Source: a virus (taxonomy: Duplodnaviria > Caudoviricetes). From it: 54,600 nt of DNA. The stretch is from positions 1 through 54,600 of the IMG/VR virus record IMGVR_UViG_3300009008_000048; one strand, 5' to 3'. The stretch's first letter is position 1. Every line of letters begins with the position of its first letter. The notes under the pieces were generated by a model. It saw only the letters and a list, made by a program, of their open reading frames with translations, had not been told where the DNA came from and did no database searches. Shown here piece after piece: positions 1 through 54,600 of this stretch. Made by a program: the position numbers and the translations under genes.

Positions 1-233
1 ACTGTATTATTAACTTCTGTTTGAAGATTACCATCTCCATCTACTATTACCCTATCATCTGTTGTAGCATTCTTTATTTCAACAGCACCTATCTCTATAT
101 CTCCTACTTCTAAGGTAGCGGCAACTTTTAGCTTACCATTATCATCTATACCCAAAGACTGCCAACGATTATTAGTATCATCGTAGCCAAACATGCCCAT
201 TGATTTCATGTTTACTGACTTTGGTGTTGCCAT
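1..233 (-). CDS. Partial (3'-truncated) putative virion structural protein
   Basis: ATG at 233-231 reads MATPKSVNMKSMGMFGYDDTNNRWQSLGIDDNGKLKVAATLEVGDIEIGAVEIK... and stays open to the window edge; it directly follows the 235..681 stop. Confidence 0.6.
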   Translation of the reverse strand, partial: MATPKSVNMKSMGMFGYDDTNNRWQSLGIDDNGKLKVAATLEVGDIEIGAVEIKNATTDDRVIVDGDGNLQTEVNNT

Positions 234-234
234 A

Positions 235-681
235 TTATTGTATTAAAGCTACTACTGATAAAGTACCCTTATTAGTATCCACACCAGTTTCATATGCTGC
301 TACTCTTATTTTTTTATAGCAAATTCTACCATCTGCTGTACCCGCCGCACTGTTATTTACTTGAAAGAAAGCATGATATTCTGTTGCTGCTGCTGCACCT
401 ACTATATCGAAGTCTACTACTTGTGTTGTTGCTGTACCTGTACTATGTGTTGTTACACCTATTTGGTTCCAAGCAAAACCATCATACGCTTCAACTTCTA
501 TTGTTGCTGTATTGTTAGTTTCCGCTGTACCAGTAGTATACGTACATGAAAGCATTAGTTGGTCTGCATTAGCTGTATTTAACTGAGTACGGTCTGCTGC
601 TGCCTCTGTTGCAGTTGCAGTACTTTCTAATGTTGTTGCATCAAGTAACTTTGTACTTTGAACTGTTTTTGTTATTGACAT
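235..681 (-). CDS. Putative virion structural protein (Thr/Ala-rich, beta-rich)
   Basis: 148-aa ORF in the late minus-strand operon; composition typical of virion proteins; no family recognised. Confidence 0.55.
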   Translation of the reverse strand: MSITKTVQSTKLLDATTLESTATATEAAADRTQLNTANADQLMLSCTYTTGTAETNNTATIEVEAYDGFAWNQIGVTTHSTGTATTQVVDFDIVGAAAATEYHAFFQVNNSAAGTADGRICYKKIRVAAYETGVDTNKGTLSVVALIQ

Positions 682-697
682 ATTTTTTTATAATTAT

Positions 698-997
698 TTA
701 AACTACTTCTTTTATTAAAAAATCTGCTATTTCTCTATTTATATTAGTATTACCTTTACTATTATAAATACGTTTGTTATTTTCTGCTACTCTCCCTATT
801 ATGTTAGTTCTTTGATTATCCATCTTTTGTAGCTTTTTTAAAAGCCACATTCCGCTACCTATATACTGATTTTCTACATTTAATATATCAAAGCTTCTTG
901 TGACCTTAAAGGGACTACGTCTTACTACTTTTTTTGTTCCATCTAGTTGTTTAACAAACTCTAGGAACTTATCATACTTTTTTAATTTATTTTTCAT
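698..997 (-). CDS. Hypothetical protein
   Basis: 99-aa ORF, tightly packed in the operon. Confidence 0.55.
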   Translation of the reverse strand: MKNKLKKYDKFLEFVKQLDGTKKVVRRSPFKVTRSFDILNVENQYIGSGMWLLKKLQKMDNQRTNIIGRVAENNKRIYNSKGNTNINREIADFLIKEVV

Positions 998-1199
998 CTA
1001 ATAATAATTTAACTATTTCTAATTTACCTCTTAAATAAGCTTTTTCGTTATCGCTTATATTACTATTTAACTGTATTTTTAAACTATCTCTAAGTGCTTC
1101 TATGCGTTTTCTAGGTAAAGTTTTGGTATATATCCTAAGTATTCTCCACTTAGGTTGTAACCAAAACTTTTTTCTTATTTTTATAAATATTTTTAACAT
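987..1199 (-). CDS. Hypothetical protein
   Basis: 70-aa ORF overlapping its neighbour by 11 nt. Confidence 0.5.
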   Translation of the reverse strand: MLKIFIKIRKKFWLQPKWRILRIYTKTLPRKRIEALRDSLKIQLNSNISDNEKAYLRGKLEIVKLLLDEK

Positions 1200-1204
1200 A
1201 CATA

Positions 1205-1507
1205 TTATCCTCTTCTTAATCCTAAAATAACTTTAAATTCTTCATCTGCTGAAGCATTATCTATTTTAATAGTCCAATTACCACCACTTGGAATTGAAAT
1301 ATCCACATCATTTAATGTTGATTGATTATCTATAGAATTGTAAATAACGTTATCATCATCATCTTCGATACTAAAATCATAAGTAGTACTACTTGTAGTA
1401 GGTTTAACTACTACTTGTAATAAAATAGAGTTATTAGTAATTACTAATTGCTCTGCGCTACCTGTTACAGTAGTCATTGTAAATGGTTGTCTATCTATTA
1501 AAATCAT
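1205..1507 (-). CDS. Hypothetical (probable structural) protein
   Basis: 100-aa beta-rich ORF, TAATG-coupled to the upstream gene. Confidence 0.55.
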   Translation of the reverse strand: MILIDRQPFTMTTVTGSAEQLVITNNSILLQVVVKPTTSSTTYDFSIEDDDDNVIYNSIDNQSTLNDVDISIPSGGNWTIKIDNASADEEFKVILGLRRG

Positions 1508-1806
1508 TATTTTTCACTTAGAAAGGCCTCGTTTTTTTCTATTTCTATTGCTACATCTTTCTCTGTTTCAACTTCTTTTTCAACTTCTTTTTCAACTTCT
1601 TTTGTAGATGTTATACCTGCTGTTATTTTTTGTTCTGTTTCTAACGCTTTTGCATTTTGCATTATAACTTCCTTTTCCCACATACCCACTTTTGATAAAA
1701 TATGAGCTCCTAATTCTCTGGTTACCTCAAACTCACCTTCTGGTACGGTATATTCCTTACCATTATAGGTTATATTAAATACTTTGTCTTTGTTTAATAA
1801 AATCAT
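1507..1806 (-). CDS. Hypothetical protein with EKEV repeats
   Basis: 99 aa; N-terminus (ITYNGKEYTV) resembles 2307..2546 (MMFNGKTYIL). Confidence 0.55.
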   Translation of the reverse strand: MILLNKDKVFNITYNGKEYTVPEGEFEVTRELGAHILSKVGMWEKEVIMQNAKALETEQKITAGITSTKEVEKEVEKEVETEKDVAIEIEKNEAFLSEK

Positions 1807-1833
1807 ACTATTTTTTTTAAATTAATTATTTAA

Positions 1834-1856
1834 ACCCCCTCCCCGAAGAGAGGGGA
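1834..1856 (-). terminator. UUCG-loop hairpin, possible terminator/processing stem
   Basis: Minus strand CCCCTCTC-TTCG-GGGAGGGG followed by GTTT, downstream of 1867..2301. Confidence 0.45.
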
Positions 1857-1866
1857 TATAAGTTAT

Positions 1867-2301
1867 TTATTGAGCTTCTATTACGTGAATGTAAACTTTA
1901 CCTACTAAATCACTAGCAGCTTCTACTAGTATCTTCATAGTAACATAATCATTAGTTCCATCTTTACCATCCCATACCCATGCTTTACCTTCACCATTAG
2001 TACCATTGTCTGTACTATTTAATGAATCGAATATACCTGTGCTATTTAAATCAATACCATCAAATATATCATCACCTGTAGAAGTAGAATCAGCTACTAT
2101 ATCTAAATCACCTACTGCTGTAGCTGTGCCACCTGCAGTTGTTAGTCTTACAATAACTCTATCTATAATAAGATCGTTAGTATAAGGATTTTGTGCAGCT
2201 AATGCAATACTGTCTGCAGCACCTGCTGTTAGATCATAGCTTAACCATGTACCTAAGTCTTGTAATAGACTATCTGTGTCTATATTTCTTTTTTTAATCA
2301 T
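1867..2301 (-). CDS. Putative capsid decoration/minor head protein
   Basis: 144 aa, acidic and G/A/T/D-rich, shortly downstream of the major capsid gene. Confidence 0.45.
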   Translation of the reverse strand: MIKKRNIDTDSLLQDLGTWLSYDLTAGAADSIALAAQNPYTNDLIIDRVIVRLTTAGGTATAVGDLDIVADSTSTGDDIFDGIDLNSTGIFDSLNSTDNGTNGEGKAWVWDGKDGTNDYVTMKILVEAASDLVGKVYIHVIEAQ

Positions 2302-2306
2302 ATTTC

Positions 2307-2546
2307 TTATTTTTTACCTTTATTAAATAATTTCTTTTTAACTTCTTTTACTACTTCCTTTTTTTCTTTTTTAACTTCTTTTTTAACCTTTTTTACTCCT
2401 TTAGAAATATCTAATCCTTGTGCTCTTGCCGCTTCTACAAAATGTATTGCAGCATCATCGCAAATATCATTATCTCCATTTTTTAGAATATATGTTTTAC
2501 CATTAAACATCATTTCTAATTCTTTTCCATTATTTATAATTATCAT
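2307..2546 (-). CDS. Hypothetical protein with Lys/Glu-rich tail
   Basis: 79-aa ORF with KKEVKKE repeats. Confidence 0.55.
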   Translation of the reverse strand: MIIINNGKELEMMFNGKTYILKNGDNDICDDAAIHFVEAARAQGLDISKGVKKVKKEVKKEKKEVVKEVKKKLFNKGKK

Positions 2547-2579
2547 ATTTTTTTATTATTAATTAACCATATTTATAGT

Positions 2580-3236
2580 TTACCCCTCGACCTTTGTTTT
2601 TGAGGATACTTGGTTTTTAATTATCTCTAATATATCTAATAAATTAACTGTTTTATAATGTGAACATATATAATCCCAGTGCGTCCATACCTCAAATCCT
2701 TTTTTATTAGCTTTCTCACAAAAGTATAAATCACTTCCTTTGCCCCTAGTACCATCTTCGTTCCACTCACTTTCAAATGGTGCTTTCATAGCTTCTAATA
2801 CTTGCCTTTTTATTATTATACACCCAGTACCACCTGTATATATTCTTTGTAATTTTTCTCCTTTATACTTAGCCCCTTTAAAATTATCACCCTCTTTGTT
2901 ATATACTGCAAAATAAATAGGTGGGTTCATCTCTTTTTGTATTATAGGGGTAGGACATACCATTACATCTTTATTTAAATCTAATAGTTCTAATGGATTT
3001 CTGTTTGGTGGGTTATCTTCATCTATCATAATAAGATAATCCCAATTTGACTCTAAAAACTTTTTAACAATATTATTTCTATTATTATCTACCATTATAC
3101 GCTGAGAAGTACCAAATATAATATTATATTTATCACTTTGCATATTTACCATTTGAACTATACTTTTCATTGTTTGTGAATGTACGGTTCCAGTAGTTAA
3201 TACAACTACATTTACATCTAATTTATTATTTGTCAT
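2580..3236 (-). CDS. GT-A fold (GT2-like) glycosyltransferase
   Basis: RN..VKKFL, YLIMIDED (DxD), GTGCIIIKRQVL, GSDLYFC..A...GFEVW....CSH; paralogue at 53514..54170. Confidence 0.75.
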   Translation of the reverse strand: MTNNKLDVNVVVLTTGTVHSQTMKSIVQMVNMQSDKYNIIFGTSQRIMVDNNRNNIVKKFLESNWDYLIMIDEDNPPNRNPLELLDLNKDVMVCPTPIIQKEMNPPIYFAVYNKEGDNFKGAKYKGEKLQRIYTGGTGCIIIKRQVLEAMKAPFESEWNEDGTRGKGSDLYFCEKANKKGFEVWTHWDYICSHYKTVNLLDILEIIKNQVSSKTKVEG

Positions 3237-3252
3237 AATTACATCTTTATTT

Positions 3253-3278
3253 CTACCCCCTACAAATGTAAGGAGTAG
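3253..3278 (-). terminator. Hairpin downstream of the major capsid gene
   Basis: Minus strand CTACTCCTTACA-TT-TGTAGGGGGTAG stem 15 nt after the capsid stop; the U-tail is weak. Confidence 0.4.
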
Positions 3279-3293
3279 CGTATAAAAATACTA

Positions 3294-5383
3294 TTATGCG
3301 ATTACATCACGTAATACTGAGTTCTTGTTTGGTGCTGAAATAGCCAAATTAGAATAATATCTTAATGTAGCATTCCAAGCAGGAGTAGTTGAACTTCTGT
3401 CTAGAATTGAACCATCTTCATTTAAGAATGAAATTGGTGCTAAATCTTCTACAGATAAAGTAGAAGGATCTATAAAATATAATTCATCGTAAGGAGCATC
3501 ATAATCAGGAACTATTGCTAATCCATTAAATTCTGTACCAGTAAATCCACCTTTAAGCTTCATGTCTGAAGTATAACGTCTATCTGGACTTAATAATTGT
3601 CCATAAGCACTATATACATCAAAACTAGTTAAAGCATATTTAGGATCACCTTTTTTCTTAGCTTCTAAGTAAGTTGTATGCAATAAAGCATCTGTTAAAC
3701 TTCTTTGAGTTGCGTTAGAACTAACATAAGATTTCCACCAGATATAAGTACTTCTTGAAATTCCTTGTAAAGTAGTTATATTTGTTGAATCATCGATTAA
3801 TCCTTTAAGACCCATCATTTCTTTGCTTTGATTAGAAACAGTAGGTACTCCAGAAGTTTTATGAGCTAGGAATAAATAATCATTATCAGCAATACCACTT
3901 TCAGTTGTTACTGTTACAGAGTCATTACCTACAATAGTAGCAATATGTGTGAATACTGCAGAAGTTTCTGTAGTAGCCTCTGAAGAAGCCATTATAGGAT
4001 CACCTACTTCTAAGTAATCAGTTACATAACGACCTACCATTGGAGTATCAGTAGTAAAACCACTTGATGGTGTGCTAGATACCATACCTATAACACCTGT
4101 TCCCACACCGTATCCTTGTCTTGATAATTGTCTTTGCATATCATTCTTAGCACCATTGTATTCTGCTTCTAAAGCATTTACTAAGAATTCTTTTGACTTC
4201 TTTGAAGCCTGTAAAGCTACATCTGTTAGAGATACTGTATGAAAGTTATATTTCATACTAATATTTCCTTGTACGTAACTTTGGTTGCCAGCTGTTGGTA
4301 AAGTAAAAGACTCTGTACCTGCAGCATGCCCTACATTTCTGCCATAATGAACAGACATGTATTTTGTTGTACTACCTTGATGAGTAGCAACGTTTTTAAG
4401 TATGTTATTATAAAGTACATTCTTTGAAAAAATTTGATCATGAACAACTTTATCATATACTCTCCAGTATATATATAATATATTTCTATATCATCTGGAC
4501 TATCCCTTCATCCTATTACTAGGAGCCGTATTATAGTCTCTGAGCCTCTCTTATTTTTTTTTCTACTTCTTTTATATTATTATTTATATCTCTTTCCCAG
4601 AATCGTAAAACTTTTATGTGCATATTTTTCAATTCCTTATCCACTTGATGGTCTTTTATTGTACCATGCGGATAATTATGCCAATAATCTCCATCTGCAT
4701 ATATAGCTATATGATGATCTGGTAGATATATATCTGACACTGTTATACCTAATAAAGGATGTTGAGGTATATACCTTACTTTTGTTTTTTTAATAATATC
4801 TTCTAATGCTATTTCTATTTTTGTTCTACTTTTACTACTTGCTACTTTTAAACAGCATGCTACACCCCCTTTTATACAGCCTTTAATAAAATTATTATAC
4901 TGTTCTTCGTCATAGTAATTTTTCATTACTAATTCTTTGTTCCATGCTTTTTGTTTATTTTTAAGCCCTTTATTCCAAGGTTTTCTACCATTGTTTAAAG
5001 TATGTCCTTTTTTAAATTGCTTACCCTTTTCCCACTGTTTGTTTTCAATGCTTTTTTTGCTTTGTAGTTTTTTTATTTTATTAGCCTTTTCTATACCATA
5101 TATTTCTTTATATGTCTTTCCTTTTCTCCAGCTTCTAAAATGTTTTTGTGAACAAAATTTACGTTTCTTATCATGTGTTTTAAATTTTTTATCACATGAT
5201 ATACATTTGTTTATTATCATAAGATTTGGTTGCAGATTGTCCAATCTTTTACGTTTTTACACTACTGTGTAGTAAAAGCTCTAAGGAGTTTCCCGCAGTT
5301 TAACGGATTTTACTTATAAATTACTCTATAAGGCGACAAGAGTTTATCGCTGCACCAGCAAGGTTAGTTGTTGATTGTGCCAT
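3294..5383 (-). CDS. Major capsid protein (HK97 fold), two exons: 5383-5346 and 4464-3294; spliced product 402 aa
   Basis: Exon 1 MAQSTTNLAGAA+AT joins exon 2 G+AGA GTA TAT..., giving MAQSTTNLAGAAMRVYDKVVHDQIF...; this is in frame with ORF 3294..4358. It lies after portal and scaffold and has MCP-like segments (MMGLKGLID, FNGLAIVPDYDAPYDELYFID, WNATLRYYSNL). Confidence 0.85.
4465..5345 (-). mobile_element. Group I self-splicing intron (881 nt) in the major capsid gene
   Basis: P1 GCGAU/GUCGC with the U.G pair at the 5' splice site; P10 ACUCUU/GAGAGU; P AACUGCGGGAA; Q AAUCUGCAAC; R UCAGAGACUA; S AAGGGAUAGUCC; P8 CCUA-GUAA-UAGG; terminal G at 4465. Splicing restores the frame. Confidence 0.92.
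4531..5244 (-). CDS. Intron-encoded homing endonuclease, EDxHD/Vsr (DUF559)-like with NUMOD3-type repeats
   Basis: N-terminal CxxC..FCS; KPWNKGL/KAWNKEL repeats; C-terminal SDIYLP..IAIYADGDYWH...KD...LRFWE. Likely start ATG 5220; the stop lies at the intron R/P7 element. Confidence 0.8.
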   Translation of the reverse strand: MDNLQPNLMIINKCISCDKKFKTHDKKRKFCSQKHFRSWRKGKTYKEIYGIEKANKIKKLQSKKSIENKQWEKGKQFKKGHTLNNGRKPWNKGLKNKQKAWNKELVMKNYYDEEQYNNFIKGCIKGGVACCLKVASSKSRTKIEIALEDIIKKTKVRYIPQHPLLGITVSDIYLPDHHIAIYADGDYWHNYPHGTIKDHQVDKELKNMHIKVLRFWERDINNNIKEVEKKIREAQRL

Positions 5384-5395
5384 TTTGTTTGCTTG

Positions 5396-6148
5396 TTAAA
5401 TATCTTGCCCTATATTATTCATAGCTTCTTCTACTGCTTGTCTTGTTTCCATGTCATTTTTAGGAATAGTTTCAGCAGGTTCGTGTTGAGCAGGCGCACT
5501 AGATGGCTGCTCTACATTATCTACTGTCTTTTTTCCCGCTAACGCTTGTTTAACTTCGTAATCAATAATTTCTTTTTGATTCATAGCAGAAAAAGCTTCT
5601 TTTGGGGTAAGATATAATTTATTAGACTGCTTCTGCCATTCTAGAACTTTATTGTCATCGTATTTAAGATTTCCATCTTCGCCGTTATATTTTTCAGATA
5701 ACTCTTTAATCTCATTTTGAATAAGAGTACTTCTTTCTTGTTCTATTTTTTCTTGTTTTGATTTTTCGTCTCTTTCATTTAAGATTTGAATTAATCTATC
5801 TTCATCTAAACCATATGTTTCTTGTAATTGTTCTTCTTCTTCAGGTACAAATACATTTTTCATACGATCCATAACGTCTTGAGATTCTTCTAAACGTTGT
5901 TCTAATTGCGCAACCTTTTCTGCATTTTGCTTTTTAGAATCACGTTCTTGAGCTAATGCTTTATTAAGATTACCAATTTGTTCTTCTAGTTTGGTAGAAT
6001 CTACACTTTTAGTTACCTCTGGTTGACTTTCAACTTTTGGTTCCTCAGTTTTTACAGCCTGCGCTGATTCGTCTTCTACTGAATTTGTTGGAGGAGTTTC
6101 AACTGCCTCAGTTGGCTCTTTTACTTCCTCATTGTTGTTTGTGTCCAT
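5396..6148 (-). CDS. Capsid scaffolding protein
   Basis: 250 aa, acidic, coiled-coil, immediately upstream of capsid exon 1. Confidence 0.7.
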   Translation of the reverse strand: MDTNNNEEVKEPTEAVETPPTNSVEDESAQAVKTEEPKVESQPEVTKSVDSTKLEEQIGNLNKALAQERDSKKQNAEKVAQLEQRLEESQDVMDRMKNVFVPEEEEQLQETYGLDEDRLIQILNERDEKSKQEKIEQERSTLIQNEIKELSEKYNGEDGNLKYDDNKVLEWQKQSNKLYLTPKEAFSAMNQKEIIDYEVKQALAGKKTVDNVEQPSSAPAQHEPAETIPKNDMETRQAVEEAMNNIGQDI

Positions 6149-6211
6149 ACTTTTTTTATGTTAATTATTTAACGAGATTTTGATAACCCAGACACCGAAA
6201 CTGGGATATAA

Positions 6212-6574
6212 TTATTTATCTTTAAATCTAAAAGGTGTTTTTCTTAGTCTAGTTTCTCCAAATCCACTTCCAGTTTGGTTATCATATTTTTTTAACTGAG
6301 ATATAAGATATTCTTTAACACCTTTATAATCACCTTTATCTACTAATTTTTTAATTGCACTTTCTGCTTTTTTAACATTGTTACCATACATATTTAATGG
6401 TAAATAATCCATAGATTTATTAACTGCTTGTTTTCTACTTTTTTTTAATGCCTTTTTTGATTTTCTAGCACCGCTATAAGCCTTAACCATTTTTACAGGA
6501 GAAGCAAACTCTCCGCTTTTAGTATATAGGCGTTTTTTTATACTATCTAAAAAACTTTTTTTATTAATTGCCAT
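6212..6574 (-). CDS. Basic hypothetical protein
   Basis: 120-aa Lys-rich ORF between portal and scaffold. Confidence 0.55.
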   Translation of the reverse strand: MAINKKSFLDSIKKRLYTKSGEFASPVKMVKAYSGARKSKKALKKSRKQAVNKSMDYLPLNMYGNNVKKAESAIKKLVDKGDYKGVKEYLISQLKKYDNQTGSGFGETRLRKTPFRFKDK

Positions 6575-6590
6575 AATTTTATTGATTATT

Positions 6591-8429
6591 TTATTGATTA
6601 AATTGTTCTTCCTCTTTTATATGTTCATCAAATATATCTTGATGTTGTTGGTATGCATCTTGGTTTTCTTGTATAAATGCTAAATGTAATTGAGTATGTT
6701 CAGGACTCCATAAAGCTTGTGGTGTAGGAGGTACTGGTTGGCCTGCTGCCATTTGCATATTTTCTTGGTCTGCTAAATCTGCTGTATCTTCTGGACCTTC
6801 ACCAGAACTTCTATGTGATTCCTTTTGTTTTGTCATTTCCTGTTTAAACTCTTCTTCTTTACGTTGTTTCATTCTTTCTACAATATCACCTATATTAGAT
6901 ATGTTTAATTTTTCTAATATTGTTTGTGGGTCTATTAAACCACCTTCTGCTAATTGGAATAACCTTTCCATTTTAGCTATTTCACTATAAGCAATTTCTG
7001 GTACTATAACCACTTTAACCTTACCTGCTTTAATAGGTAGTGTATCATCTGGTATGTTTTTAGCATTAGCACCTATATATTTAATTTTTTCGTTATCTTG
7101 TATTACAGTTTCTGAAACAATATTATAATCTTCTATAACCTCTAATATAAACCCACCTATGTCTTCTAACATAAATTCTAAGTTTTCCACTGGCTCAGCT
7201 ACAGAAAATGCATCTGCACCTTGTAAAGCTTCTATAGCCCTACCAGACTGTAAAGATCCAGGTGTTCTACCCAGTGATGCTTCTCTCATACCACCTAACT
7301 CTTCAACCCATCTTTCTAGGTTAGCCATATAAGTAAATGGGCTAGATGGTAATGGTTGTAGATTCATTTGTGTTGGTGGCATATTACCTTTATAGTATAT
7401 CTTTTCAGCGCCTTTATCTGTTATAGAACTTACTTCAACACCCTGCTTAATAAGGTATTTACCAGCCAACATCCTTTGTATATAAGATTCTACTTGTGAA
7501 ACTGTTTTATCTAAAGATTTATTAAGTGATATTAAATTTTTTATCCAAGGTTCTCCATATATAGAACCAGGACTTCTTTCTAGTGTATAAACAAAGAAAG
7601 GATAACGCTTATAGTCTTTATCTGAAACTTTTAATACCTGATCACCTGCAGTAGTTATTACTTTTATTTTAGTTTGCCCATTCTCTGCCCATTTCATCCA
7701 AAATTCCTTTACTATAATAGTTTCTAGGTCTTCTGAGTTTGCGTTGCCACCTTTTTGGTACTTTTCTTGTTCTAATATTTCTGCATACTCTAATGCAGCA
7801 TCTTTATTATCTGCTTTTATATTTTTAATACCATACTTTTCCTTTACAGAACTAATAGGCTTTTTAAAAGTTTTAATAATAAACCTACAATCCTGCACAT
7901 TATGTGCTATAGGGTCAAATACTACATCAAATGTATCATCTACCCAGAAGTCTAATTGTTGTTTACCATTTTTATTAATAACTCCACCCTCTATAATACC
8001 TATAGAAAACTTCATTGAGTTTACTATTTGGTCTGTTAATTTTTGTGGGAATTTTTGATCTTCATAAATACTGCTAATAACTTTATTTTTTTGTTTAGCA
8101 GCTGTTATTGCCTCATCACTAACATCATCTGGTTGTACTTCAAAACGTGGTTGGTTTCTTTTAATAAAATTCTTTACACCTCTAATTTGAGATTTAATCT
8201 TATTAACAGTACGTCTAACTTCTCCGTCACTAACAGGTAATGTTTGTACCTTGTTAAGTGTTTTATTATAAACAACCCAATGTTCGCCTCTTGCAAACCT
8301 TTCATTTATGTACCAATCTCTGTGTTGTTTTAAATAAGTACGTGAAGTTTCATCAAATAATTGATCAATGAATTTGGCAACACCTTTACTTTTAGTATCA
8401 ATGTTTCCTTTAAGATTCTTTAGATTCAT
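6591..8429 (-). CDS. Portal protein
   Basis: 612 aa between terminase and scaffold/capsid; VNKIK, VFDP.A....DCRFII, YPFF, SGRAI motifs typical of podovirus-type portals. Confidence 0.85.
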   Translation of the reverse strand: MNLKNLKGNIDTKSKGVAKFIDQLFDETSRTYLKQHRDWYINERFARGEHWVVYNKTLNKVQTLPVSDGEVRRTVNKIKSQIRGVKNFIKRNQPRFEVQPDDVSDEAITAAKQKNKVISSIYEDQKFPQKLTDQIVNSMKFSIGIIEGGVINKNGKQQLDFWVDDTFDVVFDPIAHNVQDCRFIIKTFKKPISSVKEKYGIKNIKADNKDAALEYAEILEQEKYQKGGNANSEDLETIIVKEFWMKWAENGQTKIKVITTAGDQVLKVSDKDYKRYPFFVYTLERSPGSIYGEPWIKNLISLNKSLDKTVSQVESYIQRMLAGKYLIKQGVEVSSITDKGAEKIYYKGNMPPTQMNLQPLPSSPFTYMANLERWVEELGGMREASLGRTPGSLQSGRAIEALQGADAFSVAEPVENLEFMLEDIGGFILEVIEDYNIVSETVIQDNEKIKYIGANAKNIPDDTLPIKAGKVKVVIVPEIAYSEIAKMERLFQLAEGGLIDPQTILEKLNISNIGDIVERMKQRKEEEFKQEMTKQKESHRSSGEGPEDTADLADQENMQMAAGQPVPPTPQALWSPEHTQLHLAFIQENQDAYQQHQDIFDEHIKEEEQFNQ

Positions 8430-8673
8430 GTAATTCTTTATTTATTCTATCTTCTAAGAAAAAGTAAAATTCATTTGTAAGTGGGTAAAATATTTGTATT
8501 TTGTTTTCTCCTACTTTTTTTTCTGGGAATACTAATCTGTACCCCTCTTTATTTAATCTTGAAAATATAGCTATATTACCAAGAAATAAACAATCATCTA
8601 ACACAATATTTACAAAACCTACTAAACCTTCTTTTTCTTCTATTTTTTTTATATTAAACTTTGTAATTTTCAT
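8410..8673 (-). CDS. SpoVG-like nucleic-acid-binding protein
   Basis: MKIT..IKK....GLVGFVNIVLDD...L.NI.I......Y.L.FP.KK......IFYPLT.E....L...I matches the SpoVG pattern. Confidence 0.7.
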   Translation of the reverse strand: MKITKFNIKKIEEKEGLVGFVNIVLDDCLFLGNIAIFSRLNKEGYRLVFPEKKVGENKIQIFYPLTNEFYFFLEDRINKELHESKES

Positions 8674-8903
8674 TTCAACTTATTGATAAGTTGCTCTGGG
8701 GCTACTTCTTCTAACTCCATTATTTCATCCTTTATCTCTTCTTCTAAAGGTGTAGGATCTATTGTTACTTCTTCATATTTGTCTATATCTTTAGCTTTTA
8801 CTGACTTTACAAATTCTCTGTAACGCATTTTTTCTAATCTGCCATTATAAATCATTATAAATACTACTAAAGCTATTAAACAAATTATTACTAAATATTC
8901 CAT
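8670..8903 (-). CDS. Small protein with N-terminal transmembrane helix
   Basis: YLVIICLIALVVFIMIY hydrophobic stretch; 77 aa. Confidence 0.55.
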   Translation of the reverse strand: MEYLVIICLIALVVFIMIYNGRLEKMRYREFVKSVKAKDIDKYEEVTIDPTPLEEEIKDEIMELEEVAPEQLINKLK

Positions 8904-8904
8904 A

Positions 8905-10473
8905 TTATTTTTCTTTATATGGGGCTATTGTTATAGCCGCACCACTTGTTATTAATATACCTGCAGTTGCTACAGAGTTAGTTATTTCATTTTTTACTAC
9001 TTTAAATGGATCTATAATACCCTTTTCAAATAAATCGACATATTCATTATTAAGTGCATCATATCCTTTACCTGTTCTTAATACTTCTCCTATTATTGCA
9101 TCTGCATTTTCTCCCGCATTCTTTAATATTTTTCTCAAAGGCTTATTAAGCGCCTTTAATACTATTTCCTGCCCTGCTACAAATTCTTTACTGCTATCTA
9201 CAATAGCTATATCTTTACCTGCTTTTAATAATGCTATACCTCCACCCTCTACTATACCTTCTTGTATAGCTGAACGAGTAGCATTTAAAGCATCTTCTAT
9301 TCTATATTTAATTTCTGTTTGGTCTGTTTCTGAAGCTCCGCCTACTTTAATATTAGCTATTTGACCATTTAACTTACCAAGCCTTTCTTTTAACTTTTTA
9401 AGTTTAAATGTATCACCCTCTTCTTTTATTAAAGCTTTAACCTCTTCTATATTACCTTTAACATTTCCTTTGCCACCTGAAATAACTGTACTATCTCTAC
9501 CTATAATAACTTTATCACAAGTACCTAACTCATCTGCACCTGCATCTTCTATTTTAATTGATTCTTCTTTTCCTACTACTGTGGCCTCGGTTAATGTAGC
9601 TAAGTCTCTTAATAGATCCCCCTGATAACCGCCAAATGAAGGGTTATTAACAGGAACTATAGTAAACTTACCTAACATATGATTTTGAGCTAAAAATGCT
9701 AATGCTGCGCCTTCTATTTTATTAGCAAACAAAATTGCTTTATTATGCCCTGCTACTATTAATCTTTCTACTATAGGTATTAATTGGTTTGGATTATCTA
9801 TATCATCGCTACATATAATAACTTGTGGGTTTTCTGCTTCATAAGATAACCTTTTAGGATTATTTATAAAAACATGTGATTGATAACCATTATTTAACTC
9901 AATACCTTTAACATATTCCACTTTTGTTTCCATTTCTGAGGAATTAGTTACTGTAACAACACCATCTACACCTATTTTATTAACTACTTCCATAATAAGT
10001 TTACCCACCTTTTCATCGTTATTAGCAGATATAATAGCTGTTTGTAACTTTTCTTTATTGGTTTTTATTTGCTTTGTTTGTTTTTTAAGGTTCTTTAACA
10101 CTAATTGTAGCGCATAATCCATTCCCCTTTTAATTAAAATTGGGTTCATGCCTGCTACTATATATTTATTAGCCTCATTAACCATAGAGGCCAGCAATAC
10201 TACTGTTGAGGTAGTGCCATCACCAGCCTCTCGGTTCGTATTTTCGGCCGCCTCGCGTGTTATCATTACTCCCATATTCTCGAACTTATCCTTTAAGAAT
10301 ATCTGCTGAGCAACCGTGACCCCATCTTTAGTTATAGTTGGATAAGAACTATCTTCAAAGATAACATTTTGCCCTCTCGGACCCAATGTAGTCGATACAG
10401 CGTCTGCTGTTATATTTAAACCCCGTAGGATTTTTTCTCTAGCTTCTTGTCTAAATTTTAATTCTTTATACAT
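8905..10473 (-). CDS. groEL: Chaperonin GroEL-like
   Basis: TLGPRGQNV, ITKDGVTVA, AGDGTTS, KERLGKL, IKVGGASE, IEDALNATRSAIQEGIVEGGG, GIIDP.KV; 522 aa with no GGM tail. Confidence 0.95.
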   Translation of the reverse strand: MYKELKFRQEAREKILRGLNITADAVSTTLGPRGQNVIFEDSSYPTITKDGVTVAQQIFLKDKFENMGVMITREAAENTNREAGDGTTSTVVLLASMVNEANKYIVAGMNPILIKRGMDYALQLVLKNLKKQTKQIKTNKEKLQTAIISANNDEKVGKLIMEVVNKIGVDGVVTVTNSSEMETKVEYVKGIELNNGYQSHVFINNPKRLSYEAENPQVIICSDDIDNPNQLIPIVERLIVAGHNKAILFANKIEGAALAFLAQNHMLGKFTIVPVNNPSFGGYQGDLLRDLATLTEATVVGKEESIKIEDAGADELGTCDKVIIGRDSTVISGGKGNVKGNIEEVKALIKEEGDTFKLKKLKERLGKLNGQIANIKVGGASETDQTEIKYRIEDALNATRSAIQEGIVEGGGIALLKAGKDIAIVDSSKEFVAGQEIVLKALNKPLRKILKNAGENADAIIGEVLRTGKGYDALNNEYVDLFEKGIIDPFKVVKNEITNSVATAGILITSGAAITIAPYKEK

Positions 10474-10475
10474 AT

Positions 10476-10727
10476 TTATTCTTTATACTCAGTTATTGCT
10501 ATAATATCTTCCTCTGGTAAAAAGTAAAACCTTTCACCTTGAATTAATAATTCAAATAAGGAATATTTACCAAACACTACTGATTTACCTTTTAAAGAGC
10601 CTTTTAATACTTCACCAGTAATAAGTGCTTTATCTTCGTCTGATTCTTCGATTGCGATATCTACTTTTACTGCAGTATTTTTATGCTTCTTAATTAATAA
10701 AATACCTTCTTTTGGTTCTATTTTCAT
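10476..10727 (-). CDS. groES: Co-chaperonin GroES-like
   Basis: MKIEP....LLIK...GEVL...VVFGKYS.......ERFYFLPEEDIIA; directly upstream of groEL. Confidence 0.8.
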   Translation of the reverse strand: MKIEPKEGILLIKKHKNTAVKVDIAIEESDEDKALITGEVLKGSLKGKSVVFGKYSLFELLIQGERFYFLPEEDIIAITEYKE

Positions 10728-10731
10728 ATAT

Positions 10732-10947
10732 TTACTTCTTTTGTTCCAACGGCGCTGGAGCTACTTCTTCTTGTGGTCTAGCTAAATTAATATCTGGACC
10801 ATAAGGCGTAATAATAGGCCTTAATATTAAATTATACTTTTTTTGCAGAAGTTCTAGGTCTACTAGAAACATTTTAGCATCTCTCTCAAACTCATCTTCT
10901 TTTTTTACATCTTGTTTAGGATCTACATCCTTTTTTTTGTCTTCCAT
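10732..10947 (-). CDS. Hypothetical protein
   Basis: 71-aa ORF packed in the operon. Confidence 0.5.
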   Translation of the reverse strand: MEDKKKDVDPKQDVKKEDEFERDAKMFLVDLELLQKKYNLILRPIITPYGPDINLARPQEEVAPAPLEQKK

Positions 10948-10962
10948 ACTTTTTTATTTAAA

Positions 10963-12990
10963 TTAATTATAATCCCAATCATTAGACATTTTAGGCCTTA
11001 ACAACCCTTCAATATCTTTTTGTATTCGCGTCTTTGGTTTAGGTAGTTTATAAGGAGCATTTGGACGTGTCATAATCATGTATCTTAATGCGTCACAATT
11101 ATGTACTATTACTCCTTGACATGCAAAATTATGAATTCCTTTTACCTCCATATTATATACATATTGCTTTTCCCCTCTTTTTATATCTACTATTTTATGA
11201 TTATACTGTTTCTTTAAAATCGATCTATACTTTTTATAACATTTTAATGAACATGTTTTTGTTGTTGTATACTTATTTATATTAAACTCTTTATTACATA
11301 TGAAGCATTCTCTGTTTATATTATCAATTCCTGAAGCTATTCTGTTTTTAATATAACAAGCACCTGAACAATAAATCCCAGTACCATCTTCTGTTGTAAA
11401 CATTCTTTCACAAACTTTACATTGTTTTTCTTGCCTTCTTTTCTTTCTATTCTCTTCTGACCATGCATTTTTAGCATGTTGTTTATGCCATTTTTTACCT
11501 TCTTCGCTTTTATGCCATGCTTTTGTTAAATGCCTAATACTGTCTAAGTGATTAATACCAGCTATTCGATAATCTTTACGTATCCAATTTTTAATACTTG
11601 CAATACCTAATTTTCGTTTCGTAGTCTTAGAACATTTCCTATTCTTTGAATGTATCGCACAATGATCTGCTCTTGTTAATAATTGTAAATTATCAGGGTT
11701 ATTATTTAACTTATCTTCATTTAAATGATGAATATTCCATTTCCAGCTATCTTCTGGTAATTCGCCTATAATATCTTGATATACTAGTCTATGTGCTGAT
11801 TTTGTACTGCCATTATTTAAATTTATATGTAAATGACCATTACTATCTATGTTTCTATATAAAGGCATTAAACTATCTCCTATTTTAAGTTTACCTGCTT
11901 CTTTATACTCTCCATTTCGTAATAATACTGGATGATCTTCTGTTAATACAAGTTTTTCTTTATTATCTAATATTATTTGTATTGTTTCTCTTTTTCCTGT
12001 TTTAGCAACATTATTGAAAGGAGCTACTGTTATTCTTTCTAATTGCTGACTAAACCCATAAACATGCCCTTTTTTGCCCACTAAATCTTTAATAGCTATA
12101 TCTCCGTCTGTGGTATGTACTATACTACTTCCTATAACACATGCATGATCATCCTTTTTTACTGGTTCTTCACTCATGTTACGTGTTTTTTGTTGCAATT
12201 CAGTTAATTCTTTATACCTGTAATTCTGTAGCTCTGTACATAGGTTTGGACATTTATCACGAAATACATATAAATGCGACTTACTATCTGCATCTAATTG
12301 AAAATATTCTCTTATTCTGTTAATACCAGCTGCAACATCGTTATTTCCACGTTCAAATTCCCATCCATTATCATAAAACTCTTCTACAACAGAGTAAGGT
12401 ATCTCTTCTCCTTCTGTTATTTTAGACCTATTCTTATGACCTGTTGTTGGATCTATAACTCGAATCTGAAAATAAGTGTTTGCTATATCTCTTAACTGTC
12501 GCAAAGATTTACCTTCTATGTTGTCTTTACCCCCTAATAAGTAATCAAAGTGCTGAAACATACTTTTTGATGACTTTGACGGTAGTGCTGCTTCATAATA
12601 CTCATCTATTATATACAATTCTTGGTTTTTTGTCCAAGCACCTACTAAAGCGGCAGTTGGATTTCTCTGTCCAAAATCTAATGCAAGTATTAATTCATAT
12701 GGTTGTTCTAACTCAAAGCTGTTAATAAGGTGTACTTCTGGCTTAAAATCACAGTAATCTGAACCATATATTAACTTACCAGACTTTGTAGCAAAATCTA
12801 TTTCGTATTCTTTATCCCACAGTGCTTTTAATGTACCCTTCTTTTCTCTATCATACCACTTTTTACCTTTTCTTTGTGGGTCTTTTTCAGGATCTGCAGT
12901 ATAATGTAGCATTAAAACAGTGAAACCATTCTTGTTTTCCCACTTTTTAATACCTCTTACTATTGGTTTTTTCTTTATATCGTCGTACAT
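10963..12990 (-). CDS. terL: Terminase large subunit, C-terminal nuclease part (contains intein)
   Basis: KEYEIDF, LALDFGQRNPTA, IIDEYY, IDP, NDVAAGINRIREYF, CPNL..ELQNYRY; after intein removal KDDHA|CDALRY. Confidence 0.88.
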   Translation of the reverse strand: MYDDIKKKPIVRGIKKWENKNGFTVLMLHYTADPEKDPQRKGKKWYDREKKGTLKALWDKEYEIDFATKSGKLIYGSDYCDFKPEVHLINSFELEQPYELILALDFGQRNPTAALVGAWTKNQELYIIDEYYEAALPSKSSKSMFQHFDYLLGGKDNIEGKSLRQLRDIANTYFQIRVIDPTTGHKNRSKITEGEEIPYSVVEEFYDNGWEFERGNNDVAAGINRIREYFQLDADSKSHLYVFRDKCPNLCTELQNYRYKELTELQQKTRNMSEEPVKKDDHACVIGSSIVHTTDGDIAIKDLVGKKGHVYGFSQQLERITVAPFNNVAKTGKRETIQIILDNKEKLVLTEDHPVLLRNGEYKEAGKLKIGDSLMPLYRNIDSNGHLHINLNNGSTKSAHRLVYQDIIGELPEDSWKWNIHHLNEDKLNNNPDNLQLLTRADHCAIHSKNRKCSKTTKRKLGIASIKNWIRKDYRIAGINHLDSIRHLTKAWHKSEEGKKWHKQHAKNAWSEENRKKRRQEKQCKVCERMFTTEDGTGIYCSGACYIKNRIASGIDNINRECFICNKEFNINKYTTTKTCSLKCYKKYRSILKKQYNHKIVDIKRGEKQYVYNMEVKGIHNFACQGVIVHNCDALRYMIMTRPNAPYKLPKPKTRIQKDIEGLLRPKMSNDWDYN
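11098..12141 (-). mobile_element. Intein (348 aa) with HNH endonuclease and Zn-finger repeats in TerL nuclease
   Basis: Starts CVIGSSIVHT; block B LTEDHPVL; HNH AHRLVY...IHHLNEDKLNNNPDNL; ends VYNMEV..HNF...VIVHN followed by +1 Cys. Confidence 0.92.
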
Positions 12991-13691
12991 TATTCTACTG
13001 CTAACTTATCAAACACTAAAGCTTCAAAAAATGTCCTGTCTTCTGCGGTACTAACACCTGTAAAACGACCTTTAGCAGATATTGTAGGTTTTGCTGCTGT
13101 ATAAGCATTCTTTGCTTCTGGTTGAAATGCCATCTCATCTGCAAATATACCACTAGCAGTATGCATACGAATAACATCGCCACCTTCAGGAATACCTCTA
13201 ATTTCGCTATGAATATCCGGAAACGTCATTTTACACCTAACGTGCTGGCCATTATGCTGTGGATTGCACTGTAGGGGCTTAAAAACACCGTTCTCTCGGT
13301 ATCTTTTAAGGAACTTAGGCATTTGGTCCCATATAAACTTTGTACGCTTTATAAGGTCGTCTGCGTCCTCTTCCCTTTTACTTTGAAAAAAGGTTAACCT
13401 GCCTTTATGAAAAAACGTATCCCAACCATATAATGCGGTAAATATCCAAGATATCATCATTTGACGACTCTTAGGTACTAGCAATAAAGGGTTTTTTAAC
13501 CAAATTTTTACTATTGTTTCAAGGTACTTCTTTTCCGGAAACGGTTTAATAGGATTATCCCTGTCATGTACATCTAAAGTATATGCCCAATTAGTTAAGA
13601 AATAATATGGGTCGTTTTTACACTTATCCCACTCTAAATCTTGTAATACTTTACTTTTTTTTAACTTCTTTAAATATTCAACTTTTAACAT
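12990..13691 (-). CDS. terL: Terminase large subunit, N-terminal ATPase part
   Basis: DPYYF, Walker A VPKSRQMMISW, Walker B IFADEMAF, coupling motif VSTA; the stop overlaps the next start (TAATG). Confidence 0.88.
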   Translation of the reverse strand: MLKVEYLKKLKKSKVLQDLEWDKCKNDPYYFLTNWAYTLDVHDRDNPIKPFPEKKYLETIVKIWLKNPLLLVPKSRQMMISWIFTALYGWDTFFHKGRLTFFQSKREEDADDLIKRTKFIWDQMPKFLKRYRENGVFKPLQCNPQHNGQHVRCKMTFPDIHSEIRGIPEGGDVIRMHTASGIFADEMAFQPEAKNAYTAAKPTISAKGRFTGVSTAEDRTFFEALVFDKLAVE

Positions 13692-13845
13692 TTAATGCTA
13701 TTATTACTGCTAATTTACGTTTTGCGTCTTCATAGCTAATATTATGCTTTTTCGCATACGTTTTAATAGCCTTATCTCTTGGTTGAGAAGGCTCTGTTCT
13801 TATTAATTCTTCTACATCTTTTTTAACATTTCCTGTTAACGGCAT
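13678..13845 (-). CDS. Small hypothetical protein (55 aa, not in ORF track)
   Basis: ATG 13845 MPLTGNVKKDVEELIRTEPSQPRDKAIKTYAKKHNISYEDAKRKLAVIIALNVKS*; fills the gap between terS and terL. Confidence 0.45.
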   Translation of the reverse strand: MPLTGNVKKDVEELIRTEPSQPRDKAIKTYAKKHNISYEDAKRKLAVIIALNVKS

Positions 13846-13952
13846 ATCTTTAATGCTTAAGAGGCAATATAAATCCTGGGCTTGGATTGCCTCTCGCTTA
13901 TATAATTAAATTATTAAGCCTTTATATAGCCCCGTAAGCATTAAAAAAAGGC

Positions 13953-14411
13953 TTATAATTCTTTAAGAATCTTAGCCTTTAATGCATCTTTCTCTTTACC
14001 ACTCATTTTTGTTATATCTACCTCTTGTTCCTCTATTTTAACTATTTGTTTCTCCGGTTCAAAACCACCTGTTAACTTAGCATAAGTGACAATAGCCGCA
14101 TTTATAGCAGTAGCATCATCTATATTATCTACTAAAGCACCTTGAAAATATATAGGTTTTTTAGTATTTAACAAGCTTTTAACCTTTTTCATTATCAGCT
14201 TCTTATCTATACCAGCCTTTAAACCAACCAGCTCATAGCTGCCTTGTATTTGCTGTATCTTATCTAATACACGCTGATCTTGTAATAATTTATGTGCCTC
14301 GCTAGTACATATATTGCTTTTACTTTGGTTATAAGCCTTTTTATAAGCTTTAGACCCATTAAAGCCATTAGCAACATATTCCTCGCAGAATGCTGTCATT
14401 TTATCAGTCAT
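13953..14411 (-). CDS. terS: Terminase small subunit
   Basis: FCEEYVANGFNGSKAYKKAY...EAHKLL....V...I HTH pattern of small terminases; upstream of terL. Confidence 0.85.
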   Translation of the reverse strand: MTDKMTAFCEEYVANGFNGSKAYKKAYNQSKSNICTSEAHKLLQDQRVLDKIQQIQGSYELVGLKAGIDKKLIMKKVKSLLNTKKPIYFQGALVDNIDDATAINAAIVTYAKLTGGFEPEKQIVKIEEQEVDITKMSGKEKDALKAKILKEL

Positions 14412-14429
14412 ATTTTTAACTTCAATGGT

Positions 14430-14458
14430 ATTTTACCATAGATTCAGAAAAATAGCAA
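14430..14458 (-). promoter_or_regulatory. Sigma70-type promoter for terS/late operon
   Basis: Minus strand TTGCTA-17-TAAAAT with TG extension, 19 nt upstream of the terS ATG. Confidence 0.55.
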
Positions 14459-14518
14459 GTACCCCCCCCCTTATAGATATCAGATACCCCCACCATTTCT
14501 GTGACATCCCCCCCGTCT

Positions 14519-14595
14519 AAGTTGTCATGAAGTTGTCATGAAGTTGTCATGAAGTTGTCATGAAGTTGTCATGAAGTTGTCATGAAGTTGTCATG
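14519..14595. repeat. Tandem repeat, 7 x 11 bp AAGTTGTCATG
   Basis: Seven perfect copies counted directly; C-runs on the left flank and G-rich sequence on the right. Confidence 0.95.
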
Positions 14596-14738
14596 GGTGT
14601 GGGTGTGTTGTGGTATATAGTATATATATAATAGGGTAGGAATAAGTTTGTGAATTGTGTTTTTGTATCCCCAGGAGACTATCCTTTATTTTTTATATTA
14701 TTATTTTATTACTATATTATATGGCTTGTAGTTTCAGG

Positions 14739-14767
14739 TTGCTTTTATTTTTTATATATGCTATAAT
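14739..14767 (+). promoter_or_regulatory. Sigma70-type early promoter
   Basis: TTGCTT-17-TATAAT with extended TG. Confidence 0.7.
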
Positions 14768-14987
14768 GTATATGTAAGTTAATACAACCTAGCACATTAA
14801 AAAACATATGTAAAAGTTATATATAATAACCATAATAAGTAAGTAATATTAAAAGCTGGGGCTGTTATGGTGTAAATTAAAAATTCTGTAATATTCTGGC
14901 TGGTTGTGTGCTAAGCAACACATTAAAAGGTTTATTTAATTAGTAATTACTACTTAATAAAAGTAGTAAAAGAAAGGGGACATTAAT

Positions 14988-15197
14988 ATGTCAGAATACA
15001 CAGATGCACAAATGTTAGCAGCGGGCAAAAAAGCCCTGGAAGCTAAGGATAGGCAAATTGCCTACGATAAAGTTTACAATTTAGGTAAACGCATCGAGTT
15101 AGCAACCTTACGAGAACATTATGTGCAAGCTGGCGGGTCTTTGGCACAATTAGTAAAGGACTCAAAAGCGGAAGCTATTAAGCAACTAGGCGAATAG
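14988..15197 (+). CDS. Small early protein, paralogue A
   Basis: MSEYTDAQMLAAGKKALE..; preceded by AGAAAGGGGACA; similar to 15673..15936. Confidence 0.75.
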   Translation: MSEYTDAQMLAAGKKALEAKDRQIAYDKVYNLGKRIELATLREHYVQAGGSLAQLVKDSKAEAIKQLGE

Positions 15198-15200
15198 CTT

Positions 15201-15343
15201 TAGGTGCTGGGCAACACGTTAAACTGCCCAAAGGGTAGTTATGGGCTGCCCTTTTTAATAATTAACAGTAATTATATGTAAGATTTTTATAGGTGCTGGG
15301 CAACACGTTAAACTGCCCAAAGGGTAGTTATGGGCTGCCCTTT
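15201..15343 (+). repeat. 54-bp direct repeat (15201-15254 and 15290-15343), structured
   Basis: TAGGTGCTGGGCAACACGTTAAACTGCCCAAAGGGTAGTTATGGGCTGCCCTTT occurs twice, identical. Confidence 0.92.
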
Positions 15344-15493
15344 GCGTCTTTGGTAGGGGTTAGTAAGGGCAACTAGGCTTTGTGACTTACGTTGGGATGG
15401 GGATAAGATGAGAGCGGAGAGCAAACGCGAGCACGAACCAATTCTAACTTCCAACTATGCTGATATCTCAGAGATTTATTTGGGGGTTTTAGG

Positions 15494-15522
15494 TTGCTTA
15501 AATTATAAATATATGTTATAAT
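15494..15522 (+). promoter_or_regulatory. Sigma70-type early promoter
   Basis: TTGCTT-17-TATAAT with extended TG, same architecture as 14739..14767. Confidence 0.7.
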
Positions 15523-15672
15523 TATATTGTAAATGCTAAAATAGTCTTAATTATCATTAACATCGTTCATTCATCGTTCATTCACAACATTCATATATGC
15601 AAGTCATATATATTTAATCATTAATTTCTGTCTATTATAATAGTAGATAGAAAAGGGAAAGGGACATGATAT

Positions 15673-15936
15673 ATGTCAGAATACACTAATGAGCAACTAA
15701 TAGAATTGGGTCGTAAAACACTCGAAACTAGAGAAGCTCAAAAAGTCTATGATAGACTGTATAATGCTCGTATTAAATGGGTAAATCAACAACTGATTGA
15801 TTCTTACAACGAGCTAGCAGATCAGTCATACAATCAACTAGTTCTAGCAAGCAAAGAAATGTCACTGTCAGAGTTGGTTCAAGTAGACCACGAGTGTCGT
15901 GGTTTATCTGCTACTTCTACGGAACTACATGTTTAA
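15673..15936 (+). CDS. Small early protein, paralogue B
   Basis: MSEYTNEQLIELGRKTLE..; preceded by AAAGGGACA. Confidence 0.75.
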   Translation: MSEYTNEQLIELGRKTLETREAQKVYDRLYNARIKWVNQQLIDSYNELADQSYNQLVLASKEMSLSELVQVDHECRGLSATSTELHV

Positions 15937-15958
15937 TGTTGTTAGAGGCATAGACACT

Positions 15959-15990
15959 AAAAGAGGGAGCTTTAATCAGCTTCTTCTTTT
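15959..15990 (+). terminator. Intrinsic terminator candidate
   Basis: AAAAGAGGGAGCT-TTAATC-AGCTTCTTCTTTT after paralogue B. Confidence 0.55.
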
Positions 15991-16048
15991 GTTGTTTAAC
16001 ATATGAATAGATCTAAGGGGGGTATGAGGTATGTTTTATATACAATCA

Positions 16049-16098
16049 GAGGTATCAGAGTATACCTGAGGTATCAGAGTATACCTTCAGAGTATACC
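16049..16098. repeat. Short tandem repeats GAGGTATCAGAGTATACCT x2 plus partial third
   Basis: 16049-16067, 16068-16086 and TCAGAGTATACC at 16087-16098. Confidence 0.85.
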
Positions 16099-16475
16099 AG
16101 GAGACAGAGTAATAAAGACTGTTCGTGGTCATAGCGCCAATTCAGTCACTATTTATTATTCTATACCATACAGCCTCAAATCCTCTTTATATAGCCGAGA
16201 AAATACTATGTCGAGGAGCTAATCATAAAATCATATAATAGCTATCACATATGATCTAGGTTATCTATTCAGTATAGAAGCTTGTCCTATACAACTGACG
16301 GAGGGGTTTATACCTCTCTGTTGGTTGTTATCTAAAAAGTTCTCTATATAGCCGAGAAATATCAGGTGATTCAAACATATGAAAAAGTAAGAAAAGTTCT
16401 TATATTATAATGTTTTTATTCATCTCAGCATATTTCCAAGTTATGGTGAGATTCTAATTATTAACAACCAGACCT

Positions 16476-16721
16476 ATGCCTAAGAAAAACATTCTGAATA
16501 TAGTTCAGATGCAACAACTAGAAACTTTACGATATGTCCAAAAAGAGATCTATTGTAAGCAAGAAAATAGACTAATAGTCTTAAAGAAAATTAATCCAAC
16601 TTTAGAAGAAATTGGTCGTCTTTATGGTGAACCAGAAACACAAACAGATAGAGACTTCGACAAATTTCTGAACCCATCAAAGTATGGGCTAATGTCATGG
16701 AAAGAAAGATGGGGATTATGA
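16476..16721 (+). CDS. Hypothetical protein
   Basis: 81-aa ORF opening a run of + strand genes. Confidence 0.5.
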   Translation: MPKKNILNIVQMQQLETLRYVQKEIYCKQENRLIVLKKINPTLEEIGRLYGEPETQTDRDFDKFLNPSKYGLMSWKERWGL

Positions 16722-16903
16722 ATTATGATGAAGAAATAATTCGTCATTATGATAAACAAACAGATGTGACTATAGAAGAGGAATACGGTCCTGCTGACCA
16801 ATGTCCTCAATGTAAGGAGACGTCTTATCAACCTGTAATGCTAGAAGGAAGTAATACAGGTGAATGGATATGTAATAAATGTAATTATCAAGATGTAATA
16901 TGA
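16718..16903 (+). CDS. Small Zn-ribbon protein
   Basis: CPQC...CNKC; likely start at the ATGA overlap (MNYDEE). Confidence 0.55.
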   Translation: MNYDEEIIRHYDKQTDVTIEEEYGPADQCPQCKETSYQPVMLEGSNTGEWICNKCNYQDVI

Positions 16904-17133
16904 AAAAAGCAAAGAAAGACAATTTAGAGCATATATTGAGTGCTCTATATAAAATTAAGAAGATAAATAGAAAGAAACAATATACAGAACAAGAGCTAAT
17001 AGAACTAGTAAGTAATGATCCGGCAGGTCAGAATGTTATAAAGCAATTACAAGAGATGAAGGTTAGTAGTTCTCAGTTATTTAACAGAGGATACTATTTA
17101 GCTTCTACTATATTAGAGGGATTTATAGACTAA
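16900..17133 (+). CDS. Hypothetical protein
   Basis: 77 aa, ATGA-coupled. Confidence 0.5.
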   Translation: MKKAKKDNLEHILSALYKIKKINRKKQYTEQELIELVSNDPAGQNVIKQLQEMKVSSSQLFNRGYYLASTILEGFID

Positions 17134-17283
17134 GTCTCTTTATACAGCCGACTTTACGCCACCAAAGTCACAATCTGCCCGAAGGTTAGCCAATTCCATT
17201 GGTTTCTTTTGGATAGCTTGTCATAGCTATGACTTAATAATTAAGTGATATCTTATGGTATCACAAGGAAAGGTTTTTTCAAT

Positions 17284-17625
17284 ATGAGAAAAACAACAAC
17301 AGAGACTACAGATACTATTTCTGTAGAAGTGGGTCGTTTTAACGAACCAACAAGAGGCATCGACATTGCTGAAGGTGCTACTATTCAAGAAGTAATAAAA
17401 GTATTAGACATTACATTGTCTGATACTGAAACTTTATGGGTAGACGGAGAAAAGGCTGAAGCTAATGATATCGTTGAAAATAACGATAGAATTCAAATCG
17501 TTGGTAAAAAAGAAGGTGGTAATTATGAAGACATTACACCAGAAGTAGAAGTGCCAACAGAAGAAGTTAAAGACGAGGAAGAAACTCCTGCTTTAACCGA
17601 TGAAGATGCTCCAGTTCAAGAATAA
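17284..17625 (+). CDS. Ubiquitin-like (ThiS/MoaD beta-grasp) protein with internal GG and acidic C-terminal extension
   Basis: ISVEVGRF...IDIAEGATIQEVI..L......LWVDGE......VENNDRIQIVGKKEGG then a 34-aa acidic tail; ATG at 17284 after AGGAAAGG. Confidence 0.8.
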   Translation: MRKTTTETTDTISVEVGRFNEPTRGIDIAEGATIQEVIKVLDITLSDTETLWVDGEKAEANDIVENNDRIQIVGKKEGGNYEDITPEVEVPTEEVKDEEETPALTDEDAPVQE

Positions 17626-17634
17626 ACAAATTAT

Positions 17635-17667
17635 AGAGGGTTAAGGAGACTTAGCCCTCTTTTTTTG
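17635..17667 (+). terminator. Intrinsic terminator between Ubl and E2-like genes
   Basis: AGAGGGTTAAG-GAGA-CTTAGCCCTCT followed by a T run. Confidence 0.8.
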
Positions 17668-17688
17668 TTGATTATTAAATCAAATAAT

Positions 17689-18810
17689 ATGATAAAAGTA
17701 GAAAAGAAAAAAGAAAAAAAAGAAAAAAAGGAGAAAAAGGTCGAAAAATTAGAAACTATTTACTACGGAGATGAAATAGTTACTACAGATAAATGTATCT
17801 TAGGAGAAGGTAAAAAAGGAATAGTAAGAGTAAAAAAGTTAGACTTCTTTGGTATAGAATTTAAGGATATAGTCTTAGATAAGGAGTTACCAAAGAATGA
17901 GCAGCTTCATAATATCAGTAGTGTATTACAGAAAAATGAAGGGTATATGTTATCTAGAGACGAATTTAAGGTAATCAATAGAAAAGAATATGATGATAAG
18001 ACTAAAGAGAGATTAGTTAATATTCTCAAAGAACAAGGGTTTAATGATTTTCATGAACTACCAAAGACCATAGCATCTATCAAAGATAGTATAGGGTATG
18101 CTACTTCTAGAATACATGAAATGACACAAGATGTGAGAAGAACAAATAAAGATAAAGACCTAAATATATTAAAACTAAAAGAATTAGAAAGTAAAACTTT
18201 AGAATTTGATTATTCACAAGCAGAAAATGTTTTTAATAAGATATCTGGTAATAAGAAAGTTCATAAGTTTTCTATTACTGATAACTATTTAGTTATAACG
18301 ACCAAAAATCTTACATACAGCCAGAATGTTTCAGAGCTACCAGACTTTGATTTAGGTAGATTTAAGATATTTATACCTATTAACGATCCTAATAAAAGTA
18401 TAAAAGCAGTTAATATATCCAGACATCTAAGCAAAGGATACTATGGACATCCTTGTTTAGAAAACTCATTAAATATTTGTATGGGTCTTGATGTATCTGA
18501 CGTTGTTCATAATTATAAAAATAGCGGAGACTATTACGGACTTGTTTTAGTTTTAATAAACTTCTTTGAACAACCAGACTATGGAGAGCCTTATAGAAAA
18601 GACTATGAGTTTTATTGTGCTCAAGATATTGACATACATGATGAAATAAAAGATGAAGAAGACTGGTTAAGTAGAGATATATTGGCTAAATCTTCTTGGG
18701 ACGAAGAACAATTCTTAAAGGATTTAACTAACATTAAAGAACAAATTGATGTAGATATAGACAGATGCGGGAACTGTGATAACTACATAGACGAATGTTC
18801 ATGCGAATAA
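17689..18810 (+). CDS. Coiled-coil + prokaryotic E2 (UBC-like) domain protein
   Basis: C-terminal LGRFKIFIP...GHPCL.NSLNICMG resembles the E2 HPN...IC motif; sits between the Ubl and JAB genes. Confidence 0.6.
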   Translation: MIKVEKKKEKKEKKEKKVEKLETIYYGDEIVTTDKCILGEGKKGIVRVKKLDFFGIEFKDIVLDKELPKNEQLHNISSVLQKNEGYMLSRDEFKVINRKEYDDKTKERLVNILKEQGFNDFHELPKTIASIKDSIGYATSRIHEMTQDVRRTNKDKDLNILKLKELESKTLEFDYSQAENVFNKISGNKKVHKFSITDNYLVITTKNLTYSQNVSELPDFDLGRFKIFIPINDPNKSIKAVNISRHLSKGYYGHPCLENSLNICMGLDVSDVVHNYKNSGDYYGLVLVLINFFEQPDYGEPYRKDYEFYCAQDIDIHDEIKDEEDWLSRDILAKSSWDEEQFLKDLTNIKEQIDVDIDRCGNCDNYIDECSCE

Positions 18811-18820
18811 TAAAAAAATT

Positions 18821-19654
18821 ATGGATTTAATTATTACAAAAGAAGCATATCTTAAGCTCAAGTATTATATTGGGCTTGTAGATACTGAAATTTCTGGTAT
18901 GGGTAAAAGCCATATCGACAAGGACGGAGATATAATACTGTCAGACGTTATTATATTTCATCAAGAAGTCTCTGGGTCTAGCACGGATTTAGATGAAGCA
19001 TCAATGGCTAAGTTTTTATCTGAGCTAATGAAAAAGGGGGAAAAGACAGAGGAATGGAATGTTTGGTGGCACAGTCATGCAGACATGGATGTATTTTGGT
19101 CTTCTACAGATGATGATACAATAGCAGAACATTGTAATCACCAGAGTCATCTAATAAGTTTAGTTGGAAATAGAAAAGGCAAGTTCAAAGCTCGTTTAGA
19201 TTTATTTCCTAAAGATACTTCACCTTTTAATTACCAAGAAATACATTACAAGGAAGATGTAGATGTAAAAATAGAGGAAGACGATAGTAATACAGATGCT
19301 ATAGACAAGTTAGAAGACGCTATAGAGAAGGCATATCAAAAAATAGATAAGTATAAAGGTAAGAGCGATCCTGCTATACAAAAGGCTTGTCAAAAGGAAA
19401 TAGACGACAAGGTAACGGAGTATGTTGTCCCCAACAAAGTCACTAACAAATGGTCATGGACTGGTGATAATCAAGATGCTATAACTTATGACAATCAAGA
19501 TTGGAATGGTAGTCATTATAAAAATTATTACGATGATTATTATGGTGGCTATGAAATATGTATTGATTGTGGATATACACTAGAACAATGTGCTAAAAAC
19601 AAACAATGTCCTACATCAGAAGAAAATGATTCATTATTAAAATTAAACATATGA
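18821..19654 (+). CDS. JAB/MPN+ metallopeptidase (Ubl-processing/deconjugating)
   Basis: N-terminal EISG and WWHSHADMDVFWSSTD (E...HxH-x7-S-x2-D). Confidence 0.88.
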   Translation: MDLIITKEAYLKLKYYIGLVDTEISGMGKSHIDKDGDIILSDVIIFHQEVSGSSTDLDEASMAKFLSELMKKGEKTEEWNVWWHSHADMDVFWSSTDDDTIAEHCNHQSHLISLVGNRKGKFKARLDLFPKDTSPFNYQEIHYKEDVDVKIEEDDSNTDAIDKLEDAIEKAYQKIDKYKGKSDPAIQKACQKEIDDKVTEYVVPNKVTNKWSWTGDNQDAITYDNQDWNGSHYKNYYDDYYGGYEICIDCGYTLEQCAKNKQCPTSEENDSLLKLNI

Positions 19655-20280
19655 CAAATGAAAGACACAAGAGGTCATTAGATATAATTGACCCAGACAA
19701 ATTAGACTTTCCAATTCATATATTGGGAGTAGGAGGCATAGGAAGCTGGACTGCCCTAATCTTAGCCAAGATGGGAGCTTTAGATATTACTGTATATGAC
19801 GATGACGTAGTAGAAGACCATAATGTAGCTTCTCAATTTTACAAAGAAAGCCAATTAGGAGAAGAAAAGACAAAGGCTTTGGCTGATAATGTTTCAGAAC
19901 AGACAGGTGTTAAAATATTACCTATGCCTATATCAGGAGAAAGAAATATAAAAAAAGGTATAGTTATTATTGCTATAGATTCTATGGAAAGACGTCATAA
20001 AATAGCTGATAAATTAGAATATAGTATAAATTGGATAATAGATGGTCGTATGGGAGGCACACAATTTGAGATATATAGTCAACAAACAGAACTATATAAA
20101 GAAACTTTAGTAAATCCAGATGATGTTCATCCAGATGCCTGCACAGCGAAAGCTATAAGTTTCAATTGTTCTGTTATAGCAGGTATGATAGCTAATTATA
20201 TTAGATTATATGCTGATGGTAATAGAGATAAACACGCTATCACCTTTGGCTTTAACGATGTTGAATTATTAAAAGAATAA
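19651..20280 (+). CDS. E1/ThiF-family adenylating enzyme
   Basis: ILGVGGIGSW, YDDDVVEDHNVASQ, K..AL, AIDS..RR, IIDGRMG; Cys in PDACTAK. Confidence 0.9.
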   Translation: MTNERHKRSLDIIDPDKLDFPIHILGVGGIGSWTALILAKMGALDITVYDDDVVEDHNVASQFYKESQLGEEKTKALADNVSEQTGVKILPMPISGERNIKKGIVIIAIDSMERRHKIADKLEYSINWIIDGRMGGTQFEIYSQQTELYKETLVNPDDVHPDACTAKAISFNCSVIAGMIANYIRLYADGNRDKHAITFGFNDVELLKE

Positions 20281-20284
20281 ATAT

Positions 20285-20593
20285 ATGAAAAAACAAGAAA
20301 TTTATATCACTAATTTGAATGAAGGTATGATAAATGAAGACAATCATGTAATAGTAGGAGTAATTCATAGTATAAAAGACAATGTAATTACTCTTACTCA
20401 TACTAAACATTTTTATGAAATTGATATGTCGTATAATAATATGCTTCACACCTATACCAAATACTTATTTAATAATCAACTATATTCGTCTGATATATGG
20501 AAAGTTAAAAAGACAAATAAAAAGGGAAGTATGCTTAAGAGATTAAATATAAATATGAAACTAATTAACCAAATCTACAATGACACAAACTAA
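20285..20593 (+). CDS. Hypothetical protein
   Basis: 102-aa ORF directly after E1. Confidence 0.45.
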   Translation: MKKQEIYITNLNEGMINEDNHVIVGVIHSIKDNVITLTHTKHFYEIDMSYNNMLHTYTKYLFNNQLYSSDIWKVKKTNKKGSMLKRLNINMKLINQIYNDTN

Positions 20594-20990
20594 AATAATC
20601 ATACCAATAACACTGCTAATGGTATCGACTGCTGTATTGATACCTCTTTTAGCTAAAAAGCCCTTAGAAGTGCTACCAAACGCGTCAGATAGCAAAATAG
20701 AATCGCCAATTAAGTCACAATTTGGTGTTGCTTCTTATTATGACTACATTTTAGACTCTGGTTGGTCAAGTTTAGGACACAGGGTATGTGCTACTAGAGA
20801 CTGGGAAAGGTATTCGTATATTAAAGTGACAAATATAGACAATGGATTATCTGTTGTATGTAAGGTGACAGACTACGGTCCAGACGAATCCATATTCCCA
20901 GAAAGAATAGTAGATCTTTCTAGCTTTGCTTTTAGCCAAATAGCAGAACTGAAGCTGGGAATAATAAATATAAAGATAGAAAATTATTAA
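20580..20990 (+). CDS. RlpA-like double-psi beta-barrel protein (putative lytic transglycosylase), membrane-anchored/secreted
   Basis: Hydrophobic N-terminus; GVASYY...CA......IKVTN..NGLSVVCKVTDYGP....RIVDLS..AF..IA.LKLG.I.I. Confidence 0.8.
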   Translation: MTQTKIIIPITLLMVSTAVLIPLLAKKPLEVLPNASDSKIESPIKSQFGVASYYDYILDSGWSSLGHRVCATRDWERYSYIKVTNIDNGLSVVCKVTDYGPDESIFPERIVDLSSFAFSQIAELKLGIINIKIENY

Positions 20991-21009
20991 ATAGAAAGGG
21001 AACAAAATT

Positions 21010-21438
21010 ATGGGAGACAGAGTAAGTATTGCCTTTAAGAAGGGCAAAGAAGAAAGTGTATCACTGTTTAATCATTGGGGAGGCAAAGAGTTTGCTTCAG
21101 ATGCTATTAAATATGTGAACGAATTAAAGAAAGAAGTAGGCGATAATAAAGTTCAACCATTAGAAAGGTTAGAGCCTCATACGGTAATGGTGGACTTTAT
21201 AAGAGAAATTACTCAAAAAGAAAAAAGAGTTATGAGCTCTTTATATTTGGGTAAAGACGAAGAAGATGGAGATAACAGCGATAATGGGCATTTTAATATA
21301 CATTTAGATAGAAACATATGTCCAATATGCTTAGAACCATTTGATGAATATCCCGCTCTAAGCAGAGTAGACAATAAAACGAATATATGTTCTGCCTGCG
21401 GGGTGAAAGAAGCTTTAACTAACTTTAACGATAAATAA
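21010..21438 (+). CDS. Hypothetical protein with C-terminal Zn finger
   Basis: MGDR..I..; HWGG; DNSDNG; CPIC...PALSRVDNKTNICSACG..EAL. Confidence 0.65.
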   Translation: MGDRVSIAFKKGKEESVSLFNHWGGKEFASDAIKYVNELKKEVGDNKVQPLERLEPHTVMVDFIREITQKEKRVMSSLYLGKDEEDGDNSDNGHFNIHLDRNICPICLEPFDEYPALSRVDNKTNICSACGVKEALTNFNDK

Positions 21439-21439
21439 T

Positions 21440-21694
21440 ATGTCAAATGAAGCAAGATGCCCAGAGTGCAATGATGTTATAGAACATCTTAATTATAGTG
21501 CAGATGTAAGAGAATGGGGAACGTGTAGTTTATATGGTGACGATTTTAATTATAGTGATGCTGACACAGGAGATACTTATTACCAATGTCCTGAATGTGA
21601 GAAAGATATAAACCCAGATGATATACAGTATGAAGAAATAGAACCACCTCCACCACCTACTGCTAAAACATTAAATCAAGAGATGAACCGTTAA
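21440..21694 (+). CDS. Zn-ribbon protein
   Basis: CPEC...YQCPEC. Confidence 0.6.
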   Translation: MSNEARCPECNDVIEHLNYSADVREWGTCSLYGDDFNYSDADTGDTYYQCPECEKDINPDDIQYEEIEPPPPPTAKTLNQEMNR

Positions 21695-22050
21695 AGATCA
21701 GATATAGAAGGTAGGTATTCAAATTTCTTTTTAATATGTTTTATCTTAGGAAACTTATATCCTTTATAGCATATAGTGGCTTCAGTTTTACCATCAAGGT
21801 GTTTAGAATCCATTTTTCTTCCATTTTGTAAGAACATTATACCTTTTTTGTATTTGACACCACATACATTTATTTCGTTCTTTTTATATTTTTTAGTTGG
21901 TTCATCGTTACATATTTCTAGTCTATCTAATATAGTTTGAATTAAAATACACCTATCTTTTACAGTAGATTTAAATGTCTTAATCTTAATATTCTTATAT
22001 TTGTTCCTATTAGTTTGAGATGATTGTTCTAAGTTCTTAAATATTCCCAT
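21691..22050 (-). CDS. Basic hypothetical protein, lone minus-strand gene
   Basis: 119 aa, convergent with 21440..21694; downstream of leftward promoters. Confidence 0.45.
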   Translation of the reverse strand: MGIFKNLEQSSQTNRNKYKNIKIKTFKSTVKDRCILIQTILDRLEICNDEPTKKYKKNEINVCGVKYKKGIMFLQNGRKMDSKHLDGKTEATICYKGYKFPKIKHIKKKFEYLPSISDL

Positions 22051-22497
22051 ATAACTTTATTACTGATATAATGTTTTTTAGTCGCTACGACGACCTTTAC
22101 CTTTTTAATACCCTGTAAGTATAGAACTGTATTAGAACTATAACAAGTAAGAGTATTAAAGATATTGTTTATATTATTCGTGCGTAGAATTTTATAAACT
22201 TTGATATATTAATTGATTAAGCTCTGCAGTATCCACATACCATTACTTAACCTGTGATATTACGATACATATTAGATGGGGCAGGTGACAGGTCGTCGGC
22301 CATTTTCCTACCCTTTCGCATATATACCTTAATATCTGCTTGGTGCTCTCAATTGCCCAGAGAACGTTTGTCAAAGATAACCATTAAAGAGTTAGACGTC
22401 TGTTATTGTTTATTACACTTTACCTGATCGATAGTGGCTCCTATAATTTGGAGTGTTTTACTTCCTATCCCCAACTGAAGGTTCTTAATATATATTT

Positions 22498-22612
22498 GTA
22501 AAAAAAGATAACCCGAATTAACGAGTTATCCTTTCATGAAATATAACAATACCACAATCCACTAACTTTGCAGTGAATGAATTATTGAATTGTGGGTTAA
22601 CATATTTCATGA
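22498..22612 (-). ncRNA. Candidate small structured RNA (long hairpin + terminator)
   Basis: Starts just after a consensus promoter; TCATGAAATATG...ATATTTCATGA with inner CCACAATTCA/TGGATTGTGG stem; then GATAACTCG-TTAATT-CGGGTTATC-T7. Confidence 0.5.
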
Positions 22613-22616
22613 TTTA

Positions 22617-22645
22617 ATTATATATTATTTTTTAATTGTTGTCAA
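22617..22645 (-). promoter_or_regulatory. Perfect consensus sigma70 promoter
   Basis: Minus strand TTGACA-17-TATAAT. Confidence 0.8.
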
Positions 22646-22718
22646 GTGTTTAGATAATAGCTAACAAGGAGCTTGTCTTATATCTAGTGATATACCCTTA
22701 CTAACTATTACCTGAACA

Positions 22719-22848
22719 TTTGTTAGTCGTGCGAGTAGTATATACTACTTTTAGAAAAAAAGCAAGTTTTTTTTAAGAGCAAGTTTGTTAGTCGTGCGAG
22801 TAGTATATACTACTTTTAGAAAAAAAGCAAGTTTTTTTTGAGAGCAAG
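22719..22848. repeat. Tandem duplication 2 x 65 bp containing a leftward promoter and a 16-bp palindrome
   Basis: 22719-22783 and 22784-22848 differ at one base; each has minus-strand TTGCTT-17-TATACT and the palindrome AGTAGTATATACTACT. Confidence 0.9.
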
Positions 22849-22953
22849 GCTGTTCGCCATATAAGTCACAAGCAAATGTCTTAGGTTTTTATCAAATATA
22901 AAAAAGTAAAAAGTGTAGATATAGCCCAATAAATATAGGATATACAGGGGGGC

Positions 22954-22982
22954 TTGACTTTTTCTTAAATATAATATATAAT
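22954..22982 (+). promoter_or_regulatory. Sigma70-type promoter for the middle operon
   Basis: TTGACT-17-TATAAT, 9 nt before the ATG at 22992 (near-leaderless). Confidence 0.7.
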
Positions 22983-22991
22983 GTAATCATA

Positions 22992-23423
22992 ATGGAATTA
23001 AGAGGCAAAAAATTATTCAATAAAATAGGTAATAGAAAGTATTTATTCTGGGCATATAAAAATGCTAAGCATAAACATCAGAAAATAATATTACTATTTG
23101 CTATTATGAAAAGGTATGAGTTTGCCAATTATGATCAGTTATCATTTTTCTTTAATAGGTATTTAAGAGCAGCTAAAAGGTTAGAGCCATTTCCTATGTC
23201 TAAGATAAAAGCAACTATAGAACATTTAATAACAGATGACAATATAAACTTTAAGATAGGTGTAGAAACAATAGAGAAGTATATTATGGACATAGAAGTA
23301 CCTAAAGATGAAGTTATATTAACATTAGACAATGGAGAGCGTATTACAAATGTAAAAAGATTACAAGAATTAGAAAAATTAAATAAAATATATTATGAAA
23401 ATGGAAAATGGTATGAGTATTAA
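22992..23423 (+). CDS. Hypothetical protein (first gene of the replication/recombination operon)
   Basis: 143-aa ORF directly after the promoter. Confidence 0.6.
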   Translation: MELRGKKLFNKIGNRKYLFWAYKNAKHKHQKIILLFAIMKRYEFANYDQLSFFFNRYLRAAKRLEPFPMSKIKATIEHLITDDNINFKIGVETIEKYIMDIEVPKDEVILTLDNGERITNVKRLQELEKLNKIYYENGKWYEY

Positions 23424-23808
23424 AAACATTTTAGACAATATAGTAGGTGACAATAAAAAGATTGCTAACTTTATTAAATGGTCAAAGAAATGGTATGAAA
23501 AAAAGGTCGAACAGGGCTGGGAAGAAACAGAATTTGGTTTACTTAGCCCAGAAGAGATAAAAGATAGTGGTATGGTAAAGCAACAAGATGGTTCTTATGC
23601 TATTCCAATACAAGAACGTATAGCAGAATCTAAAAGTGGTGGTCATCGTAAAGGTGAAAAATACATTACTATAGATGATAAGTTTATGAGATGGAATAGA
23701 AAAAGAAATAATAATGTTACTAATGAAGATCATATACATAATGAAACTCAAAAACAAATAAGGGATGATGATTTACCAGAAGTAAACATCGATGATATCC
23801 CATTTTAA
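23395..23808 (+). CDS. Hypothetical protein ending in SSB-like acidic tip
   Basis: C-terminus NIDDIPF. Confidence 0.6.
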   Translation: MKMENGMSIKNILDNIVGDNKKIANFIKWSKKWYEKKVEQGWEETEFGLLSPEEIKDSGMVKQQDGSYAIPIQERIAESKSGGHRKGEKYITIDDKFMRWNRKRNNNVTNEDHIHNETQKQIRDDDLPEVNIDDIPF

Positions 23809-23827
23809 TAATTAAAACAACAAACAA

Positions 23828-24658
23828 ATGACAGAACAAAAAAACGAACTTATGGACCTAGAAACAATTAAAATGGCTAAGGCTATGGCTGGGTCAGGTG
23901 GTGATAAGGTGTCTATACCTTTCATACCTGTTATAAGAATTAACAATAAGTCAGAAGAAAAAGAAGTAGAAATAGACGGAGAAAAGAAATTAGTGGAAGT
24001 TCCTGCTAAAAAAGGCTTCTTATTAAAAACTAAAGATGATAACGGTGATTATAAAGAAGAGTATTGGCAAGAAGATTTAAGTGGTGTAATACTTAAAGAA
24101 CGTTACGAGATACAATCTAAGTATGGCACAGAAGACTTTTATTATTCTTATGAGTTTGATACTTGGGTAGAACCTATTAAAGTTTATGACAAAAACAAAC
24201 AAGTTTTAATAGAAGGTTCTTATTCAGATCTTAAAAACCATTTTAGTATAGAAGAGTTAGATAGTAGAGGTAATAAAAAGAAAAGCTTTGAATTATTTTT
24301 GGTATTATATCTTAATGTAGATGGTGAAGTTAAAAGGTATAGAGCTAAAATGAATCAAAATAATAAGTGGTTTGATTATAAAAATGAGTTTGGTACTGAT
24401 GATACTTATGTAGCCTACAAAACTAACTTTGAACTAGAACAAAAGAAAGCAGGAGATAATAAGTTTTGGGTTGCTAACTATGTTAAAGGAGAGAAAGTTA
24501 ATATAAAAGAACAAATAGATTTACAAAAGGAAATGTTATCTTATATGGGAGCATTAAAAGATACTTTTAATCAAGGAGAAAGTAAAGAGACAGGTGTGCA
24601 ACAAGAGGTAGAAGTATTAGATGCAGAAGATATTAACATAGAAGATATTCCATTTTAA
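23828..24658 (+). CDS. Putative single-stranded DNA-binding protein
   Basis: 276 aa, beta-rich, acidic tail ending EDINIEDIPF; near an exonuclease gene. Confidence 0.55.
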   Translation: MTEQKNELMDLETIKMAKAMAGSGGDKVSIPFIPVIRINNKSEEKEVEIDGEKKLVEVPAKKGFLLKTKDDNGDYKEEYWQEDLSGVILKERYEIQSKYGTEDFYYSYEFDTWVEPIKVYDKNKQVLIEGSYSDLKNHFSIEELDSRGNKKKSFELFLVLYLNVDGEVKRYRAKMNQNNKWFDYKNEFGTDDTYVAYKTNFELEQKKAGDNKFWVANYVKGEKVNIKEQIDLQKEMLSYMGALKDTFNQGESKETGVQQEVEVLDAEDINIEDIPF

Positions 24659-24668
24659 ATAAAAACCT

Positions 24669-24989
24669 ATGAAAGCAAAATTAAGAATACCTACTAAGAC
24701 TCAATATGCCTTTATAGAGGTAGAAGTAGATGGTAATGCTAAGGAAATTGTAGCAGCTTACCAAGAGCTATCTCAAGAATATTGGGGAGAAATAGTAGAG
24801 AAAAAGAAAAAGGTCGCCACCAAAGTCACTAATGGTTTGGTAAAGAAAATTGAATGTATCCACACTGTTACAGACTTAGAAGCATTAGATAGTGAAATTA
24901 AAGCTATTAAAGATAGTGCAGAACAAAAAGAAATCATTAAGTTGTATAATGACAAGAAAATTAAATTAATCGACAAAGAAAATGTTTAG
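24669..24989 (+). CDS. Hypothetical protein
   Basis: 106 aa; LRIPT.QYAFIEV N-terminus. Confidence 0.55.
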   Translation: MKAKLRIPTKTQYAFIEVEVDGNAKEIVAAYQELSQEYWGEIVEKKKKVATKVTNGLVKKIECIHTVTDLEALDSEIKAIKDSAEQKEIIKLYNDKKIKLIDKENV

Positions 24990-25227
24990 TTCAGATGAAG
25001 ATATAAAAAAATTACCAAAAGAAACTCAAAAGGTAATGAAAAAGGTATTAAAAAGGCGTGATGAGTTAGAGACTAAATCTAATTTAATATGGGCTCTAGT
25101 TGCAATAGCAGAGTCTATGGATATTTTTTTATCTGAAAAAGATAATAGAACAACAGGAGAACAAATAGAATTTCTTTTAGGCACATTAATATCTTTAGAA
25201 CGTAAAGGATTTATAAAAATAAAATGA
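24982..25227 (+). CDS. Hypothetical protein
   Basis: 81 aa, overlapping neighbours. Confidence 0.5.
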   Translation: MFSSDEDIKKLPKETQKVMKKVLKRRDELETKSNLIWALVAIAESMDIFLSEKDNRTTGEQIEFLLGTLISLERKGFIKIK

Positions 25228-25949
25228 TAAAACGAATAAGCGCATCATCGATAAAGTTATACGAAGAATGTCCATACTGTTGGAAGCTGAGGTACATATA
25301 CAGGCTATTACAGCCCCCTGTCAAGGCTTTCCTTATAGGAACGGCTTTCCATAGGGGTTGTGAGCTTTACCACCTTAAAACGCCCGAGAAGGCTATATGG
25401 CAAGAGCTAAAAAGGGACTATTTAGATGGCTCAGATGGTAGTGAAGAAAGGTTTGAAATGATAGAGAAGTTGGTTAGCTTTTATTTAAAAAATCCTTTAG
25501 ATATTAAAACATTACATCCAGAAAAGATGTTTAGTATCAAAATAAAGGGTGTGCCTGTTCCTTTGTTCGGTTTTATAGATGGAGTAGTAGAAGGTGGTAT
25601 AAAAGAATACAAGACCACAAGTACAGATTATAAGCAAGAGGATATAGATAATATACAGACAAAGATATACAGCTATGCTTATTATAAGTTATATGGAGAA
25701 ATACCTCTAGTAACTTACTACATTATAAACAAGAAAAAGGTTCATCAAAAGAAGTATAAACCACAGATTTTAACAATTAAAAAGGATGAAACTGTAATAC
25801 AAGAAGTAGAACAAATGGTCAAGGAATTTTACACCAAGATTAAAAGTAACGACTTTAGTCCTGGAAGTGGATTTCATTGGGCATCTGTTCCTGGATATTG
25901 TCCTACAGGTTTTATTCCTGGAAAGAAAAAAGAAAATGTTGACAAATAA
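25224..25949 (+). CDS. PD-(D/E)XK RecB/Cas4-like exonuclease
   Basis: ISASSIKLYEECP, GTAFH, E..F, GFIDG, IKEYKT, Q..IYSYA. Confidence 0.85.
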   Translation: MIKRISASSIKLYEECPYCWKLRYIYRLLQPPVKAFLIGTAFHRGCELYHLKTPEKAIWQELKRDYLDGSDGSEERFEMIEKLVSFYLKNPLDIKTLHPEKMFSIKIKGVPVPLFGFIDGVVEGGIKEYKTTSTDYKQEDIDNIQTKIYSYAYYKLYGEIPLVTYYIINKKKVHQKKYKPQILTIKKDETVIQEVEQMVKEFYTKIKSNDFSPGSGFHWASVPGYCPTGFIPGKKKENVDK

Positions 25950-26151
25950 CTTACCAACAGATGTAAAAACATTTATAGATGTTTTAGGGGGATTATCAGA
26001 AAGGGATAGAGACTTATTAATTAACAGGTTTTTTAAAGGCATGTCAATGAAAGAAGTAGCAAAACAAATAGGCGTAACTGACAGTAGAGTAAAACAATTA
26101 GAAGACAAGCTAATAAGAGAAATAGAATTGTCCTTTGAATTACACCTTTAA
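25936..26151 (+). CDS. Stand-alone sigma70 region-4-like HTH protein
   Basis: LSERDRDLLINRFFKGMSMKEVAKQIGVTDSRVKQLE; likely start ATG 25936. Confidence 0.75.
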   Translation: MLTNNLPTDVKTFIDVLGGLSERDRDLLINRFFKGMSMKEVAKQIGVTDSRVKQLEDKLIREIELSFELHL

Positions 26152-26156
26152 TTATA

Positions 26157-26233
26157 AAGAGAGGTAAACTTGTCGGGGGTTTGCTTTCTCTTATAGGGGC
26201 TTTAGATTATTCATCTTGGTCTAGAGCTTCTAT
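26157..26233 (+). other. Two consecutive intergenic hairpins
   Basis: AAGAGAGGTAAACTT..GGGTTTGCTTTCTCTT and TAGGGGCTTTAGA..TCTAGAGCTTCTA. Confidence 0.45.
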
Positions 26234-26254
26234 AAAAGTAATAATAAAAAAAAT

Positions 26255-26560
26255 ATGCAAATGGAAAGAATATGGGCTATATTAGATAAATTTAATGTCT
26301 ATGGTCCTGAAAGACAAAAAATAGAAAATGAAATAATACTTCTTATAAAAGAAGAAGCAGGTAGAGTAAAAGGCTATAAGAATAGACTAGCTAACTGTAG
26401 AAAGAGAGTTGATCTATTAACAAGCAATAAAAAAACTAAATGGAAACAGTTTGCTAAAAGTGAATTAACCAAAAAAGAAGCTAATGAGTTAATTGATATG
26501 GCTAAGGAAGAAGTTGCGGAATGGAAAACATTTATTAGATATATTAATAAAAAAATATGA
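26255..26560 (+). CDS. Hypothetical protein
   Basis: 101 aa. Confidence 0.5.
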   Translation: MQMERIWAILDKFNVYGPERQKIENEIILLIKEEAGRVKGYKNRLANCRKRVDLLTSNKKTKWKQFAKSELTKKEANELIDMAKEEVAEWKTFIRYINKKI

Positions 26561-26748
26561 ACTGTAAAAAATGTAATTCAAAAAACATAGTAATGGTAGA
26601 ATATGGTTTAATAGATAGACCAGATGCTGATAAGTATTATTATGATGGATGGTCGGAATATGAGTGCCGAGATTGTAAAGTTAGAATAGGTAGATGGTCA
26701 AAAAAAGAACTTAAAAAAGGAGAATTAGAAACTAAATATAATAAATAA
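26557..26748 (+). CDS. Small Zn-ribbon protein
   Basis: CKKC.S.NIV..EYG...YDGWSEYECRDC..RIGRW. Confidence 0.6.
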   Translation: MNCKKCNSKNIVMVEYGLIDRPDADKYYYDGWSEYECRDCKVRIGRWSKKELKKGELETKYNK

Positions 26749-26760
26749 GATGAAACAAGT

Positions 26761-27411
26761 ATGCTACAACCACAACAAATTTTAGAGATTGGCTTAACTG
26801 CCAAAGATGAAACAATAACTTATAGAGAAATGGGAGAAACGTATGGTATAACAAGAGAACGCATAAGGCAGATACTTGTTAAACATTTTCCATATGTTAT
26901 TAAGCAAAGAAAAGATAGTAAGTTTCAATTATGTCCAGTATGTGAAACTCCTAAAAAGACAGTAAATAAAAGAGGTAGGTATTATTCTTGTTTTGAATGT
27001 CATCAAAAAAGAGTAGAAAGAAATAAAAATAGATGGGCTAGAGAACATGATAAATGTATAGACTGTGGAACTACAAAAATAAAACATCATCATAGTGGTA
27101 GATGTAAAATATGTTCATCGAGACATAGATATTATACAGACCCTAGAAGAAGAGAATACGCAAAAGAATATTCTAAAAAATGGGCTAAGAATAATCCTGA
27201 TAAAATAAAAGTTATTCAAGATAAAGCTGTTAGAAAATATCACGAGAAACTAAAAGCAGACCCAATTAGGTATGCTAAATACCTACAGAAACAAAGAGAT
27301 AGGCATCATAAAAATATGCAAGACCCAGAATATAGAAAAAACAGAAGAGCATATTATAAAAAACTATGGCGTAAGAACCATCCTAAAAAACTTAAATGGA
27401 AAATATTATGA
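26761..27411 (+). CDS. Sigma region-4-like HTH fused to Zn-finger modules
   Basis: TYREMGETYGITRERIRQI; CPVC..CFEC; W.REHDKCIDCGTT...GRCKIC. Confidence 0.7.
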   Translation: MLQPQQILEIGLTAKDETITYREMGETYGITRERIRQILVKHFPYVIKQRKDSKFQLCPVCETPKKTVNKRGRYYSCFECHQKRVERNKNRWAREHDKCIDCGTTKIKHHHSGRCKICSSRHRYYTDPRRREYAKEYSKKWAKNNPDKIKVIQDKAVRKYHEKLKADPIRYAKYLQKQRDRHHKNMQDPEYRKNRRAYYKKLWRKNHPKKLKWKIL

Positions 27412-27905
27412 ACAAAACAATAGAAAAATTTAAAATGATTAAAGCTCAATTTGAAAAAGATAGAGCACAAGAAGATGGCTGGAAGGTAATGAAAAAGGTT
27501 ACTGATATAGTAATTGTGCTAGGACAAGAGTTTAATAGCTTAGATGGTACTGAGTTAGCTGAGATGCAAATGAAATTAGCTGGCTATAAGTTTTACTTAG
27601 CCGATTACTTAGCAGAGTTAAATCGTATATCAGAGTCTCTTAAACTAGAGCTTAAAAATATTAAGGCTAAAAGATGGGACGAGATAACACAGGACATTAA
27701 ATCGGTGGATGGTAAAGTAAAAAATAAAGACCAAATAGAAAATGTACTAATGATAGAAACAAAAGAGTTACATAGTGAACAAATACTGTATGAAACATTA
27801 TGGTATAAATATAAGTTAAAGCTATCGTCTATAGATGATATATTAACTACTTTAGTTCAACGTATTGCAGAATTAAAACGTCAAATAGAACAAACTAAAA
27901 TGTAA
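27396..27905 (+). CDS. All-helical coiled-coil protein (possible recombination mediator)
   Basis: 169 aa with heptad pattern; function inferred only from size and context. Confidence 0.5.
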   Translation: MENIMNKTIEKFKMIKAQFEKDRAQEDGWKVMKKVTDIVIVLGQEFNSLDGTELAEMQMKLAGYKFYLADYLAELNRISESLKLELKNIKAKRWDEITQDIKSVDGKVKNKDQIENVLMIETKELHSEQILYETLWYKYKLKLSSIDDILTTLVQRIAELKRQIEQTKM

Positions 27906-27910
27906 ATAAT

Positions 27911-28381
27911 ATGACAGAAGCCCCACAAAGGTCACAAGTAGAATTTAATCAAAAACTTGCCTATGGCAAAGACTTTGAAGAACGTTTTAGTGACTATTTA
28001 GTACAAAGAGATTGGGGTGTAATACCTTACTATTTGTTAAATAAGAGCGGGGCTCCATTAATGTTAGGTAAAACAAAATACATACTTCCAGATATGTTAG
28101 CCTATAAAAACGGTAAGGGTGTATGGTTTGAATGTAAAAGAAAAACAAGAATGAGTAATGGCTTAACAGGTTATAAAGTTCATAACCATGATAGCTATAA
28201 AAGCATACAAGAAAAGACAGGACATGATGTATTTGTAATATGGGAAGATAACAAAGAATGGTATGGCAATTATATAGATAATTTAGAAAGTTGCCCAAAA
28301 ACACAAAGGTTTAAATGTCAAGGGGATATGAATATAATGTTTCAATACCCAGACGCATTTTTAAAAATATATGAAAAATAA
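27911..28381 (+). CDS. PD-(D/E)XK endonuclease-like protein
   Basis: G..FE....YL, LPDML..K....WFECKRK. Confidence 0.7.
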   Translation: MTEAPQRSQVEFNQKLAYGKDFEERFSDYLVQRDWGVIPYYLLNKSGAPLMLGKTKYILPDMLAYKNGKGVWFECKRKTRMSNGLTGYKVHNHDSYKSIQEKTGHDVFVIWEDNKEWYGNYIDNLESCPKTQRFKCQGDMNIMFQYPDAFLKIYEK

Positions 28382-28709
28382 TTTTACACCACAGACAAGA
28401 GATTTATTTGATTATGGTGGTTATTCTAGAGATTGGGAGGATGGTAGGAATGATGCGGATGCATTGCATCACATTGTTGGTCGATCCTCAAATAGTCCGT
28501 ATAATGCGGCTCCGCTCAATAACTTTAGAAACCATATACCAGAAGGTCGAAAGCACTTGTCTGCAATAAATAGTGTAGAAGTTCGTAAAAAGTATTTAAT
28601 TAAAACAAAGAAATATCTAGATTCTATTAAGTATAAACCTACTGATAAGGATACAGAGTTTCTTAATAAATGGAAGGAGTATTATGATAAAAGTAAACAC
28701 AAAGATTAA
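28371..28709 (+). CDS. HNH-like protein
   Basis: DALHHIVGR....PYNAAPL.N..NH. Confidence 0.55.
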   Translation: MKNNFTPQTRDLFDYGGYSRDWEDGRNDADALHHIVGRSSNSPYNAAPLNNFRNHIPEGRKHLSAINSVEVRKKYLIKTKKYLDSIKYKPTDKDTEFLNKWKEYYDKSKHKD

Positions 28710-29019
28710 TGAATTGTTTATTACTAACACATTAATCGATATAAAAGAATTGTTAACTAAACTAGTTAAACAAGATAAAAAATCAGTTAAACAAGATAAA
28801 AAATTAAAAAATTATCACATCGTTAGAAATCCATGGACAAAAGATGAAATATGGACAATATATAGTAATGATGATTTATCTTTTAAAAATTTATATGACT
28901 TAGGGTTGGGTAAAAAACATTCATTGGGTGCTATAAGTAGAATGAAGCATAGAGTGTTTAATAAGCCAACTGAACAAAGCAAAAAGGTACAAAAATGGTT
29001 GCATGAATTTAATAATTAA
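28684..29019 (+). CDS. Hypothetical protein (possible HTH)
   Basis: 111 aa; PWT.DE...; KHSLGAI. Confidence 0.5.
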   Translation: MIKVNTKINELFITNTLIDIKELLTKLVKQDKKSVKQDKKLKNYHIVRNPWTKDEIWTIYSNDDLSFKNLYDLGLGKKHSLGAISRMKHRVFNKPTEQSKKVQKWLHEFNN

Positions 29020-29030
29020 TATAAAAAAAC

Positions 29031-29405
29031 ATGAGATTAAAAGTACAACATTTCTTTGATGCTAGTCATCAGTTACCAGACTCAGATGATTTAGTAACAA
29101 AGGCCTGTGCAACGATGCACGGCCACACTTACAAAGTTGTCGTGGACATAGAAGGAGAGAATAACAGGGGCGGAATGGTTGTAGATTTCAAAGCTGTTAA
29201 ACAAATAATAGATATATTTGACCATCAACACATTAATAAAGTATTAGATGAAAATCACTTTAAAGGTGAGGCTACTGCAGAAAATATGGCAATATTTCTA
29301 TTTAATAAAATAAAGGTCGATCTAAAATTAAACGTAAAAGGTGTTGCTGTATGTGAGGGCTATAAAGGAGAAGACAAAGCTTCGTGGGCAATTTATAATG
29401 GATAA
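29031..29405 (+). CDS. queD: 6-carboxy-5,6,7,8-tetrahydropterin synthase
   Basis: FDASHQL, C...HGHTY, GMVVDF..VK, FDHQ.IN, TAENMA, V.E. Confidence 0.93.
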   Translation: MRLKVQHFFDASHQLPDSDDLVTKACATMHGHTYKVVVDIEGENNRGGMVVDFKAVKQIIDIFDHQHINKVLDENHFKGEATAENMAIFLFNKIKVDLKLNVKGVAVCEGYKGEDKASWAIYNG

Positions 29406-29688
29406 TATGAAACATTTATTAAGTGCGGGTGATTATTATATTTTTTCTGGTAAATTTCAGTATACCGTTAAGAAGTTTGAAAACTTTTTAGACAATGGTG
29501 AAAGAGAGTATAGTGATCCAACATATCATACAACATTAATATCTGCACTAGAAGAATTAAACGAACGAATTAAAAAAGATAAGTTTACTAAATGTAAAGA
29601 TATTAAAGACATTATAACTCAACAAAAAGCAATAAACAAACAATTTTTAAAAGATATGAAAAAATATGAGAATAGCAAAAATGCCTAA
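29398..29688 (+). CDS. Hypothetical protein
   Basis: ORF between queD and queE; likely start ATG 29398 or 29407. Confidence 0.5.
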   Translation: MDNMKHLLSAGDYYIFSGKFQYTVKKFENFLDNGEREYSDPTYHTTLISALEELNERIKKDKFTKCKDIKDIITQQKAINKQFLKDMKKYENSKNA

Positions 29689-30397
29689 CGGCGAACCCGA
29701 GATATATGTTGCTGTACAAGGAGAAGGTAAGACAATAGGTGTACCATCTGTATTTGTAAGGTTATCGGGATGCAACTTACACTGTAAATGGTGTGACACA
29801 GCATATACTTGGAACTTTGAAAACACTCCATGGAAACATGATATAGAGGATAAACATAAAATAGATGAAATGCAATATGAAATAAGTGTTAAAAAGGTAG
29901 TAAAGAAAATTAAAGAAATAGCTCCACCTAATAAAAATGTAGTTTTCACAGGTGGTGAACCATTATTACAACAAGTAGAATTGTGGCAAGTAATGAAAGA
30001 ATTTAGTAACGATTGGACATTTGAAATAGAAACTAATGGCACTATAGAGTTTAACAAACAATTACTTCATAATGTGCTTGTTAATTGTAGTCCTAAGTTA
30101 GCTAATTCAGGTAATGATATAAACAAGCGATTAAACTATGATGTGTTGAACGCCATTAAAGTCGCTAATAGTATATTCAAATTTGTAATAGATGGTGAAG
30201 AGAGTTTAGCAGAAGTAGAAAAAATAGTTGAACAATTACAAATACCAAGAAACAAAATTTATTTAATGCCAGAAGGTATTGAAACAAATGATATTATAAA
30301 TGGAACTAGAGCACTATCTATTATATGTGCAGAACGAGGGTGGAATTTAAGTACTCGTCTACAAGTGATATTATATAATACAAAAAGAGCAGTTTAA
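29666..30397 (+). CDS. queE: 7-carboxy-7-deazaguanine synthase (radical SAM)
   Basis: QGEG..IGVPSVFVRLSGCNLHCKWCDT, TGGEPLLQ, IETNGT, SPKL, KFVI, LMPEG, RLQV. Confidence 0.95.
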   Translation: MRIAKMPNGEPEIYVAVQGEGKTIGVPSVFVRLSGCNLHCKWCDTAYTWNFENTPWKHDIEDKHKIDEMQYEISVKKVVKKIKEIAPPNKNVVFTGGEPLLQQVELWQVMKEFSNDWTFEIETNGTIEFNKQLLHNVLVNCSPKLANSGNDINKRLNYDVLNAIKVANSIFKFVIDGEESLAEVEKIVEQLQIPRNKIYLMPEGIETNDIINGTRALSIICAERGWNLSTRLQVILYNTKRAV

Positions 30398-30417
30398 TCA
30401 ATTAACATAAAAAAATT

Positions 30418-30654
30418 ATGCCTCCAGTAAAAGGAAAAAAGAACCCTAATATGGCTCGTAAAGGTAAAGATAACGGGCGATGGAAGGGCGGTAAGTCTTC
30501 AGATTATAGACGTAGAATTACCAACGCTAAAAAAGGTGAAGTGGTACACCATAAAGACCACAACAAAGCTAATAATACTAAATCTAATTTAAAGAAATTA
30601 TCTTCTATAGGTGCTCATAATAAAGCACATCCAGAGAAAGGAGGAAGACACTAA
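30418..30654 (+). CDS. Small basic HNH-motif protein
   Basis: VVHHKDHNKANN..SNL.......HNKAH. Confidence 0.65.
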   Translation: MPPVKGKKNPNMARKGKDNGRWKGGKSSDYRRRITNAKKGEVVHHKDHNKANNTKSNLKKLSSIGAHNKAHPEKGGRH

Positions 30655-30888
30655 ATGATTAAAGCAAAAGAACAATGGGTAGATGTTGAAATGGTAGATA
30701 TATGTTTTGATAACAACGAACAAAATATGGCTTTAATTAAATTCGATGATTTATTAGATCTTAATATGTACTTAGAACATGCTCAGAATGTAAAAAAAGT
30801 AAAGCTATTAACAGAGGGTAACCTATGGAAACTTAAAACAGTTTACTATGTGTTAGTGGACTATAAGGAGGAATACCAAAATGAGTAA
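30655..30888 (+). CDS. Hypothetical protein
   Basis: 77 aa inside the que cluster. Confidence 0.5.
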   Translation: MIKAKEQWVDVEMVDICFDNNEQNMALIKFDDLLDLNMYLEHAQNVKKVKLLTEGNLWKLKTVYYVLVDYKEEYQNE

Positions 30889-31591
30889 TGGCAAAGCACT
30901 AGTTATACTCTCGGGGGGTATGGACAGTACTACATTATTACATGATGTAGCTAATGGATATGCTGTACCAAGCATACTGGCATTAACTTTTGATTATGGT
31001 TCTAAACATAATAAAAAAGAGATAAGACAAGCTAAATATAATTGTAAAGTTTTAGGAATAGAACATATAATTATAAGAATGCAAGATGTATTTAAACACT
31101 TTAAATCTTCTTTATTAGAATCGGGAGATGATATACCAGAAGGACATTATAAAGATAGCAGTATGAAATCTACAGTAGTACCTTTTAGAAATGGTATATT
31201 ATTATCTATAGCAGCAGGTATAGCAGAATCTAAAAGTATTAGTAAAGTATTTTATGGTGCTCATGCAGGCGACCATGCTATATATCCAGATTGTACAGAT
31301 GAATTTGCACATAAGTTTAATGAGGCCACTCAGTTAGGTACTTATAATAATGTAGAAATATATGCACCTTACGAGGGTAAGAACAAGATAGATATAATTA
31401 AAAAAGGTATTGCTATAGGTGTTGATTATGGACATACTTGGACTTGTTATAAAGGCAAAGAGAATCCATGTGGTAAATGTGGTAGCTGTGTAGAACGTAC
31501 CGAAGCATTTATTAAAAATGATTTGAAAGATCCCTTATACACAGATAAACAATGGAAAGAAGCTGTAGAATTTTACAATAAATCTAAATAA
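30881..31591 (+). CDS. queC: 7-cyano-7-deazaguanine (preQ0) synthase
   Basis: LSGGMDST, FDYG.KH..E, TVVPFRNG, YPDC, TWTCY....PCGKCGSCVER. Confidence 0.96.
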   Translation: MSNGKALVILSGGMDSTTLLHDVANGYAVPSILALTFDYGSKHNKKEIRQAKYNCKVLGIEHIIIRMQDVFKHFKSSLLESGDDIPEGHYKDSSMKSTVVPFRNGILLSIAAGIAESKSISKVFYGAHAGDHAIYPDCTDEFAHKFNEATQLGTYNNVEIYAPYEGKNKIDIIKKGIAIGVDYGHTWTCYKGKENPCGKCGSCVERTEAFIKNDLKDPLYTDKQWKEAVEFYNKSK

Positions 31592-31598
31592 ACTAATT

Positions 31599-31654
31599 CC
31601 CCCTCTTTAACAGGGCAGATAACCCCCTTTCCTGTCTGCTCTGTTATGGGGGGG
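31599..31654. other. Long GC-rich intergenic hairpin after queC
   Basis: CCCCCTCTTTAACAGGGCAGATA...TGTCTGCTCTGTTATGGGGGGG. Confidence 0.55.
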
Positions 31655-31806
31655 CAATAATGTAGTATGAAAAAAACACACAATAAACTTTTAAAAAAAT
31701 ATAACAGCTTTTTTAATTATGCAGAAGTACCTCATCTAAAAAGTATACCTTATCTAATATTTTCTTGTATATATGTGATTGGTATATATTTATTTTTAAA
31801 AAATTT

Positions 31807-32082
31807 ATGATAGATATACAAATATATAGCAAAGGTAAAAATATATTCTACAGACAGAATATGCATTGGAAACAAGCACACGCTTGGCTGTATGAAAAAG
31901 AAAGTAAGAATAAAGAATTTGATAAAATAGATATACAGTTACATAGCAGCCAGGATATGCCTGTAGATGATGTAGAAGATTTAATAACTTTTAATGCTGC
32001 CCATACTTGGATAGCTACTAGTTTAACTAAGGCCAAAAATGGGTATTATGATTTTATATTGAATCCCCATAAAGGTCACTAA
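31807..32082 (+). CDS. Hypothetical protein in que cluster
   Basis: Likely start ATG 31807 (MIDIQIYSKG); upstream of folE. Confidence 0.5.
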   Translation: MIDIQIYSKGKNIFYRQNMHWKQAHAWLYEKESKNKEFDKIDIQLHSSQDMPVDDVEDLITFNAAHTWIATSLTKAKNGYYDFILNPHKGH

Positions 32083-32102
32083 GATAATTAACAATAAAAA
32101 AA

Positions 32103-32669
32103 ATGCAAGATCAAACAAAACTTAAAAAAATAGCCGAAGAATTATTAAAGGAAATAGGTGATAATCCAAAAAGAATTGGGCTAAAAGATACACCTAAGCG
32201 TATGGCTAATATGTGGCAAGAGGTATTTAAAGGATACAATAGAAAACAAATGCCTGTAGTAACAGTATTTCCTAACAACGATGATGGTATTGTTTATGAT
32301 CAAATAGTAACTGATGAAGGTAAGTTTCATTCACACTGTGAACATCACATGGCTGTATTTTACGGCGATTATTACTTTGGTTATATACCAGATAAACATA
32401 TTATAGGCTTATCTAAAATAGCTAGATTAATAGAATATTTCGCCTCTAGATTACAGGTACAAGAAAGATTAGGTGCTAACATAGTAGATTACCTAGAAAA
32501 GAAATTACAACCAAAAGGTATTATACTTATAATGAAAGCACATCATACTTGTAAGGAAGCTAGGGGTGTTAAAAAAGAAGGCATAATGACAACCTCTGTA
32601 GTAAGGGGAGTATTTGCTAATGACGCATCCGCTAAAGAAGAGTTTTTATCATTAATTAACACTAAATAG
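32103..32669 (+). CDS. folE: GTP cyclohydrolase I
   Basis: [20 protein letters not shown]...[28 protein letters not shown]. Confidence 0.96.
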
Positions 32670-32670
32670 T

Positions 32671-34122
32671 ATGAGCGACAAATTAAAATCCCTTGGTAGT
32701 GGTAAAACTACCTACGAGTTCAAAAAAGAAGCACAACCAGAACTATTAGAATCTTTTACTAATAAACATCCTGGAGAAGATTATCTAATACCATTTAATA
32801 TGGAACGTGATGAGTTCACTTCATTGTGTGTATCAGGAGATACAAAAATAGATGTTGTTGGCAAAGATTTTCAAGGTAACATTAAAATAAAAGATTTAGT
32901 AGGCAAAACTGGTTATGCTTATTCATACTCTAACATAGAAAAAAGAATAGTATTACGTAAATTTAGTGATGTAAGAAAAACACAAAAAGATGCTGAATTA
33001 ATTGAAATTGAATACATAAATAAAAAAGGTAAAAAGTTTACATTAAAGCTAACAAAAGAACATCCTGTTATGTTACATAATGGAATATTTATTCCTGCCA
33101 GTGAATTAAACGAAAATGATAGTATTATGAGTTTCGGTAAATATACAATAAAAGGATATACTAATTTACATGATAAGAAAAATTATTATGCAGAACATAA
33201 ATTTATAGCAAAAGAATTACAAATTGATAATGAAATTATACATCATAAAAATCACAACAAACTGGATAACTGTTTAAATAATTTACTTCCTATGACATTA
33301 TCTAAACACAATCAACATCATAGATATAAACAATATAAGTATGAAGGAAAAATAACAAAAAAAATATTAGAACAAAAGTATTTAAAAGAATTAGAAACTA
33401 TAAGTAATATTGCTAGATATTTTAAATGTGATGATTCTACTATTTTTAATAGACTAATTAGATACAATATTCCTATAAGAACTAAAAAAGAAATATACGC
33501 TATTCAAAAAACACCTAACAAGATTAAAAAAAATATCGACCAAGTTATTAAATGGTATAAACAAGGATATTTATTATCTGAAATTGCAAGTGTGTTTAAT
33601 TGTCATAGTACAACAGTAAGTTCATGGCTTAAAGATGCGGGTGTTAAAATAAAAGAAAGCAATATTCAAAGATATAGTAGAAAAAAATTGTTGTTACCTG
33701 AATTAAATCACAAGATTGTTTCTATAAAATCAATACCTAAAGAAGATGTATATAATATGGAAGTACAAGATACTAATAACTTTGTAGCCAATGAAGCCGT
33801 ATTACATAATTGTCCTATGACAGGGCAACCAGACCAAGCACGTATGGAGATAGTATATGTGCCCAACAATAAATGTGTGGAATCTAAATCATTAAAACTA
33901 TATTTAATGTCTTACCGTATGTCTGGTGAGTTCCACGAAGATGTATGCAACAGAATAGCAAATGATTTATTTAATTTATTAGAACCTAAATACTTAAGAG
34001 TATATGGTGATTTTAGCCCTAGAGGTGGAATTGCTATAAGACCTATAGTACAACGCTGGGGTCATAGTTGGGTTGATAATAATATTATAAATCTAGTTAA
34101 TATGTGGGATATAAAGAAATGA
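32671..34122 (+). CDS. queF: NADPH-dependent preQ0 reductase QueF (155 aa after intein removal)
   Basis: LLESF.N.HP, EFTSL|CPMTGQPD, QueF motif [22 protein letters not shown]. Confidence 0.92.
32827..33810 (+). mobile_element. Intein (328 aa) with HNH endonuclease and HTH repeats in QueF
   Basis: Starts CVSGDTKI; block B LTKEHPVM; [19 protein letters not shown]; ends VYNMEV..NNF...VLHN followed by +1 Cys. Confidence 0.92.
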
Positions 34123-35138
34123 TACATAACAAATTTAACTTATTCTTCGCTGTAGCAGCTAAACAGTTCATGGAGTATGTGCTTACTTGTAATGTTAAGC
34201 ATATACTAATATCTTTTGCATACAAAGAACCGTGGCAAATGAAAGAACTGCTAAAGCGTAACAATGTAGATATTTTACTAGATAGTGGAGCATTCACAGC
34301 ATGGAACCAAGCACAGAAAAAGAAACAAGAAGGTAATACTAACTGGGAAAAGTACTTAATTGATATAGACGAATATGCTGCTTTTATGGAAGAGCATAAA
34401 GATATAATATGGCGTGCTGTAAACTTAGATGTTATTCCTGGAGAACAAGGTAAAGAACCTACAAAAGAACAATATATAGAATCAGCAGAACAAGGTTGGA
34501 AGAACTACTTGTACTTAAAAGAAAAAGGCTTTAATACTATTCATGTATTTCATCAAGGCGAACCATTAAAATATCTTACTCAAATGATAGATGGTGGCTG
34601 TGATTATATAGGTATAAGTCCTAATAACGATTACAGTGATAAAAAGAAAATGCTATGGCTTGATAGGGCATTTAGGCATATTAAAAATTCTAGTAATCCT
34701 GCAATTAAAACTCATGGCTTTGGTGTTACATCTAACGCCCTTATAGACAGGTATCCTTGGTTTAGCTGTGATAGTGCAGCTTATTGCTTATCAGCCGCTC
34801 TAGGCACTGTAGCAACGCCCTATGGCAAGGTTAATACCAGTGATAGAGATACAACAGATGCTAAACACATAGAGCAAAAACCAGCAATGGTTCAAAAGCA
34901 TATAGATGATTACCTAAAAAAGGAAATAGGCTATGGTTTAGGGTCTATGACCAAAACAGTAGAAGAACATAAGTTCGCATGCTCTAATTGTGATTACGAA
35001 ATAACAACACCTATTAAAATACAGGCTTACAAGGCTAGGAATTTTGCTAATATAGTCCACTTAATGAATAAGGAAAAAGAAATACAAGATAACCCAGAAC
35101 CTAATATGAGATTTGATGCTCAAAAAACATTATTATAA
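34119..35138 (+). CDS. dpdA: DNA 7-deazaguanine transglycosylase (DpdA, TGT fold)
   Basis: [50 protein letters not shown]; ATGA-coupled to queF. Confidence 0.88.
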
Positions 35139-35152
35139 TTAACTAAAAACGT

Positions 35153-35500
35153 ATGAAAAAATGGCAAAGAAATCACAAAAAGTGCATAGACTGTGGAACC
35201 ACAAAAAAACCTTACTATGCTAAAGGTATGTGTACAGCGTGTTATTCTCGTAATAGATACGCCTCAGATAAACATTACAGGAAACAACACAAGGAGTATG
35301 TTTATAATTGGATTGATAAAAACCCAGAAGGTTGGAAAAAAATAACCGCTAAAGCTAGTGCTAGGTGGCGAAGTAAAAATAAAGACAAATTAAGAAAGTA
35401 TAGTAAAGAATATTATAAGAAAAATAGAGATAAAATAAATGAATACTACAGAGAGTATTATAGAAATAACTATTCCAGGAAAGCCAAAAGCACAGCCTAG
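35153..35500 (+). CDS. Basic Zn-finger protein
   Basis: WQRNHKKCIDCGTT...GMCTACY; Y/K/R-rich helical tail. Confidence 0.6.
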   Translation: MKKWQRNHKKCIDCGTTKKPYYAKGMCTACYSRNRYASDKHYRKQHKEYVYNWIDKNPEGWKKITAKASARWRSKNKDKLRKYSKEYYKKNRDKINEYYREYYRNNYSRKAKSTA

Positions 35501-35867
35501 ACCTAGATTTAGGCGTTGTGGGTCATTTGTAAATACTTATGATACTGCTAAGGCGGACAAGGAAGTTGTTCAACAAATAGTAAAACTTAAATATAAACCG
35601 AGTATTATAAAACCACCAATTAAAATGAAACTGGTGGCTTATATGCCTATTCCTAAATCTTTATCTAATAAAAAGAAAGAGGAGTTATTAGGCGAGTATC
35701 ATACTAAACGCCCTGATTTAGATAATATTGTTAAGTTTTATAAGGATGCTTTAGAGGGTATATGCTATAAAGATGATAGCCACATAAGTCACGAAGTATC
35801 TAAAAAGGTTTATGACAAAAACCCTAGAGTAGAAATTACCTTTCTAAGTCTTTGTAAAGATCTATAA
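35439..35867 (+). CDS. rusA: RusA-like Holliday junction resolvase
   Basis: IPGKPKAQPRPRF, KRPDLDNIVK..KDAL.G..YKDDSHI, K.Y...PRVEI. Confidence 0.9.
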   Translation: MNTTESIIEITIPGKPKAQPRPRFRRCGSFVNTYDTAKADKEVVQQIVKLKYKPSIIKPPIKMKLVAYMPIPKSLSNKKKEELLGEYHTKRPDLDNIVKFYKDALEGICYKDDSHISHEVSKKVYDKNPRVEITFLSLCKDL

Positions 35868-38800
35868 ATTCATCTCCGAAATTTTTTAAAGTAGGGTCAG
35901 CTGTTCTTAAAAGTTCTACATATTGTTTATGATATCTAGCTGTTGTATCTACTAATTTTTCTATTTGTTTTATTTTTTGGGCCTCACTTAATGTGTGGTC
36001 TTTTCTAATATTGTATATTTCCCATTCAACCTTTTTAGAAGCCTTTTTTATTTTATTTAATTGTATTTTTTTAGACTCGGATATATTTAAAGCTTTTACT
36101 TTTAAACCAAGCATAGTAGATAATATAGTAGAATTCAAAGATTGTAGCCTGCCTGTATAATCTGTATATTTATCTTTTTTAATAGTAATTTCTTTTATTT
36201 TCTGCTCTTTTTCTTTAATTGATAAATCAAGATCGTTTTGTATACTATCTAATTTATGTTGGTAGTAATTACCCATAATAGCTTTTTTAAGTTTTTCCCA
36301 ACCATAATTTCCAGGAGCCATTGAGGGCATTATTTGTTTGTAAGCATGTTCAGATGATGCACCTATTATTTGTTTAACACTACTGGATGTTGTATTGGTT
36401 AAATCTGGATCATATAGTTCTTCACCAGTAAATAATGATTTATTAAAGTATATCTCGGAAGGTATTCTGTATATAGGGTTTCCAAAAACCCAATTTTCAA
36501 GTAACTTAGAGGGGTCTTTAACTTCTTGAGAATAAGGAACAATATATGTTAAATCTATAAATTGAGGATCTCCGTTTTTATCTAGTGTAGGAGCTAGTAT
36601 AAAAAGCCCCTTTTTCATATAACTAGGAAATGATTTTTTTGCATTTTCAACATCTTCATCGTCCCATCCAAGAGCTGCTTTTGATATCGCTTGTATTGCT
36701 TTTGAAACAGCCCACCATTTAGCTAATGTTACTGGTCTGGTTGCAGCTGCTTCTACTAGTCTAGGAGCCACCAATACTGGAAATCTTAAAAAAGGAATAC
36801 CATACCATTTAGTACTATACTTTTGCCAGAAAGTTGTTACGGCACTATAATCTAACCCCCACTTTTTAGCAAATTTTGCTGCATCGCTAGGTGTCATTTT
36901 TAAATCTTTTCTAGCATACAAATATAGCCCCATTTTATTCCATTGTTCTTCTGCTTCATATAATTCTGTTAACTTGGCATCTCCTTTAGCAACTATATTT
37001 TTAGTATTTTCTAAAATATCTTTAATAGTTAACGTACCTTCTTTTAATTGTAATGCTTGTTTCTTACTCATTACAGTACTTAACTCATTGCCAGCCCAAC
37101 TACTTTTAAATAGTAATGCTTTTCTTGCTTCAGTATAAAGATCTCCCTTTTTAAGTACTTGTTCAAAGGCTTCTGTCCATATATCTACTCTAGTAGGAGA
37201 TAGCCCAGCTATATCAGATAATATAAAGTTAAAATACATATTTCTAAAATGAGTACTAGGATTATAAATAACTTTCCATTTCTTCCATATCATCAACCCT
37301 TTATTCATTACTTTTTTAGATTGTTCTTGTATTTCAAAAGTACCAACAACATCTTTGTATATTTCGGATTTTACAAACATACCTTTTAAATCTCCGTAAG
37401 CATCGTTTCTGGGCATTAATTCAAATCCCTTTTTATATTCTTTAGATGCAAACTCTTTATTTTCTGCTATTTTTTTAAGAAAAGATAAATATGCTACATC
37501 ATGCCCTACGGTTTTTGCAGTTTTATATACAACCCATTCAGGAGAATCTAAAATTGCCCCCATTTCTTCTTTCTCTTTTTTAGTCCAATCTCTCCACATA
37601 ACAACTTCACCCTTTTTAGCATTTTTTTGTTCTTTAGATATTTTCCAACCCATACCTTTTTCTGAGTATTTTTTTACTTGTTTTTCAGGCACTGCCTCTG
37701 TAACACCCTTTGACATAGCTCTTTTTAATGAAGCTTTAGAGCCACCTTTATTTAAATAATTTTTAACAACATTAAACATGGATTTATTATAATAAAAACT
37801 AGCCAAATAATATCCTTTATTAGCCTCGTAAACTTCTTGAGATATTGCACCAGATTTATAATATTGTTCACCCAACCTATCAATCAACCGTCTGGCTGCT
37901 TTAGCCCTTGCTTGTATATCAGCGTCTGGATGATTACCATTATTAACTATAGCTTGGTGTAGTTGTATTTTTTGTTCTATATCTAATCCATTGGATAGAT
38001 TTTCAAGCATTTCTTCGGCTAATAAATCTATATGTACTTTTTCTTTTTCTAATATTTCTTTAGCGTTTTTATACCAATCTGGCCAGTTATGTTCATGTAT
38101 AAATTTACCACCAAACCATTTATAAAATGGTTGTTCATTTATCCATTTACTAGTTGCTGTCCATACATTTTGTGCTCCACTAGTTTTCCATGCTGCATCT
38201 CTAGCCTTTAGAAATACTTTATTAAGATTTTGTTCTAGTTCATTGATTGGCCTAGATACTTCCTGAACTATTTTACCAACTGGTTTAGCTACCCTACCAA
38301 TTACCTTACCAGCAACCTTACCAACTGGTTTAGCTACTTTACCAACAACCCTACCAACTGGTGGAGCTACTTTAGCAATTATATTTGCAGGAATTAATAT
38401 AGGAGCATATAATAGTGACTCTAAAGTTATAAACCCGTAATTATTTTCTATGTATCTACCCAATATTACAGATTTTGAAAATAAGGGCTTAACATTAGTC
38501 TTTTTTTCTTTTTCAGATTCTTTTTTAAATGAATCTATAAAGTACTTTTTAGTCTTACCTCTACTTTTTAAAGCCTCAAGTTCTTCCATGTATTTATCTT
38601 CTGCTTTTTCTTTTGCTTGCTTTTTAACTTCATCTTTTATAGACCTATCCTTTTCTATTTTTTTAATATCAGTTATTTTTGTTTGTTTTGAATTCCAATT
38701 ATATAAAAAGTCTTCTATTATTTGTGCTTTTTCATAGTTTTCCTTTTCAAATTCTTTATCATACATTTCTTGAAATACGTCTATGGTTAAACCTCTATCT

Positions 38801-41800
38801 TTTAATGTTTGTAAATGTTTACTATAATCCTGTTCCGCTTTTGGCTCAGATTTAAAATCTTTTTCTGTTGTTATTTTTCCAGTATTAGTATTAACCAAAA
38901 GTGTTTGCTCAACCATTTTTTCAGCCTCTTTTAAACTATTAGCTCCACCCATATCATATATATATTTGGCCTTAGATTCTGGAGTACCATTTTTATAATC
39001 AACTTCATACCTAGATGCTTTCTTTTTAAGCTCTTTTTCCTTTTTTATAGTTTCTCGTCTTTTAGCCTCCCTACGTTTACTTCTTTCAAAGTTTAGTCTT
39101 TGCATTTCAGTATGTTTATCTTTTCCTATAAAAATGCCTTGTTTCCTATCTCGTGCCTCTCTGAATAAGCGCTTACGTAATTGTGCATCACTTTCAGCTT
39201 TCTTAGGTCTGCCAACTGGTTTAACTGTTTTCTTTTTTTCAAGTTGTAATCTACCTGCTTCTAGTAATTCTTTCTGTGCCTTGTTCCATATGTCGGTGAG
39301 TTGTTGTCCTTCTGAAATATAGTCAACCCATATTCCATCGTCAACCTTGCTTTGTAACTTTCTTAATGCTTTTAATGAATCTTTAAATCGCCATTCTCCA
39401 TAAGCAACTATTGCATCTTGGGCTGTTTTTTGTGCATCATTGTAAACTGGTAACTTCTTATGTTCTTCTGTATAATTTTTAGAAAGTTCTTTTATTTTTT
39501 TTGTTTGCGATGCTACTGTTTCTCCTTCTAATTTACCTTGGCTTTGTCTATACCTGAGATTACTTTCTATCTGTTCTCTTACTTCCTTTTCGAACCCATA
39601 CTCCCTTGATAAATATCTTATAAGATTTCTAATCTTTGGCTTTGCATACTCGCCCTTAAGACTTGACTGCTTTTCATTCATTCTGTGAGTTAAATCTCCT
39701 ATATGCTCTAGCCCCCATCCATATAGTTGGGATATTTGAGAATGAGCGGCTTTTAGCATAGCAGATTCTGGTTTAACCCTTTGTTGTTGTGCCAAGTCAT
39801 CAAAAGTTTTTTGCTTGAACTCCTCAGCACTCTTATACTTCTTGGCTTCTTGAATTAGGGATTGGTTTGGTTTGACTTCTTCTGTATATTTTTTAGGTTT
39901 TTTAGCAAGTTTTTTATCTATATAGAAATTCTTTTTAGCAACCTTACCCATAAAAGAACGACTACCTTGTCTGCCTGCAGTAAAGGTTCTAGCAGAACCA
40001 CTTGATGTAAACGGTGTTGATGCACCCTTAGATATTGCTTTTCTCTTAGTAACAGGCTCTTTAACAGTTGTTCTCGCAGCCGTAACAGGCCTTTTAACGG
40101 CTTTAACAGCTTTTTTGGTAGTAGGCACTGGCTTTATCTTTTTAACCCTTGTAACAGCCTTTAAAGTATCTGCGACACTTATAGGTTTTTCATCTACTTG
40201 TATTTTGCTAGGTTTTTCATCTACTTGTATTTTGCTAGGTTTTTCATCTACTTGTATTTTGCTAGGTGCAACCTTTTTAGTTCCTGTATGTTTAATTGTT
40301 CTTCCTGAAGCACTTAAATGATAATTTTTAGCAGTTTCTTTTTTGTCTGCAAAAAATTCATTCTTTTGTAAATCAAAATATTCTACACCTTTTTGTGGCT
40401 TATGAGAATTATTAAATTTAATAGTATTAAAAGTATTTTTATAATAACTTCTTAAAAAGTTACTAGAATTAACCCAAAAGTCTTTGCTTGTTAATATAAC
40501 AGTTATCTCATTAGCAACTTTTTTATCATTAGTAGTTTTATATATATCTTTTAATGCGTCAATTTGGTCATTTTTAAATTCTTTAATATTATCAAAAGAA
40601 CGTTTAGTTTTAGTAACACCCTCAACTGTTCCTCTATACACTGTAACAGCACTAATTGTTTTTTGTCTTTTGCTAGGACTAACAGTCTTTTGTACTCTGC
40701 TAACAGCACTACTATCACCTCGTAAATTAAACGTTCTTGCCGTTTTCGGTATTTTTGAATAACCCCCCTCTTTACCAGTAAGCGCAGATATATTAGCTAT
40801 ACGTAGTTCGTTTGTGTTTCTTTTTTGTTTAATAACATTATCTAGTCCTTGACCAGTAGTATCATAAAACCAAGATTTAATTTGTTCTTGTACTTCAGGA
40901 GATTTGTTACCTATATAAGATTTACTTTTAGGACTTAATGAAACATACCCATAAGGTGTAGCTATTTGTTTAAACGCAGCTGAAAGATATGGTGTTGCTG
41001 CATCAACAGAATTAAAAGGGAATTTATTTAATAACCTTTTAGCCCCTACCCCTAGTGCATGAGTGCTAACATTAGGATTACTAGAGTTTTTAATATGATC
41101 AAATACTTTTGTTAACCATTTATCTTTTACATTGATACTTACACTATTATTTGGACTAATAGCTATATAGTTATATTCTTTATGAGCTTCTGCTAATAAT
41201 TCATCTAAGTAATCCATTGATTCACCTTGGTGAAATACTTGCATAACTTTATGCCCTTTAGATTTTAGATATTTATAGTTCTCTTTACTTTTTTGTTGTG
41301 CTTTTAATGCCTGTGCTTTAGTAACCTTTTTACCAGGACTAGAAGGTATTACATCTAAGTTAATAGCTGTAAAATAATTGCCATCCATACTATCTAAAAA
41401 TTCGGAATATTCTTCCACTGTAGCAGGTTTATTTCCTTTATTCCATGTAGTAAAAGCACCAGAGTCTATAATTAAGTTAACCCCTTTACTTTTTAGACTT
41501 TTTATATAATTGGGTGTGAACTTACCTTTATAAGCATAACTTATAAGTACATCTTTATTTCCAGATTGTATTGCATTTTCCGCTGCTACTTTAGTTCCTG
41601 CAGAAACAAATTTTCTAGTTTCTGGTTTATAAGGCGCTGTTTCAGGACCATACACTGTTTTCTCTTTTTCTCTTTTTGCAATAGTATTTTCTACGTTATT
41701 TATAATTTTTGACAAAACTTCTTGTTGTTTCTTATTACCACTTTTTTTTGCTTTAGCTAATTCATTTTTTAAGTTAGCAATAAGTCGCTTTGATTTATCA

Positions 41801-43185
41801 ATTTCTTCAACCTGTGCAGTATCTGTCATTTGAAATGCATAAGAGTTTAATCTATTTGAAGGTTTTGGTATAAATACCGATGCTGTTGTTGGATCAGCAG
41901 CAGGTAGCCCTAACGGTTTTTGTTGCGTAGGTAATTCAGTAAATTTTTCTGGTGTAGGTAGTTCTAATGGTTTATCAAGCACTTCAGGTTGGTTTTTATT
42001 TTTATCATATTTAGAATAACCATATTGTGATACTGATATACCTGCTTGTGAAATTAGTAATACTGATATTTCTACACCTAGATCATCTACAGTTAACCCT
42101 TCGAAAGGCTGGTCGCCTAACCCTAATTTATATAATGCATCATTTAAAATATCTGCATCTCTTTCTTCAAAAAACTCATTAACAAAACCATTCCAACCAA
42201 CCATTTTAGTTAATTTAGTAAACTTATTAGGTGTAAGTTTAGGAATTTTCTTTTGCATTGCTTTATAAATAGCAGTTTTAACGATTACTGTTCTAGCAGG
42301 CTTTGTTAATAATGCAGTAACCTTTTTAGGAAGTTTACCTGAAACACCACTCATTCTTTCTGATAATATTTCAACTGCGTGTCCAGTAGATGCATTAACA
42401 ATTGATTCTAATATACCTTGGCCCTCTTCAAGTACTTCTCCAGTTTCTGTATCTATAACACCTATTTGTCTTTGTAATGCTTCGTGTGGAATATTAAATA
42501 CACCAGTAATAGCTATTTCTTTAGCTGTTTTTACTGCTGCTTTTTTTACATGTTCTTTAACAACCTTTCTTAATGCCTTATCTTTTACTACATTTTTAAG
42601 AGCTTCTAATACAGCTTTTTTACCTGATTTCTTGGCAACAAGAGCCCATAATGAACCAGTCCCAGTAGGTCCAGCCATAAGAGCAGCAAGCCCAAGTTCT
42701 GCAGCAAAAGTAGCGGTTTCTCTTAATCCGCTACCTATTTCATAGCCCCATCCCCCTGATTCTCTTAATTCTTGTTGTCTGTCAAGCTCGTTATAATAAT
42801 TGTCTAAAATTTTATAGTGTTTATCTTCGGCTGTTTTATTTTTTATTTTATTTGATGCTAAAAGGACTATACCCAAATCTGTTGTTTCTTTAATATCTCC
42901 AGCAAATGGAATATCATAAGTACTAGCTTCTTCACCCCATCCTTTATGAAAATCACCTAACTCGGTTCTTTTTTTAGTTTGTATATCTTTTTCTACTTGC
43001 TGTGGCTGTTGTTGCCGTTGTTGCTGTGGCTGTTGTTGCCGTTGTTGCTGTAATTGTGTTAACTGCTGTGATTTAGCTACATTATGCTTGTCAAACACAC
43101 TTTCAGACACAGTTAAATCAAATATACTAGGTCTTTTTTGTTGAAGTTGTTTACGTTCTTTTATTAGTTCTTCTAATGTTTTCAT
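35836..43185 (-). CDS. Giant (2449 aa) multidomain putative internal virion/ejection protein with embedded DpdA-like domain
   Basis: Last and largest gene of the tail/ejection operon; helical N- and C-terminal regions (NPSTHFRN, DYS, PF..F) separated by low-complexity linkers and inserted domains. Confidence 0.75.
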   Translation of the reverse strand: MKTLEELIKERKQLQQKRPSIFDLTVSESVFDKHNVAKSQQLTQLQQQRQQQPQQQRQQQPQQVEKDIQTKKRTELGDFHKGWGEEASTYDIPFAGDIKETTDLGIVLLASNKIKNKTAEDKHYKILDNYYNELDRQQELRESGGWGYEIGSGLRETATFAAELGLAALMAGPTGTGSLWALVAKKSGKKAVLEALKNVVKDKALRKVVKEHVKKAAVKTAKEIAITGVFNIPHEALQRQIGVIDTETGEVLEEGQGILESIVNASTGHAVEILSERMSGVSGKLPKKVTALLTKPARTVIVKTAIYKAMQKKIPKLTPNKFTKLTKMVGWNGFVNEFFEERDADILNDALYKLGLGDQPFEGLTVDDLGVEISVLLISQAGISVSQYGYSKYDKNKNQPEVLDKPLELPTPEKFTELPTQQKPLGLPAADPTTASVFIPKPSNRLNSYAFQMTDTAQVEEIDKSKRLIANLKNELAKAKKSGNKKQQEVLSKIINNVENTIAKREKEKTVYGPETAPYKPETRKFVSAGTKVAAENAIQSGNKDVLISYAYKGKFTPNYIKSLKSKGVNLIIDSGAFTTWNKGNKPATVEEYSEFLDSMDGNYFTAINLDVIPSSPGKKVTKAQALKAQQKSKENYKYLKSKGHKVMQVFHQGESMDYLDELLAEAHKEYNYIAISPNNSVSINVKDKWLTKVFDHIKNSSNPNVSTHALGVGAKRLLNKFPFNSVDAATPYLSAAFKQIATPYGYVSLSPKSKSYIGNKSPEVQEQIKSWFYDTTGQGLDNVIKQKRNTNELRIANISALTGKEGGYSKIPKTARTFNLRGDSSAVSRVQKTVSPSKRQKTISAVTVYRGTVEGVTKTKRSFDNIKEFKNDQIDALKDIYKTTNDKKVANEITVILTSKDFWVNSSNFLRSYYKNTFNTIKFNNSHKPQKGVEYFDLQKNEFFADKKETAKNYHLSASGRTIKHTGTKKVAPSKIQVDEKPSKIQVDEKPSKIQVDEKPISVADTLKAVTRVKKIKPVPTTKKAVKAVKRPVTAARTTVKEPVTKRKAISKGASTPFTSSGSARTFTAGRQGSRSFMGKVAKKNFYIDKKLAKKPKKYTEEVKPNQSLIQEAKKYKSAEEFKQKTFDDLAQQQRVKPESAMLKAAHSQISQLYGWGLEHIGDLTHRMNEKQSSLKGEYAKPKIRNLIRYLSREYGFEKEVREQIESNLRYRQSQGKLEGETVASQTKKIKELSKNYTEEHKKLPVYNDAQKTAQDAIVAYGEWRFKDSLKALRKLQSKVDDGIWVDYISEGQQLTDIWNKAQKELLEAGRLQLEKKKTVKPVGRPKKAESDAQLRKRLFREARDRKQGIFIGKDKHTEMQRLNFERSKRREAKRRETIKKEKELKKKASRYEVDYKNGTPESKAKYIYDMGGANSLKEAEKMVEQTLLVNTNTGKITTEKDFKSEPKAEQDYSKHLQTLKDRGLTIDVFQEMYDKEFEKENYEKAQIIEDFLYNWNSKQTKITDIKKIEKDRSIKDEVKKQAKEKAEDKYMEELEALKSRGKTKKYFIDSFKKESEKEKKTNVKPLFSKSVILGRYIENNYGFITLESLLYAPILIPANIIAKVAPPVGRVVGKVAKPVGKVAGKVIGRVAKPVGKIVQEVSRPINELEQNLNKVFLKARDAAWKTSGAQNVWTATSKWINEQPFYKWFGGKFIHEHNWPDWYKNAKEILEKEKVHIDLLAEEMLENLSNGLDIEQKIQLHQAIVNNGNHPDADIQARAKAARRLIDRLGEQYYKSGAISQEVYEANKGYYLASFYYNKSMFNVVKNYLNKGGSKASLKRAMSKGVTEAVPEKQVKKYSEKGMGWKISKEQKNAKKGEVVMWRDWTKKEKEEMGAILDSPEWVVYKTAKTVGHDVAYLSFLKKIAENKEFASKEYKKGFELMPRNDAYGDLKGMFVKSEIYKDVVGTFEIQEQSKKVMNKGLMIWKKWKVIYNPSTHFRNMYFNFILSDIAGLSPTRVDIWTEAFEQVLKKGDLYTEARKALLFKSSWAGNELSTVMSKKQALQLKEGTLTIKDILENTKNIVAKGDAKLTELYEAEEQWNKMGLYLYARKDLKMTPSDAAKFAKKWGLDYSAVTTFWQKYSTKWYGIPFLRFPVLVAPRLVEAAATRPVTLAKWWAVSKAIQAISKAALGWDDEDVENAKKSFPSYMKKGLFILAPTLDKNGDPQFIDLTYIVPYSQEVKDPSKLLENWVFGNPIYRIPSEIYFNKSLFTGEELYDPDLTNTTSSSVKQIIGASSEHAYKQIMPSMAPGNYGWEKLKKAIMGNYYQHKLDSIQNDLDLSIKEKEQKIKEITIKKDKYTDYTGRLQSLNSTILSTMLGLKVKALNISESKKIQLNKIKKASKKVEWEIYNIRKDHTLSEAQKIKQIEKLVDTTARYHKQYVELLRTADPTLKNFGDEFIDLYKDLER
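40182..40262 (-). repeat. In-frame 27-bp tandem repeat x3 (PSKIQVDEK)
   Basis: TAGGTTTTTCATCTACTTGTATTTTGC three times on the + strand. Confidence 0.9.
40779..41616 (-). other. DpdA/TGT-like transglycosylase domain inside the giant protein
   Basis: [69 protein letters not shown], all colinear with 34119..35138. Confidence 0.88.
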
Positions 43186-43209
43186 ATATGTAATATATTA
43201 ATTTTATTA

Positions 43210-44643
43210 TCAATTAGTAGCTAGCCATTCTCCATTTATTGACTTTGTATAACCAGCACCAAGCATAGCCGACTCTAAGCCACTTGGGTCTAAAACTGAT
43301 CCAAAAAGTCTATTTAATGCACCGTACATTACATCACCAGATAGATTTTTGTCTTTATTTTTGTTCAAATAACTAGTTGCACTATCTATATTTTGTTGTC
43401 TTATTGTTTGTTCGGCGGCAAGTCTTTGTTCCATTGTTAAGCTAGAAAAATCTTCAGCGCTTATATTAAATTCACCATCATCATTTACTAATTGATTTTT
43501 TAATATGTTCCTTTCCCATCCTTCTAGGTCTGTAGGATTTGTTGCTAGCATTTGTCCATTAGAATTCCAACCCTCCAACTGCGTCATTGTTTGTACAAGA
43601 AGAGTTAATTCTTCTCGGTTTAAATCTTTTATTGTTATAGTATTTGGATCACGTCTTATTCCCACATATGACATATTAGCATATGACATTATATCATCTT
43701 TTTTGTATAGTGAGTCACCGAATTTAAATCCTTTATTTAATAATTCTTGTAATCCATAAGCATTTGGATCTCCTTTATAATCACCACTCCATAGCTTCAT
43801 TGCATCATTTAAGGTTAAGTTTTTATATGTAGACCCTAATAATAAATCAACTCCTGCATCAAGTCCTTGTTGTACTGAAACAAAATTAGTAAAATGGCTA
43901 CCATCTGGGCTTGCTGATAAAGTGCCTTTTTGCGCCCCCCCATAACTTTTACCAAAAGCACCCCATTTAATATTTAATGGATTATTGTTACGCCATGAAG
44001 CACTACCACCTTTTTTTGTAGATGTAACATATGGATCATTTGGATATATATCTTTAAAAGTAACACCAACACCTAAATTAACCATTTTTGCTAAATTATC
44101 CATTCTTGAAGCCTCTGCTAGTCTATTTTCCTGTCTGTCTGCTCTAGCGTCTGCTTGTTGTTCTCTGTATTCTTGATGCCCTTTTGTTATCATATTAGTA
44201 ACATCTTCCATTCTAGTACCTCTGTATGCTTCCTCTTCTTGTAGCCCCCTACTATAAGCTTGTAAAGCACCTCTTCTAGATTGCCTTACAGCTGCTTGGT
44301 CTGCAGGACTTAACTCTGCAAATCTAGCATTAGTAATACCACCTACTATAGGTTTACCATATTCATCCACTGTAGGTGCGCCAAAAGCACCAGTAGCTTG
44401 ACCTAATGATCTAACCCACTTCTTTCTATCTGCTATATCTTTATTAAAGTTTTGTTTTCTACGAATTATTTCTTTCGCAGCTTCAGTTAATGTATTTTTG
44501 TTTTTAAAGTCTTCCAAATTAAAACTATAAGGTTGACTAGCCATTTTATATCCTGAACCATCTCTAGATATACCACCAGAATTACTTCTAGGATCTGCTA
44601 CTTCAGAATAGCTACCATTTGTTTGATAAAAATTTATTGCCAT
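43210..44643 (-). CDS. Putative ejection protein with lysozyme-like (RNNNP.NI) peptidoglycan hydrolase domain
   Basis: SWRNNNPLNIKWG...F.S.QQG..A..DLL...Y..LTL..AM..WS...MTQLEGW. Confidence 0.65.
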   Translation of the reverse strand: MAINFYQTNGSYSEVADPRSNSGGISRDGSGYKMASQPYSFNLEDFKNKNTLTEAAKEIIRRKQNFNKDIADRKKWVRSLGQATGAFGAPTVDEYGKPIVGGITNARFAELSPADQAAVRQSRRGALQAYSRGLQEEEAYRGTRMEDVTNMITKGHQEYREQQADARADRQENRLAEASRMDNLAKMVNLGVGVTFKDIYPNDPYVTSTKKGGSASWRNNNPLNIKWGAFGKSYGGAQKGTLSASPDGSHFTNFVSVQQGLDAGVDLLLGSTYKNLTLNDAMKLWSGDYKGDPNAYGLQELLNKGFKFGDSLYKKDDIMSYANMSYVGIRRDPNTITIKDLNREELTLLVQTMTQLEGWNSNGQMLATNPTDLEGWERNILKNQLVNDDGEFNISAEDFSSLTMEQRLAAEQTIRQQNIDSATSYLNKNKDKNLSGDVMYGALNRLFGSVLDPSGLESAMLGAGYTKSINGEWLATN

Positions 44644-44661
44644 ATATTTGTTAATTATTTA

Positions 44662-45570
44662 TTAATACCAATATCCAGGAGCTGTAGGAGCTATTCTGCC
44701 CCATTTACTCTTATATATCTCTGCTTCTCTTTCTGCACCTATATCACCTTGTATACCACCTCTTAAGTTATAAAATTTACCACTACCATAAGGTGAGCTA
44801 TAAGAACCAAAGTTAACACCTTCGTTTTGTAATTTTTGAGTACCAAACCTTCTTTCTGCTTCTAATCCTAAATCTCTTACTTTAGTTTTGTATGTATTTA
44901 ATGCTTTTGTATAATCTATTTTTCTTTGAGTTGGTACTGTACCTTCTACACCCCTAGATGCTAATGCGCCTTCTTCTCCAAGCTGTGCTCTAGATTTACC
45001 AGAAAATGTCATACCTCTAGCCCTTAAAGACTTTTTAGTATTAGCTAGTGTTTGTTTATAGTTTGCTGCTTCTTGTTCTTTGTAGCCTGAAAACTGGTCT
45101 CTAATGTCTGCTAGCTGGTCTTTTAAATCACTTATTTCTCTACCAGATATTTTATCATAGTAAGTACCTATGTCTTGTTCTGCCCCTGTAGCTGCATCGG
45201 CTATTATTTGAGCAAACTCTTCATTGCTAGGCATAGTATTGCCATAATACTGTGATGCTAAATGACGTAACATTTGTGTTTCGCCTCTTGAATATCCTAG
45301 ACTATCTATATAATCATATAGTCCTTGCATTTGATCTTCATATAGTTGTTCAGCATCACTTACTTCTTCTTGTTGGCCTTGTTGGTTTTGTTGTTGGCCA
45401 CCAAATGTATCCCCTTGTGCTTGTAATAATTGTAGTAGTTGAATATTTTGTTGTGCAGTTCCTTGGTAATTCTGTATGCCATACTGAGAAGCAAGCTGTT
45501 CTCTTGCAGCATATGAACTAGGTTGCCCAATTGAATTTAGATAATCAACTATTGATGTAAAATTTGGCAT
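44662..45570 (-). CDS. Putative ejection protein with N-terminal cell-wall-binding-like (DUF3597-type) module
   Basis: SIVDYLNSIGQPSSYAAREQLASQYGIQNYQGTAQQNIQLL; Q-rich helical body; RGMTFSG. Confidence 0.55.
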   Translation of the reverse strand: MPNFTSIVDYLNSIGQPSSYAAREQLASQYGIQNYQGTAQQNIQLLQLLQAQGDTFGGQQQNQQGQQEEVSDAEQLYEDQMQGLYDYIDSLGYSRGETQMLRHLASQYYGNTMPSNEEFAQIIADAATGAEQDIGTYYDKISGREISDLKDQLADIRDQFSGYKEQEAANYKQTLANTKKSLRARGMTFSGKSRAQLGEEGALASRGVEGTVPTQRKIDYTKALNTYKTKVRDLGLEAERRFGTQKLQNEGVNFGSYSSPYGSGKFYNLRGGIQGDIGAEREAEIYKSKWGRIAPTAPGYWY

Positions 45571-45571
45571 A

Positions 45572-46033
45572 TTATTTCTTATTATTTAAATTATTTATTT
45601 GTGTTTGTAAATCATCTACTTGTTGTTGTAAATCATTACATCTATGAGCTATTATAAGGTATAAGTCTTGTTTGCTTTCAAACATTCCTATCATTTGTCC
45701 CTCTCTCGTTTCTTTAGGATTTAATCCTTGTGTTGGTAATTGTTTGGGAGGTTTAATTCTTGGTCTATATGCTAATTCTGCTTCTCTGCGTGGACCCATT
45801 GGTTGCCATGTTTCAGGATCAAATTCATTCTGGTTTATGGGATTCATTACTTTATCCATATTCTGTTTATAAAGAGCTTTTCTTACATTTAGCGGTTTAG
45901 TTTCATCAAACCATGGTAAAACAACAGGAGGTATATTATCTGAAGGAACATCTAATTTTTTATCCCTTCTTTCTTGTTTTTCTTCTTCACTTAAAATTCT
46001 TGTCATATATTTATTAATAATTTGTTGTATCAA
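45572..46033 (-). CDS. Hypothetical protein with C-terminal coiled coil
   Basis: 153 aa following the tail-fibre-like gene. Confidence 0.5.
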   Translation of the reverse strand: MIQQIINKYMTRILSEEEKQERRDKKLDVPSDNIPPVVLPWFDETKPLNVRKALYKQNMDKVMNPINQNEFDPETWQPMGPRREAELAYRPRIKPPKQLPTQGLNPKETREGQMIGMFESKQDLYLIIAHRCNDLQQQVDDLQTQINNLNNKK

Positions 46034-47300
46034 AGTAAACTGTTTGTGCTTCAGCCATACCTACATAATATCCCTGAGAACCATCATTATCTGAATATCT
46101 AAATCCACCTTCAGATGTAGCATCAACATCTCCAGAATTATATACAAATACTTCACTCCAAGGATAAGTACTATTACCGAGTTTATATCCAGCCACTGTA
46201 CCTGTAAAATCTCCACGACATTGTACAATTTCTTGTCCAGCATCATAATAATCTTTATTAGAATACAAAAGTAATCTATTAGCTCCACTTATTACTAAAC
46301 TATTATCTATTGAATTTTGATATATTGTACTTTCATTAGAACTAGAATCATAATCAAAAAGTTCTATAGCATCAATATCTCCATATACCTGAATATTTCC
46401 GCTTGATTCGTTACCTCCGGTTTCTGTTATCTTCACACCTCTATTAGGATCTGAATTTGTTTGCAATGTATTACCAGTTATTGTACCACTAGCAGCAATA
46501 TCATTGGCTGTAAGAACTCCCCTAATTGTCAACGTTGAACCATCCCATGTAAGCTTATTTGTTGAAGCATCTCCTATGCTAAACTTTGCCCCACTAGAAT
46601 ATCCTAGCCAAAATCCTGTTCCTGTATCATAAGCTGTTTGTCCTGATTTAATATGACCACTAGAATTTAATGTTATTGTTCCAGCTTCAATAGTTCCTAA
46701 ATCAGCAAAGATGCCAGATAAAATCTCTCCAGTAATTTCAGAACTTGTAATAGTATTGGCTAGAATTTCATTAGCAGTAATTGTATTTGCAGCTATATTA
46801 TCAGCTGTTATTAAAGTGCCTACACCTTGACCACCAAATGCTTGAAATATAGCATCCTTTGGTGATGTAGAATCTTCAGCAACAGCCACTAATATTTTAT
46901 TAGTGCCAACCGCATCACTAGCTGTTGTGCTTGTTTGTAATGCTGTAGTTGATGTATCTGTATCTAAATACATATAAGTAATAGCACTCATATTACCTGT
47001 ATTACTACCAGTTATGCTATAGGTTGTACCATCTGCTAATGAAATTGTACCACTACTCCATGCAACTGTATCACTATCAGTAGCACTCCAAGCCATATTC
47101 TGACTCCAACCAAGTATACTAGGTCCTGCTGTATTAGTAACAGCAGTAGAAGATAAAGCATCTCCTCCAATAGCACCCTCGGCTATAAAAGAATCTACAT
47201 TAGCATCTGTGATTTGTTCATCGCCGAAAGTATCACTTAAAGGATTGCTTAGTGAATCTATTTGTAAAAATTGGTTGTACCCATTATCTATATAACTCAT
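46014..47300 (-). CDS. Tail fibre/spike-like protein
   Basis: ITADNIAANTITANEI repeats, GFWLG....KFSIG...LTWDGS.L.I.G; S/T/G-rich. Confidence 0.65.
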   Translation of the reverse strand: MSYIDNGYNQFLQIDSLSNPLSDTFGDEQITDANVDSFIAEGAIGGDALSSTAVTNTAGPSILGWSQNMAWSATDSDTVAWSSGTISLADGTTYSITGSNTGNMSAITYMYLDTDTSTTALQTSTTASDAVGTNKILVAVAEDSTSPKDAIFQAFGGQGVGTLITADNIAANTITANEILANTITSSEITGEILSGIFADLGTIEAGTITLNSSGHIKSGQTAYDTGTGFWLGYSSGAKFSIGDASTNKLTWDGSTLTIRGVLTANDIAASGTITGNTLQTNSDPNRGVKITETGGNESSGNIQVYGDIDAIELFDYDSSSNESTIYQNSIDNSLVISGANRLLLYSNKDYYDAGQEIVQCRGDFTGTVAGYKLGNSTYPWSEVFVYNSGDVDATSEGGFRYSDNDGSQGYYVGMAEAQTVYFDTTNY

Positions 47301-47309
47301 AATTTTATA

Positions 47310-48764
47310 TTAAAGTTCCTCTTCTTTAGCATCGGTATTTATAACAAAACCTTCAAATGTCCATGATTGATTAGAACTCTTTTCTGCAAATTTAAATCTA
47401 TATCTATAACCTCCACCCATTATATCTAATTCTTCTACATTATTTTTAAGTATTGTTTTTCTACCTTGATTAAATTCATCTTTATTATCTACATCTACTG
47501 ACATTATCATGCCTTGTGGGTTATTTGTAAACACTGTCATGTGATTACTATATTTAATTATACTAGGTACTTTAAAGTCTAAGTTATTAGTAATAAAGAA
47601 ACTGTCTATGTCATTACTATTATCTGAATATACTTCATCTACTTTAGTTGCAAACTTAAATACCCAACCATTATCATCTCCAAAGTAAGCTCTTGTCTTA
47701 TCACTTTGCTCAAATATACAAGCACTTTTAACTTCATCGTATGTACACCTAATATACCATTTTTCTTTTTGTGTGTCGAAGCATAACCAAGTATTATCAT
47801 AGGCTACTCCTTTAACTGTTACACTACCTATAAATACTCTATATTCATCTCCGTGTTGTATTCCTATTTGTTCTCCTAGTGTGCTTTGGTCTATTGCATC
47901 TATAAAATATTTTACTTTATTTGATATTAACTGTGGCCTAGATCCACCCCATCTCCAAATACCTTGTCTACTAAACCAATAAGGAACACCATTTATTTTA
48001 GCTATTGACCTATAAGAATCACAGCCTATATCTGCTATTTGTTTTCTTTCATCTTCATCGTATTTCCACATTGAATAATGTTTAAATACTATTAGTTTAT
48101 CAAATGCTTCTACACCACCTGTTATTTCATCTCCATTATCATAACCAAATTCTACAAAATCAGTAGTAGGTGTCCAAGTAATAGCTCCATCTGTAGGAGT
48201 GCTACAAAAGTAACCTCTACTAGGACGAGTTGTACTATCTTCGTAAGCATTTAACACATATAATAAATCTCTATATCTAACTATATATTTACCTGTAGGC
48301 ATATCTGTTAAATCTGAATCAGCTGTACTATATGTAGTTCCTTCTACTGTTGCATTATCTAGAAAAGTGCCATTATCATGCCCTACTATAAAAGCTTTAT
48401 CTAAATAGTTTACTGCTGATATTTCTGCTCCAGCTCTATCTGTATATGTAGCACTTGCTAGAGTATTCCAAGTAGTATCATCATCGTCTACATATTTTAA
48501 TATATAATCACTACCAGAATCTGATCCTGCTATCATATATTTATCTTGTGTAGTGGACCTATAATAATAATGTAAGTAATTAACTGATTTATCATTAACT
48601 ACTTGGTCTGTTACTGCTTTACTATATCCAGGAACTTTTTCTAATTTACCAATTTCATATTCGTAACAATTTTTCATTGCACTTAACTCATTGGCTGGTT
48701 TAGCAAAGTCAGTTACACCAATATTTAATTGGCCACTAAATTCTGTATATTGTACTTTTGGCAT
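47310..48764 (-). CDS. Tail tubular/stabilisation protein (P22 gp10/T7 gp12-like beta-propeller)
   Basis: 484 aa; G.LEK.PG, D.ITG....DKLIVFK..S.W, IGC....SI......YW.S..GI. Confidence 0.7.
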   Translation of the reverse strand: MPKVQYTEFSGQLNIGVTDFAKPANELSAMKNCYEYEIGKLEKVPGYSKAVTDQVVNDKSVNYLHYYYRSTTQDKYMIAGSDSGSDYILKYVDDDDTTWNTLASATYTDRAGAEISAVNYLDKAFIVGHDNGTFLDNATVEGTTYSTADSDLTDMPTGKYIVRYRDLLYVLNAYEDSTTRPSRGYFCSTPTDGAITWTPTTDFVEFGYDNGDEITGGVEAFDKLIVFKHYSMWKYDEDERKQIADIGCDSYRSIAKINGVPYWFSRQGIWRWGGSRPQLISNKVKYFIDAIDQSTLGEQIGIQHGDEYRVFIGSVTVKGVAYDNTWLCFDTQKEKWYIRCTYDEVKSACIFEQSDKTRAYFGDDNGWVFKFATKVDEVYSDNSNDIDSFFITNNLDFKVPSIIKYSNHMTVFTNNPQGMIMSVDVDNKDEFNQGRKTILKNNVEELDIMGGGYRYRFKFAEKSSNQSWTFEGFVINTDAKEEEL

Positions 48765-48773
48765 ATATTTATT

Positions 48774-49922
48774 TTAAAAATCTCCTAATTCTTGTTCTTG
48801 GTAATTATGATTTGTTCTTTCTATTGATTCAGCGTCTCCTAATTGTTGAGGACCACTAAATTCTTCTACTTGTTGTTCTAATGTTTTTTGAAACATTGCA
48901 TACATCTTATCACCTCTTTTATCATTACCTCTAATGTAACTAATTTGTGATGCACAATAATAAATAAGTATTGCTACAAATTCTCTATCTAAAGAATCGG
49001 TTAATGCATCTATACGTGTAGGATATTTGTAATACTCATATATAATTGCTTTAGCTGCGCTTGGTGTAGGATATAAGTAATACTTATTGTTTTTCATTGT
49101 AAAATGTGTAGGACTTCCCGTAGATACTGTTGTACCAGCTTTAGTATAATCATCATATTTATAATGTGACATCCATTCTAACTTATAGTTGTCTACTATT
49201 AAATGTTCTAAAATTGCTGCATCTGATGGTTTACTTATATAAGCTTGATTAGTAATTGTATTTGTGCCAGAACTTATACTGTGTAAAAAGGACCATTTTC
49301 TTTTTCTTATAAATATTTCATCTATACCATCATTTAAGATATCAATTGCTATATCCCAAGTTAATAATGAATTTGGTGTTTCATCTATTGAAGTCATTGC
49401 TTTTCTTACTGCTGATTCAATAACCTTTTTAGCACTTGTTTGTCCAAATGTAGTTGATGTTATTTCTTCTGAGAATGCTGATTCCTCTGTATCTTGACTG
49501 TTGTAATATGATGTTACAAAATAAGAATAACTATCACCATCATATATATAATCTGTATGTTGATTAGTGGTATCTATATCTAACGTTGTTACTAGATTAT
49601 TTGATCCACCCGATGTAGCTCTACCATAAACTTTTATTTGGTTATACTCTATAAATGTTACAGGTGTAGAACTTGTATGGGAATTGGATAATGCAGCAAT
49701 AGTAAATGTATTACCAGTAAATGATGATACTAATTTTATTTCTGCTTTTTCTTCTCCATAGTCTCCTATTAAAACATAAAAGTTAGTACCAGAAAATCCA
49801 GAGGAAGACATTACTGCAATTGAAGTATCTCCACTGTCTACATCCGATGTTAAATAACTTCTATCATTCCCATCTACAGGAGGATTAGCTATGTTGAATT
49901 TTTGAATTGTTGGTTGTGACAT
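48774..49922 (-). CDS. Head-tail adaptor/tail tubular protein A-like
   Basis: 382 aa; C-terminal W.FL....T......Y..PSD, G.P..F......LYPTP....I.YEYY. Confidence 0.6.
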   Translation of the reverse strand: MSQPTIQKFNIANPPVDGNDRSYLTSDVDSGDTSIAVMSSSGFSGTNFYVLIGDYGEEKAEIKLVSSFTGNTFTIAALSNSHTSSTPVTFIEYNQIKVYGRATSGGSNNLVTTLDIDTTNQHTDYIYDGDSYSYFVTSYYNSQDTEESAFSEEITSTTFGQTSAKKVIESAVRKAMTSIDETPNSLLTWDIAIDILNDGIDEIFIRKRKWSFLHSISSGTNTITNQAYISKPSDAAILEHLIVDNYKLEWMSHYKYDDYTKAGTTVSTGSPTHFTMKNNKYYLYPTPSAAKAIIYEYYKYPTRIDALTDSLDREFVAILIYYCASQISYIRGNDKRGDKMYAMFQKTLEQQVEEFSGPQQLGDAESIERTNHNYQEQELGDF

Positions 49923-49927
49923 ATATT

Positions 49928-52783
49928 TTATTTAAAAATTTTAGGTTTCTTATCTTTTATAAATTTTGTTATTTTAGGTTTCTTATCTTCAATAAATGAT
50001 ATTATTTTAGGTACTATAGCTACAACATCTTGAAGCACACCAAGCGCACTACTTAATGTTAAAGATGCTAATAGTGTTTTAACTCTACCTATCGTTTTAT
50101 TACCCGCTAAAGTTATTGCAGTGCTTATTGTTCTGTATATTTCTAACAGTCTATTATAGCTTGGTGTTAATGTTATTGTAGTAGCATAAGATTTAAAAAA
50201 TCCTATTATATTACTTTGTTGCACACTTAATGTTAATGTTGCTAGTAGTGTTTTTGCTTTGCCTATTATTTTATTACCCGCTAAAGTTATTGTAGTGCTT
50301 ATTGTTCTGTATATTTCTAACAACCTACTATGGCTAGGTGTCACTGTTATTATTGTTGTATATGTTTCTGTGTAATCAGTACTACTTGATGCTGTATATT
50401 CTACCCATAGGTAAGGGTCTTTAGTTTGTGCGGGGGTTTCTTCTTTTGTATGTATATTTGTGCCAGTGACATCTTCTGCTGGTTTATGAACAAGAAAACC
50501 ATAATTATCCCAAGTACCATCTGCCCAGTTTGTTATAATTGATGATATATCTATTTGTTTAAACCCACTTCCAGAAGATACAGTTTCTGTTACATTGCCA
50601 GTTCCTGTATAAGCTGAACTAAAATTTGCCCAAGTTACAGTTCCTTCTGCCCAATCTGATGTAATTCTATTATATGTTAATTCTGATACACCATTATAAT
50701 AATAACCATTAAATTCTCCTATAGTTATATTTATATCAGAAGATGGTAAGTTTGTTACTCCAGCAAATTTGAATAAAGCATCTACTTCACTACTAACTGA
50801 ATGATAAATATTTACTAATGCTAAACCACCATAATTATTAGCAGTATTAACACTTTCTATATAACTATCATCTGTACTCCAATACTTTGCACTTACTGTT
50901 CCACTATAATATTTAGCTATTTCTTCTGCTGATTTTATTCTTGTGGAGATTTTAACTTCGTCTATTCTTCCGTCCCAATATCCAGAACCAGCACTATCAT
51001 CTAATCCAATCTTTAAGTCTGCTCCTGTAGAATTTATTGCTCCAGTTTGACTTGTTGAGCTTGTTCCTTGTGATACTCCATCTACATAAAGTGTTGCTGT
51101 GCCAGTTGATTGGTCATAGGTTACAGCCAAATAATACCATTGACTTGCTGATAAACTATATGCCCAACTAGCTTCTCCTTCTCCACCAGATGTATCTACT
51201 CTAAATGCTAGTCCTGCTGTAGAACCACCTATATCTTTATTTAAGAATCTATATGCTTCATTACTTCCAGCCCATTTAGCCACTATTCCCCTTTGGTTTG
51301 TTGATGGAGTTGAGTCTGCATAAACCCAAGCTTCAATGGTCATATCACCAGTAATATCTAAAGCTGCATTATCTGCTACTGAAAGATATTCACTACTACT
51401 AGCTGTAAGTTGATAAGCACCATTAGCTTCTCCATCAAATCCAGTTGCAGCAGTTGGTGTATTTACTTCTGTTAAAGATAGATAATTTGAACTAGAATCA
51501 TCTCGTTTACTAATATCATACAAATAAACATTGTCTATGTAATACTCATCACCACTACCTATACTATCTCCACTAAATCTTATGTTTGTATCAGTCGGAA
51601 CAGTTACACCAGTTGTACTTGCTGTTACAGAAGATGGCTTTGTTGATGATGTACTAACATAAACATTTATATCTACTGTTGTTGAACTTGCTGGTATACA
51701 GTCAATCCAAACATATTGTGTTGTTGTAAAGTTAGCACTAAAAGTATCCACAGAAACACCACCATGAGTAACAAGTGAATTGTTAGAACCATTCGTTCCC
51801 ATCTGCCACCTAATACCTATTAAACTTCCTGTAGCAACTGTTTCGTCTGCATAATATCCAGCATAACCCTGCCTAGCAGTTCCACTACTTGGTATTATTG
51901 TAAAATGTAATGATGTTGAACCACTTAATGTTCCATGGTCTTGGTATACAATCGGTGCCTGGGAACCACCAACAGCACCAACAAACAATCTGTTTGTATC
52001 TATTTTTACTGTTTCTGCTCCATCTGTCCAATCTCCACCAACACTTGCTGAATCAGCCCTATTAAAATCATCTGAAATAAGTGTTTCTTCTAAAGCACCA
52101 TTACAATGCCATAAAGCTACTGTATCATCATCTACACAGTGTTCTATTTCTTCTTTGGTAAGAGCTGGTCGAAATGTGACTGCTAATGCTCCAAGTGTAG
52201 TAGAAGACATTGTATTGGTTATTGTATTTGTTCCAACATCTGCTATTGCTTCATTTGTATCAACTATAACATGTCCACCAGCATCTGTGTTTAATCTTAT
52301 TGTATCACCCGTAGTATTTGTATAAGTAATATTACCAGCACCATCTTTAGAAAACATTAACATCCAACAATTATTAACAGTTGTTGTTATATCAGTAGAA
52401 ATTGTTGTTACTGAATTACCAGTAGATGTGTCTGTTCCTTCTGGTTGTCCTGTTTGTGATGCTCCAGTATAAGATACAGCAGAAAAACGAAGATTATCTG
52501 ATTCACTTGCACTAACTACTACATTATTACTTCCAGTAGCAGGTGCTATTAAATACCATAATGTTATTGCTCTATCATTTTGTCCAGCACCACCATTAAG
52601 AGTATTTACTTGTGTCATTGCAACACCACCATAAGTAATACCAGTAATAATTGTTGCTGAATTACTCTTATCGTGTCCCATTACAAATAAAATCCTATCA
52701 CTTCCAGTACATGTATGTGAAAATGTTAGAGATGTCCCATTTGTATATTGGGCATAAGTTCCTGAATCAAATGCTATAGCCAT
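49928..52783 (-). CDS. Multidomain tail/receptor-binding protein with LamG (concanavalin-like) domain
   Basis: MAIAFD N-terminus; TVALWH, MTIEAWV, W.YLAVTYD....LYVDG, G.IDEVKIS; later ITSDWAEGTVTW..WDNYGFL..PYLWVEY. Confidence 0.75.
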   Translation of the reverse strand: MAIAFDSGTYAQYTNGTSLTFSHTCTGSDRILFVMGHDKSNSATIITGITYGGVAMTQVNTLNGGAGQNDRAITLWYLIAPATGSNNVVVSASESDNLRFSAVSYTGASQTGQPEGTDTSTGNSVTTISTDITTTVNNCWMLMFSKDGAGNITYTNTTGDTIRLNTDAGGHVIVDTNEAIADVGTNTITNTMSSTTLGALAVTFRPALTKEEIEHCVDDDTVALWHCNGALEETLISDDFNRADSASVGGDWTDGAETVKIDTNRLFVGAVGGSQAPIVYQDHGTLSGSTSLHFTIIPSSGTARQGYAGYYADETVATGSLIGIRWQMGTNGSNNSLVTHGGVSVDTFSANFTTTQYVWIDCIPASSTTVDINVYVSTSSTKPSSVTASTTGVTVPTDTNIRFSGDSIGSGDEYYIDNVYLYDISKRDDSSSNYLSLTEVNTPTAATGFDGEANGAYQLTASSSEYLSVADNAALDITGDMTIEAWVYADSTPSTNQRGIVAKWAGSNEAYRFLNKDIGGSTAGLAFRVDTSGGEGEASWAYSLSASQWYYLAVTYDQSTGTATLYVDGVSQGTSSTSQTGAINSTGADLKIGLDDSAGSGYWDGRIDEVKISTRIKSAEEIAKYYSGTVSAKYWSTDDSYIESVNTANNYGGLALVNIYHSVSSEVDALFKFAGVTNLPSSDINITIGEFNGYYYNGVSELTYNRITSDWAEGTVTWANFSSAYTGTGNVTETVSSGSGFKQIDISSIITNWADGTWDNYGFLVHKPAEDVTGTNIHTKEETPAQTKDPYLWVEYTASSSTDYTETYTTIITVTPSHSRLLEIYRTISTTITLAGNKIIGKAKTLLATLTLSVQQSNIIGFFKSYATTITLTPSYNRLLEIYRTISTAITLAGNKTIGRVKTLLASLTLSSALGVLQDVVAIVPKIISFIEDKKPKITKFIKDKKPKIFK

Positions 52784-52988
52784 TTTAGCTTAAGTTAATT
52801 ATTTATGAATTTAATTATTGTTTTACTTGTCATATCTTCAACTTCAGGTCCTTTTTTCTTCTTTTTGAAAATACTTTTTATAGCACTTCTTATACAAGCA
52901 CTTAAACCCATTATAGTATTTAATGATTTTTTATGTTTCATTGTTTTAAATACTTATCCTTGCCCCCGTAAAGAAGCAAGAGAAATAT

Positions 52989-53366
52989 TTAAGATACTGT
53001 TATTTTATAAGTAACTTGAATAGTATCATCACTGGATACAGTAATAGTATTAAAATCACTGTGTGCTAATAATACTTGATCTGCAGAAGTATTTAAGTCC
53101 GAAACTCCACATTCTTCGATACCTTTAGTATCACTTGCTGTCCACAAATGTTGTAATTGAATTATATTAGCATCATCTGTAGTTACAGTTGAAGCTGCTC
53201 TAGCCAAACCACTATCTGTGATTTCAGTGCCTAACTCAGTATCTCCTGCTACAGCTGTATCACCACCAGTACCTACTGCTAAGTAAGTCCAATCAGTAAC
53301 ACTACCCAATCCTCCTATCATTTCTGCCACCGCATTTTTACCTACGGTTGTTATTATGTCTGCCAT
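52989..53366 (-). CDS. Tail fibre base/collar-like structural protein
   Basis: ITTVGK, YLAVGTG......DT.LG.E, EECG, TIQVTYKIT. Confidence 0.65.
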   Translation of the reverse strand: MADIITTVGKNAVAEMIGGLGSVTDWTYLAVGTGGDTAVAGDTELGTEITDSGLARAASTVTTDDANIIQLQHLWTASDTKGIEECGVSDLNTSADQVLLAHSDFNTITVSSDDTIQVTYKITVS

Positions 53367-53513
53367 ATTTTTTTATGTTTAAATGTTTAATTAAATACCA
53401 CAACTTTCTTATAAACGCGAATTTCTTATTTGTTAAAAAACGTCTTCCTATTACTTTACCTTTTCTTTTGTGAAGTATTTCTACCTCTATGTTTTTTAGG
53501 TTTGTTTTTGTTA

Positions 53514-54170
53514 TCATACTTTTTTAGTTACTTGTTTTAATACAAGTTTAGCTATTTTGTTTAAATCTATTGTTTTATAGTGTGAACAAGAATAACCCCA
53601 GTGTGTCCATAGTTTAAAACCTTTTTGTTCTACTTTTTCACAAAATGCTAAATCTTCACCCATTACTCTTTCCCCTGTTTCCTTATTAATTATAGATTCA
53701 AAAGGCCTTTTCATACCCTCTAAAACTTCCCTTTTAATAAGAATGCACCCAGTTCCCCCTCTATCTATGCGTACTAATTTACGCCCACCAGTATACAGCA
53801 TAGTTATAAGCCCTTTATCATGCTGTTTAAACACGTTGTAAGCCATTTTATCGCCTTTATACATTAAAGTGGGGCATACTATCACATCTTTATTAAAAGC
53901 TATTAAATCTAACGGATTATTTAATGGAGCATTATCATCATCCATCATAAGAAGCCATTTACAATCTGTTTTAAGGAACTCTGTTACAATTTTATTTCTA
54001 TTATGATCTATACCACATAATTGAGAATATCTTACTGTTGGTTCATATTTTTTAGTTGTAATACAATGTGTTACAATATCTACCATCATATTAGCTACAC
54101 TAATTGTTACGCTACCTTGATTTGGTATTGCTACAAATATAGGTATAGGACTACATTTTCTTTTTGACAT
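53514..54170 (-). CDS. GT-A fold (GT2-like) glycosyltransferase, paralogue of 2580..3236
   Basis: RNKIV..FL, WLLMMDDD, GTGCILIKREVL, GEDLAFC....KGF..WTH...CSHYKT. Confidence 0.75.
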   Translation of the reverse strand: MSKRKCSPIPIFVAIPNQGSVTISVANMMVDIVTHCITTKKYEPTVRYSQLCGIDHNRNKIVTEFLKTDCKWLLMMDDDNAPLNNPLDLIAFNKDVIVCPTLMYKGDKMAYNVFKQHDKGLITMLYTGGRKLVRIDRGGTGCILIKREVLEGMKRPFESIINKETGERVMGEDLAFCEKVEQKGFKLWTHWGYSCSHYKTIDLNKIAKLVLKQVTKKV

Positions 54171-54171
54171 A

Positions 54172-54450
54172 CTATTTTTTAAATACTTTTTTTGTTACTG
54201 GCACTATGCCTTCTTTTAATAACCATTTAATAATTACTTCATATGTTGCTATTGCTCCAGCTACATATGTTATAAATTGTTTAATAAATTCTGGTGTTAT
54301 AATATTATTTGTTGTAACAAATGTCCATATAAAAGATATCACTGCTACGCCTAATAGCACTGACCATTTTGTTGCTTCTTGACCAAACTTCTTAGAAGAC
54401 CATTTATAACCTTCTATTAAAAGTGTGGTTACTAAAAATAAAAATTCCAT
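54172..54450 (-). CDS. Putative holin/small membrane protein
   Basis: 92 aa with two to three hydrophobic segments and a basic C-terminus. Confidence 0.5.
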   Translation of the reverse strand: MEFLFLVTTLLIEGYKWSSKKFGQEATKWSVLLGVAVISFIWTFVTTNNIITPEFIKQFITYVAGAIATYEVIIKWLLKEGIVPVTKKVFKK

Positions 54451-54468
54451 AATGTTTTTTTTAATTAA

Positions 54469-54600
54469 TTAATTATTTATCTTATTTAATGATAAATCAT
54501 ATTTATCTAAACTATCCCATTGTTCTTTATTCAAAACTTTAAATCTACCTACAATATCTCCTTGTGTTCTTGTTAGAAGTGTTAATAACATTTTAGCACT
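54469..54600 (-). CDS. Partial CDS (C-terminal end) upstream of the holin-like gene
   Basis: Open frame from the window edge ...SAKMLLTLLTRTQGDIVGRFKVLNKEQWDSLDKYDLSLNKINN*. Confidence 0.35.
   Translation of the reverse strand, partial: SAKMLLTLLTRTQGDIVGRFKVLNKEQWDSLDKYDLSLNKINN

Follow-up and report, generated by a model that had tools for sequence, protein, structure and literature searches.

DpdA belongs to the tRNA-guanine transglycosylase (TGT) family and exchanges guanine in DNA for a 7-deazaguanine; to our knowledge, all described 7-deazaguanine modification of DNA is carried out by free DpdA enzymes that act after replication. Among phages, the described or retrieved members of the DpdA1 type (including those of CAjan, 9g, Dp-1 and Cellulophaga phiSM, and covered by phrog_887) are free proteins of about 200-470 amino acids. 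The DpdA considered here differs from this type in being an internal domain of a 2449-residue protein, with no cysteine and without the CxxC insert of its stand-alone paralogue.

Among the closest parallels to the protein that carries this domain are the LPD38-bearing polyvalent proteins. The main text of PMC5512222 proposes that polyvalent proteins reach the cell along with the DNA, gives the DNA methylase DarB as an example and describes a zincin-like processing metallopeptidase as pervasive, though not universal; it makes no mention of TGT, queuine, queuosine or deazaguanine. The likeness to the present locus lies in a very large protein of the late module that joins an apparently LPD-like module to variable cargo. 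P1 DarB (LPD36, adenine methylase and SF2 helicase) provides an analogy only, namely a capsid-borne protein of very large size that includes a DNA-modifying domain and protects the co-packaged DNA, and Dar is known to act in cis (PMC12707154). No homology to DarB has been shown, profile scans of the giant ORF found no methylase or helicase family, and the expected chemistry differs in being a base exchange, which requires a free 7-deazaguanine base.

Genomic context

The window, that is, the whole stretch of 54,600 nucleotides that was analysed, encodes a stand-alone DpdA and the genes of the 7-deazaguanine precursor pathway in the same genome (Table 1). Replicated DNA is the most likely substrate of the free DpdA, which has an orthologue, 58% identical, in a related locus (L004). 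No tRNA genes were found in the genome. The giant gene closes the virion module, with terminase, portal, capsid and tail genes ahead of it. In the subset of ORFs that was scanned, no match to a tape-measure, sheath or tube protein was seen.

Table 1. Features of the window relevant to the two DpdA copies, with coordinates in the window.
Feature	Coordinates	Strand	Remarks
QueD (PTPS)	29031..29405	+	PF01242, 1.2e-23
QueE-like radical SAM protein	29666..30397	+	
QueC	30881..31591	+	PF06508, 3.8e-59
FolE (GTP cyclohydrolase I)	32103..32669	+	3.1e-57
QueF, split by an intein with HNH/HTH parts	32671..34122	+	QueF 7.6e-29; Intein_splicing 2.9e-11
Stand-alone DpdA (P0002)	34104..35138	+	Start probably at the ATG at 34119; the giant gene converges on it
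Giant ORF (P0001), 2449 aa	35836..43185	-	Last gene of the virion module; predicted polyvalent-type protein
Conserved all-alpha C-terminal module, residues ~1647-2449	35839..38247	-	Putatively LPD38-like; the part shared by the family
Three tandem SKIQVDEKP units, then a very basic K/P/T-rich linker	39886..40263	-	
Embedded DpdA domain, predicted TGT barrel, residues 524-805	40771..41616	-	Within the 2449-aa giant ORF
D728 codon (SVDA)	41002..41004	-	CAjan Asp206, proposed nucleophile
H652 codon (VFHQGE)	41230..41232	-	CAjan His132
D611 codon (NLD motif)	41353..41355	-	CAjan Asp105, base recognition; from hmmalign
D574 codon (DSGAF)	41464..41466	-	CAjan DpdA Asp63, proposed general acid/base
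'FQM - helix - GP' motif, residues 449-515	41641..41841	-	blastp-short E 1.8e-4, P0004 only; weak

The embedded DpdA domain

The similarity of the embedded domain to the stand-alone DpdA is far above chance level. When the two proteins are compared by BLASTP, a single strong segment is obtained (residues 526-786 against 14-284; E 2e-52), with 103 of 277 columns identical (37%) and positives at 151 of 277, and a six-frame search of the record returns the same two places, 34104-35135 on the plus strand and 40825-41610 on the minus strand, where the minus-strand match has E 9.3e-51 (167 bits, 39%). The phage DpdA profile phrog_887 matches residues 530-798 of the giant ORF (E 1.6e-39), and tblastn matches of the domain include the annotated DpdAs of Cellulophaga phiSM, Streptococcus Dp-1 and 9g/CAjan-like coliphages. 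HMMER detected 2151 relatives at E<=1e-3 in a representative library.

Neither copy is matched by the Pfam TGT or NCBIfam models, and only chance-level matches to solved TGTs were produced by phmmer with the stand-alone DpdA and by hmmsearch with a 97-row DpdA profile. Because these sequence-level links to solved TGTs failed, the TGT fold needed to be demonstrated by modelling. An AF2 model of the embedded domain (pLDDT 88.3, pTM 0.84) folds confidently at residues 524-804, and a Foldseek search of the PDB with this model gave 172 matches at E<=0.001; all 50 of the 50 listed are tRNA-guanine transglycosylases, the best being 7nq4_A (E 1.5e-8, TMq 0.58). The embedded domain thus belongs to the phage DpdA family and, by its model, has a TGT-type (beta/alpha)8 barrel. 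A reading made earlier from the sequence alone (the sequence-only reading) had placed a DpdA/TGT domain inside the 2449-residue ORF at 40779..41616, or residues 524-803, which coincides with the stretch that the model folds confidently, and had named modelling as a check, which the domain passes. All of the motifs that it quoted were also found, beginning at DSGAF 574, NLDVIP 609, VFHQGE 650, ISPNN 676, HIKNSSNP 697, THALGV 708, SVDA 726 and ATPYG 742.

The active-site residues published for CAjan DpdA, in the portion of PMC7544227 consulted, map by alignment to D574, S575, F578, D611, H652 and D728 of the embedded domain. The pairing of D611 with CAjan Asp105 is taken from hmmalign; in the MAFFT alignment, CAjan was shifted by 3 columns. 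The catalytic aspartates, which had seemed to be retained on first inspection, are indeed aligned with CAjan D63, D105 and D206, as is H652 with H132, and all four columns are invariant in a 97-row alignment (A3). Across 99 relatives, the embedded domain keeps 16 of the 17 columns conserved in at least 90% and 24 of the 28 conserved in at least 80%; CAjan DpdA keeps 14 and 24 of the same columns, respectively. One deviation from the consensus lies beside the nucleophile, where DS becomes DA (residue 729). Both copies have the ISPNN loop, as do most relatives: of 100 rows, 79 have the S and 76 the P. Judged by these alignments, the embedded copy is apparently intact, with the full catalytic set retained.

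The two copies differ in a CxxC-bearing insert, which is present in the stand-alone DpdA and its L004 orthologue and absent from the embedded copy. TGTs and bacterial DpdA have a conserved structural zinc site (PMC10164549); the giant ORF has no such site, with zero cysteines in its 2449 residues.

The carrier protein

DpdA is the one enzymatic domain identified in the giant ORF. It begins about 10 residues past the FQM-helix-GP motif, which seems to be common to relatives of 1523-1611 residues and to lie at a similar distance from their N-termini. The basic region downstream of the domain is marked in residues 1001-1100, where K and R total 28 and D and E total 3. An ART domain was considered for residues 818-985, which contain a YRG motif that we take to be an ART hint; it is not claimed, as the Atlas ART/PARP leads scored 0.82-0.83 (below 0.9) and no Pfam match was obtained there.

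The C-terminal 800-970 residues are 34-38% identical to those of four proteins of 1523-1611 residues whose N-terminal halves are unrelated, and the last ~800 residues recur in viral proteins with different cargo domains. In its second round, a profile of this module reaches gp123 of Cellulophaga phage phi18:3 at E 1.5e-34; the relationship is distant, with a weak pairwise BLASTP match to the giant protein (E 3.6e-6). The GenBank record of gp123 reads 'structural protein, experimental MS/MS proteomics'. Three of eight distant module-bearing proteins match phrog_22602, 'virion structural protein', and none of the eight has a Pfam match.

A Foldseek search of BFVD with the C-terminal module gave 53 matches at E<=0.001. 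The leading matches are named LPD, LPD38, ART-PolyVal, Zeta toxin, helicase, RelA/SpoT or LT_GEWL, the cargo of these structural relatives including lysozyme-type domains. A further match is a 1114-residue protein of Anabaena phage A-4L (E 5.1e-6), which resembles the module in fold and is assigned to gp26 only by its length, equal to that of ORF26L; by sequence, A-4L gp26 is non-significant (profile E 0.47; BLASTP E 0.072). In the consulted part of the A4 cryo-EM paper (PMC12002296), gp26 is a pre-ejectosome protein. Against the PDB, Foldseek returned nothing for the module at E<=0.001, and a row named 'Cyanophage A4 pre-ejectosome' (E 2.5, prob 0.02) was rejected as evidence. Neither gp123 nor A-4L gp26 matches the DpdA region of the giant ORF.

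ESM features place the module near LPD38 clusters (0.97-0.98). However, the giant ORF differs from the LPD38-bearing proteins in having no match to the Pfam LPD38 HMM, and no peptidase family, zincin-like metallopeptidases included, was found in it by Pfam and PHROG profile scans; LPD14 stays below the cut-off (18.1 against 27 bits). On these comparisons, the giant protein appears to be a phage-type polyvalent protein, from a family with an MS/MS-detected virion member, and its conserved module probably puts it in the particle, in the internal or ejection apparatus.

Proposed function

The preferred reading, to which we assign a probability of roughly 0.45 and which is accordingly tentative, is that the giant ORF encodes a polyvalent virion protein with a DpdA cargo that is packaged, ejected and active in cis on the entering DNA. 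The long variable part ahead of the C-terminal module would carry the cargo, here a complete DpdA that is paralogous to the free enzyme of the same phage. This tethered copy would be packaged together with the genome, would enter the next cell alongside it and would act in cis on the incoming phage DNA, where it could either insert 7-deazaguanine from the host preQ pool at unmodified sites or simply occupy the target sites. Either action would precede restriction or modification-sensing defences. We infer that this phage packages and ejects the protein, that the protein is catalytic and what it acts on. Base exchange by TGT-type enzymes is slow, and the incoming genome should carry its modification from the previous host, so that protection at time zero is not obviously effective.

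If a particle-borne DpdA does exist, injected antirestriction enzymes, as exemplified by P1 DarB and the polyvalent proteins, would extend to base-exchange chemistry, and the new element would be a DpdA-class DNA-modifying enzyme that may travel with the genome. It could then be asked whether an entering genome is modified or shielded using host queuosine precursors. The embedded domain would also be a natural case of a TGT barrel working within a much larger protein.

Alternatively, although we consider it unlikely, the tethered DpdA may work in the producing cell and not after ejection, its presence in the particle being incidental. It could be a late-expressed second transglycosylase, perhaps with another motif or base preference, that sits on or within the procapsid core and completes modification during packaging. 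The intact catalytic set, the placement of the gene within the late virion module and the ISPNN loop shared by both copies, as by most relatives, are consistent with such a role. So are two reports, each consulted in part: the A4 pre-ejectosome proteins gp26 and gp27 touch the spooled DNA directly (PMC12002296), and phage DpdA1 enzymes modify 0.1-30% of guanines (PMC10516641), a coverage that a second enzyme could widen. However, the idea that free base reaches an enzyme inside the procapsid lacks support, and no other surveyed phage uses such a solution. Whether the two DpdA paralogues differ in motif or base preference is a further question that a particle-borne DpdA would raise.

A role chiefly in DNA binding and base flipping, and not in catalysis, is distinctly unlikely; the domain would then anchor the genome to the internal core, or protect 7-deazaguanine sites during entry against modification-sensing host glycosylases or nucleases. 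Its long branch, with divergence faster than that of the stand-alone copy, the alteration of 4 of the 28 columns conserved in at least 80% of relatives (one of them beside the nucleophile) and the very basic linker downstream would all suit a binding role. Host glycosylases that attack 7-deazaguanine DNA do exist, according to the consulted part of a preprint (10.1101/2025.10.29.685425), which also speculates on virion-packaged countermeasures to them. Nevertheless, all three aspartates, the histidine and the stacking phenylalanine are kept, which pure binding would not need, and the conservation score falls in the range seen for CAjan DpdA, an enzyme that has been studied by experiment.

It appears improbable that the delivered enzyme instead acts against the host as an effector, comparable to other polyvalent-protein cargo, by exchanging or removing guanine in the host's DNA or tRNA. 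The TGT superfamily does include tRNA enzymes, and the structural relatives of the carrier module bear cargo directed at the host, judged by their UniProt names (ART-PolyVal, Zeta toxin and RelA/SpoT). However, the nearest relatives of the embedded domain are all phage DpdAs of the DNA type, and it groups with the phage's own DNA enzyme; a few molecules per virion could alter only a few sites.

Finally, it is very improbable that DpdA stalls in the capsid as a covalent Asp728-C1' intermediate of the TGT mechanism, for want of free base, and so tethers the genome to the ejection apparatus until guanine or preQ from the pool of the new host cell finishes the exchange and resolves the link. In that case, a base-exchange enzyme would have been turned into an anchor and pilot that binds DNA covalently but reversibly.

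Origin of the second copy

The sequence-only reading held that the phage had duplicated its own enzyme and suggested a phylogeny as a check on whether the copies are sister paralogues. The embedded copy is indeed most similar to the genome's own DpdA. In the trees, however, the two are not sisters: the embedded copy sits at the base of a clade of six members, its branch being long (1.62; median 0.86), and in this clade the stand-alone DpdA is paired with a DpdA from a different phage. Neither this placement nor a sister arrangement is rejected by AU tests. A recent duplication within the genome is, on these trees, neither shown nor rejected.

Integrity and distribution of the fusion

The fusion was confirmed as real, and it rests on one uncultured marine contig, which carries the whole case and limits its significance to that extent. 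In run X1, a 2789-base contig covers the domain and both junctions with 0 differences, and in run X2 a 2177-base contig does so with 1 difference. These two runs are marine samples whose contigs were separately built; X3 and X5, which hold only small parts of the stretch, were excluded. Since both junctions are thus spanned in two samples, an assembly chimera, which had been named as a possible refutation, is unlikely. No RNA dataset with the stretch was present among the listed sequencing runs.

Only a very small probability is given to an artefact, whether an assembly chimera or a giant protein that is no component of the virion. In its favour are the dependence on a single contig, rated linear and 86% complete, the fact that the two runs with the full stretch belong to one study, possibly the source of the contig, and the failure to see the fusion in any relative. 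Against it, besides the bridging contigs, stand a reading frame that is free of stops over 7.3 kb, a composition across the embedded domain that shows nothing unusual and the MS/MS-detected virion protein in the family of the C-terminal module.

Surveys for further cases found no DpdA fusion in 26 related large proteins, in 41 related DpdA loci or among the best 150 of the 2151 HMMER matches. Scans of IMG/VR for close relatives, with the whole protein and with the domain, and of JGI metagenomes with residues 440-830 likewise gave no fused relatives. Word-index protein searches at 1346-4286 and 440-1402 aa returned no fused DpdA, but this method appears insensitive here, as the 440-1402 aa run did not return the 466-residue relatives P0060 and P0156 that HMMER had found in another library. 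Because none of the surveys turned up a second case, there is no evolutionary sign that selection keeps it. In the literature searched, parts of which were available only in portions, no description of a virion-borne or fused DpdA was found, in agreement with the sequence-only reading, which knew of no virion-delivered DpdA; the supplementary homologue tables of PMC6884629 and PMC10516641 could list fused forms.

Two apparently long DpdA frames were encountered in the related loci. The 646-residue frame of L061 is a DpdA split by an insert of about 320 residues and was set aside as a fusion candidate. The second such frame, in L074, is 469 residues long.

Identity of the embedded domain

The 2449-aa giant protein very probably carries a DpdA/TGT-type domain. 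Its residues 526-786 align with residues 14-284 of the stand-alone DpdA at 37% identity (BLASTP, E 2e-52), and a six-frame search found exactly two DpdA places in the record, the stand-alone and the embedded one. This bears out the second DpdA proposed in the sequence-only reading, whose coordinates map to giant residues 524-803 and whose quoted motifs are all present in the giant protein. Neither copy matched a Pfam or NCBIfam model at E<=0.1 or, even with a 97-row profile, a solved structure by sequence. PHROG 887, annotated as queuine tRNA-ribosyltransferase, matched both (1.6e-39 for the embedded and 2.2e-50 for the free copy), and a tblastn search of 50,697 phage records recovered annotated DpdAs of Cellulophaga phage phiSM and relatives, Streptococcus phage Dp-1 and 9g/CAjan-like coliphages; that of phiSM is a free 240-aa protein located in a que cluster.

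An AlphaFold2 model of residues 500-830, based on an alignment of relatives, has a mean pLDDT of 88.3 and a pTM of 0.84, with a beta/alpha barrel pattern spanning residues 524-804. Foldseek returned 172 PDB matches at E<=0.001; all 50 of those listed are tRNA-guanine transglycosylases, the best among them being human TGT (7nq4_A, E 1.5e-8, TMq 0.58). The domain does model as a TGT barrel, and the objection that it might not therefore falls away.

Catalytic residues and zinc site

In the experimentally studied CAjan DpdA, Asp63 is the base-activating residue and Asp206 the nucleophile, and Ser64, Phe67, Asp105, His132, Gly153, Gly154 and Phe189 belong to the pocket; the two equivalent Asp residues are essential in the Salmonella DpdA. 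When CAjan DpdA was aligned with 99 relatives, the Asp residues that had been thought retained were indeed found, with D574, D611 and D728 matching CAjan D63, D105 and D206 (for D105 the profile alignment is correct, MAFFT having put CAjan three columns off). S64, F67 and H132 correspond to S575, F578 and H652. G153/G154 are replaced by S677/P678, the majority state of the family (S in 79 and P in 76 of 100 rows), common to the embedded copy, the stand-alone copy and phiSM, and F189 by L711, Leu standing in 27 of the 100 rows. The embedded copy retains 16, and CAjan 14, of the 17 columns that at least 90% of relatives conserve; of the 28 that at least 80% conserve, each retains 24. Judged from this alignment, conservation in the embedded copy is no worse than in CAjan. 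It departs at G615S, S729A, G739K and R791T, S729A adjoining the nucleophile. A CxxC-bearing insert of ~23 residues that the stand-alone copy shares with its nearest orthologue is missing from the embedded copy. No cysteine occurs anywhere in the giant protein, and a zinc site of the TGT kind is therefore absent.

Integrity of the reading frame

The giant frame is open over 7.35 kb. The suspicion of an assembly chimera is countered by Logan contigs, assembled independently of the IMG/VR assembly, which span the domain and both junctions in two sequencing runs: in run X1 a contig of 2789 bases spans 40238-43026 without a difference, and in run X2 one of 2177 bases spans 40238-42414 with a single difference. 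Both runs, labelled marine metagenome, contain the giant gene and come from the same study; because they may be the source samples, the contigs argue against an assembler artefact and do not amount to independent discovery. Contigs break near 40211-40265, at the SKIQVDEKP repeat region, as expected of repeats. As there is no methionine near the domain start and no stop after the domain, only proteolysis could yield it as a separate protein.

The carrier protein

Detectable relatives exist only for the last 800-970 residues of the giant protein, where four proteins (1523-1611 aa) show 34-38% identity to it. By BLASTP and phmmer, its N-terminal half and theirs share nothing except a short FQM-helix-GP motif, a weak match at a similar position in the relatives that lies just ahead of the DpdA domain start. 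The C-terminal module of ~800 aa also occurs in a 3999-aa protein (P0007) bearing ResIII helicase and RadC domains. An alignment-based scan found the module at 26 IMG/VR loci; the 25 other than L022 have open frames of 809-1857 aa. P0005, also a relative, has a DnaJ-like J-domain at residues 252-281, slightly below the Pfam cut-off (26 vs 27.8 bits); like P0007, it bears cargo other than DpdA.

The giant protein is probably virion-associated. Its gene is the last of a minus-strand late block that includes a weak match to 'internal virion protein' and a protein whose N-terminus resembles a cell-wall peptidase. Three of the eight distant module members scanned match phrog_22602 ('virion structural protein'). 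Starting from one of them, L023, tblastn reached the final structural gene in Cellulophaga phages phi18:3, phi13:2 and phi19:3, as well as proteins annotated as 'putative structural protein' in a Pelagibacter phage and as ADP-ribosyltransferase in a Pseudoalteromonas phage. The phi18:3 product, gp123 (1935 aa), is annotated 'structural protein' from experimental MS/MS proteomics analysis; the giant protein aligns with it directly at E 3.6e-6, and a second-round module profile reaches it at E 1.5e-34 (database size set to one million).

The module model is all-alpha (pLDDT 71.6). A PDB fold search with it gave no match, and BFVD gave 53 at E<=0.001, with top names ART-PolyVal-like, Zeta toxin, Helicase/UvrB, 'Large polyvalent protein associated domain', LPD38, RelA/SpoT and LT_GEWL. 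ESM features point to LPD38 clusters (0.97-0.98); because the Pfam LPD38 HMM did not match the giant protein, fold and features are the only grounds for LPD38 membership. According to Iyer et al., polyvalent proteins are delivered together with DNA, DarB being their DNA methylase example, and LPD38 is specific to the phage type. The BFVD matches include a 1114-aa protein of Anabaena phage A-4L (E 5.1e-6), a length found there only in ORF26L; the A4 cryo-EM paper describes gp26 as one of four pre-ejectosome ejection proteins, touching spooled DNA. This link is a lead only, since it is not significant by sequence.

Following the DpdA domain, residues 818-985 contain a YRG motif. In the Atlas they point faintly (0.82-0.83) to clusters of PARP and ART-PolyVal, with no HMM support; they may form a second cargo domain.

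Origin and occurrence of the fusion

The best match of the embedded copy anywhere is its own genome's DpdA (167 bits vs 129 bits for the best library match). A 99-row tree gives it a long branch (1.62 vs the median of 0.86) and places it as the sister of a clade of six members, in which the stand-alone copy pairs with the DpdA of the closest module relative, L004 (SH-aLRT 98); the seven-member group has an SH-aLRT of 81. A 36-row tree (LG+G4) did not resolve its placement. AU tests rejected neither strict sisterhood with its own copy (p 0.405), nor sisterhood to that copy plus L004 (p 0.46), nor to the six-member clade (p 0.506, likelihood slightly above the free tree). By this phylogeny, the embedded domain derives from the DpdA lineage of the stand-alone copy; of the sister-paralogue proposal the common lineage stands, whereas the tree itself prefers L004 as partner of the stand-alone copy, with strict sisterhood not rejected.

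At none of the 26 module-bearing loci does the large frame contain a DpdA match, and L004 alone has any DpdA. There it is a free frame of 344 aa with 58% identity to the stand-alone copy of the window, and it converges with a 1616-aa orthologue of the giant gene, so that the layout is that of the window without the insertion. HMMER found 2151 relatives of the domain among 1.84 billion representatives, the best 150 being 204-466 aa long, and 41 IMG/VR loci with DpdAs of the same subclade have open frames of 231-646 aa; word-index searches, insensitive here, found no long DpdA forms. The fusion is therefore a singleton so far: the survey of module relatives for TGT domains yielded no second example. 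The case depends on a single uncultured contig, and nothing points to recurrence.

Two other loci have unusual DpdAs. At L061, 7974-9911 (+), a same-subclade DpdA is split by an intein-like insert of ~320 aa, without Pfam match, that begins with Cys directly ahead of the nucleophile motif S-x-D-S. At L074, 5684-7090 (+), a 469-aa frame begins with a divergent DpdA-like part (family HMM 5e-13 over the first half, no recognisable VFHQGE motif) and continues into a phage serine protease domain of the XkdF type (PF14550, 3e-31), which could be a second way to link a DpdA-like fold with capsid assembly.

Possible role

A late-module polyvalent protein here includes an intact DpdA-type barrel as part of its own chain. 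Judging from gene content, the genome specifies synthesis of preQ1-type bases along with a free-standing DpdA. The giant protein would be packaged and then enter the cell along with the DNA, as suggested by its family, the position of its gene, the homologue detected by MS/MS and the concept of polyvalent proteins. P1 Dar protects co-packaged DNA only; on this analogy we tentatively favour a tethered DpdA acting in cis on the entering phage genome; delivery with action at entry has a probability of roughly 0.35-0.45. One of three alternatives is a binding or shielding role, shielding being plausible given the host glycosylases known to attack 7-deazaguanine DNA. The tethered DpdA might instead act during packaging, in the producing cell, or be directed at the host.

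Virion-borne DNA-modifying polyvalent proteins are already known. Among the papers searched, none describes a DpdA-class transglycosylase as cargo, and the main text of Iyer et al. contains none of the terms 'TGT', 'queuine', 'queuosine' and 'deazaguanine'. Such cargo would be unexpected for specialists in phage DNA modification and lends itself to direct testing.

Genome layout

The record is linear, 54,600 bases long, ~31% GC and 86% complete by CheckV. Between its late blocks the plus strand carries early genes and a full 7-deazaguanine pathway, in the order QueD, QueE, QueC, FolE, intein-bearing QueF, stand-alone DpdA and RusA; the stand-alone dpdA region and the giant gene are convergent.

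Positions of features in the window
Feature	Position	Strand	Remarks
Late block 1	14411 -> 235	-	Small and large terminase, GroEL homologue, portal, homing endonuclease, major capsid protein
218-aa paralogue	2580-3236	-	phrog_1574
Homing endonuclease	4531-5244		Between portal and capsid genes
GroEL-type chaperonin	8905-10473	-	phrog_5725, 3.6e-128; between terminase and portal
Large terminase	10963-13691	-	Two ORFs, 233 aa and 675 aa
ThiF/E1-like and JAB neighbours	18821-20280	+	PF00899, 4.7e-19; JAB, E 0.0024
QueF with intein	32671-34122	+	QueF 7.6e-29 at residues 387-461; Intein_splicing 2.9e-11 across residues 70-380
Stand-alone DpdA	34104/34119-35138	+
Giant ORF	35836-43185	-	2449 aa
Residues 818-985	40231-40734	-	YRG motif
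Embedded DpdA	40771-41616	-	Residues ~524-805
Late block 2	54450 -> 35836	-	Tail and structural proteins, giant ORF final
218-aa paralogue	53514-54170	-	phrog_1574

The large terminase gene is interrupted by an HNH endonuclease, carried by the 675-aa ORF (phrog_15471, 2.8e-25); the split may be a homing-endonuclease or intein-type interruption. The QueF intein has HNH and HTH parts. Among the early genes, the ThiF/E1-like protein and the adjoining weak JAB-domain match form an E1 plus deubiquitinase-like pair. The phrog_1574 paralogues (unknown function) also match glycosyltransferase families, more weakly, and lie at opposite record ends, both within the virion module.
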